A stretch of DNA of 64,000 nt. Source: Octopus vulgaris. Lineage: Eukaryota. Made by a program: the position numbers and the translations under genes. Positions 1-64,000 of the stretch are shown here, piece by piece. Where the stretch lies: NCBI GenBank assembly GCA_951406725.2, contig OX597830.1:23622001-23686000 (forward strand). The letters run 5' to 3'. The notes below the pieces were generated by a model. It ran no database searches and was not told the origin of the DNA. It worked only from the letters and a program-made list of their open reading frames with translations. Position 1 is the stretch's first letter, and each line of letters starts with the position of its first letter.

Positions 1-301
1 CTTTCCAGTTCAGTAAAAAGGTGCCAATGCAGCATTGCGAACTGGGGGAATTGGCAGAAGCGTTTACACTCATGCTCGAAGCTATTAGTTCGGACTCTAT
101 TCGTTCTGAGTTCAAATATTGCCGAGGTCGGCGTTGCCTTTTATCCTTTAGTGAACAATAAATATTTACCAATCGATCCAGAGCAGTGGCATGATGAAAC
201 TGACCCTTCCCTCCACGCAATCAAAGAGAAAGAAAAGAGAAAAGAAGAGAAAACAGAAAAGAAACAAAACGTTGAACCAGTTTCAAATATTTTCTCATCT
301 G

Positions 302-1110
302 AGGCGGCGAGGTGGAGAATCGTTAGCACGCCAAGAGAAATGCTTAGCGGTATTTCGTCTGCCGTTATGTTCTGAGTTCAAATTCCGCCGGGGTTGACTT
401 TGCCTTTCATCCTTTCGGGGTCGATAAATTAAGTACCAGTTACGCACTGGAGTCGATATAATCGACTTAATCCGTTTGTCTGTCCTTGTTTGCCCTCTCT
501 GTGTTTAGCCCCTTGTGGGTAGTAAAGAAATAGGTATTTCGTCTATCTTTTAAAGGCGGCGAGCTGGCAGAATCGTTAGCACGCCGGGCGAAATGCTTAG
601 CGGTATTTGGTCTGCCGTTATGTTCTGAGCTCAAATTCCGCCGGGGTCAACTTGGCCTTTCATCCTTTTGGGGTCGATAAATAAAGTACCAGTTACGTAC
701 TGGGGTCGATATAATCGACTTAATACCTATGTCTGTCCTTGTTTGTCCCCTCTATATTTAGCCCCTTGTGGGTAATAAAGAAATAGCAAATTCCGCCGAG
801 GTCGACTTTGCCTTTCATCCTTTCGGGGTCGATAAATTAAGTACCAGTTACGCACTTGGGTCGATATAATCGACTTAGTCCGTATGTCTGTCCTTTTTTT
901 CTCCTCTGTGTTTAGCCCCTTGTGGGTAGTAAAGAAATAGGTGTTTCGTCTGCCGTTACGTTCTGAGTTCAAATTACGCCGAGGTCGTCTTTGCCTTTCA
1001 TCCTTTCGGGGTCGATGAATTAAGTACCAGTTGCGTACTGTGTCGATCTAATCGACTGCCCCCTCCGTCACAATTTCAGGCCTTGTGCTTAATATAGAAA
1101 GGATTATTTG
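302..1110 (+). mobile_element. Multimeric array of tRNA-headed SINE family M (GGCGGCGAGCTGGCAGAA head), about 4 units
   Basis: Repeated head with B-box-like GAGTTCAAATTCC, body GCCGAGGTCGACTTTGCCTTTCATCCTTTCGGGGTCGATAAATTAAGTACCAG (recalled as Meta-domain-like) and tail ...TTTAGCCCCTTGTGGGTAGTAAAGAAATA. The last unit has an alternative tail. Confidence 0.9.
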
Positions 1111-1545
1111 TTTCATCTTCCTCAGTTCGGAGTTCAAAGGCTGCGTACGTCAATGTCCCTTTTTAGCCTTTCGGGTTCCCTAAAATACCCACCAATCGAA
1201 GGCAATGGAATGATGGAACTTGTTTTTGTTTTGGCCCTTGCATTCTGAGCTCACATCTTTCTGTGGCTTATTTGACCCAGTTTAGCACCAAGATCTAGAA
1301 CTTTGGAGTACACTATGTTGCAATCCTCCAGACCAGTCTTCCGGTTTCTGTATGCCGTATAATAGTTTTTGCTGTGCTTAGCGTATGACTGATATATCTA
1401 TGTACATGTATATGTGTGTATGTGCATACATGCACATTCAGACACTAATCGCACCATATACATACGTTTATACATGCGTACGTACATACACACATATAAA
1501 TACAGCCATCTATGCTTCATATTTTATACGATGTGTATATATACA

Positions 1546-1652
<107 letters not shown>

Positions 1653-1662
1653 CACAATTATA

Positions 1663-2063
1663 GGCGTAGGAGTGGCTGTGTGGTAAGTAGCTTGTTTACG
1701 AACCACATGGTTCCGGATCAAGTACCACTGCGTGGCACTTTGGGTAAGTGTCTTCTCATATAGCCTCGGGCCTTGTGAGTAGATTTGGTAGACGGAAACT
1801 GAAAGAAGCCCGTCGTACATATATATATATATATATATGTGTGTGTATGTGTGTTTGTGTGACTGTGTTTGACCCCCAAACATAGTTTGATACCTAATGC
1901 TGGTGTGTTTACGTCCCCGTAACTTAGCAGTTCGGCAAAAGAGTCCGATAGAATAAGTACTAGGCTTACAAAGAATAAGTCCTGGGGTCAATTTGCTCAA
2001 CTAAAGGCCGTGCTTCAGTATGGCGACAGTCAAATGACTGAAGCAAGTAAAAGAGCGAAAGAG
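1663..2063 (+). mobile_element. SINE family B (GGCGCAGGAGTGGCTGTGTGG head, internal TA/TG microsatellite, GTAAAAGA tail)
   Basis: Near-identical copies at 7202, 9624 and 12381(-); tRNA-like A/B boxes. Confidence 0.88.
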
Positions 2064-2339
2064 CATACAATGTATATACACCACTGATAGGCCAATTACT
2101 GCGATCTTTGTTCTGAGTTAACATATTTTACGGACGGATTGTGTTAGAAATTCAATAAGTTGCATAGCACGTCCATAGCACGTGTTGTTATCTCAGGAGG
2201 AGTACAGCCGTTACTGGCCTTCTAACGGTGTTTATCCATTAAAAATGATATATAGATGGATATTTTAACTTTATACTACCCCGCACCGTTGTGTATATCG
2301 GATATATATACGTATATGTATGTCTCTTCTATTTCCTAA

Positions 2340-3096
2340 TTATTATAAATCTTCCACTGAGGAGGGAGCCAGTATCCAACAAAGATACAAGGCTCCATCA
2401 TTGGGATGTAGTTAACACAGACAAATTCACATTTGGAACTTTAGAAAAGTCTTGCATATTTTTACTGTTCCACTCACAGATTGGACTTGTAATGTACGAA
2501 TCAGTCTGAAAATTCTGAAAATTCCAGTTTATCCAGATTCTCCTTTAAGCATTTACTAACAAAACCTAGTGCTCCAATTATTATTGGTATGAATATGAAT
2601 TGATAGTCTGGATACAGAAGCTGGAGGCTTCGAAGCAGTTGTCCATAGATATCTTCTTTTTCTTTGATTTTCGAAGAGATATTTATATCTACAGGTAAGC
2701 TGAGCTCTATGGCGGTACATACCTTTGCCCCTCTGTCTCAAGCAACAATATCCGGCCTGTTATGTTTGCATTTGACAGAGGTTTTGATGGGAATATCCCA
2801 TCAGTATTCCTTTAGTTGGTTTTTATGTATGTATTCTATAACAAAGGGATTTTCTAAGTTTATTTCAGAACAGACTTTTTGCGGATGGTATTGTAAATTG
2901 TTTTAGCAACAACAACGTGCCGCATAGGGAGGTAGTATCGTGACGACATTTTAAGACAGCTGCTAATCACATGCGTGATGTTTTCCACTGAAATATGACA
3001 TAGTTGCACCTTGGGATTACAAGAGCGTCACTGTCTCTCTTGCTCACCAGGTACTTTGTGGCCATCTCCCGTTCCTGAATTGTAAACGCATAGCCT
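2340..3096 (-). mobile_element. R4/Dong-clade non-LTR retrotransposon 3' fragment (zinc knuckle plus restriction-like endonuclease), disrupted
   Basis: Minus-strand translation gives ENITHVISSCLKMSSRYYLPMRH, WDIPIKTSVKCKHNRPDIV, IELSLP, IPIIIGALG and LQVQSVSGTVKICKTFL, with stops and frameshifts. Confidence 0.8.
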
Positions 3097-3192
3097 TCAA
3101 AATGTGATGTATGTATGTATATATGTATGTGTGTGTATGTGCATTATGTATGAATGAATGTATGTTTGTATTGATGTATTTATGTAGGTAGG

Positions 3193-3238
<46 letters not shown>

Positions 3239-4599
3239 TCTGTCATATATATATATATATATAATACAAAATGAGACAAGAACGGGGACAACAAAACATC
3301 CAGATAGACGAAAGAAAAAAACTAGGACGGGTCATTCGAAGTTTTTTCCTCAGTCAAGTACTAGATTATCTTCGCAATTTCAGCAGATTATACTTGAGAT
3401 TGCTCCAATCTGGTCAGCCCCAGGAAAAAAAACTAAGCTAAGAGCGTTAGATTCCTTGGAAGAAAGCAGCGAATGTATACAAAAACAAGGACGGAAAAAA
3501 ACGGGCAATGTTACACAAATACAATTAAAATAATAACAGGTCATAACAACAGGTGTCTTTCGACTACAGACGAATTAAATTAAGCTGGCGTGTGTGGAAA
3601 TGAAGCCTTACAGCAGGGATACAAGATTTCACAAACACAGGGAGGAATACGCTCTCACACATATATATGCTTGTGTGTGTGTGTATAAATGTTTGTAAGT
3701 GTGTTGAGCTAATAAGCATATTTACATTTTGAAGTACGTCTTAGGGGATTATGATGATGCCATTTTTTGCATAAAAGATTCCTCGAAGGCCTGGAACAGA
3801 GATTCTCGACGTCTAATGCCCATCACCTGTGACGTAATTAATTAATAAGGTATCACTGTACGCTGTTTCCTTTTCACTTTGGCTAATTCAATAGCAACCT
3901 ATTTTTATCGCAACGATATAAAGGCAAAAAGACATTTTCTTGATTTTTATGTCCGCAAATAATTAATATTTAACGAATATTTATTATACTACGATTGTTG
4001 GATTAAGGCAAGGAACAATAAGACAAGCAATTAAAAAGAGCACAGCTGGTGCTGTTAATAATTATAATGTCTTTGCCAAATTTCGGCAACCCAACGTTTG
4101 GACGCTTGTTAGACACACTCTCACTCACGCACCATGTTACCAGGTGTCAGTTTTGCGTTATCTTTGAGTTTTGTATTGTTAAGAACAAAAAACTATGTTC
4201 GTGGAATCAGGAATTTGAGAACTGGAGAAAAGCGAAGCTTGCTTTTAATAATAAATATGGCTACTCATCTTTGATGAAGATCCAACGAGTTGTGTGAGCC
4301 TCCATAAATATTTGAGCCTTGTTTTTGGCTTTTGTATTTGTTAAAAGACTAGAATCCGTGCTCAGAAATACAGAAATGTGAGAACTACAACAAAACAAGG
4401 ATTATTTTCGAAGGATATTTCTTTTCGAGAAAGATCCACGAGCTCTCGAGTGATGCCTGTTTAAATCTTTATGCTTTCTTTTAACTTTTGTATTTCTTAA
4501 GGATGAGAAACCATATTCACGAAGCTAGGAATGTGAGAACAATAGTTAAACGAAGAATGTTTAGCATGTAAGTTTAGGTATTTATTTATATTTTTATGA

Positions 4600-4890
4600 A
4601 GATCCACAAGCTGTCAAAGAAGACAATATTTATATTTCATCACATGATTGCGATCATTTTACAAATCGCAAATTCTTTTTGTTTTTCAAGTTCGAAATCT
4701 TTCAGGTCCGTGTTTTCTAAGAAAGGTTTTCATTTCCAGGGGTACTTATTGGTGTCCAAATCCGGAAAGTACTGCTCCAATGTAGAACAGTCTTTACAAG
4801 GGAATTTTCATAAACTCCAGTATAACAGGATTAGGATTAACTTCCTCTGCAAGTAATGAAAACATGCCAATTATTTCCCTTCCGAAATCA
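4600..4890 (-). mobile_element. hAT (Charlie/Buster-like) transposase C-terminal remnant
   Basis: Minus strand reads LEQYFPDLDTNKYPWK*KPFLENTDLKDFELEKQKEF, resembling the YFP...WIRNPF motif of Buster/ZBED-type transposases. Confidence 0.5.
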
Positions 4891-4947
4891 TAAAATACTC
4901 TACAGGGTCTTATAAATGAAATAGTCCACTCTCTCGTAGTCCTCTCA

Positions 4948-5033
<86 letters not shown>
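4948..5033. repeat. (TATC)n microsatellite
   Basis: Perfect tetranucleotide run. Confidence 0.95.
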
Positions 5034-5034
<1 letters not shown>

Positions 5035-5287
5035 CCCTCTCTTTCTCTATTTTTCTTTCTTTCTCTCCACCTCTGTCCTCTCTTCATTGGTCACTGCTTC
5101 AATTACCAAAGGTTGAAACTTCATTACCGAGTTTACCTGGATAGGAAACATTACGAAATATTCAAATGCTTTGTTTTAATCTTTAAAACCGTTCTCCCAT
5201 AAAAAAGACAAATATTTGTATAAGGTAATATATATGTATTTGTATACATAAGATAAATTTTTTTGCTCTCGCATTGTTATCACACCC

Positions 5288-5328
<41 letters not shown>

Positions 5329-5329
<1 letters not shown>

Positions 5330-5564
5330 ACCATGTTCTTAATGATGAAATTAACCTCTTTGTCTATATATCTACCCTCTTTGTAATGTTGGCAAATGAA
5401 TTAAGTATAAAAATATGCATTGTCCGTTTAATAAAAAAATTCTATATGTGACTGAAGATTGCTCGACATTTTAAAACTGATGTAATACTTACAGTGTTTA
5501 ATAAAATGAAGTAGCATGAAACGATTGTACTACACTACCTTGGATATCCTTGTTGCTTATTTTG
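5329..5564 (+). mobile_element. (TA)n-flanked non-coding element with hammerhead-like core and long stem II (family A, copy 1)
   Basis: CTGAAGA at 5452-5458, GAAA at 5518-5521 and GTA at 5527-5529; second copy at 23194-23429. Confidence 0.65.
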
Positions 5565-5619
<55 letters not shown>

Positions 5620-5770
5620 TATAGGTATATGTATATATATGTCTGTATATATGTATATATGTATAGATATATATGTACTGTTGTGTCTGGGGAGAGTCAT
5701 TTTCTTTTTGTGACTTATAATTTAACACACGAACTCACATAAAGAATCGTGCAAACCAAATCCCAAATCG

Positions 5771-5821
<51 letters not shown>

Positions 5822-6032
5822 CATAATTACAAAAGATAAGGAATTCCTATTTTATTTTATGTAATTTTCTGTGCGTATACCATACCATGAGGTTATCCTG
5901 AAATAGGAGTCGCTTATCTATTGGTAAATACCCCAAATTTGTAATAATAATATTATAAAATATACTTTTTACATTTCTTGAGAAAAGTGTAAAACAGTAA
6001 ACTTCCTGATAACCTGGAATATTTGTTATTCC

Positions 6033-6104
<72 letters not shown>

Positions 6105-6623
6105 CATATGGATGGATGGAATAATAGATGGAAGTACGGATGTGTGTATGCATGTGTATGTGTATGCAAGTTAAGCCGGTTCTATATTTCGAAATGAAGA
6201 CATTGTGTACAGAGTCAAAAATAAAACTTGTTGATTCGAAACGGCGAAGGAATCACATTCAAAAATTATTTTCTATTTAATCTGCAGACGTTATAGTATT
6301 GGTGTCTTTTTTCTTCGTACATACGTACGTACATGCATTCATACATACGTTTGTAGATACATACGTACATACTGATTCATCACACACACACACACACACA
6401 CACATACACACACTTAAACGTATATATAGATGTATATATATATATCTGTATATGCGTATATATGTTTAAGCTGGGTGTGTGTGTGCATACAGACACACAC
6501 ATTTACACGCACACAGACACATATATATATATATTTACATATGTTTATGTATATTTATACATGTTCATATATATATGTATATATATATATAAATACACAC
6601 CCAGACACACACACACATATATG

Positions 6624-6657
<34 letters not shown>

Positions 6658-6710
6658 TTATATATATACACATATATGTATATATGTATATATATATACA
6701 CATATATGTA

Positions 6711-6763
<53 letters not shown>

Positions 6764-6768
<5 letters not shown>

Positions 6769-6975
6769 TAATCCAAACATGAAAACACAAAGAGAAAACA
6801 CAACAACGCGAGGACGTGGAACAAGTATAGTATTATTGGACGCTCAGGAAAGAAGGGAAGAAGGAGGGTTTAACGTTTCGACCTGAGTTCTTCGTCAGAA
6901 ACATAGGAAAAGGATCGATCCAAAAAAGGGAAGACGGAGGAAAAAAATCACCAACGGTACACACGCCGTCACATG
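6764..6975 (-). mobile_element. (TA)n-adjacent small element with minimal hammerhead-like core
   Basis: Minus strand 6871-6898 reads CTGACGA-A-GAACTCAGGTC-GAAA-CGTTA; related to 12868-13067. Confidence 0.55.
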
Positions 6976-7201
6976 AATATTATCTATCTGTCTGTCTATC
7001 AGTGAATCAGTATGTCTGTCTATCCGTCCGTCCATCCGTCTGTCTGTTCGTCTGACTGTCTGTCTATATATACAAGTATATATGAATATATATATATACA
7101 AATATATATGAATATATTCAGAAATATATGAATATATGTATATTAATGATATATATATATGTATTATGTATATATGTATTTTATCTATATTTATATATAC
7201 A

Positions 7202-7600
7202 GGCGCAGGAGTGGCTGTGTGGTACGTAGCTTGCTAACCAACCACATGGTTCCGAGTTCAGCCCCACTGTGTCGCACCTTGGGCAAGTGTCTTCTGCTAT
7301 AGCCTCGGGCTGACCAATGCCCTGTGAGTGGATTTGGTAGACGGAAACTGAAAGAAGCCTGTCGTATATATGTATATATATGTATATATGTGTGTGTCTG
7401 TGTTTGTCCCCCTAGCATTGCTTGACAACCGATGCTGTTGTGTTTACGTCCCCGGTCACTTAGCGGTTCGGCAAAAGTGACCGATAGAATAAGTACTAGG
7501 CTTACAAAGAATAAGTCCCGTGGTCGATTTGCTCGACTAATGGCGGTGCTCCAGCATGGCCGCAGTCAAATAACTGAAACAAGTAAAAAAGTAAAAGAGT
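7202..7600 (+). mobile_element. SINE family B, full length
   Basis: Same head, body and GTAAAAGAG tail as the other copies. Confidence 0.9.
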
Positions 7601-7619
7601 ATGTATAAGTATATACATG

Positions 7620-7980
<361 letters not shown>

Positions 7981-8432
7981 AGACATACATCAGCGTTTTT
8001 ACATTATGTCTAGACAGATTTTGATACGGTGGTTTTATCTGCTTATTTTGATAATAACCACATTATCAATTTTCATCAATAGTTTTTTTTCTTTTCACAT
8101 GTTATTCATCTCATTAAAACATGTTCAGAATTAGCTTAATATGGAAATTTCTTTGGCTTTTAAATGTTTTTTTTTTTTTTTTTACTGTACTGTTTTATTT
8201 TTTACTGTTTTTATCGTATTTTTTTTTTTTTTTTTTGTATCTAGAATTTATTCGGTCAGAAATAGCGTAGGATTCTATATATGTGTTTTTCGACCTGCTA
8301 GAAATAGCAACCCATTCGCTCACAAATGAAAACCTGCTGTATAGAAGATGGAAGGATGCAGTGAAAAAAAAATATACCTAAAATACCCCAAAGAAACAAA
8401 CAAAAGAAAAAACAAAAAAACCAAGGCAGCCC

Positions 8433-9130
8433 CAGGCGTCGCTGTGTGATAAGAAAATTGCTTACCAACAACTTGGTTCCGGGTTCAGTAGTGATGCGCG
8501 GCACCTTGGCCAAGTGTCTTCTACTATCCTCGGACCGACCAAAGCCTTGTGAGTGGATCTGGTACATGGGAAGTGAAAGAAGTCCGTCATGTGTTTGTAT
8601 GTATGTATGTATGTATGTATGTATGTATGTATGTATGTATGTATGTACGTATGTATTATGTATGTATGTATGTATGTATGTGTGTATGTATGTAAGTATG
8701 TATATATGTATGTATCTATGTATGTATGAATGTATGTATGTGTGTAAGTATGTATGTACGAATGTATGAAAGTATATGTATGTAAGTATGTATATATGTA
8801 TGTATTTATGTATGTACGTATGTATGTACGTATGTATGTATGTATGTATTTATGTATGTATGTATGTATGTATGCATGTATGTATGTATGTATGTATAGC
8901 TATGTGTAATTTTTTTGTCTATGTATGTTCCCACCACAGCTTGACAACCGGTGTTCGTGCGTTTGCGTCCCTGTAACTTAGCGGTCCAGCACAACAGACC
9001 GACTGAATAAGTATCAGGTTCCAGAAAAAGAACTGAGTATTGGGGTCGATATGTTTGTCTAAAATGTTCTTGAAGGTGGTGCTCCAGCATGGCCGCAGTC
9101 TAATGGCTGAAACCAGTATGAAATAAAATA
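8433..9130 (+). mobile_element. Older SINE family B copy with expanded internal (TATG)n
   Basis: Head at about 8433 and 3' part at 8915-9125, separated by about 300 bp of TATG. Confidence 0.8.
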
Positions 9131-9623
9131 AAACATAAAAGATTTTGCGACATGGCTATAGCATAGGTCTGCTCAGGAGCTTAAACGATAAGCATAACAA
9201 CAATAACAGTGATGACGGTTGTAATGACAGTAGTGATGACAATGACAGCTTGACGTCGACGACAACCACGATGACGACTGCAGCAACACGTATAGAGAAG
9301 ACATTGTTTAAGAAAATTTTTATCTTACGTCTTTGGTCAGTAAGTGTAATTTCCTATTTGCTTCTATCTAGAAATCAATGGATATGGCTACTATTCCATT
9401 TGAATTTTGCTTTTGTGACTTGGACATCAATGTTTTGAAACTGACTAATTTTCCATTACATCTCAGATAGATTCAACGCTGAGTTGCAGAAGCAGAAATA
9501 TCATTATAGCAAATATTTTGCTCAATATCACAGATCTGTTTGCCAGTTGCTTGATCTTAACCGCTTGAGCATGTCCCTTAGTGGTTGACAATATGTGCAT
9601 CTCTGATAATAAGCATGATAATA

Positions 9624-9993
9624 GGCGCAGGAGTGGCTGTGTGGTAAGTAGCTTGCTAACCAACCACATTGTTCCGGGTTCAGTCCCACTGCGTGGCATC
9701 TTGGGCAAGTGTCTTCTGCTATAGCCCCGGGCCGACCAATGCCTTGTGAGTGGATTTGGTAGAAGCCTGTCGTATATATATATGTGTGTGTGTTTGTGTG
9801 TCTGTGATTGTCCCCCTAGCATTGCTTGACAACTGATCCTGGTGTGTTTACGTTCCCCGTAACTTAGCGGTTCGGCAAAAGACCGATAGAATAAGTACTG
9901 GGCTTACAAAGAATAAGTCCCGGGTCGATTTGCTCGACTAAAGGCGGTGCTCCAGCATGGCCACAGTCACATGACTGAAACAAGTAAAAGAGT
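9624..9993 (+). mobile_element. SINE family B
   Basis: Matches the 7202 copy apart from a small internal deletion. Confidence 0.9.
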
Positions 9994-10684
9994 ATGTCTT
10001 AAGAGAGATTCTTTGTGGTTTGAATAAATCTAACAAAGGCAAATTTTGAAGAAAATAGTTTTAAATACTTTCTAAGGATAAACAGATAGGAAATAACGGT
10101 TTCTACTCACGGACAAAGATCGTGTTACAATGTGTTATCATAAATAAATTTAGATTTGAAGTGAGATGAAACAAAACCATGTTTCAATCCAGTGGTTATT
10201 ATAGGTATCGGGAACAACTATGAGGATCAGAAGGCGCGAAGTCAGCATGTTTAATAATGGTTGTGGCACAAGACTAGCAATTTTTAGGGAGATGGGAATT
10301 TCGATATCGCCGAACTCAGTTTTTTTTAGAACAGAACTGTTTTATGGATCACAGAGGCATGAAAGGCAAAACACAACCGCCCAGATACTGTTATGTGAGA
10401 CCACAAGAGAAAACAAAACATTCTCGGTTGTGAAAACCAGCTGATCTTTGGACACTAATCTAGTCAGGAAAATACAGGGGAAAGAGAACATTTATGGACC
10501 ATTGGTAAAGAGTTTACTAATCTGGTACTCGAGATACATTTTCTATTTCATACCTATTACTATTACAACAAGAAGGATAGGCGCCACTTCATTTGGAGTA
10601 AAGCACGGTAAAGTCATAAGACCGGGGATTCAATTCCTTGAAGCAATGGATCGTTGTGTGTCTATCCTTGAGCAAGGCACGCGA

Positions 10685-12085
10685 TTTTTCAGTTGTAAGT
10701 TTCCTGAAGAACCTCTGCACCGGAGCTATTTGGTTGGGAACCAAACTTCTTACCACACAGTAGCGCCTGCGCCTACACATGCACACACACACACACACAC
10801 ACATGCACACACGCACACACATGCACACACACACACATGCACACACGCACACACACGCACACACACGCACACACTCACACACACACACACACGCACACAC
10901 ACGCACACACACGCACATACACGCACACACACACACTCACACACACACACGCGCACGCACACACACGCGCACACACGCACACACAGACGTACACACGCAC
11001 ATACACTTACACATGGACACATATCAGGAAAAATTCTTCGTAAAGTCGCAGCGTTTTAGGCAGACAACAAAAGTACTATGTGTTATATGAAGATCTTAAA
11101 AGTTTGTTATATATTTCCGTATATGCACATTATTTGAATAAATAAAAAAGAAAATTTTCGAATTGAAAATTATTAATTATATAAGTCTTTAGAAAGAATT
11201 TTTTAAAGACTAGATTAATGTAGATTTAAAGATGTTTTTATAATTAAAATGTAAAAAGCTTTTATGTAATTTATCATTGATGATTTAAAACATTTTTTTT
11301 TTAATATTGTAACGTTGCGACTTCACGAAGAAGTTTTTTCTGATATGTGTACATGTGTGTGTGTGGAGGCGCAATGGCCCAGTGGTTAGGGCAGCGAACT
11401 CGCGGTCGTAGGATCGCGGTTTCGATTCCCAGACCGGGCGTTGTGAGTGTTTATTGAGCGAAAACAGCTAAAGCTCCACGACGCTCCGGCAGGGGGTGGT
11501 GGTGATCCCTGCTGTACTCTTTCGCCACAACTTTCTCTCACTCTTACTTCCTGTTTCTGTTGTACCTGTATTTCAAAGGGCCGGCCTTGTCTCTCTCTGT
11601 GTCACGCTGAATATCCCCGAGAACTACGTTAAGGGTACACGTGTCTGTGGAGTGCTCAGCCACTTAAACGTTAATTTCACGAGCAGGCTGTTCCGTTGAT
11701 TCGGATCAACCGGAACTCTCGTCGTCGTAACCGACGGAGTGCTTCCACATGTGTATGTGTGTGCGTGTGTATGTGTATGTGCGTGTGTATGTGTATGCGT
11801 ATGTATGTTCGCGTGTGTGTGTGTATGTGTGTGTAGGCGCAGGCGCTGCTGTGTGGTAAGAAATCTTTTATCATCACTCATTAATATCATCCTGTTCATC
11901 ATTCATCTCATCTCATTAATGTTTTTGTCCAGCCCGCAGATTTTCCATCTGTGTACGGCTTTCATAGCCATTTTAATGAAATAAGGAAGTTTGGTTCCCA
12001 ATCAAATAGCTCCGGACTCAGTCCCACTTCGGTGGAGATTCGCCTGTCGGCGCAGAGGTTCTTCAGGAAACTTACGACTGAAAAA
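10685..12085. repeat. Large interrupted inverted duplication (foldback)
   Basis: 10685-11056 is the reverse complement of 11311-12085 once insertions in the right arm are removed. Confidence 0.75.
11364..11745 (+). mobile_element. SINE family C (GTGGAGGCGCAATGGCCCAGTGG head) with a family D-type tail
   Basis: Head matches 24634 and 29381(-); tail TGTATTTCAAAGGG...CGTAACCGACGGAG matches 43027-43345. Confidence 0.85.
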
Positions 12086-12380
12086 TTATCGGAAATCATA
12101 CTCACACACACACAAACACCTATGGTTCGATTCCTGCTTCGGGTTTAATCGTAATAAAGGAATTCCTTTTGTGTCTCATCCCTTCCTGTTATTTCATCTC
12201 CCTCCACGTTCACACTCCAAGACAGGAATCCCTAAAATATATGTGTAAATTCCATCATTTCTTGTATCGTGACTTACCTGAACATCTTGAGTATCTACAC
12301 ACTAAACTAGTTTTCACCATGGTATCGATTACACGTTATTCCAACAGCCAACACTAACCTATGAATATATATATACATAT

Positions 12381-12766
12381 ACTCTTTTACTCTTTTACTT
12401 GTTTCAGTCATTTGACTGCGGCCATGCTGGAGCACCGCCTTTAGTCGAGCAACTCGACACCGGGACTTATTCTTTGTAAGCCCAGTACTTATTCTATCGG
12501 TCTCTTTGCCGAAACGCTAAATGACGGGGACATAAACACAGCCGCATCGGTTGTCAAGCAATGCTAGGGAGACAAACACAGACACACAAACACGCATGCA
12601 CACACATATATATATATACATATATACGACGGGCTTCTTTCAGTTTCCGTCTACCAAATCCACTCACAAGGCTTTGGCTGGCCCGATGCTATAGTAGAAG
12701 ACACTTGCCCAAGGTGCCACACAGTGGGACTGAACCCGGAACCATGTGGTTGGTAAGCAAGCTACT

Positions 12767-12767
<1 letters not shown>
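12381..12767 (-). mobile_element. SINE family B
   Basis: Reverse complement of the 7202 copy, lacking the extreme 5' end. Confidence 0.9.
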
Positions 12768-12854
<87 letters not shown>

Positions 12855-12867
12855 TATATATATATAT

Positions 12868-13067
12868 ACAGGGAGAGTTTACGAAAAAAACAAAAGATGA
12901 AGACAGGTGGTGTACAAAATAAACAGTTGTATTAGTATAACGCCCAGGAATAGAAAAAGTGTTTTACGTTTCGAGCCTACGCTCTTCTACAGAAAGGGAC
13001 ACAGAAATAACAAGGAGAGAAACAAAGAGAGAAAAAAAGTGTGTAGTGGCTAACGATCTATCATGGC
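12868..13067 (-). mobile_element. (TA)n-flanked small element with variant hammerhead core
   Basis: Minus strand 12965-12992 reads CTGTAGA-A-GAGC-GTAG-GCTC-GAAA-CGTA. Confidence 0.55.
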
Positions 13068-13106
<39 letters not shown>

Positions 13107-14179
13107 TATATACATATATATATATATATACATATATATACATATATATATATAATTATATATATATATATATATATATGTATATGCTTTCATGCATACA
13201 TACATATATGTGTACATCTTCGCATACTGTACGTATTTAACGTGAAAACTGTGTAAATGATTTCAACCGAAATAATTTATACTTTATAACATGTAGTAAA
13301 TAGTGTTTCACTCGGACTTTGTAATCGACTTCTCTCTCTCTCTCTTTCTCTCTCCTTCTCTCCTCCACACTCTCTATCTCTCTTCATATATGTATATATA
13401 TTCACATATACATATACGCACACGCGCGTGCACACATATTCCTTGGTGTGCGTGTGTGTATGTATAAGGAAAGAGAAAATAATAACGTAAGAGACAGATG
13501 GGCATCCGCCGTTTGCTCTTTCTGTCTTTGTCGACCCTCTCAGTCTCCCCTCCTCTCTCTCACTCTCTCTCATTCTCTCTCCCCCTCTCTCTCTATCTCT
13601 ATATCTATCTGTCTATTTATCTATCTGTCTATCTATCTGTCTGTATCTACTTTACCTTCACAATTTGTGCGTATGTGTGTATGTATATATGTGTATGTTG
13701 AAAAAGGACAGAAAATTAGATAGATTGGACAAACATATACCAAAACTAGAACGATTAATCAATAGATAATCTGAATAATATATCTACATTCAACCACAGA
13801 CTATGGAACCTTCTGTTAACTTCAAAATTCGATCGTCATTGATGCAATAATATAACAGCAAAACCTTCATTTGATTACTGACTGAGTGTTGACCTCACGG
13901 CCTTCCCACCTAATGTTCAAGACTGCTTTAATTGCAACTAAAGATTTCAGAAATTACATACACGGCTATGATAAAATGACTTCTTGAGACCGGAAGTAGT
14001 TTCATGAACGGCGGATGTGGCTTCTGCGATGGTGTATTGGTGACACTATGACGGTGAGTGGGGTGATGGCGTGTGGTGTAATGATGCAAAATTTCATTGA
14101 AAGCAGACGATCTGTTAATTATTCACTGCTCTTTGTTCATTTAGATAAAAAGGCCTACCGTCTTTCTTCCCCACCCTCG

Positions 14180-16200
<2,021 letters not shown>

Positions 16201-16984
16201 TAACGTATGCAGCATCACACTCATGGCGTCCCGCTCTTTCACAAACTCATCTTTACACATTCCTCGTCGTCAAAGTCTTCTTCCCAGATAAGTTTGTGAG
16301 TTTGTCAAACAAGACTCGGCGGAAGTGTTACAAATCTTTGGCAGACATGTACATCCGGAGAAAGGCTACGGCTAGATTACAGAGACGCTAAAGCTTTTTC
16401 AGGAGATCTAGATGTAATTAATTAACGATTCATTAATTAGATTACAAAAATCAATTAGACGAATCGTTTCGTTGCAGACGCATCCTTTCTTCTTTTCCAA
16501 TAGATACGTATCGTACGAAGTCCGCTCCCAAATCGTCAAGATGTGTATGTTCAGATATGTGTGTATGTTATTATAGTAAGTGTGCAATAATAGAGTCATG
16601 TGCGAATGTTTAAATCAGTGGATATTTTTTTTCTGTCACAAAGGTGTGCCGGGCGGAGTACGTAAGTGTGCCGCCGAATTTTATCAATATATCTGAAGGC
16701 TTGAACTTCTTCGAAGATCATAATTTTATTATACGCAAGGGTGATTAATGAAATGAGATAAACAATAAATTTTCTTTCTTTCTGCTTGTTTCGGTCCTTT
16801 GGCTGCGACCATGCTGGGGCACCGCCTTGAAAAATTTTTAGTCAAACTTTGTATAAAGCCTGGTACTTATTCTATCGGGTATTGTTGCCGAACCGCTAGA
16901 TTTTGGGGGCGTAAACACAGACACCACCACTATATATATATACATGTATAGTGTATATATATCTATCTATCTATATATCTATCA

Positions 16985-17057
<73 letters not shown>

Positions 17058-17116
17058 GGCGGTGCCCCAGCATGGCCACAGCTCATTAGCTGAAACTAGA
17101 AAATCATATATATATA

Positions 17117-17257
17117 TGGGTGCAGGACGTCACCAACAGTAAACAACATGAAATACGAAAACAAGAGAGTTAAATACGCAAATAACGAGAGAAAAACGGG
17201 ACAAGAAATACAAGGAATGACCCTTCATCACTTGTCGGCTGTCTTCTCCATTTCGAG

Positions 17258-17260
<3 letters not shown>
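17117..17260. mobile_element. (TA)n-flanked unclassified repeat; related inverted copy at 56045-56201
   Basis: GGGTGCAGGACGTCAC...CCCTTCATCACTTGTCGGCTGTC matches the reverse complement of 56045-56201. Confidence 0.6.
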
Positions 17261-17307
<47 letters not shown>

Positions 17308-17399
17308 TTTACCAGCAGACTATCATCCCGTATCAGCTGTTAGAGGTAGCAAATGGGTTCGTGTCCTGCAGTTTACTACTGGTTGTCTTTCTATCCAAG

Positions 17400-18060
17400 G
17401 GTGGTCTGGTTGTGACTACCTTGTCGATCAACAGACGTGTAGTGTGTAATATTATCCAAAGATTTGCGACTGATAGGTCCCGATACATTATGTAATACCA
17501 GGAAGCGCTCTACGAAACGGTCAAGTGTTAGTTCATTACCTGGAACAATGCTAATCGCTCAGAAGGCCTGAGCAGTGTATCAATCTTCAACGGAGGCCCA
17601 TATACGCCCTTGAAATCTGTACAGACGCTACGGTGCACTCGCCATGTGGACTTTTGTTGCAGCCTTCCTTCGATATCTCTAAATTTAGCAAAGCTCGATC
17701 AAGTTTTGAAAGGATGGAGACATGTCTGTTGAGTCTTGTTGGGTGATTCTAACAATGAAGTTAGAGTGGTATCATGAAAAGATACCATATTTGATCAACA
17801 ATAACGGCCTTGCTTGTACTATAAATTGTGGTGTGATATGTACGTCGCACTCACCAAACTCTATCGATGCAGTTTTTTTTCCCTCCGATATCAATGCTGC
17901 AAATGCGGTGCTCATCTCTGGTCAATCAATGTCTATCCTGTCTAGTAACATTTTAATATTCCATTGATCCAGACAAAGGCTTTTGCGCATCATAGAGAAA
18001 TTCTCTCTGTTGTTCAGAGCCGGAGACAGCCAGCTCGATCTTTGGTAACGAGAGTGGCGA
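17400..18060 (-). mobile_element. Possible highly decayed RTE-like reverse transcriptase remnant
   Basis: Minus-strand fragments REFLYD, MLLDR, KKT, TLLRPSE and LDRF occur in the order expected for RTE RT domain 5 onward; very degenerate. Confidence 0.35.
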
Positions 18061-18310
18061 ACGATCCTGCCAGCTTCTAAATCCCGCGCACGCTTGCGTA
18101 AATGTGTGTGCGTGACGACTATTTTTATTAGGGTGATATATTTTCTATCGTTCGAACAATTGCCGTGACAACAATCTCATTAGTGTAACAAGCGGTTTTA
18201 TTCGTGCGACGATGCTTTTTATTGATGTGCCAATAATCTTAATGTGTAAAATGTTTCTAATTTGTGTTACAACTGCTTTTATGAGTCAGCCAATAATGCT
18301 TAATAGTGTA

Positions 18311-19120
18311 AGGCGGCGAAAAGCTGGCAGAAACGTTAGCACGCCGGACGAAATGCGTAGCCGTATTCCGTCTGCCGTTACGTTCTGAGTTCAAATTCCA
18401 CCGAGGTCGACTTTGCCTTTCATCCTTTCGGGGTCGATTAAATAAGTACCAGTTACGCACTGGGGTCGATATAATCGAATTAATCCGTTTGTCTGTCCTT
18501 GTTTGCCCCCTCTGTGTGTAGCCCCTTGTGGGTAGTAAAGAAATAGGTATTTCGTCTGCTTGTTACGTTCTGAGTTCAAATTCCGCCGAGGTCGACTTTG
18601 CCTTTCAACCTTTCGGGGTCGATAGATTAAGTACCAGTTACGCACTGGGGTCGATGTAATGGAATTAATCCGTTTGTCTGGCCTTGTTTGTTCCCTCTAT
18701 GTTTAGCCCCTTGTGGGCAATAAAGAAATAAGAAACGTTAGCACGGCGGGCGAAATGCTTAGAGATATTTCGTCTGCCGCTACGTTCTGAGTTCAAATTC
18801 CGCCGAGGTCCACTTTGACTTTCATCCTTTCGGGGTCGATTAAATAAGTACCAGTTACGCACTGGGGTCGATACAATAAACTTAATCCGTTTGTCTGTCC
18901 TTGTTTGTCCCTTCTGTGTTTAGCCCCTTGTGGGTAGTAAAGAAATGGGTATTTCGTCCGTCTTTACGTTCTGCGTTCAAATTCTGCCGAAGTCGACTTC
19001 GCCTTTCATCTTTCGGAGTCGATAGATTAAGTACCAGTTGCGTACTTGGGTTGATCAAATCGACTGGTCCCCTCCTCCCGACATATTTCGGGCCTTGTAC
19101 CTAGCGTAGAAAAGAATAAT
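18311..19120 (+). mobile_element. SINE family M tetrameric array
   Basis: Units restart at about 18547, 18731 and 18948; the final unit has the alternative tail. Confidence 0.9.
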
Positions 19121-19179
19121 GCTTAATAGTGTTACAAGTATTTTTGTTAGAGTTAAAAGCTATTTCTATGAGTGTGACA

Positions 19180-19505
19180 GTGAAGGCACGCGGCTTAGTG
19201 ATTAGGGGTATTCGGCTCACGAGGGTAAGGTCATGTGTTCAATTGCCGGTGATGCGTTGTGTCCTTGAGCAAATCACTTCATTTCATGTTGCTTCAGTCG
19301 ATTCAGCTGGCAAAAAATGAGTAGTACCTCTAATTCAAAGGACCAGTCATGTCCCACTCTGTGTCACGCTGAATCTTCCTGAGAACTACGTTAAGGGTAC
19401 GTGTGTCTGAGGAGTGCTTTGTCACATGCACGTTAATTTCACGAACAAGCTGTCCTGTTGATCGGATCAACTAGAACCCTTGTCGTTGTGACCGACCGAG
19501 TGACA
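19180..19505 (+). mobile_element. SINE family D (tRNA head, CORE-like GTCCTTGAGCAA segment)
   Basis: Matches 43027-43345. Confidence 0.8.
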
Positions 19506-19729
19506 TTTGTGCGACAATAATGATTATTATTTGAGAATAATTTTATTAGTTTGACGGCAATTTTATTAACACGAAAAATTTTTTTTATTAGTGTGACAAT
19601 ATTTTTTGTTACTGTGGCAACTATTTTCATTATGCTGACTTTTAATTCATTCTAAAATATTATTCTTACAACAGTAATCACGTGCTCTCTTTTCTCCAGC
19701 CTCCTCTGTATGTGTGTGTGTGTATGTAT

Positions 19730-19760
<31 letters not shown>

Positions 19761-19839
19761 CATATATATACATGTATGCATGTATGCTGTGTGTGTATCT
19801 ATCTATCGGTCTATCTATCTACTACTCTCCCCCCTCTCT

Positions 19840-19906
<67 letters not shown>

Positions 19907-20409
19907 GTTGTGTATTTAATTTATAATGCAAGTTAAGCGAAAATTTAATGGCGACGCCTGGAGTTTAAAGTAGCACAACGAGGTAAACATACAGAGTGAA
20001 ATGATAAAGAAATGTGTTTTTCATAATGAAATTAACGAAAATAACAACTTGATATTTTTTTTAAATATCATTTTGTTCGATTTTTGAACCTAGAAACGAT
20101 CTTAATTTCCTTAATTTAATAAGCCAAAATTGCGCGTGGAATTAAGAATCAATATGTATGATTATGAAGAATAGGTTTTTCTTTTAACGAAATTATGACA
20201 ATTTTATATTCTAAGATGTATTTTAATTTTCCATTTAAAAACATATAAATAATTCAATGATCATTAAGATTTTTTTCTTTTTTTGTTTTACGAAATGAGA
20301 AACATTTTGTGGTCGTACGATCAATTCGCTTGTCAGATAAATTCATTTGATTCTTTCTGATGTGATTTGAATTCTTCGAGTCAAGACCCGGTGATTTCCT
20401 TTTACTGAA

Positions 20410-21357
20410 GGGACAACGCCTAAAATTTTTGGGGAGGGGACTAGTCGACCCCAGTGTTTCACTGGTACTTAATTCATCGACCCCGAAAGGATGAAAGGCA
20501 AAGTCGACCTCGGCGGAATTCGAAATCAGAAAGGTAACGGCAGACGAAATACTGCTAAGCATTTCGACAGTGTGCTAACGATTCTTTTCTACTCAAGGCA
20601 CAAGGCCTGACATTTTGAGGGAGGAGGCCAGTCGATTTGATCGACGCCAGTATGTAACTGGTACTTAATTTATCGACCCAGGAAGGATGAAATGGAAAGT
20701 CGACTTCGGCGGAATTTGAACTCAGAACCTAGCGGCAGACAGAATACCTGTTTCTTTATTACCCACAAGGGGCTAAACATAAAAGGGACAAACAAGGACA
20801 GACAAGTGGATTAAGTCGATTATATCGACCCCAGTGCGTAACTGGTGCTTATTCAATCGACTTCGAAATGATGAAAGGCAATTTCGACATTGGCGGAATT
20901 TGAACTCAGAAGGTAACGGCAGACGAAATACCTATTTCTATTTCTTTATTACCCACAAGGGGCTAAACACAGAGCGGACAAACAAGGACAGACATAGGTA
21001 TTAAGTCGATTACATCGACCCCAGTGCGTAACTGGTACTTAATTTATCGACCCCGAAAGGATGAAAGGCAAAGTCGACCTCGGCGGAATTTGGACTCAGA
21101 AAGTAGCGGCAAACGAAATACCTATTTCTTTACTACCCACAAGGGGCTAAACACAGAGAGGACAAACAAGGACAGACATACGAATTAAGTCGATTATATC
21201 GGCCCCAGTGCGTAACTAGTACTTATTTAATCGACCCCGAAAGAATGAAAGGCAAAGTCGACCTCGGCGGAATTCGAAATCAGAAAGGTAACGGCAGACG
21301 AAATACCGCTAAACATTTCGCCCAGCGTGCTAACGTCTCTGCCAGCTCGCCGCCTTG
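20410..21357 (-). mobile_element. SINE family M multimeric array, about 5 units
   Basis: Reverse complement of the family M head, body and both tail types. Confidence 0.9.
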
Positions 21358-22632
21358 CGACATCTTATTGTATTGATCAGTAGTGTATAGACTAGATAAT
21401 ATTTATAAGTATGGACTTTGGCATGTCTTGACTACGCAGAGGAACTTACAAATTATCTTGCAGAGATAAAAATAGCACAGTTTAAACAACAACAGCAATT
21501 GGAGAAAAATAGACTTAAGTACTTAATTTGACATACAAACACGCACCCTCGTATACATAGATACACCTAGATACGCACTCGGATTCATACAGATATATAT
21601 TCACACAGCTACATATTCACATACACACACACTCACAGACACACATGTTATTATTTCCACTCTCATTCTTTGATTTAGCATCTTCCTCAGATACTCACAT
21701 GTATACACAAACGCACACCAGCTCACGCTCACGCACACACACGCACGCACACACACACAGACGTGTACGCACGCGCGCGCGCACGCACACACACACACAC
21801 GCATACACACACACACACACGAAAGCACACGCACGTAGACTAACAAAGGTAATTACCTCCATTCTGAAGCTCTACTTCACCATCTGTTTGTCTGTCATTC
21901 TCTCTCTTTCTCTCACTCTTTCTCACTCTCTCTCTCTCACACAATCTCTTACACTCACACACACACATACACGCATATACAACACATACACTTAAACTCC
22001 CATACACTCACTCAAGCATACTACACTCACACTTTAATCCCTTTCTTTACCTCTCACTCACCGCCTTTCTTTATCAAATGTTTCTCTCAGTATCACCTAC
22101 ACATATATATATATCTCCATATATCTGTCTGTTTTCTCATTCTCTCACTCACACTTCACTCATCCTCACCCTTCTCCTCCTACATCCCCACCCACCACCA
22201 CTATCATTTGCACTAGATTTCGTACACCTTCGGAGAGCATACACTTGCCGTCGTCTCTTTAGGAGAAAAGTTTCGCTAGGATAGGCAATTCTCTTTCGAG
22301 GGGTTTCGTAAATCAACACGCCATGAAAAAGAGTGTTTGGTGGAGAGGAAGGTCACGTGACACTTAATCATCCGCCATATTGCATGCTATTGCATTAGCC
22401 GTCACAGCAAATTACAGTCAAATTTGAAACATCTGAGATACAATTAGACACGGCTTAAATTGATGTCGTGTTTGTTGCGCTCTAACATTTACTCATAGAA
22501 ACACACAGAAATAAACACTCACACGTAAACACATTCAAGCATACACACAGATAAATGCGCACGTACTATCTCTTTCTTTCTCTCTCACACACACGCATAC
22601 AAGCATGTATGTAAAATATATATATATATATA

Positions 22633-23003
22633 CAATAATGAATCTCTGAACGAGGTATAAACAGTAACTGCACGACTGTGTGAGGTATATTTGCCATCTC
22701 AATAAGGGTGGGTGTTACTGTAGCTTGTAGCCCCAGGAGAACATCTCCTCCAGCTGGCTATAGGCACACTTTCTGTGCCCTATCGTACGCTGATGACGTA
22801 CGCTGATGACGGGTCAATACCCAGAAACTGCAGTCCGTGCGTATCACTTAGGTTGACGAGGGAAGGATGACCTCCATTTGCAAATACCGATAGGGCACCG
22901 AAAGTGTGCCTATAGCCAGCCGGAGGAGATGTTCTACCAGCTACAGTAACACCCACCCTTAGTGGTTAGCCATATTGAGATGGCAAATATACCTCACACA
23001 CAC
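22633..23003 (+). mobile_element. Foldback element with about 110-bp inverted arms enclosing a hammerhead core (Penelope pLTR- or retrozyme-like)
   Basis: Arms at 22677-22785 and 22888-23000; lies in a TA/CA microsatellite context. Confidence 0.75.
22798..22840 (+). ncRNA. Minimal type I hammerhead ribozyme (predicted)
   Basis: GTACG-CTGATGA-C-GGGT-CAAT-ACCC-A-GAAA-CTGCAG-TC-CGTGC: stem I GTACG/CGTGC, stem II GGGT/ACCC, palindromic stem III ACTGCAGT, GUC cleavage triplet at 22833-22835. Confidence 0.75.
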
Positions 23004-23006
23004 AAG

Positions 23007-23067
<61 letters not shown>

Positions 23068-23068
<1 letters not shown>

Positions 23069-23529
23069 AAATAAGCAACAAGTATATCCAAGATAGTGTA
23101 GTACAATCGTTTCATGCTACTTCATTTTATTAAACACTGTAAGTATTACATCTGTTTTGATAAAAAATCTACAGATAGAGAAGGACATACTACCACCATG
23201 TTCTTAATGATGAAATTAACCTCTCTGTCTGTATATCTACCTTCTTTGTAATGTTGGCAAATGAAATAAGTATAAAAATGTGCATTGTCCGTTTAATTAA
23301 AAAATTCTATATGTGGCTGAAGATTGCTCGACATTTTAAAACTGATGTAATACTTACAGTGTTTAATAAAATGAAGTAGCATGAAACGATTGCACTACAC
23401 TACCTTGGATATCCTTGTTGCTTATTTTGATTATAATCACCCCATTTGATTTATATGGATAATACCATACCAAATTCTGGTGGCTTTAACTTACGCACCA
23501 TATTCATCTGAATCCAAATTTTGTTGAAC
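23068..23529 (+). mobile_element. Family A hammerhead-like element, copy 2, with inverted partial 5' duplicate
   Basis: 23068-23158 is the reverse complement of 23337-23429; CTGAAGA at 23317-23323 and GAAA at 23383-23386. Confidence 0.7.
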
Positions 23530-23530
23530 T

Positions 23531-23572
<42 letters not shown>

Positions 23573-23951
23573 TATACATATATATTCACATATTCTCTCT
23601 ATCTTTCCTCTTGCTTATATAGAAGCACATACACACACACACACACACATACACATATTTATAATCAACATCCATACATTATTTATTCAAGAAGCATCTA
23701 TATGCTGCGCTTGCTACCAGCCTTCTTTATCCTGCCGACATCCAGGCGCTGGGTTTATTCAATGAACGTTTACACACAGCATTAATTAAATCATGTATAC
23801 CACTGTGTTTATCAAGTCAATTTCTATACCCTCTATTCATCCTGTCGACATCTACCTACAGTAATTCCCCAGTCAACATTTACACACCGTATGTCGAGTC
23901 AACATCTACACACCTTAATTAGCCAGTCGACATCAACACATCGTATTTACC

Positions 23952-24206
23952 CCTATTTCTTTACTACCCACAAGGGGCTAAACAGAGAGGGGACAAACAA
24001 GGACACACACACACGGATTAAGTCGATCACATCGACTCCAGTGCGTAACTGGTACTTAATTTATCGACCCCGAAAGGATGAAAGGTAAAGTCGACCTCGG
24101 CGGAATTTGAACTCAGAACGTTACGGCAGACGAAATACGGCTACGGCAGACGAAATACGGCTACGCATTTCGCCCGGCGTGCTAACGTTTCTGCCAGCTC
24201 GCCGTC
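23952..24206 (-). mobile_element. SINE family M monomer
   Basis: Full reverse-complement copy with a small internal duplication. Confidence 0.88.
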
Positions 24207-24633
24207 TTAATTTATTTACCCTGTCAGCATCTATACATATTACCCATTCATTCTATATCCACACAATAACTATCTACTCAATATCTACACAGTATGTAAC
24301 TGGCAGTCCGTCGGTTATGACGGCGAAGGTTCCAGTCGATCCGATCAATGGAACAGCCTGCTCGTGAAATGAACGTGCGGGTGGCTGAGCGCTCCACAGA
24401 CACGCGTACCTTTAACATCGTTCCCAGCGAGATTCAGCGTGACACAGAATGTGACAAGGTTGGCCGCTTTGAAATACAGACACAGTATCTACACACAGTA
24501 TTTCCCAAGTCAACATGTATACACGGTATCTATCGACTCAACATTTATACACTGCTTATCAAGTCAAATATATATGCTGTATTTATCCAGTCATCATCGA
24601 CATATCGTGTTTATTAGTCAATATCTATGTACC

Positions 24634-24930
24634 GTGGAGGCGCAATGGCCCAGTGGTTTGGGCAGCGGACTCGCGGTCGTAGGATCACGGTTTCGATTCC
24701 CAGACCGAGCGTTGTGAGTGTTTATTGAGCGAAAATACCTAAAGCTCCACGATCTCCGGCAGAGGCTGGTGGCGACCCCTGATGTACTCTTTCGCCACAA
24801 CTTTCTCTCACTCTTTCTTCTGTTGGCATACTCGCTTAGCCAGCGGGGTGGCGTCATTTGAAGGCTAAAACAATGCGAAGCGCATTGTGACCAGCGATGT
24901 CTAGCAACTTCGGTCACGTGATCACGTGAT
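24634..24930 (+). mobile_element. SINE family C with CACGTGAT-ending tail
   Basis: Same head as 11364 but a different tail; inverted copy at 29381-29677. Confidence 0.85.
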
Positions 24931-25139
24931 TTACGTACCAGATTTCACCAGTCAACATCTAAATACTGTGTGAATCGACTCAGCATAATCTTAACCTGGG
25001 TTGTAACGCTTCTTTGTAAGCATTATTGGCTTACAATGAAGCGGAGAATATTACGGGGTCTGTATGAGGGGTTTTGAGTGTTAAGAGAGGGTTTGATTTT
25101 ATTTAGAAATAAATACTTAAACCGGGTACAATCCAATGG

Positions 25140-25450
25140 CACCCCGTCAGTTACGACAACGAGGGTACCAGTTTATCAATTCAACGGACCAGTTTACCCG
25201 TAAAATTAACGTGCAAGTGACATAGACACACGTACCCTTAACGTAGTTCTCAAGGAGATTCAGCGTGACACACTAAATGGGACAAGGCTAGCCTTTTAAG
25301 TTAGAGGTACTACTTATCTTTGCCGGTTGAATGGACAGGAGCAACGTGAAATAAAAATGTCTTACTCGAGGACAACTCGTCACCGGGATCGAACTCATGA
25401 CCTTACGATCGTGGGCCGAACACACTCACCACTAAGCCAGGCGCCTTCGT
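25140..25450 (-). mobile_element. SINE family D
   Basis: Reverse complement of 43027-43345. Confidence 0.8.
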
Positions 25451-25529
25451 AATAACTTTGTTTTAAACGCATTTTCAAACAGAAATCTCAGTCGGGATCA
25501 AAATATGAGAAGGACATTGCATTAGTGAG

Positions 25530-25932
25530 CAGAAACGTTAGCACGCCGGGCGAAATGTTTAGCGGTATTTCATCTGCGTGTTACGTTCTGAGTTCAAATT
25601 CCGCCGAGGTCGACTTTGCTTTTCATCCTTTCGGAGTCGATAAATTAAGTACCAGTCGCGCACTGGGGTCGATGTAATCGACTTAATCCGTTCGTCTCTC
25701 CTTGTTTGTCCTCTCTGTGTTTAGCCCCTTGTGGGTAGTAAAGAAATAGGTATTTCGTCTGCCGCTACGTTCTGAGTTCAAATTCCGCCGAGGTCGACTT
25801 TGCTTTTCATCCTTTCGGGGTCGATAAATTAAGTACCAATCGCGCTCTGGGGTCGATGTAATCGACTTAATCCCTTTGTCTGCCATTGTTTCTCCTCTCT
25901 ATATCTAGCCCCTTGTGGGCAATTAAGAAATA
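25530..25932 (+). mobile_element. SINE family M dimer
   Basis: Two body plus tail units, junction at about 25749. Confidence 0.88.
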
Positions 25933-27806
25933 AGACATATGACTGATGATGTGGCAAAGTCCAACATGATTCCGTTATGTAAGCCCATGCCTTCATTAAC
26001 AAAGTCGGTGGGGGGTTCACTATTCTACAGAAATATCTAAAAAGAGGTTCATGCTGGATAGGAAAGTATAAGAACATGGATAATAAACCACTGCACAGAA
26101 TTACGTAGTTTTGTTTGATTCAAATAATCTTTATTATTTCTGTAAAACCTAGGAAGGGAAGGTTTTTAAAACACCGTTCGGTTATGAGTGAGTACTTACA
26201 TAGAACAGATGAGAATCTTTGATTTATGCAATGTGCTTATCCAATAACTACAAACTGTGTTTAATCAGTCAAAATATACAAATATTACATCGACTGTTCG
26301 AGATTTATATGCTATGTGTAACCTCTCGACATCTACATAGTCTCTCTCTCTCTCTCTCAGTTGACACCTCTATAATGTTGATCTACTGAAAATGTCTATC
26401 TTAGACAAAATCAATACGTTACATATAACCAGTTACTATCTTCAGGCGAGCCACGTAAGAAGGCGCTTCTACATGGACGCTCGGGCATTAGAAAAATAAA
26501 AAAAAAATACCGACCTAAATCGTTTATGAAATCACAGCGTACCTGGTGAAAACGTTAAGCACACGTTAGATAATATATTCTCAGACCCCTCTAAATATAA
26601 AGAAAAAGGCGGTATGGGCACATTTAAAATGCTGCTGATCCCGTGCCTTCGTGCTCAGGGTTACGTGTTTAAGCTAATAGACAGATATTAGGTAGACTTG
26701 ACTCTAAACAACAATAATATCTATATACCCTGTTTTGCCAATGGAAATCTACACACTCTGTCGATCTTCAGACAATCTACACGCTATTATATTTCCTAGT
26801 AACATCTATAGGCAGTGTCTATCAAATCCATGCAACTGCATTTAAAAATCTGTTTTGTATTTTTTTTTCTTTTACATCAATTTCAGATACGAGTAAGATC
26901 TCGTTCAAGATTCCAAATCTTAATTCAAACTGAAAGCATAGAACAGAATAAGAGAATAAGAGAATAAGAGAAGAGAACATCTGAGAACAGAATATCATCG
27001 GTTCAAGCTGAAAGGCTTCACTAATGGAATCGTTCAAGAGAAGACAGTTGCCTGACGAATAGCATTCTTCTTTCTAAATGCAATCTTCATCGCCAAATGT
27101 CTTTTGTTGTTTGTTTCGTCTCAGGGAATATTCAAGGGAAAGAGAGAGAGAGAGAGAGAACAAGAAGAAGAAGAAGAGTGAGAGAGAGAAGGAAAGAGAG
27201 AGGTAGAGAGAGTAAAAAGGTAGTAAAAGAGAGAAGAGAGAGGAGAGGAGAAGAGGAAAAAAAGTAGAGGGAGAAAGAGAGAGAGTAAGAAAAAGGACAG
27301 AGCAAAAGGAGAGAGGGAGAGAAAGACGAAGAGATAGAAAAACAGATATAAAGGGAAGAGAGAGGGCGAGAAAGACAGAGAGAGAGAGAGAGAGAGGAAG
27401 AGAGAGAGAGAGAGAAAGGGAAAGATGGGGATGAATTGAAACAGAAAGACGGAAGGAAAGAAATATAGACACGATGAAAACCTGCTCTTTCTCTGTCTCT
27501 GTCTCTCTCTCTGTCTCTCTCTCCCCCTCTCTGTCTTTCTCTCCCTCTCCATGTCTCTTTCCCCCTCTCTATGTCTGTCTTTGTTCCTGCCTCTGTTTTG
27601 TCTGTCCGTCTCTTTCTCTCTCTCACGCGCGGAATGTCTTTATAAAAAGCATTCCAGCGTTGTGGTTCTGTTGTTTTCCTTCATAAATGGACTAATTAAA
27701 AGACAGGGGATGAAGGTGGGGGTGGTTCGGTGCAAAGTGGTAGGTGCGAAGTGGGAGGTGGGAGGTGGGAGGTGGCTAGCAGAATGAGTAAAGGAATATA
27801 CAATGA

Positions 27807-28260
<454 letters not shown>

Positions 28261-28317
28261 TAGAAGTAGTAGTTGAAATATGATTAATAATGAAATATTA
28301 CAAGTTTTAGTATTAAA

Positions 28318-28354
<37 letters not shown>

Positions 28355-28643
28355 GGTGGGTGTGGTAGTGGTAAATAGTGATAACAATAATACTTTTATA
28401 GTAGTTGTAATGTTTAAGATAAAATATGATTATTAGTAGTAGTAACAATAGTAATAATTTTAACTATAGTACTAATAACACACACATACATACACACACA
28501 CACATATATACATAGTATACATAGTTGGATAGATAAACAAATATAACAAAATAATTTGACAAAAAATGTGAATTTTTAATTATTTTCTGAGATTTTACAA
28601 AAACAACAAAAATATTATTAAAAAAATATATTTTTTGATTTAC

Positions 28644-28685
<42 letters not shown>

Positions 28686-29052
28686 CAGCAGCAGCAGTAG
28701 TAGTAGTAGTAGTTGTAGTAGTAGTGGTGGTGGTGGTGGTGGTGGTAGTAGTAGCAGTAGTAGTAGTAGTAGTAGTAGTAGTAGTCATTGCGGTAATTAA
28801 AGCTGTTAGTGGAAGCGATGTTTTGAGATGCTATTGTGGAAATTTAAGGTAAAAAAAAAATAACCGCAAAAAAGTTGAAAACGGAAAGGAAAAAGGAAAA
28901 AATAACAGCAACCGTCGTAACAACAACAACTACAACTACAACAACAACAACAGCAGCAGCATCGACAGCAACAACAACAACAGTAACAGCTCCAGCAGCA
29001 CCAGTAACTATGTTAGTGGTGTGACATGCAAACGGAATATTGAAGGGAAGAA

Positions 29053-29285
29053 AGGCGGCAAGCTAGCAGAAACGTTAGCACGCCGGGCGAAATGCTTAGC
29101 GGTATTTCGTCTGCGTTACGTTCTGAGTTCAAATTCCGCCGAGGTCAACTTTGCCTTTCATCCTTTCGGGGTCGATAAATTAAGTACCAGTTACGCACTG
29201 AGGTCGATGTAATCGACTTAATACCTACGTCTGTCCTTGTTTGTCCCCTCTATGTTTAGCCCCTTGTGGGTAATAAAGAAATAGG
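29053..29285 (+). mobile_element. SINE family M monomer with 15-bp target-site duplication
   Basis: TATTGAAGGGAAGAA at 29038-29052 and TATTGAAGGGAGGAA at 29286-29300. Confidence 0.92.
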
Positions 29286-29380
29286 TATTGAAGGGAGGAA
29301 TTCTATACACGCTCATATATATGCATACATACATACGTACGTACATACGTACGTACATACATACATACATACATACATAA

Positions 29381-29677
29381 ATCACGTGACCACATGACCT
29401 ACAAGGCTATCAAATGTTGCTACACATCGCTGGTCACAATGCGCTTCGCATTGTTTTAGCATTCAAATGACGCCACCCCGCTGGCTAAGCGAGCATGCAA
29501 ACAGAAGAAAGAGTGAGAGAAATTTGTTGCCAAATTGTATAGCAGCGATCGCCACCCCCTCTGCCGGAGCCTCGTGCAGCTTTAGGTGTTTTCGCTCAAT
29601 AAACACTCACAACGCTCGGTCTGGGAATCGAAACCGCGAGTCCGCTGCCCTAACCACTTGGCCATTGCGCCTCCACA
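29381..29677 (-). mobile_element. SINE family C
   Basis: Reverse complement of 24634-24930. Confidence 0.85.
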
Positions 29678-29951
29678 CATACATAAATATATATTATAAA
29701 TAAACCAACTGGAAATAAACATAAAGTTTGAATGTTCAAATTCTCCATTCTCCTTATTATCAATATTGTACTTTACACTCTCAGTAACCAAGAAATAAAC
29801 TGTAACTTCGCATGGGAATTAAAGGAAGTTTACCATAAAACGCACCATCTGAAGGAACCAGTCTTGGCATTTTATATGGAGAAATTCGGTATGTGCCTGG
29901 ATATTTTATCCCACCTCTTACTATACATACGAACATACATACATACATACA

Positions 29952-30019
<68 letters not shown>

Positions 30020-30127
30020 AGATATATATAGGGTAGCGAATATTCTTAGAAATTTCTCTACCAGTGGCCTAGCATATATAAAAAGTCAATAGACTACATA
30101 TTCTCAATATAAAATAGTGTATATTGA

Positions 30128-30185
<58 letters not shown>

Positions 30186-30999
30186 ATGTGTGTGTGTGTG
30201 TGCGTGTGTGTGTGTGTGTGTGTGCGCGCGCGCGCGTGTGGGTGTGTTAGAGAATGGAATAAGCACAGCTAGAGCACATACGAAGACTGAAAGTGTCTTT
30301 GAGGAGGTCAGAGTTGTGTGACGAAAGATTTGTGGATAATGGATATGAGTTAAATTAAGTAATTTAACAGTAATAAACGAGTGAAGAACGAATATATCGT
30401 GCGTGTGTGTATTTGGCAAAAAAAAATAAAGTCGAAAATGACCACCCCGAAATGCAACAATAAATAAATATATAAAAATATATATAAATAATATAAGTGA
30501 GAGGGGAAGAGAAAGGAGAAGGAGATTCATATAGGAAAGGCATGTTATCACTGTTTTGATTTGATAATGATGATAATGGTTATAATAGTGATAAGAGTAA
30601 CTGACGGCAAGGTATCTTCTGGACACGAGAGAACGGCAACAATAGCGAAAATGATGATGACGATGATGATGACGACGACGCCGCCTCCGTTTTCTTTATT
30701 TAAGCACTAAGGATTGACAAAACCATTGAGGACAGTACAAGACGATGCCGCGTGGGATTAGATAAAAGTTCCTGTAAAAATATAAAATAACAAAATCGAA
30801 GAAACTGAAGGCTTAAGCGAGCTGCAGACGTGGTTGTGGGGGTGAGAAAGTTTGCTTACCTACAAAATGGTTCCGGGTCTAACTTTTGTTCATTGTCACC
30901 GTTGTCCACTCATACGTCTGTTTATCATCAGCGACAATGCCTAAAGACGCCATGGTGTGGTTGTTTGCCGCAGGTTTGACCTCCTAACCGTTAGAACAT

Positions 31000-31725
31000 G
31001 TTTCTTATTTCTATACTACCCATAAGGGGCTACACACAGAGGGGACAGACAAGGACAGATAAACGGATTAAGTCGATTATATCGACCCCAGTGCGTAACT
31101 GGTACTTATTTAATCGACCACGAAAGGAACAAAGGCAAAGTCGACCTCGGCGGAATTTGAACTCAGAACCTAACGGCAGACGAAATACCTATTTCTTTAC
31201 TGTCCACAAGAGGCTACACACAGAGAGGACAAACGGATTAAGTCGATTATATCGTCCCCAGTGCGTAACTGGTACTTATTTAATCGACCCCGAAAGGGTA
31301 AAGGCAAAGTTGACCTCGGCGGAATTTGAACTCAGAACGTAGACACGAAACAGAACACATTTCCCCAACTCTCTAATACGATTAGATGTTTCATAGAGAA
31401 TATATGGCGGTCAGGAAGTTGTAGACACTTCTGCTCAACGTTTGACATCGAACGTTCTGCCAATTTTAAAGTGAAACTAACCGCCTTGCTTCTAAGTTCT
31501 CTCAGAGTTTCTTAGGGCTAAACATAGAGGGGACAAACAAGGGCAGACAAAGTAATTAAGACGATTACATCGACTCCAGTGCGTAACTGGTACTTAATTT
31601 ATCGACCCCGAAAGGATGAAAGGCAAAGTCGACCTCGGCGAAATTTGAACTCAGAATGTAACGGCAGACGAAATACCGCTAGCAATTTCGCCCGGCGTGC
31701 TAACGTTTCTGCCAGCTCCCCGCCT
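31000..31725 (-). mobile_element. SINE family M copies (31000-31345 dimer; 31515-31725 monomer)
   Basis: Family M body and tail on the minus strand. Confidence 0.85.
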
Positions 31726-32059
31726 TCTTCTTTCGGGGTTTCTACCCATCTGCAAGTCTTATCTGAACCAAACTTTTAACACCTTAACCGAGCGCATGCC
31801 AATCATTAGACGACGCTATTCCACATATTCGTCTCTCAAGGTTCCGATACACAAGTTCACGTCGTGGCGCTGCTTAATGAATGCTTTCTGGGATTTCTGC
31901 CTTATGTTGCCGACCACCTCGAGTTTCGATGTATGCAACACAATGACGGTCACGCCGTACCATTTGAACGGATGCTTATCAACATCTCCAGCATCCACAA
32001 TTAGAGTTCAAGCTAAAACATACGGAAAAGTCGAGTGGGGGAATCTTTGCTCGACCAAG

Positions 32060-32964
32060 CATACTCCATTTCTTCCTTTTCTTCGTTCCTCCATTCTCTC
32101 CATTCCTTACATATTCTCTTTATTCCTACTCTTCTTGTCTTTCTTCCTTCTGTTCTTTCTTCTCTTTCTTTTACCCCTTTCTATCTTTCTGTTTTCTTTC
32201 CTTCTTTCTTTCTTTTTTTCTTTCTTCCTTTCTTTCTTTCTTTCATTCTGTCTTTCTTCCTTTCCTTCTTTCTTTTTCTTTCTTTCTTTCATTCTTTCTT
32301 CCTTTTCTTTCTTCCTCTTCTTTCTTCCTTTCTTTCTTCCTTTTCTTTCTTTCTTTCCTTCCTTCTTTTCTTTCTTTTTCCTATTCGTCCTGTCTTTCTT
32401 TGATTGTTTGTTTAATTGTTTGTTTGTTTCTTCGTTCGTTCGTTCGTTCGTTCGTTCCTTCTTACCTTCCATCCTTCCTCCCTTCTTCCCTCTTCCTTCT
32501 TTCTCTCCCTCCTTTCTTTCCATCCTTCCTCCTCCCTACCTTTTTCTTTCGTTCTTTCTTTCTTTTTTCTTTTCCTTCATTCATTCCTTCATTTTTCCCT
32601 TCTTTTCTTACTTTATTTCTTTATTTATTTATTCTTTTCTTTCTTTCTTCTATTTTTACTTCCTTTAATTCTTTCTTCCATTCTTTCTGTCTTACTTGAT
32701 TGTTTGTTTGTTTCGTTCCTTCGTTCCTTCGTTCCTTCCTCCCTCCCTTCCACCCTTCTTCCCTTCCTTCCCTCCTTCCTTCTTTCCCTCCATCTTTTCT
32801 TTCTTTCTCCCTTTCTTTCTTTCTTTCTTTCCCTCCATCCTTTCTTTCTTTCTTCCCTTCCTTCCTCCTTTCCTTTCGTTCGTTTCCAACTCAATCCTTC
32901 ACTGCTTTTGTTTGTTCCAACACGCTTTCTCTCCACTCCCTGCCTCCCTACTTTACATCTTTTC

Positions 32965-33000
<36 letters not shown>

Positions 33001-33017
33001 TTTCACACACACACGAA

Positions 33018-33095
<78 letters not shown>
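32060..33095. repeat. Polypyrimidine (TTTC/TTCC) tract followed by (CA)n(CT)n
   Basis: About 1 kb of strongly strand-biased low-complexity sequence. Confidence 0.9.
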
Positions 33096-33100
<5 letters not shown>

Positions 33101-33479
33101 GTTTGTATGTAAAGGGATGGTCAGGGTGTCGAAAGTGATTGAACGAGGCTGTCTAAACTTACAATCCCAAAAAGATTTCGAAAGCATATTTAGATAAAAT
33201 CTCAAAGTTTTTGCGTTGTTGACAGAATTATTTCTACACTATTCTCAGGACGTGAGCGCGTGTATGAGTGTGTGTGCGTGTGTGTGCGTGCGTGTGTGAG
33301 TGTGCATCTGTGTGCGTGCGTGTGCCTGTGTACTTGTATGTTTTCGAGTGTGTGTGTGTGCGTGTGTGTAGCATGAACGTGTATATTACACTGTTTTTTG
33401 TTATGTATATTTTGTGTGTATTCAGTGCTTGGTTGTGGATAAGCGCACATACCTATCTATCTCTCTATCTCGCTCCCTA

Positions 33480-33534
<55 letters not shown>

Positions 33535-33573
33535 ATATATATATCTATCTATATATATATATATATCTATCTA

Positions 33574-33613
<40 letters not shown>

Positions 33614-33618
33614 ACTAA

Positions 33619-33713
<95 letters not shown>

Positions 33714-33714
33714 A

Positions 33715-33772
<58 letters not shown>

Positions 33773-33863
33773 GTCCATCTATCTGTCCATCTGTCTGTCT
33801 ATTTGTCAGTTTGTGTGTGTGTGTATGTGTATGTATGAATAAACACAGACAGACTGGCACAGG

Positions 33864-33928
<65 letters not shown>

Positions 33929-34005
33929 CATACATACGTAAATGTCGATCAACGCGAGCAGGTGGTAAACATCGCAATGGTGGATAAATTATTTTCATCA
34001 CTGTA

Positions 34006-34041
<36 letters not shown>

Positions 34042-34084
34042 TGTATATATATATATAACAAGGTAGAATAAGATTAAATAGAAT

Positions 34085-34317
34085 TTATGTAGGTAACTTT
34101 CTCTGTATAGCCTGTCATTGAAAATGTCAACACTAGCAGATAACTTATACAATCTAAATGAAATATTTTAAATTAAATTCTTAGTGATTTCCCTAGAATG
34201 ATTACTGAATTGACTCATATGCTTAAGATTGATTGATGATTTGGGGTATGGGAAGTACGGATTGATGTGTAAGTTAAGTGTAATATCTAAAAAGTTAGCT
34301 TTCGTTACATCATCATG
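34085..34317 (-). mobile_element. Penelope-like element RT thumb fragment
   Basis: Minus strand reads TKANFLDITLNLHINPYFPYPKSSINLKHMSQFSNHSREITKNLI*NISFRLYKLS, matching the PLE pattern NFLD..L...PY.K...SNH...I..RL. Confidence 0.75.
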
Positions 34318-34539
34318 AAAAAAAGGAAACAATTCTTAACCTTTTGCATTTTTTGTATTTTAGTAATGAAGTCATGAAATGTAGTTGTAACGATATGAAC
34401 GATTTTAGTTTTAATTCAGACGGCAACACCAAACAGAGGAAGGGTTTTTACAGCGGAAGGGAGATAACCGTTATTAAGGCCCCATTTTTCATTCTAAAAG
34501 TAAATCGATGTCTTTTAAAGATAGTTACACTAAAAATAA

Positions 34540-35235
34540 GGCAACTACTAGCAAAACTATTTGGTTGATCATTCCTTATGGGAGGCAAATTAAATCTAAT
34601 CTTCCTTTCAAGCTATTATTAGGAATTTTCCAAAGAATTCTAGGTATTACTCGATTTTCAACTCACGCACGGTTAGGATTAGTTTTTCTAATGCAAAAAC
34701 CCTTTCACAAATTATCTCTTCACATAGTATTAGTCTGTTAAATAAGAATCCAATTACTGATAATAACATTAATTTAGCTAATACTAACCATCCCCCTAGA
34801 AATATTAACAACAATGTTATCTCTGAAGTCAATTCCAACAGAATTTAGTTTATGTCTAGTAATTCTAAGACTAAAAATTCTATATACCAGTGTAAAATTA
34901 CTTCCGGTACCGATGTATTTTTTTTTATATAGGTAGTTCTTCTCAGTTATCTAAAAGATTTTCTAATCATTAATCTACATTTAGGGATAGTAATAAACGG
35001 ATAGTACAGGGCTTAGTTAATTAATTTGGTTTCTGAAAGACCGTAATAAACAATTTAATTTAGATTGGCTGATTCTCTCCATTTCATTCCCATATGATAA
35101 AGGTAAAGAATTCTGCCAACTCTGTAATAGTGAACTATTTCTATTCTATTTTGTAAGAACCCCCTTGTAAACACGCTTATAGAACGTGCTTATCGATGTA
35201 AACAATGGCAGAAAGATACCTTTAGTTCATATAAG
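34540..35235 (+). mobile_element. Penelope-like element linker plus GIY-YIG endonuclease remnant
   Basis: KTIWLIIPY, FPKNSRYYSIFNSRTVRISFS, QIISSH, SIYQCKI...YIGSS, KRFSNH, LIWFLK, CQLCNSE; frameshifted. Confidence 0.8.
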
Positions 35236-35804
35236 TGCTATCTACCATTCTATATAATTTGAACATTGATTTTCTTCTGCCATTTACTTCCACTAGATAT
35301 ATCTATTTCCAAGCCTTTAAGTTTTTATTTTAATTCACATATCGCTTTATATTTCTCCTTTATTAGTTTTCTGCTTATTTCTTTCCTTTACCCCTTCTCT
35401 TTCTATAGGCTACCTTTGACGTTATATCTTCTAACGTTCATCATAATACTCATCAATCACATTCTGCTAAAGTGTCTTATTGATGAGTTTGGTTTTTTTC
35501 TTTTTCTCCCTGATGAGAAGATTACATTGTTTTACACCATTTTATTCATTTGGAATAATATCAATGTTGTCTTCGAAACAAATGTCGGAAGTAAAATAAT
35601 TTGAATAACACCTACATTTAACTCCATTTATTTATTTATATATATTATATAAAACATTTCACATTAACTCGGAGTTTCTATCTTTACAAACAGGGTGTTA
35701 CGTCCTTATTACTTGTGTGATTTTTTGCTGCCCTGGTTTATTTATATTTTCCTGTTGATTGTAATCAAGGGAAAACTGCACACATCTATATATATATACT
35801 ACAC

Positions 35805-36340
35805 AACCAACCCTGTGACTATAACTTTCCAAAAACATTCTGAATAGTCGCTTGAAAAGCACAGTAGTATATGTTATCCACTATAAACGACGAAACATCT
35901 ACATGTATAAGAGGAATACGATCCACTGCAATCCATGAAGCAAAAAGAACGTTGTATGAGGTAAACAATCTATCTCCTTTATCAAGAAAGAGAATAAACT
36001 ACATAGATCATTAAGCAAGAGCAATTTCACTTTCAGTTATTCCGTCACAAAAGCAAACAAACGTGATGATAACTGTAATTGTCAGAATTCAGTTTTGTGT
36101 CCTATGAGTTACCAGTGCATGATTAACTCTAACATGCGTTAGGGCGGTTCAACGAATAAACTAAAGAATTTAGCGGGATTCTTTTGCATTGGTTAGTGCA
36201 AAAGTATGCAAATAGAGGAACACTTTCAAACACCGTCACAAAAAAAAATACTACATCTCTCTCGAAGCACGCTTGGAGAAAGAAAGATTGGAAGGATCTA
36301 CTGATGAGGCATGATTCCAGTTATGTTGAACGTTGAAATA
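35805..36340 (+). mobile_element. Second, internally deleted Penelope-like remnant ending in a decayed hammerhead
   Basis: NKLHRSLSKSNFTFSYS, NCNCQNSVLCPMSYQC (36071-36118) and HRHKKKY, followed by CTGATGA-GGCATGA-TTCCAG-TTATGTT-GAACGTT at 36301-36334. Confidence 0.6.
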
Positions 36341-36489
36341 TAATATTGTAAATTATCAGGCATGTGGTTTGAATTTGTTTTGTTATTACATTCGAGATCA
36401 CCAGATGAGGCACTGCTGATCACATCACGTGATAGGGTGTCCTCTTGGCTTTTATTTCAACAACTACGACACAGTCTGCTGAAGTTTTA

Positions 36490-37090
36490 TCGTTTATCTT
36501 TTACGTGTTCCAGTCATTGGACTGCGGCCATGCTGTGGCAGTACCTTCAAGGATTGCAGTCGAAGACATCGAGACTAGTATTTATGTTTCTATGAAACGT
36601 TAGCACGCCGGGCGAAATGCGTAGCCGTATTTCGTCCGCCGTTACGTTCTGAGTTCAAATTCCGCCGAGGTCGACTTTACCTGTCATCCTCTCGGGGTCG
36701 ATAAATAAAGTACCAGTTATGCACTGGGGTCGATGTAATCGACTTAATCCCTTTGTCTGTCCTTGTTTGTCCCCTCTATGTTTAGCCCTTTGTGGGCAGT
36801 AAAGAAATATATGCTATTTGGGGTCTTTTACTATTGGGATCTTTTGACAAACTTCGGGAACGTAAAGAAACAGTACCGCTTGTCAAGCGGGGTGGGGCGG
36901 GTGACAAACACACATACAGACGGGTCTCCATAGTGTGGACGAGGCACCTCCGTAGTTTCCATCTACCAAATTCTCTCACAGAATATTGGTGTATCTGAAG
37001 CTGTAGTAGAAGACACTCGCCCAAGATGCTGTACAGTGGAACTGAACCCGATACCTCGTGCATGCAAACAAGCTTCTTAACCACACGGCC
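36490..37090. mobile_element. SINE family B (-) interrupted by SINE family M (+, 36594-36810)
   Basis: The family B tail and head flank a family M copy. Confidence 0.75.
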
Positions 37091-37529
37091 ATGCATGTCT
37101 TTGTAGTTATATTTCATTTCATGAGAACGTATTGAGTACTTTGGTGTTTTAAACACACAACAAACACCAGAATCTAACCAAATAGCTTCCAACACGCGTG
37201 CAGACACGCACACACGAACGCACGCACACACACATACATAGGCACACACACAAACGCACACATAGACACACACACACACACACACACAAACACACACATA
37301 TCCACAAAAGGAAATAAAGAACAAAGAATTCTGTTTCCCTGGATACATACAGTGACAACGCAAAAGACATTGAACATTCGAGACAAAGAAGATTTGGCAT
37401 TCATCTACATATTGTCTTTATGGAAATATATACATCCTTTTGTAAGTTTATTTTTAGGCCTGCATATTTCGAACCCTTGCCGATGCATAATACTGTGCAC
37501 TTATTTATCCACACACACATATATATACA

Positions 37530-37982
37530 TGTATGTATGTATGTATGTATGTATGTATGTATGTATGTATGTATGTATGTATGTATGTATGTATTTATGT
37601 ATGTATGTATTTATGTACGTATCTATGTATGTATGTCTGTATGTATTTATGTATTTATGCATGTATGTATGTACGTACGTATATATGCATGTATTTATGT
37701 ATGTATGTATGTATGTATGTATGTATGTATGTATGTATGTATGTACGTATGTATGTATGTATGTATTTATGTATGTATGTATTTATGTATGTATGTATGT
37801 ATGTATGTATGTATGTACGTATGTATGTATGCATGTATGTATGTATGTATGTATGTATGTATGAATGTATGTATGTATGTATGTATGTATGTATTTATGT
37901 ATGTATTTATGTATGCATGTATGTATTTATGCATTTATGTATGCATGTATGTATGTATGTATGTATGTATGTATGTATGTAT
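37530..37982. repeat. (TATG)n microsatellite
   Basis: About 450-bp run. Confidence 0.95.
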
Positions 37983-38205
37983 TTGTAAGTATACACATGG
38001 ATAGATAGCTTCACGCTGACACACCACAGAATAACTCCTACGCTCACACAGGCGCATTCCAACATACACCCAGATGCACTTACATGCATACAGGGACGTG
38101 AGCACACTCAGACGAGCACACAAGAGGCGTACAAAAGAATCCACACCGTTACACATCCCGTACTCACAGATACACATACACTCGTGCATTGACACATACA
38201 GATAT

Positions 38206-38285
<80 letters not shown>

Positions 38286-38683
38286 GTGTGTGTGTGTAAA
38301 TATACACGCACATTCACACACACACGTATACATAGAGATATGTATAGTCGTTACCACCTCAGCGTGGTTGTTCCCTACATAGGTATATATACATACATAT
38401 ACATGTGTATATATATATATATATGCATATACATATATATTTATATATATACATACATATATATATTTGTCTATATATGTATGCATATATATGTTTATAA
38501 ATATGTATATGTGTATATATAGATACTCACACACACTTATATATATATATGTACATATGTATGTGTGTATATGTATGTATATAAGCTATATATGCATAGA
38601 TGTATTATGCATATATTTATATAATATATATGTATATATATATAGAGAGAGAGATAGGGAGATATATACACGCACACAGATAT

Positions 38684-38736
<53 letters not shown>

Positions 38737-40639
38737 ATGTATCTATACATACGCGTTACAGACATACACATATACGTGTATACGTATACGTGCTTGCATG
38801 TATGTGTGTTTGTATGTGCGTATATTCGTGTATGCATTTAAGTATGAATGCATGTGTTTGCGCATATGTGTATGTATAAGATTCTATAGTATATATCCAT
38901 CATTGGAAATTGCTGCCAAAGTCGCTTTATCCAACTAATCCCTGCCAACAAATAAGTAGATTGCTGCAAAGTAGCTTCCTCATTATGTTATCGGTTATAG
39001 TCAAAAATATTCTGTGAGATGAAACAGAGTCGAAAGACAGCAATGGAAATAATATAACACACTAGAAGCAAAGGAGCTAAATATAAATGAAGACATCTTT
39101 GCATATATATATACTCAGGATATGGCTAGATATGATATATAATTGACCAATTAGAAATATCTTGCAGTGTCCTTTAGCCAGTCAAAATGTTCTTTCGAGT
39201 CATTATTTATTTGCCTCAAAGAAAGAAACAATACAAAGCGCCTGCTTGGCAACGAGGGTAGGTTACGTGGGTGACTGACCAAGCTAAAAATAGCAGCCAA
39301 ACCTTCCTTATATCAAGTATTATATCAAGTATAGCACATTTCTTCCTCGCCATTCTTTGCCTTGCTTGAAACAAAGAAACCATGCAAAGCGCCTAATTAG
39401 AAAACGAGGGTAGAATAATGCAGGTGACCGGCTAACTAAAAATAACAGCCAAATCTTTCGTGTATGAAGCCCGGCTGTTTTGAGTAAAGAGCAAATAAAA
39501 CGATTTATTCTTGGATGACAGATGTGTGACATATAAAAGAACTGAATGGCCCAGTCTGGAACGTTCCCCTTCATGAGTCTGCTGGTCAAAGCAGACAAAT
39601 TATGTGTATACCCATAAATAAAACGTTACTTTTTGTAAACAAAGAAATATTTATCAGATCAGTGGTTTCAAACTTTTTCTTTTAGCTAAGGCCCCTACTC
39701 AATGGAATCCTTAATTTTTCTGTGTCTCTTAGACATTATTAATGAAAAAAATGTCTTCGATTTTGTAATAAATGGTTAATAAAAATTGGTCACTTTTGAA
39801 AAAAAAAAAAAAAAAACAACCTTTAATTAAAAATTATGTTTGCAGAATTCATCAAATGATAAGGAAATTGTTATATTAATTGTTTTAAATTAGTTTTATT
39901 ATCGTGAAATTTATTTTTATGAATTTTTAAAAACTGATAATTTGTTATGAAAGCAATTCCTGAACAGAAAATTATTATAATTAATAAACATTTAAAAAGA
40001 ATAATTTTTTTCAAAGGTGACCTGTTTTCTGCTATTAACATAATAAACTCCATAAAAATATCATTGTCTATTAATTGCACATTTACTCTTTATTATTATT
40101 CTATTTTACAAAAAGAAAATATATTTTTTGGGTTCAATAAAACAAACATTTATAATCACACATTATTATTTTTCTATGGCACACGTAATGAAAAGCTTTT
40201 GTTGATGCCAAGAAAATTAATATCTTCCAAGAAATGATTACTTCTTGTGCAGAAAAAGAATATATTTTAACAAAATTTTAAAAAATAAGAATAAAAAAAA
40301 CATTACATTTTTATAGCATTTTTTCAGTGGGATCCTTGTGGCCGATGCAGTTCCACAAGATTTTCAATATCAGGGCCCGTGGTTGTTAGAAACAAACGAA
40401 AATCAACTCTGCTTACAGTTTCTAAACAATTGAGACCTTTTGATTGTAAAACAACAACAAAAAAAAAAAACACTCAACGAATACGTAACAAGACTCCCAC
40501 AAAGTATAAAGTAGAAAGGGTCATGAAATATAAGTTTACTTCCGGCCGAAGCAATGCGAATCTCATAGCAAGTTCACTGCATGTCCAGAAGTTAATGAGC
40601 CCATAATTAAATTATAGTCCCATATATATTGATACATAT

Positions 40640-40915
40640 GTTGCATTTGTCCCAAATGGATCTCCTACTTGCAATATTCATTTTCTGGAGATCTTTGAAA
40701 CCAATTTTCCATATCATTGTGCAATTCTTCACGTGCTCAGTGTACACTAAAACATCTTCTTGCTGATCTTCCTTGATAATGGCAGGGGTTGGAATATGCA
40801 TCAACTCCTTACGCGCAATTCTGGACAGATTAAGTTTTCCTGGGAAAACTCTAATAGAATATGTAACATTTGCAGCTAGGATTTCTTCTCCAAGATGCAT
40901 TTCATTTAGAAACAT
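40640..40915 (-). mobile_element. Possible hAT (SCAND3/Charlie-like) transposase remnant
   Basis: FLNEMHL...IRVFPGKLNL...VYTEHVKN...FKDLQKMNI resembles the hAT C-terminal region. Confidence 0.4.
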
Positions 40916-41212
40916 TATAACACTGACGCAAAATTCAAAGAAACGATGCAGGTAAGACCATTACAGATTATCATAGGGTGTAGGAAAGTCAAAGTGGTTA
41001 CATAACATTGAATTTATACAAGAATTTCCATTGCCAACTTGATAATTTATTCATCAATGATAATTTATTATGGAAGCATCAATGGAACACTCTCTTATTT
41101 TTTCTACCCCGATGGAACCTAAGGCATGGAAAATGCGTTGTGTATGTGCGTGTGGGTGTGTGTGTGTTTATGTAGGTTTTGTATGAAAAGTTTAAAGAAC
41201 TACAGACATTAA

Positions 41213-41630
41213 TGGCTTTATAATGGCATAGTTCTACCAAGAGTTCTGTATCCTAGTGAGACACGGGGGAGCACTGTGAAAATCGGCAGAAAGCTAGATG
41301 TTTTCCATCAAAGATGCTCGGAAAGGATTCTGAGAACGTACAAGCAAGACCATATAAACAAGACGTTCCAAAGAGAGTTAATATAAGACCACTTAGCGAA
41401 ATCATCACAGAACGAAGATTGAAACTAGCGGGTCATATACTTCGGTTATCAGAACAATGCCGTTATAAAACAGGTTCCAAACGGACATCGCTAGAGGGAA
41501 AAAGAAAGAGAAGACCTAAACTACCTGAAGCTGAACATTCATAACCGACATGAGAGAGATACAGAGAAAACAACAGCCAACAGAAATTAGTGGCATCAAC
41601 TTGCTTCCCAATGTGCTCGAGGGCACAAGA
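41213..41630 (+). mobile_element. RTE-like LINE C-terminal fragment
   Basis: LYNGIVLPRVLYPSET, KLDVFHQRC, RPLSEIITERRLKLAGHILRL and EGKRKRRPK. Confidence 0.75.
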
Positions 41631-42549
41631 GAAAATGACACCGTTACAGACAGTAATAGCAAATTTTATGAAGAAACAGAATGGTAGTTATACGAACGTC
41701 TTTCTGAGCCTCTGTCTGCTCGCCCTCCTAATTCTAAAATTTTTCTTTGGATCCAACGAATTTTGCCATTGCCACAGATCTGGAAAGACAATGTAGGCCT
41801 GGCTTTACAAAAATACAGGACCACATTCGTCTGGAATATCTTTGTTAATAAGTCAACTCGCTTACTGCTCAGCTGCTTTTCTTTCGGCTATTTCAATTCC
41901 ACCTTGGTTGACTTTACCTTTTATCCATTCGAGGTTGATAAAATAAAGTATCAATCAAGTACTGTGACTAATGCAATCAACTGACCTCACCTCCCATCAA
42001 AACTGATTGCTTTGTGCTAAAATTAGAGAGAATTAGAAAGAATATAAAGGATTAACTATATACAAAATATTTCTTTCTACTCTAGACAGAAGGCCTGAAA
42101 TTTAGATTGACCCCTGTACACAACTGGTACTTAATTTATCAACCCCGAAAGGATGAAAGGCAAAGTTGACTTCGGTGGAATTTGAACTCAGAATGCAAAG
42201 ACAGACGAAATAACGCTATGCATTTCGCCAATTCCACGTCTTACTATGTACAAAATATTACAATCTTCCTGGTATATGAGTCAGTTGCACGTGGTACTGG
42301 TTGCAGGGCCGCCTTCCCAGCATTATAAGCCTCAAGGAAAAATCAATGCCTTGGGCCCTATAGCATATATTTACAAGCAGCAAACTATATGCATAGATTA
42401 ACATTGGGCTGCTAGACTCGTGATGTCCCCAGTGTACCCATGTTTTAAAATGGCGCTGATAGGCCGAGCCCTCAAAGCACGAACATCAAAACGTACAAAG
42501 GAACAGAACCAGCAACATGGAGGTACATCAGCATAATCGTAGCCGAGGA

Positions 42550-42897
42550 TACTGCTGCTGAGACCCTCTCGGTCATGACTGACCATGGGATTGCACCTAG
42601 AAAGTTACACTCGCAGGCACAAATCTGGGCAAGGTTGTTTATGGAAGACCAGCAGTCGCCCATGTATACCGGCCTCCGCTCTCCACGCCACCAGTGTTAT
42701 CCAGGGGAAAGGCAAAGGGGCCAAAGCAGCTTGGCACCTGTGACGTCGCAATTCATGTCTACAGCTGAGTGAACTGGAAGAAGGTGAAATAAAGTGTCTT
42801 GCTCAAGAACACTACACGCAGCCCGGTCCGGGATTCGAAATCACAACCTTACGATCGTAAGCTCGACACTCTAACCACTGAGCCATGCGCCTTCACA
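42550..42897 (-). mobile_element. SINE with family D-like head and CORE-like segment but a different tail
   Basis: Head CTAACCACTGAGCCATGCGCCTTCAC and AAAGTGTCTTGCTCAAG on the plus strand; tail unrelated to the 43027 copy. Confidence 0.7.
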
Positions 42898-43026
42898 TAA
42901 CGAGGATAATAGACAAGATTATCTCCATATATCTAAATCAATTAATCACTCGACTAAACAATGAAATTATATTCAATCCCTTTTACTTTTACTCTCACAC
43001 CATCTCTTTCAATGTATATATATATG

Positions 43027-43345
43027 TGAGGGCGCGTGGCTTAGTGGTTAGGGCATTCGGCTCATGATCGTAAGGTTGTGAGTTCGATTCCCGGCGACGC
43101 GTTGTGTCCTTGAGCAAGACACTTTATTTCACGTTGCTCCAGTCCACTCAGCTGGCAAAAATGAGTTGTACTTGTATTTCAAAGGGTCAGCCTTGTCACT
43201 CTCTGTGTCACGCTGATTATCCCCGAGAACTACGTTAAGGGTACACGTGTCTGTAGAATGCTCAGCCATTTGCACGTTAATTTCACGAGCAAGCTGTTCT
43301 GTTGATCGTATCAGCTGGGACCCTCGTCGTCGTAACCGGCGGAGT
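43027..43345 (+). mobile_element. SINE family D, full length
   Basis: GGCGCGTGGCTTAGTGGTTAGG (A box), GAGTTCGATTCC (B box) and GTCCTTGAGCAAGACACTT (CORE-like). Confidence 0.88.
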
Positions 43346-43346
43346 C

Positions 43347-43404
<58 letters not shown>

Positions 43405-43441
43405 GTGTTTATATATATGCAAATGTATAAATGTATATATA

Positions 43442-43473
<32 letters not shown>

Positions 43474-43794
43474 CGTGTGTGGGGGGTATGTATGTATACG
43501 TAAATACACTCACACGCATATATATGTAGTTGTATGTATATGAATGCATGTGTGTGTATGTGCTTCTGTGAGTCTTTGTACGTATGTGTATAAGCGTATG
43601 CATGTATCTATGCGTGTGCGAAGTAATTAAATTATGATTTAGAGTGGATAAGTTAATGGCGCGCTTAAGCCAAAGGAATCCAAACAAGATACATCACTCA
43701 ACCGGTTTGTTAAAGTGGGGGAATTCACCATGTGAGTGACTAGGTTAATCTGGTGAGGGAGATGGTGGAACAATATGTACACATAATATATGTA

Positions 43795-44286
<492 letters not shown>

Positions 44287-44758
44287 TATATAGTTCTACC
44301 TATTACATTTGGGATTATATTTCAAAGTCTTCGTTTTGGTGCGCCAAAATATCGGAAATAATGTTCCCTATCGGAAATATATTCTCTAACCGGCAAAATT
44401 CACTGCAGAGAATTATATTTTATTTAGAGAGATAAATAGATATGATACGATGTACTATATAATTAATCTATAATTTTTTAGGCAACGGTTTTAGAAACAG
44501 CGGTATATAACTTATATTGTATGGCGTACCTTCGCAGGCAGAAAAAGCGTGTCCAACCAAATCGGGTTCAGTCCTATTGGGATCTCATTATGTGCCGAAT
44601 AACGACTTTGATATCCGCGAAGATACTGAATATAAGATTTCTATTAATAAATTTCTCAGAAACTAGGATAAACTGGTTAGCATGAATTCATGCTTTCTCG
44701 GCAGTTAGTTCGACTATAAATTATTGGTGCGTTAATTCTGCTTTCATAGGACACTACA

Positions 44759-44789
<31 letters not shown>

Positions 44790-44901
44790 CATACATACAT
44801 ACATACACACACACACATACACACACATATGTATACAAATATATATATGTATGTGTGTGTCTGTGTGTATATATGTATATATGTATATATGTATATATGT
44901 A

Positions 44902-44949
<48 letters not shown>

Positions 44950-45069
44950 GTATATATATATATATATATATACATACATACATATATATACATATATATA
45001 TATATACACATATATATATATGCACACACACGCGCACACACACACATGCGCACACACATCCTTTATCGA

Positions 45070-45450
45070 TTATCTTTTACTCATTTCGGTCTTCGATACT
45101 GCGACGGTACCCCCAGAACAATTTTGTAGTCGAATGAAACGATCACGTACTTATTATTTTTCAAGTTTGGTACTTTTTCTCACAGTCGCTTTTGCCGAAA
45201 CGCTAGGTCACGGTGACGCAAACACACCAAGACCGGTTTTCAAGTGGTAGTGTGGGATAAACACAAACGCAATGACACGAACACACATACACACATATAC
45301 ACACTCTTACATACACGACGGGATTCTCTCCAGTTTCCGTCTACCAAATCAACTCACAAGGTGTTGGTCAGTCCGAGGTTGAACCCGGAATGAACCCGGG
45401 ACCATATGGTTGGGAAGCAAGCTCCTTACTACTCAACCACGCCCGCGACT
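45070..45450 (-). mobile_element. Older SINE family B copy
   Basis: CAGTTTCCGTCTACCAAATC and the family head in reverse orientation. Confidence 0.75.
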
Positions 45451-46914
45451 ATATCCACACAACCACGCCTGCCTACTATGTATGATATATATATATACAA
45501 CATGAGACAGGTTAGGAGTGATTACGTACAAAAACATACTGAAATAATTGGTATTTGATCCTCCATTTGAAAAGGAAGACAAAATGCTGATCGCAATTAT
45601 TACTAGCAAGATTTAAAGAAAAGTATAGATAACTTCAAAGAATTAGGAATTAATTTCATAAACGAGAAAATCTGATCTTTGTCAGCTGACAAAATGAAAC
45701 CGACAGACGTTTTCCGGTCAAATTTCAATTGAAAGTCTTTTTTTTTTTCGCATCCGTTATTGAGTACACTTATTTTTAATTATGTAACACAAACACACAG
45801 ACAGGCACACATAACTTTTACTCCCCAAATTTAGCAAATAAAGCCAGAAAAACATAAACAGGCACGGCTGGATTAAGTTTATATTCTACGTGCATACTTT
45901 ACAGCAAGCAAAACTGTGTACATGCAACGAATATATTGTTATATGTTCGAATAAGACCTATAAGGCAAATGACTGGGATCTAGATGTTCGCTGGACGCCA
46001 ACAAACTAGCTGATTTAAGAAGATACATTCACAAAGAAAGGTATAGAAAATTAAAACAAAGCATTTGTAATAATGAATTAATTATTTAAATAAATGTAAT
46101 GGTCGCAAAACGCCTAGCAACAATAAAAACACGGAGAATGTAAACCACGAAAATAGAACAAAGATATGCTACACAAACGAAATAAAACAGGAGAAACCGA
46201 AACTCGTTAACTGCACAGTAATGTCTAACGAAATCAGACCAAATAGGCAGCAATATAGATTAAAGAGAATATGAGAAAGATATAAGAGGAGGAAGTTTTA
46301 AAGATGGAAATCGAATCCTGGCTCTTTTAGTCTAGTTCAAGAATTAATTGCAATAGATCTTTACATGGACAAGCAAAAGTTTATTTAAAGGTAAAACTCA
46401 ACGAGAAAATGACAGTCACAATAAAAAAAAAACAATCTTGTATTACACAGACATAAAATGGACGAAAATACTACACTATAGTTCTAGTTGTTCCTGCGGC
46501 CCGGCTGATGTGTTACGCTAAGGGAGTTAACAACTCGACTGGAGAAATATGTGTATATTTAGAGAGAGAGAGAAAATGGAGAGAAGGGGAGAAAAAGGAA
46601 GAAATAGAAATAGTGGAATCCGTGGAAAAATAAAGAATAGAAAGCATGAGAGAGAGAGAGAGAAAGAGAGAGAATTATGAGAGTTGGCTGCTTCATTTAT
46701 CGGCTGAAGGAAAAGTAGATATTCAAATGTGCTGACTAATACGTTGGAATTTCCACGGGTTCCTTTGGTCAAAATTATCAGACAAAATGGAACAAAATAT
46801 GCAGCAGCCCATGTGATTAAAAAGAAAAATGAGTAGAGCTTCATATTCGCTGAAACATGAGAAACAAAAACCAAGGAAACAACATGGAGAATAAATGTTC
46901 AAACAAAAGAAAAT

Positions 46915-48020
46915 AAAAAAAAGAACTGGAAGTTAGAAAGACATGACGATATCGCCCATCTCTGGTTAAAATATTTAACAGAAACACACATTAGATGCTG
47001 GCAGAGTAGTTTTAATGAGATGCAGACGAAACCTGTGAAGGGAAATCTGTCTCAATCACGAAATCAATAGAAACCACAGATCTTCAATATTACAGATCCG
47101 TTACATGTTTTCCTTCAACATACAGAGCTTAACTGCCGTGATATCGCAGAGATTGGGCTCACACCTAGAAAGAAACAATCTATTTTCCAGAAGAGCAAAA
47201 GGTTTTCTGCAATGGATCAAATGGCTGTAGAGATGAATGATTGATAAACAAAGCTATAACCGAAGATCACGAAAGGAAAATGAAGTATCTAAGCATGACA
47301 TGGATTGATTACCGAAAAGCTTCCGATAATATTCTCATACTTGGATCTTGGAAATACCAATCATGAGTAAGTTCGCGCCAATAATTAGATACATGAAATA
47401 TGTCATAAATAAATGGCTAACGGATTTGCAGTTATTGACAAAAAGATGGCTAAATCTCTCTCTAGTAGAAGAGGAATATTCCCTGGGGACTCCCTCTATC
47501 TATTCCCTTTCTGTCGTGAGTTAACGCTTTTAACCGATATGATGATGCGGATGCAAATGTTATGATAAGGTAATCAACTGTCTTTTGTGTGTGGATCATC
47601 TGAAGCTGTATGCTGCCAAGGATAAACAACTAAACACATTATTGCAAACAGGACACGTATTTATCTAAGAAATCAATATGAGATTCGGTTTAGAAAAATA
47701 CGCTGAAGTGACCTTGAAGAGAAGAAAATTATGAACACTAATACCGTATTAGATAAAGAAGGAAAAATAAAAAAATGAGATAAGAGACTTAGATCAAATA
47801 CAAACATACACATACTTAAGAATCAAAGGACTAGACAGTGTACATACAACAAATACGTATGAAAAGAAAGATTAGGAGGGAATATTACGGGCGTATTAGA
47901 TTAATACCTAAAACTGAAACAAAAAATAAGGTAACAAACGTTCGTTCTCTAGCTGTTCCTGTAGTTATAAAATTCTTTGAACTCTACGCAAACTAGCTAG
48001 ACTAGATAGGAAAACAAGTG
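46915..48020 (+). mobile_element. R4/Dong-clade LINE reverse transcriptase remnant (upstream part probably extends to about 45960)
   Basis: KNWK, PEEQK, MTWIDYRKA (around 47301), RGIFPGDSL (47470), VDHLKLYA (47591), MRFGLEK, REYYGRIRLI and SLAVPVV; many stops. Confidence 0.82.
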
Positions 48021-48029
48021 TAATAGTAG

Positions 48030-48763
48030 TTTCAAATTTTGGCACAAGGCCAGTAAATTCTGGGAGAGGGGTTAAATTGATAACATCAACCCCAGTATTC
48101 AACTGGTATTTATTTCATCGACCTCGAAATTATGAAAAGCAAGGTTGATCTCGACGGAATTTGAACTCAGAACGTAAGGACGGACGAAATACTAAGCATT
48201 TAACCCGATGTGCTAACGATTCTGCCACGTTGCTACCTTTAATAAAATAGAGATTTGATTACATCAACCCCAGTACTCAACTGTTACTTATTTTATCGGC
48301 CGAGAAAGGATAAAAGTCAATGCATTTCGCCTGGCGTACTAACGATTCTTATTTCTTTATGGCTCACATGGGGCTAAACATAGAGGGGACAAACAAGGAC
48401 AGACAAAGGAATTAAGTCGATTATATCGACACCAGTGCGTAACTGGTACTTAATTTATCGACGCCGCAAGGATGAAAGGCAAAGTCGACCTCGACGGAAT
48501 TTGAACTCAGAACGTAACGGCAAACAAAATACCTTTTTCTCTACTACCCACAAGGGGCTAAACACAAATGGGACAAACAAGGACAGACAAACGGATTAAG
48601 TCGATTACATCGACCCCAGTGCGTAACTGGTACTTAATTTATTGACGCCGAAAGGATAAAAGGCAAAGTCGACCTCGGCGGAATTTGAACTCAGAACGTA
48701 GCGGCAGACGAAATACGACTACGCATTTCGCCCGGCGTGCTAACGTTTCTGCCAGCTCGCCTT
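48030..48763 (-). mobile_element. SINE family M array
   Basis: Several body and tail units on the minus strand. Confidence 0.88.
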
Positions 48764-49204
48764 CTTTAGCAAATATATTAATAACTGCATTTAGAATACA
48801 CAACCCATGAGGCTGAAAAGATTGCGGGCAGATATTTTCTTTCGTGGTCAAGCACTCATCAATTTTTTAAGTGGAGGGAGAGAATTTGCACAAAATGTTG
48901 GTGACTGGTGAGAACACTTAAGAGGAACGGACATATTTTAAACATGCAGCATTTGACGGGAGAAGAACTGTTGGCCAAGAACTCATGACTACAGTGCTCG
49001 GGGTTAACTTCGATTACATGACTGGCCCCAGTTGGAGGCTCTTCCTATATAAGGAGGAAAACTTTATCCGTATATTTTTTGTATGCGTTTCATATAATGT
49101 TTTCCTCAAACGATTTTATGAAACCCTCTCCTCACAAATTGCAGCCATTCTTTGTCATTTGACGTCTCCGTGTCAAATAAAAGTCATCATAATCATCGTT
49201 GTCA

Positions 49205-50482
<1,278 letters not shown>

Positions 50483-50982
50483 AGTACTACATTCAGAGCA
50501 AATCTCCGCAAGACGGAAGATTTTTTGAATAGAGATGGATGACTTTTTTTTTCCTCAACCCTTCTCTGTCCATTGTCAGCCTCACCACAAAACAGCTGCC
50601 TTTGCCGTTTTTGTCTTCTTCCCTGTTATCGACGACAACAAGAAGAACGTTCTTTTTCATTTCCCATTTTCTAGAATTTTCTCAATTCTCTGACCAAATT
50701 CATATATTTTTCTATTTTTTTGTTTGTCTCTTTCTTTTCTTTCGACTCTGCAGTAATCACTGTTTAATGCTAAACCTCAGCCTCTTGATGATCAATCATA
50801 GTGTCGCTACATGTAAAAAAGTAAAATCATAGGACAAAAATATTAACCTTCTCCTACAAGGCTGAAAAAAAGACACTTCAGCTTCGAGTAACATTTTACT
50901 TACACTTGGGGCTTACAAAGCCGTTGCTTTACTCGGTTTCCATAGCGTTGGGATTAAGTAACCGAGATTACAACACTCCACT

Positions 50983-51400
50983 ACTCTGAAGGGTCCCTCG
51001 GTCCGTCATAGGGTTAACTCTGAAGGGTCCTTCGGTTCATCGCATAAGGTTACTGAAGGGTCACTCGGTCCGTCATAAGGTTAACTCTGAAATGCCCTTC
51101 GGTTCAATGCAGGTTAACTCTGTAAAGTCCCTCGGTTCATCGTAGGTTAACTCTGTAAGGTCCCTCGGTTCATCGTAATGTCACTCGGTTCCTTAACTCT
51201 GAAGTGTCCTTCGGCTCTTTGCAGGTCAGCTCTGAAGGATCCCTCGGTCCGTCACAGAGTTAACTCTCAAGGGTCTCTCAGTCCTTCACAGGGTTAACTC
51301 TGACGTGTTCTACGGTTCATTGCGGGTTAACTTTTAAGGGCCACTTGGTCCTTCACATGTTTAACTCTGAAGGGTCCCTCGGTTCATCGCAGGGTTAACT
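50983..51400. repeat. 33-34 bp minisatellite, about 12 units (AACTCTGAAGGGTCCCTCGGTTCATCGCAGGGTT)
   Basis: Tandem units visible; the array runs into a minus-strand family D-like SINE at 51400-51555. Confidence 0.85.
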
Positions 51401-51698
51401 TCCCAGCTATTACTGGAACATATTTACAGCTGAGTCGACTGGAGCAACGTGAAATCATGTGTTTTGCTGAAACCCCACAACGCGTCACCCAGTCTGGGAA
51501 CTAAGACCACACTGTTTTCGATCGTGAGTGCAAGCCCTACACAATAGGCCACACTTTTGATGTCGATTCGTTGCAAGTTTATATTCCCAGCTATTGCAGG
51601 AACTCATTTAATACTTTAATACAGGAACTCAGTCTAATACTCAATCCAGGAATCGAATCTACGCGCTCAAGATCGTGATCGCAAACTCTAGCAAACAG

Positions 51699-51925
51699 TA
51701 CATTATTTACATTATTTACATTTGAGGGATATTTGTTCTCATATTGTTTGTTGTTAACACAACGTTTCGGCTGATATACCCTCCAGACTTCATCAGGTGT
51801 CTTGGGAAAATTTCGAACCTGGGTCCTCAATCCTAACAGCAAACAAGATTAGGACAAATATCCGTCAAATGTAAATAAAGTAAATAATGTACATAATTCC
51901 TCATCTCTTAAATATAGAACTGTAG
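51699..51925 (-). mobile_element. Small hammerhead-bearing insertion with inverted arms and 10-bp TSD
   Basis: TSD TAGCAAACAG at 51689-51698 and 51926-51935; minus-strand CTGATGA-A-GTCTG-GAGGGTATAT-CAGCC-GAAA-CGTT at 51761-51796; arms at 51699-51756 and 51835-51892. Confidence 0.8.
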
Positions 51926-52439
51926 TAGCAAACAGGCCTTGCTGTTGCAGGATTAACTTTCCATCTATTGTAGGAACTCATTTGCAGTTGAGTGGACCGA
52001 AGCAACTTGAAATGAAATGTTTTGCTCAAGAACACAACGCACCGGCCGATCCAGGAATCGAAATCACGATTTTAAGATCGTGAGTGTAACACCGTAACCA
52101 ATAGGCCACGCTTTTAATGCCGTACAAAATTCTAGAATAACCCTTAGCAGAATACCACTGGTGAATCTGGGTAGGGTTAATGCTAGACAAACAAAAATCC
52201 CAAACAGCATCCAAAAGGCCATCCTACTGAGTAGGGAAGACTCATGTACCAACACATTACAACCTCTGACCCATGGATGTATTGTCACCTCATTCTTCTA
52301 CTTCTTCTGTCGTACTAATACTTGCCCCTATTCCTCCCTGGACTAAATACTTGCATCTCTATATTACTTTCATCCAGGCTCTCATAATACACGTATCTCT
52401 CCTATGTTCACACCAAATACTCTGTGGCGTACGAAAATA

Positions 52440-52920
52440 CAGGGTGGCGTACGAAAAGGTAGAGCGGGTTCCGTAGCATAATGTATATACATAACGTATA
52501 TAGTTACCAAAACCTGTTCTCGCATACGTTTCCACAATCTCCACTTTTACCACTACCGAGTGCGTCACTTTGCTAAAAAGGCAAGAGATGTTAACTCAAT
52601 GCAGTCTTACAATCAAATAATCGTAGTGCGGATAACGTAGCAAACAGTCGACTAGGTGTGCCATCTTTGTTCAGCATTTATATGCGGGCGATATAACACA
52701 ATGATACTTGCAACCGAAATACTGCAGGCTTCTTTGTGCGAGTAAATTTATTGCCGTATTCTCTGTATTTCACAATTCTCTGACCAAATTCATATATTTT
52801 TCAATCATTTTTCTCTTTCTTTTATTTCGACTCTGCTGTAGTCTCTATTTAATGCTAAACCTCTATCTAAAGGTTATTCTATGCTACGGAGTCCAGGCTA
52901 CGTTTTCGTGCGCCACCTTG
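52440..52920. mobile_element. Tc1/mariner-type MITE
   Basis: About 41-bp imperfect TIRs (CAGGGTGGCGTACGAAAAGGTAG...CCGTAGCATA and its reverse complement at 52880-52920), with TA on both sides. Confidence 0.8.
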
Positions 52921-53054
52921 TACAATCTTGTGTATTAACCTTGTGTATCATTTCCTTTCTGCATTCGTTTAATTGCAGTTCTCAACATATCGATATTCAA
53001 ACTTCACACCGATTCTATTAATTTCTTCAGCACGGGAGGTTTTTGTGAAAGTCT

Positions 53055-53190
53055 TTAACTGTCCTTAACTCTGACTGTCCTTAACTCTGACTGTCCTTAA
53101 CACTGTCCTTAGCTGTCCTTGACTGTCCTAGCTGTCTTTAACTGTCCTTAACTGCCCTTACTGTCCTTAACACTGTCCTTAACTCTGACA
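53055..53190. repeat. Short tandem repeat (ACTGTCCTTA-based)
   Basis: About 10 variant units. Confidence 0.85.
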
Positions 53191-54021
53191 AGAGCAATCT
53201 CTCTCACTAAAGTGGGAGGGCCTGTGAAGGCATTGATGCTACCCTACTCCCTGACGAAGTCACTCAATTTGGACGGGGCAGGGTCCCTTCTCTCTGATTA
53301 GAACAATTAATTGCACCAATCCAGCGTGTGAGGTCTGAGGACGTATTGACACTGATCAACCCAATCAATTTCATCAATATGGGAGACGCCGCGAATGTCA
53401 TGGGCATTGTTTTATCCCTGGATTAAGTCAATTTATACCACCCTTCTCGAATGACCAACGAAGGTCATAGCAGTAACATCCCCTGCTTCAGCTAATCAAC
53501 ATTATCAGTCTCGAAGTTGTGAAAGTCCAGGATATTGTCACCTCTACTGACTAAAACATAATCAGTCTATGAATTTATAAACTTTGCTTTCATCTATTTT
53601 ATGACCATAAGTGGTGTCTGTACTTCTAATGACTTAGTGCAGTAAACTCTATGATCTTACGCACTTTTAACTATGCTACAGCCATACAGAGTCTCTATTT
53701 CTCATTATTCAGTTATTAAAAGAACTTGATCTTACTATTATCTTTGCTATGATTAAATATGATTTCTGGGCCTCTCATTACAAATTATCTTACATGCTTA
53801 TATCTCTCTTATGGTTACAGCCAGTCTCTATGTTCAATATTGTATAATACTGTATACTCTATAAATCGTCCTTGTCAAGAAGTGTTCATTAACATCTATG
53901 ATCTTGCTATTATCTCTATTATGACCTAATTTGATCTCTGCGCCGCTTATTACTAATCGTCTTTCTTTTATATTTCTCATGATTATAACCAGTCTCTATG
54001 TTTAATGTTACATAATTCTAT

Positions 54022-54240
54022 AAGGCGGCGAGCAGAATCGTTAGCAAGCCGGACAAAATGCTAAAGAGATATTTCGTCCGTTTTTACGTACTAAGTTCAA
54101 ACTCCGTCGAGGTCGACTCTGCCTTTCATCCCTTTCGGGGGTCCATAAAGTAAGTACCAGCTGAGTCCTGGGTCAATGTAAACGACTTACCCCTCCCCCA
54201 AAATTGCTGGCCTTGTGCAAAAAGTTGAAACCAAATATTA
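54022..54240 (+). mobile_element. SINE family M monomer, alternative tail
   Basis: Head GGCGGCGAGCAGAATCG and tail GGCCTTGTGC...GAAACCAA. Confidence 0.8.
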
Positions 54241-55623
54241 CATAATTCTTTCAGTTTGGGCGCAAGGCCGTAAAATGTTTAAGGGGAGTGGCAAAACGAT
54301 TAAATCGACCCCGACAGATTGACCTCAACAGCATTTGATCTAAAAATATTACGAGCTGGAAGAAACACCACAAAGCATTTTGACCTGCGCTTTATAATAC
54401 AAGACAGAATACAATAAAATTTATGAACTTAGCCCCTGTGTCTTTTATCACATGACCAGAAAATTCTTAAGGGATACGATCAGTCAGCTCCTATCAATTA
54501 GTCCATTAGATTAAAGATAAAGTTGACTTCGGTAGGATTTGAGCTCAGAACATGAAGAGCCGCAATAAATGTCGCTAAGCATTTTGACCGGCGCCTTTTT
54601 AATACATTATATAATACAATAAAATCTACAAACTTACTTTTATCTCTGTTCTAAGTTTACCAGGTCCCTGTGATTTTTATCACATGGTCAGTTTATACTG
54701 TGGATGTAATCTGCAATCTTTCACAATAGTCATTTTCAGTAACAGCATTTGTTAGTGATGTCTCCATTTTCAATCGACATTAAATCCAAAATGTCATTCT
54801 GACTTTGCTTAACATTCAGCTACCTCGCGATATTTGATTTCTATTTTTCTCTCCGCTTTCTACATTAAAACACTTTAAAGGCAACGCTTTGTCTGCTTTA
54901 CCTCACATCCTAAAACATCTTTCTAGCTTCTGTCTATTTTTATTTTAACAAGGTTTGTTTTAATCATTTATTCTGACAAAACAATGACAAAGGTTTCTGT
55001 TTCCAAATTTAGTCCGCCATCTTTCAGCTAACTCATTGCTTTTTCTTCCGCCATGTCTGTTGTTTTCTGACAAACTGACAATATAACACTTTTCCTTTCT
55101 TATTTTCCAATGCACTGTCTTTATTCCTAACCTATTATCTATTTACCATTGTTGTTTTATGTCTACTCAAACAAGCTTTCCTCTGCTTTTATTTTAACAT
55201 AACACTTTAGTTTTATAATTACCAAGTGTACTGCGTCACTCTTGCCTTTTCTCGTTCGTATTGGCAATATATTTAAAGTGACCCGGAGCGAAACAACAAT
55301 AATGACAGCAACGCAGTAATAACTACAAGAAAAACAGCAAAGCCCTCCCTTCACGTCGTTTTAAGTAAGATGATCTGATAGCACTGACGTACAGAAAATA
55401 TATATAACACAGGAGAGACCTTTGATGCTTTACTTACAAGTTTGTTATTCGTTTTCGATTCCTCTTTAGAAACGATCCAATTATCAAGTGCTACCATTAG
55501 TCGTCCCTCAGGAGAATCTTGAATTTTTATTACATATTGAATACCCCCAAACACCAAAAACAAAAACAACACCAACAGCAACAACAACAATAAAACCACT
55601 ACCACCACCACCACCACCACCAC

Positions 55624-55686
<63 letters not shown>

Positions 55687-55710
55687 AAGCAGATCAGTCA
55701 TAACAAAAGT

Positions 55711-55937
55711 AATGGAATAGAAGCGTGAACACCCTGCCTCGTTCGACGCACTTTCCCCGAGGTTGACTTTTCTTGTTGAGGATGGTTTCTCTTATATTAC
55801 AGCAGACCAGTCAACAATATTTCTCAGCTTCAACACATCCGACCATGTGACCTCTGTTCATTATTTTCCTCTCGTTTTGGTCTAACGACCCTCCATGTTT
55901 GTTTTCGTTCGGTTTCCTTGTACGTCTCCACTGTCAT
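55711..55937. repeat. Dispersed duplicate of 57391-57632 (possible LINE 3' end on the minus strand)
   Basis: Both copies begin AATGGAATAGAAGCGTGAACACCCTGCCTC and are colinear over about 230 bp. Confidence 0.7.
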
Positions 55938-56208
55938 ATTTTTTTGTTCCCAACTTTGACCCTCCGTAAGTCCTAAAGTTGATTTTAGAATTTATGGGAG
56001 CAACTGTCTTTGAAGACTTATATTGCCATTGCATGGTCAACATGAGGAGTAGACAGACAGCCGACATCTGATGAAGGGTACTTTCTATGTGTTTACTTGT
56101 CCTGTTTTCCATTTTTCTCGTTGTTTACGTATTTCACTCGTTTTCTCTTGTTTGTTTACGTATTTCGTGTTATTTGCACCGTTAGTGATGTCCTGTACCC
56201 ATCTATGC

Positions 56209-56319
<111 letters not shown>

Positions 56320-56377
56320 CTATATATTATATATTATTTATTATTTAATTGAACGTGACGCATCCATTTCCCAGTAA

Positions 56378-56441
<64 letters not shown>

Positions 56442-56445
<4 letters not shown>

Positions 56446-56814
56446 CGAGCAAAACGCACCCACCCGTCCAATGGACGGTGCTAAGTTGTCAAACATTTAA
56501 ACCAAATTTTCTTATATTCCCATATGCCTCCCCTTTGAGAAACACTGATTCGACCTAAACTTGAGACACCAGCAAAAGAAGAAATAAAGATAGACTTTTT
56601 TCTATTCCAAGAAAAACGATTATACATATGCACGTTCCCACGGCTTTATCGATCGCTTTCTCACCTGGAATCGATTTTTGTAATTTTTTTCAAGACTTAT
56701 ACACGCCCTGATACCGTCGTATCTACATATCAAATTTGAGCGCAATCAGATGGAGGATACCCGAGATCCTAGAAGACACACACGCAGACAGAGAAGGGAT
56801 TTTATATAATAGAT
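56442..56814 (+). mobile_element. Helentron/HINE-like non-autonomous element
   Basis: 5' subterminal hairpin CCGTCC-AAT-GGACGG (56463-56478); 3' CAAATTTGAGCGCAATC...GACACACACGCAGACAG...TTTTATATAATAGAT. Confidence 0.5.
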
Positions 56815-57928
56815 TATTCTTTTTTCTCTTCTAATTTTTTCTTTCTATTATTTTCTCTTCTTCTAATTTTTCTATTCTCCTGTTTTCTTCTCTCCTAATT
56901 ATTCTATTTCCTTGAAAATAATTCTCCTTGTCACTATTATATAGTGTCGGCTAAAATCTATAGATATATTTAATAATACAGCATAACATTAAAACAAGAC
57001 AATGTTAACGCATCAGTGAATTATTAATTGAAATTCACTTAGCTGCCCCGGTATGTGTTAAATATAAAAATATGCTTAACCGATAAGCCGAACGAGTTCT
57101 GAAAGCAATGTCTCTGTGCTGAAGAAAGGTGCTCAATTTCTGATCAGATAGAATACAAGAATGAAACCATTTCAGCTAATCAACTTTTTCTCTCCTTATA
57201 GATAGATACAAACCCAAGTTACTTATATCTGTTTATGACATGCAGCCTTAGCTGAAATCTATCAATTTATTTCACAGCACAGCACAGCAATGCAGTAATA
57301 TTCTGTTAACGTACTAGGAACAAAGGAAGTCATAAATAATATTTTAGATAATATACTTTCCTTCCCTTAAATATTTATCCTCCCTTCTTTAATGGAATAG
57401 AAGCGTGAACACCCTGCCTCATTTGAAGCACTTTGCCTGAGGATGACTTTGCTTGTTTATTACAGGTCTGCTGTGGCTTGTTACTCTTATATTACAGCAG
57501 ACTAGTCAAAAATATTTCTCAGCTTCCACACATCCGACCATGTGACCTCTGTTCACGATTTTCTTCTCGTTCTGGTTTAGCGACCCTCCATCTTTGTTTT
57601 CGTTCGGTTTCCTTGTACGTCTCTACTGTCATTTATTATTGATTTAATAATGGCTTCAAATTTTGACACAAAGCTTGAAATCTGGGGGAGGGCGACAGTC
57701 GATTACATCGACCCCAGTACTCAACTGGTACTTATATTATCTACCACGAAAGGATGAAAGGCAAAGCCCACCTCGGCGGGTGTTGAAGTGGAAACGTAAA
57801 CACGGACGAAATGCCGCTAAGCATTTCGCTTGAAATTTTGAGGAAGGGGTAAAGTCTTTTATATCGACCACACTGTTCAACTGGTACTTATTTTATCGTC
57901 CCGGAAAGGGATTCTTCCGGAAAGCGAA

Positions 57929-58068
57929 TCTTCTTCTTCTTCTTCTTCTTCTTCTTCTTCTTCTTCTTCTTCTTCTTCTTCTTCTTCTTCTTCTTCTTCT
58001 TCTTCTTCTTCTTCTTCTTCTTCTTCTTCTTCTTCTTCTTCTTCTTCTCATTATTATTATTATTATTA
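57929..58068. repeat. (TTC)n followed by (ATT)n
   Basis: Perfect runs; source of the poly-R ORF. Confidence 0.95.
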
Positions 58069-58204
58069 TCTGGAAGAGGAAAGTTGATCTCGTAGAACCC
58101 AATATTTCACTGGTACCTAATCTCGCAGTCGATAAATTAAATACCAGTGAAACACTGGCGGTCGATGTAATCGACTTACCCTTCCCCTGAAATTTCAGGC
58201 ATTA

Positions 58205-58370
58205 TTACAGGTTCAACGGGTGCCGCATGTCAGATGTCGAAACGATCGCATAGTAACGTGAAATGAAGTGCTTTGCTCAAGAACATAACGCAACGCCCGA
58301 TCTGGGAATCGAACCCACGATCTCACAATCGTGAGTGCAATACCCTAATCACTAAGCCATGCGCCTTCAC
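58205..58370 (-). mobile_element. SINE family D-like head and CORE-like segment
   Basis: GCTTTGCTCAAGAAC...CACTAAGCCATGCGCCTTCAC. Confidence 0.75.
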
Positions 58371-59439
58371 ACACACACACATACACACATTATTTAATAC
58401 AGTTTGATCTGGTTGTATGTGGCTTAAGGTTTTTCAGGTCTCCAACAGAATCCCATCTCTTTCAGGATTTTAATCCAAAGTCTAAAAGAGATAGGCTTCT
58501 TGTGAAGGCCTGCGAAACTTTAAGTCGCATGGAATCGAATCAAACTGTTTTGAATAGTACATGTAACTCCTATTAAATGTGTTGGGTTTCCTTTTCTTTC
58601 GTTTGTCCATTCACTCGTGTGTCTGTATCACACACACACATACACAAAGAAGGATTGTATGCCGTATTTGTTCGTGAGAATGAGCTGAAATTAAAGCAGA
58701 AGTAACGATAATCCTTTATATCTCGCATACACACACGCACACATATACACACATACAAACACACACAAACACACACAAACACAAAGACACTCAAACACAC
58801 ACACACGCACACACACACACACACGTACACACACTCTTACACGCACACACACACACGTACACACACAAAGAAGGATCCATGAGAATGAGCTGAAACGAAA
58901 GCAGAAGTAACGATAATCTTTTATATCTCGCATACACACACTCACACACACACACACACACACATACACACATACACACACACACACACACACATACACA
59001 CCCGGTCACTTCCTCACAACTTCCGTCTGTCGCATTCACGCAAATGACATAGAGCGACCCAGGGCTTGAGTAGAAGACTCTTGCCCCAAGTGCCGCGTAG
59101 TGGCACTGAACATCCAGGAGTTTCCATATAACTGTTCTACCGGAGCCTGACCAGATTAGGATCCGCGCCAAGCAGGTCCACGCAGGATCATCACGCACGG
59201 ATGTAATGATTGACGTCACTAAGCGCCATCTAGATAATGTAGTCGGAGGGGATGAGAAGGTAATTCGACAGAATGGTCGTGTCTAGAATGCCTTCGGCGA
59301 TCATAAAATTGATTGATCAGCGATGATCTGGGACTAAATAACGATGACGACGACGACGACGACGATAGGAACAGGCGTCGAACGTAGAAAAATGCTGGCG
59401 GAAACCTGTAAGAAATCCACAAATGAACTAACCAGATCG

Positions 59440-59527
<88 letters not shown>

Positions 59528-59555
59528 ACTACTACTACTAATACTGCTGCTGCTG

Positions 59556-59611
<56 letters not shown>

Positions 59612-59764
59612 GCTGCTTCGATCATCATCATTATCTCCTCTACCGCTACCATTGCCACTATCACCGTCACCATCACCACCATCACCACCACCACCATCAT
59701 CATCATCACTACCAGCACCACTACCAGGACCACCACCACCACCACCACCACCACCCATCCCCAC

Positions 59765-59866
59765 AACCACTACTACCATACTACTACCACCGCCACAATA
59801 ACCACAAGCACCACTACTGATACTATAACCAATTCTAATGCTGTTACCACCACCACCACCACCACC

Positions 59867-59933
<67 letters not shown>

Positions 59934-60118
59934 ATACTACTACTACTACTACTACAACACATCACCGCCATCACCACCATCACCACCATCACCACCACCA
60001 CCACCACCACCACTACCATACTACTACCACCACCGCCACAATAATCACAAGCACCACTACTGATACTATAACCAATTCTAATGCTGTTACCACCACCACC
60101 ACCACCACCACCACCACC

Positions 60119-60161
<43 letters not shown>

Positions 60162-60346
60162 ATACTACTACTACTACTACTACAACACATCACCGCCATC
60201 ACCACCATCACCACCAACACCACCACCACCACCACCACCACCACCACTACCATAATACTACCACCACCGCCACAATAATCACAAGCACCACTACTGATAC
60301 TATAACCAATTCTAATGCTGTTACCACCACCACCACCACCACCACC

Positions 60347-60411
<65 letters not shown>

Positions 60412-60605
60412 AACACATCACCGCCATCACCACCATCACCACCATCACCACCACCACCACCACCACCACCACCACCACCACTACCATACTACTACCACCA
60501 CCGCCACAATAATCACAAGCACCACTACTGATACTATAACCAATTCTAATGCTGTTATCACCACCACCACCACCACCACCACCACCACCACTACTACTAC
60601 TACTA
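59765..60605. repeat. Higher-order tandem repeat, about 234-243 bp x 3.5, built from ACC/ACT trinucleotides
   Basis: Anchor TGATACTATAACCAATTCTAATGCTGTTA recurs with ATG at 59838, 60081, 60315 and 60549. Confidence 0.9.
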
Positions 60606-60962
60606 CATCTCCACCCGCACGCTCTATATGGCCGCCGCTTTTTCCCAATGCTCCTTCGATCCTTCGTGTTATTAATGTCACGCCACGATTTGATTGGCTG
60701 TCATTAGATGCCTTCACACGTTAATGTCGTTTCTTCACATTTCCAAATCCTTTCTATCATATTTCCTCGTCTTTTTTTTTATTCTTGTTTGCTTAGCTTC
60801 TTCTTTTTTCTCTTTTTACTTTATTTTTACTTCTGATTGTCGTTGTTGTTGCTGTTGTTGTTGTTGTTGTTGCTGTTTTGTCGAGGATGGCGTATTCGCC
60901 AGCTAGCCCAAGTGGTGCTCTGAATAAAAGATCTCTCACTCACTCACTGTCTCTCTCACTGC

Positions 60963-60993
<31 letters not shown>

Positions 60994-61174
60994 TCGTTTT
61001 TTTTCTTTCTTTCTTTTTGTTTTTGTTTTTGTTTTTGTTGTGGATTTGATATATTACGACATGGACCGCGGACATCCAACTTTGCTTGTCTTTCATTCTG
61101 CATGGAACACAACAGAGTTGATGTGATGAATCGTTTCGGAAAATTGATTTCCAGCACGGACGGAAGCTTAACCA

Positions 61175-61545
<371 letters not shown>

Positions 61546-62057
61546 ATGATGATGATGATGGTGGTGGTGGTGATGGTGATGTTGATTATAGTAAATAAAA
61601 TAAATGCATAAAATAAGTGGATGGTGCCGGTGCTGATGGTCATGGTGTCAGTGGCGGTGTTGGTGATTTTTGATGGTGATGACGGCGGTGATTATGTTGG
61701 TTGTAGTGGTTTAGGTGTCGGTGGTAGTGGTGGTGGTGGTGGTGGTGGTGGTGGTGGTGGTGGTGGTGGTGGTGGTGGTTTAGGCGGTAGTGACGGTATG
61801 GGTAATGATATTGCGTGACATTCATGCGTTTTTCTTGAACGATATTAGCAACGTGAATTAAGTGAAAACAGCAAAAACGGGGGACTAGAGAGAGAGAGAG
61901 AGAGGGGGGAGGGAGAGAGAGAGAGAGAGAGAGAGAAGGAGAAGGTGGATGAGCGAAAGAAGCAGAGGGAGAAGGGAGAGATAGGTAAAGCCGAGAATAA
62001 AACGGACGGAGACATAAGGAGGGGAGCAAGATAGATAGATAGATAGATAGATAGATA

Positions 62058-63151
62058 TGTTTCTTTATTAGCCACACAGGGCTGCACACAGATAGAACAA
62101 ATTACAAGGTAGAGCTTTTCTTTTGAAGGTTTAAGAAAGAAAAAAAAAAAAAAAAAAAAAGGAAGGGGGAGTTTCGATCAAAAGGGATCGTAAAAGGAGA
62201 GAAAGAGGACAAAAAAAAGGGGGGTTTAAAAAAAAAGGGGGGGGAAATTGATCAATAGGGATCGTTATCACAGAAATGTCAATATGAAGTGTAAAGGGGA
62301 GGACAGGTGAGGTTTACCCGTGCAAAGAAAAGCCTACGGAAAAGACCACGGTAACCTCGGTCAATGATGTCACATTTTATATTTCTTTTTTTTTTTTTTG
62401 CAAATAAGCAACTCTCTGTTTTCGATTTCTAGGTTCATAGGACTATGCTCAATGTGGCTTCGTCATTCATACGTGCCATTCTTGCTACATTCACCCATCT
62501 TTTTTTAAAACATTCGCTAGACAAAACTTGCCTCTCTACTCTCACTTTCCTTTTCAAGTGGTACTTGAAGAAGTTGATGAGAGATTGACCAGAGAGGAAA
62601 GTGTTTGTCTCCAATCCTTTCAGACGCGTCCACCAGATACATTCTTTCGCCATAGCCACAAGGATGATGAAAATAGCTCTTCCTTCCCGTTTGAAGGAAG
62701 GAGGCGTGACAATATTGACGATAGACTCAGCTGATAAACCGACTCGTCCCACACGTGACAGCAGTTGTTCGACATAAGCCCACAGGTCGGAAATTGTTGG
62801 ACACTGAACGAGTGCGTGCAGAACGGTTTCGTCGCTCTGACCGCATCTCGGGCAGGTCGGCCCCGTGTTTCTCGAGCCGTGTCTGTAGAGCTTATCCCGA
62901 ACGGGTAGCGCTTCTCGGTAGCACTGCCAGGCCAGGGATCTCTGGAAGTTGTCCATGGGCCCTGGCCCGAAAGTCGTCCTGAACAGGCGGGTCAGGTACT
63001 CCTCGTCGACGTCCAGGTTCGCCCCGAGCTCGTCGTCGTACCTCCCCTCCACTAAACCCCTATAGAATGCTTTAGTTGTGTTGAAGTCACTTAAGGTCGA
63101 CCCAGGACGGCAGAGTTGCTTGAGAGCAACGCGACACTCGCGGTGCCATTC
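62058..63151 (-). mobile_element. 5'-truncated Tx1/L1-clade LINE (ORF2 C-terminus plus 3' UTR) inside (GATA)n
   Basis: Open frame plus a T-rich 3' UTR ending AATAAAGAAACA; GATA runs at 62029-62057 and from 63152. Confidence 0.85.
62435..63151 (-). CDS. LINE ORF2 C-terminal fragment with zf-RVT zinc-binding domain (partial, no true start codon)
   Basis: TKAFYRGL...WQCYREALPVRDKLYRHG...CPRCGQSDETVLHALVQCP...AKECIWWTR; the frame is uninterrupted up to the truncation point. Confidence 0.85.
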   Translation of the reverse strand, partial: EWHRECRVALKQLCRPGSTLSDFNTTKAFYRGLVEGRYDDELGANLDVDEEYLTRLFRTTFGPGPMDNFQRSLAWQCYREALPVRDKLYRHGSRNTGPTCPRCGQSDETVLHALVQCPTISDLWAYVEQLLSRVGRVGLSAESIVNIVTPPSFKREGRAIFIILVAMAKECIWWTRLKGLETNTFLSGQSLINFFKYHLKRKVRVERQVLSSECFKKRWVNVARMARMNDEATLSIVL

Positions 63152-63485
<334 letters not shown>

Positions 63486-64000
63486 AAAGAAACAGGGAGA
63501 GAGGTGGAGAAAATATTTTGTTAATTTAAATCCGTTGTTCCTAACTGGGTTTCGTATGATGACCCTTGGGGATCCATATAAGAATTTGTCGTTAAAATTT
63601 GTGTGCAATAAATCGCTTATAATATTCCTACAAAACACAAAATATTCCAGCAATTTTAAAAATAAAATTCCTAATAATATTTAATCAGAAAATTACAATA
63701 TAATAGGATTTCTTGAACATCAAATGGGTATGAGAGTCCACCGGAATAAAATAGGAATCAGAGAGATTCATGAGTATAAAACGGTTGAGGGCCACTGTTT
63801 TAAGTAAACTGGAATAACGGGTGTGGAATATGGATGTCAAATTAACCAGCGTCCTCAACGTGGATTAGTTTAGTGCATGTTGCTATTGCACCCACCTCTC
63901 TGGCTCTGTAACAGGTACCATGATGTGGTTCATGATGAACAGTCTAGTCAAGTCCACCCCACAATAAGCTCATCAGACCCGTTACATCATCTATGAACCC

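What the first reader, a model, noticed from the sequence alone, without database searches (positions are those of the whole stretch)
62058..62109. Tx1-like LINE and the dominant SINE share a 3' tail: candidate LINE-SINE partnership
Seen: the LINE 3' end (minus strand) CCTTGTAATTTGTTCTATCTGTGTGCAGCCCTGTGTGGCTAATAAAGAAACA aligns by eye with the family M SINE tail CCTTG---TTTGTCCCCTCTGTGTGTAGCCCCTTGTGGGTAATAAAGAAATA (composite of local copies such as 18497-18545 and 29236-29283) at about 41 of 49 positions. Both can form a terminal stem-loop (AGCC/GGCT and GCCC/GGGT). Known: SINEs borrow 3' tails from the LINE that mobilises them, commonly CR1, L2 or RTE, while mammalian L1 relies on poly(A). 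Inference: this SINE subfamily is mobilised by a stringent, tail-recognising Tx1-clade LINE. I do not know whether this pair has been described.
Basis: partly seen in the sequence, partly recalled or inferred. Interest (0 to 1): 0.8.

Follow-up and report, generated by a model that had tools for sequence, protein, structure and literature searches.

The report
Octopus SINE carries a Tx1-LINE tail
A young, truncated copy of a long jumping gene in an octopus-type genome ends in the same ~50 bases, with a similar small predicted RNA hairpin, as a very common short jumping element, which likely means the short element took its end from this Tx1-type LINE group and is likely copied by its enzyme, a pairing common for other LINE groups.

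Summary
The match is real. The last 52 nt of a 5'-truncated LINE (62058-63151, minus strand) match one tail type (T1) of the local SINE at 34-40 of 49 positions in 18 copies; 0 of 5000 shuffles score as high. The ORF's nearest full relatives resemble octopus RTs that a published tree files as L1-Tx1 (indirect link). The copy is under 1% from its family majority, while its tail differs from the SINE majority at 10 of 44 positions (SINE copies average 3.2), so it is probably not a stray SINE piece. All three SINE tail types and the LINE share a 4-bp hairpin with a C[CU..GU]G loop, and the stems covary. An old Tx1 relic in the window ends in a weaker, similar tail.

Not shown: that other copies carry the tail (the read tool masked those bases), or that recognition is stringent. 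The hairpin is no more stable than shuffles. The LINE sits in (TATC)n, and 0 of 6 free SINE ends do. Best reading: the tail came from the octopus Tx1 radiation, probably a sibling family. No such animal pair turned up in ten searches; Repbase and Dfam were not searchable.

The parts
62058..63151 (-). 5'-truncated, young non-LTR retrotransposon copy (L1-Tx1 group): end of ORF2, 3' UTR and tail
62435..63151 (-). Open C-terminal 238 codons of ORF2 plus stop; zf-RVT (CCHC) domain at about 62780-62938
   Evidence: Pfam PF13966 E 2.5e-8; 59-70% identity to five longer relatives, four with an RT domain
62110..62434 (-). Pyrimidine-rich 3' UTR with A and U runs; shared by many family copies at least down to about 62175
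   Evidence: 62158-62434 covered in 4 of 4 runs; 61990-62174 masked as repeat
62058..62109 (-). Tail shared with the T1 SINE subfamily; includes a predicted hairpin AGCC-CTGTGT-GGCT (62070-62083) and AATAAA (62064-62069)
62029..62057 (-). (TATC)7 directly after the tail: target microsatellite or terminal repeat
63152..63490 (-). (TATC)~85 directly before the truncated 5' end
29052..29283 (+). Solitary full-length SINE with T1 tail, B-box-like GTTCAAATTC at 29127, 15-bp target duplication
18310..19110 (+). SINE tetramer: three T1 units then a T2-tailed unit, bracketed by a perfect 18-bp duplication
30936..31953 (-). Old, broken relic of a related LINE (late RT and thumb region), interrupted by two T1 SINE insertions (31514-31726 and 31006-31341)
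   Evidence: tblastn E 7.6e-5; pieces at 0/60, 3/200 and 13/200 shuffles; TSDs
30691..30741 (-). Degenerate T1-like tail about 200 bp past the relic's last traced codon, after a U-rich stretch; suggestive second LINE copy of the tail
   Evidence: best non-SINE match in the window; 1 of 2000 shuffles

Best explanation
A young, 5'-truncated LINE copy ends in the same ~50 bases as the T1 subfamily of the local SINE; this stretch is likely the true 3' end of an octopus Tx1-group LINE, and the SINE likely gained it by tail exchange and is likely copied in trans by the ORF2 enzyme of a sibling Tx1 family. Shown: the sequence match, a single insertion between two (TATC)n arrays, 9-16 bp duplications at 4 of 6 free T1 ends, and a 4-bp hairpin with a C[CU..GU]G loop 12-16 nt from the end in the LINE and in all three SINE tail types, with covarying stems. 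Inferred: Pol III makes SINE RNA from the internal promoter. Tx1 ORF2p binds the terminal hairpin as it would its own RNA, nicks DNA with its APE endonuclease, and primes reverse transcription on a few bases of microhomology, because neither element has a poly(A) tail. The partner is probably not this copy's own family but one of the dozens of related octopus Tx1 families.
For: Match beyond chance. The copy differs from the family majority at about 5 of ~625 covered bases in run X2 (table 3) and its ORF is open, so its tail should reflect its source RNA. That tail differs from the T1 majority at 10 of 44 positions, against a mean of 3.2 (max 8) for 18 SINE copies (binomial P 0.001), and from every copy at 9 or more. 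The element is flanked by (TATC)n on both sides, with no duplication of the tail's start at the 5' junction. T1, T2 and T3 share head and body, and about 49 of the ~65 T1-specific bases are the LINE-like stretch. The hairpin scan found 18 sites with a stem of 4 bp or more, against 1.75 in shuffled windows, and all 18 are retroposon ends. Pairs 1-3 switch G-U/C-G/C-G (T1), A-U/G-C/G-C (T2), U-A/G-C/G-C (intact T3 copy) and A-U/G-C/C-G (LINE). A second, old Tx1 relic is followed by the best non-SINE tail match in the window. Octopus RTs that match relative P0003 at about 75% by eye are classed L1-Tx1 in PMC10294476.
Against: Family-wide presence of the tail is untested (masked it; searches found no usable copy). 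The hairpin is not more stable than shuffles. Three random substitutions keep some 4-bp stem 49% of the time, or 2.4% with the loop motif, which was defined after the fact. The LINE loop (CUGUGU) differs from the SINE loop (CUUGU), and in L2 elements the loop sets specificity (PMC4176376, passages). The LINE lies in (TATC)n, which is 0.7% of the window, while 0 of 5 complete free T1 ends and the truncated copy at 31514 do. 13 of 18 T1 tails are internal to multimers, and the tetramer at 18310 carries its duplication around a T2 end. The relic's tail needs a ~0.9 kb internal deletion, its ORF end was not recovered (160 of 200 shuffles as good), and its stem has 3 of 4 pairs. The window fragment has no RT of its own.
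Confidence: 0.55

Rival explanations
1. Reverse direction: the hairpin tail belongs to the SINEs and to a partner of another clade (RTE-BovB, CR1/L2 or Dong-R4), and a Tx1 lineage captured a T1-like end by recombination. The LINE and SINE would then share a tail without being partners.
For: The CUUGU loop is identical across T1, T2 and T3 but not in this LINE. T2 and T3 ends have clear 16-19 bp duplications starting with AAT and do not match the LINE upstream of the hairpin. RTE, Dong-R4 and CR1 are all recently active in O. vulgaris (PMC13282606, part 1 of 3).
Against: The tail has LINE-type features (a U-rich lead-in and AATAAA), whereas the majority of SINE copies read AGTAAA (11 of 18 with G at that place). 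An old Tx1 relic also ends in a similar tail. No such other LINE was seen in this window (none was searched for with a profile).
Confidence: 0.2
2. Single-locus chimera: a SINE tail fragment already lay in the microsatellite and the LINE landed beside it, or reverse transcription began on a SINE RNA and switched to LINE RNA.
For: An A-rich run (AAAAGAAAAG, 62117-62126) just before the tail could be a decayed end. The junction was not covered. About 900 SINE families are reported for O. vulgaris, so an unsampled subfamily could match exactly.
Against: A young copy should carry a near-consensus SINE tail, but it differs at 9-13 of 44 positions from all 18 local copies plus a 3-nt insertion. No SINE body lies upstream of it. 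The 5' junction is pure (TATC)n with no duplicated tail start. Without the tail the LINE would have no AATAAA at its end.
Confidence: 0.12
3. The tail is Tx1-derived but recognition is loose: Tx1 (or any local LINE) moves these RNAs by microhomology priming, and the tail is a passenger carried mainly inside SINE multimers.
For: The hairpin is weak. 13 of 18 T1 tails are internal. One T1 copy with most of its hairpin missing has a 16-bp duplication (31514-31726). Free ends show short matches to their targets.
Against: Stems covary across tail types around a fixed loop, and all 5 changes at the outer T1 pair's 3' base are U to C, which keep the pair. There is no poly(A) tail for a relaxed mechanism to use.
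Confidence: 0.12
4. Chance similarity of two U- and A-rich ends.
For: The stretch is short and compositionally biased.
Against: 0 of 5000 dinucleotide shuffles reach the score, and both sequences end at the same base.
Confidence: 0.01

Closest known systems
Stringent LINE/SINE tail pairs (UnaL2/UnaSINE1, ZfL2, CR1 and RTE pairs; table of 58 SINEs in PMC3747384; loop recognition in PMC4176376)
   Same: A ~50-nt common 3' end with a terminal stem-loop, and tail exchange on a shared SINE body.
   Different: Listed animal partners are L2, CR1, L3, RTE, Crack, Rex1, Vingi and I; none is L1 or Tx1. Here the stem is only 4 bp and there is no functional test.
Plant and algal L1-clade tail pairs (maize ZmSINE2/3 with LINE1-1_ZM; Chlamydomonas SINEX-3 with L1-1_CR; PMC3472496, PMC3747384)
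   Same: L1-superfamily LINE, ~50-nt shared end, hairpin with variable compensating stem and conserved loop.
   Different: Those are green-lineage L1s, which those papers report as almost all ending in poly(A). This is an animal Tx1-group element with no poly(A).
Crocodilian SINEU and Tx1-Mar (PMC4494074)
   Same: A SINE inferred to be moved by Tx1-clade LINEs; tandem insertions; target preference for repeats.
   Different: SINEU has snRNA heads and poly(A). The link rests on shared targets and 5' heads, and no LINE sharing the SINEU-1 3' end was found. Here the link is the 3' tail and the targets differ.
Microsatellite-targeting Tx1 families Kibi (TC)n, Koshi (TTC)n and crocodilian (TTCC)n/(TTTC)n families (PMC4494074)
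   Same: A Tx1-group copy inside a microsatellite.
   Different: The repeat is (TATC)n, and one copy cannot show specificity.
Octopus tRNA-derived SINEs OK, OR1, OR2 (Ohshima and Okada 1994; seen only as cited in PMC4824008 and PMC4758252)
   Same: An abundant octopus SINE with a B-box-like motif.
   Different: I could not obtain their sequences, so identity with any of them is untested. The body does not resemble the Meta-domain rows I saw (part 1 of 4).

Membership tests
L1-Tx1 non-LTR retrotransposon | ORF2 with APE endonuclease, RT and C-terminal CCHC finger | tested here: met
   The window holds only the CCHC part. Relatives of ~1150 aa carry PF03372, PF00078 and PF13966. Best solved match of relative P0008 is human L1 ORF2p, E 9e-69, against R2 at 5e-16 (the hit list held no full-length ORF2 of another APE-type clade).
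L1-Tx1 non-LTR retrotransposon | RT groups with Tx1 rather than L1 proper or other clades | tested here: inconclusive
   My tree had no labelled references. Indirect: P0003 (65% to the window protein) matches O.bimaculoides_9_LINE at about 75% of 157 RT residues by eye. That cluster is classed L1-Tx1 and is listed among 36 O. sinensis clusters near Tx1_XT, Koshi and Keno, apart from L1 (PDF label order, not topology).
L1-Tx1 non-LTR retrotransposon | Target-sequence preference (many, not all, Tx1 families) | tested here: inconclusive
   One copy in (TATC)n, which is 0.7% of the window. The relic is not in (TATC)n.
tRNA-derived SINE | Short interspersed repeat with target duplications | tested here: met
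   About 30 units in 64 kb. Duplications of 9-19 bp at 7 of the 14 SINE units examined; one further unit scores 9 only through an internal tail repeat; 3 of 182 mismatched flank pairs score 9 or more and 0 score 11 or more.
tRNA-derived SINE | tRNA-related head with A and B boxes | tested here: inconclusive
   B-box-like motif found and my A-box pattern not matched. No tRNA from ARAGORN or Rfam.
Stringent LINE/SINE pair | Common 3' end sequence | tested here: met
   (one LINE copy)
Stringent LINE/SINE pair | The tail is the family-wide end of the LINE | tested here: inconclusive
   Masked; weak second copy at 30691-30741.
Stringent LINE/SINE pair | Conserved terminal stem-loop with compensatory changes | tested here: inconclusive
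   Covariation across four tail types, but no folding advantage over shuffles and a different loop length in the LINE.
Stringent LINE/SINE pair | Same insertion signature and overlapping ages | tested here: not met
   For this copy's family: (TATC)n against 0 of 6 free T1 ends; copy under 1% from its majority against 6.8% mean for T1 units. Older relatives exist (85-95% alike contigs), so a sibling family is not excluded.
Stringent LINE/SINE pair | ORF2p moves the SINE RNA in trans and needs the tail | not testable with these tools
   Needs a cell assay.

The most novel reading that the evidence does not exclude
The octopus SINE burst as a whole (tail types T1, T2 and T3) was powered by the octopus Tx1 radiation. 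These Tx1 families read a poly(A)-less terminal hairpin with a C[CU..GU]G loop, and the SINE hopped between families by swapping tails. This would be an animal L1-superfamily LINE with stringent tail recognition, fitting the proposal that stringency is ancestral in the L1 superfamily and was lost in mammals.
Probability: 0.3. Interest if true: 0.72.

Novelty: new variant of a known kind. Interest (0 to 1): 0.5.

Why it matters
The 2012-13 surveys found only three SINEs with L1-clade tails among more than 800 L1-clade families, all in plants and a green alga, and proposed that strict tail recognition was ancestral and lost in mammals (PMC3472496, PMC3747384). An animal Tx1 element that shares a structured, poly(A)-less end with a SINE would supply an animal test case. 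It would also name an engine for part of the octopus SINE expansion (11.6% of the O. vulgaris genome, PMC13282606). The mechanism class itself is textbook, so the gain is a new clade pairing and not a new kind of system.

Tried and rejected
Searches for other LINE copies with DNA failed. The metagenome scan gave one locus, L001, whose sequence is an unrelated gene and a false hit. Genome contigs gave nothing, viral contigs gave nothing, and plasmids and phages gave nothing. Read laying (4 of 24 listed runs, chosen as four organism labels) showed zero depth over 61990-62157, but the tool skipped 61990-62174 as repeats, so this says nothing for or against the tail.

Supplements: the O. vulgaris transcriptome file was unreadable (84 characters). 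A second file gave 0 hits even for the SINE control motif, so it is uninformative. The SINEBase supplements were not available. In PMC10294476 I searched 24 of 33 files, with long sequence runs cut, and found no tail motif. Unseen supplements and Repbase/Dfam entries may already describe this pair.

Earlier scan notes: 5 answered look-ups, four empty and one on another genome that did not bear on this. My first guess that the SINE body is a Meta-domain was dropped. The ESM atlas gave only unnamed RT clusters. An apparent ORF-end motif in the relic, seen by eye, failed the shuffle test. One search was a script error, rerun.

Full report
Source. The window is from an octopod, most likely Octopus. 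Named relatives of the ORF are from Argonauta hians (59%) and O. bimaculoides (83% over a short piece).

The LINE. On the minus strand, 63151-62438 is an open frame of 238 codons with a zf-RVT domain (E 2.5e-8), followed by a stop, a 325-nt pyrimidine-rich UTR and the 52-nt tail. It is bracketed by (TATC)~85 and (TATC)7. Five longer relatives are 59-70% identical, four of them with an RT domain, and more distant ones are ~1150-aa proteins with APE, RT and zf-RVT domains whose best solved match is human L1 ORF2p. In the supplements of PMC10294476, octopus RT rows carry the same DQSKAFDRVDH stretch. One of them matches relative P0003 at about 75% of 157 residues by eye, is classed L1-Tx1, and is listed in a run of 36 O. 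sinensis and 2 O. bimaculoides clusters near Tx1_XT, Koshi and Keno (label order from a PDF). The Tx1 call is therefore two steps removed; my own tree had no labelled references. Contigs of four public runs under four organism labels cover the ORF end and UTR densely (3887-18393 contigs each). In run X2 the majority letter differs from this copy at about 5 of ~625 bases, so the family is high-copy and this copy is young. The tool skipped 61990-62174 as repeats, so the junction to the tail was not examined.

The match. The 18 best non-self hits of the tail in the window are all SINE tails (36-55 against a background of 28 or less). 0 of 5000 shuffles reach the score. Over the last 44 nt the LINE differs from the SINE majority at 10 positions, while the copies differ at 1-8 (mean 3.2; P 0.001), and it differs from every single copy at 9-13. 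A young copy with a tail this far from the SINE is best read as carrying its own lineage's end. The flanks agree with one insertion into one microsatellite.

The SINE. About 30 units share a head and body but end in at least three tails. Only T1 matches the LINE over ~50 nt, and that stretch is about 49 of the ~65 bases that make T1 distinct, as expected from tail exchange. T1 units are 6.8% from their majority on average. 13 of 18 T1 tails are followed at once by another SINE unit, mostly starting at position 52 or 19, and 5 are free ends. Among the 5 free ends and one truncated copy, four have duplications (15, 16, 12 and 9 bp) and two have none. Three T2 or T3 ends have 16-19 bp duplications. 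Of 182 mismatched flank pairs, 3 scored 9 or more and none scored 11. None of the six T1 ends lies in (TATC)n, which is 0.7% of the window.

The hairpin. Folding does not single it out (8 sequences, z -1.23 to +0.47). A scan for a stem closed by C-G around a CU..GU loop, a motif defined after seeing the tails, gave 18 sites with four or more pairs, against 1.75 in shuffled windows; all are SINE ends or the LINE end. Across T1, T2, T3 and the LINE the three outer pairs change on both sides while the closing pair and the loop stay nearly fixed. 16 of 18 T1, 3 of 5 T2 and 1 of 3 T3 copies keep all four pairs. This is four lineages, not many events. Three random changes in the T1 block keep some 4-bp stem 49% of the time and the loop motif 2.4% of the time. 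The LINE's loop is one base longer than the SINE's.

A second copy. An old relic of a related LINE lies at 31953-30936 (E 7.6e-5; pieces at 0/60, 3/200 and 13/200 shuffles) and is interrupted by two T1 SINE insertions. About 200 bp past its last traced codon, after a U-rich stretch, lies the best non-SINE match to the tail in the window (30691-30741; 1 of 2000 shuffles for the LINE tail, 4 of 2000 for the SINE tail). This needs a ~0.9 kb internal deletion, and the ORF end was not recovered (160 of 200 shuffles as good). It is suggestive only.

Mechanism. Most likely (0.55) the T1 tail was taken from the 3' end of an octopus Tx1 family and SINE RNA is copied in trans by Tx1 ORF2p, which binds the terminal hairpin and primes on short microhomology. 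The sequence match, single insertion, duplications and covariation are shown; RNA binding and trans-mobilisation are inferred from L2 work (PMC4176376). The 20% tail difference, the loop difference, the age gap and the (TATC)n target point to a sibling family as the working partner. Rivals: tail capture by Tx1 with another clade as partner (0.2), a single-locus chimera (0.12), and a passenger tail with loose recognition (0.12).

What is known. PMC3747384 (passages, and part 1 of 2 of the tables section) and PMC3472496 (passages) list 58 tail-sharing SINEs, only three with L1-clade tails, all in plants or algae. PMC4494074 (passages and section 16) links SINEU to Tx1-Mar by target and 5' head, not by tail. 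PMC4758252, PMC4824008, PMC5786205, PMC3531059, PMC8967140, PMC9115989, PMC10294476, PMC13295347 and PMC4176376 were read as passages, and PMC13282606 as part 1 of 3 plus a supplement search; none of what I saw describes an octopus or other animal SINE with a Tx1 tail. Ten full-text searches found no such report. Ohshima and Okada 1994 and Kojima and Fujiwara 2004 were seen only as citations. Repbase, Dfam, SINEBase sequences and several supplements could not be seen and may hold it.

Verdict. A real shared tail and a probable new clade pairing of a known mechanism. The family-wide tail and the stringency are still untested. Interest 0.5.

Noticed in passing
window 302-1103, 18310-19110, 20400-21356, 25528-25932, 31006-31341, 48350-48767: The SINE forms head-to-tail multimers with recurring junctions: the T1 tail followed by position 52 (GGTATT) or position 19 (AGAAAC). 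Three arrays end in a T2-type unit. Some free T1 ends also begin their flank with these letters, which suggests read-through RNAs that prime on the SINE's own head and so build more multimers.
   Followed up: partly
window 30691-31953 (-): Old Tx1-like relic holding two T1 SINE insertions within about 170 bp, with duplications starting AGAAAC and GAAA; it may be an internally deleted derivative.
   Followed up: partly
window 1081, 19085, 20605, 42090 (T2); 48049, 54210, 57680 (T3); approximate: Two other tail types on the same SINE body, with the same CUUGU loop and 16-19 bp duplications starting AAT; their source LINE is unknown.
   Followed up: partly
window 1955, 7491, 16869: A further repeat shares the AAGTAC(T/C)AG motif but has a different 3' part ending in a CAGTC-AAAT-GACTG-like hairpin and AAGTAAAAGAG; probably another SINE family with another partner.
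   Followed up: no
window 62029-62057 and 63152-63490: The LINE sits in (TATC)n, a microsatellite not among the Tx1 targets named in PMC4494074; possibly a new target specificity.
   Followed up: partly
protein P0004: A relative 63% identical to the window protein is deposited under a Herbaspirillum metagenome-assembled genome, probably host DNA in a bacterial bin.
   Followed up: no
protein P0006: A predicted O. bimaculoides Rho-GEF model starts with about 45 residues of this LINE's ORF2, either a mis-predicted or a captured exon.
   Followed up: no
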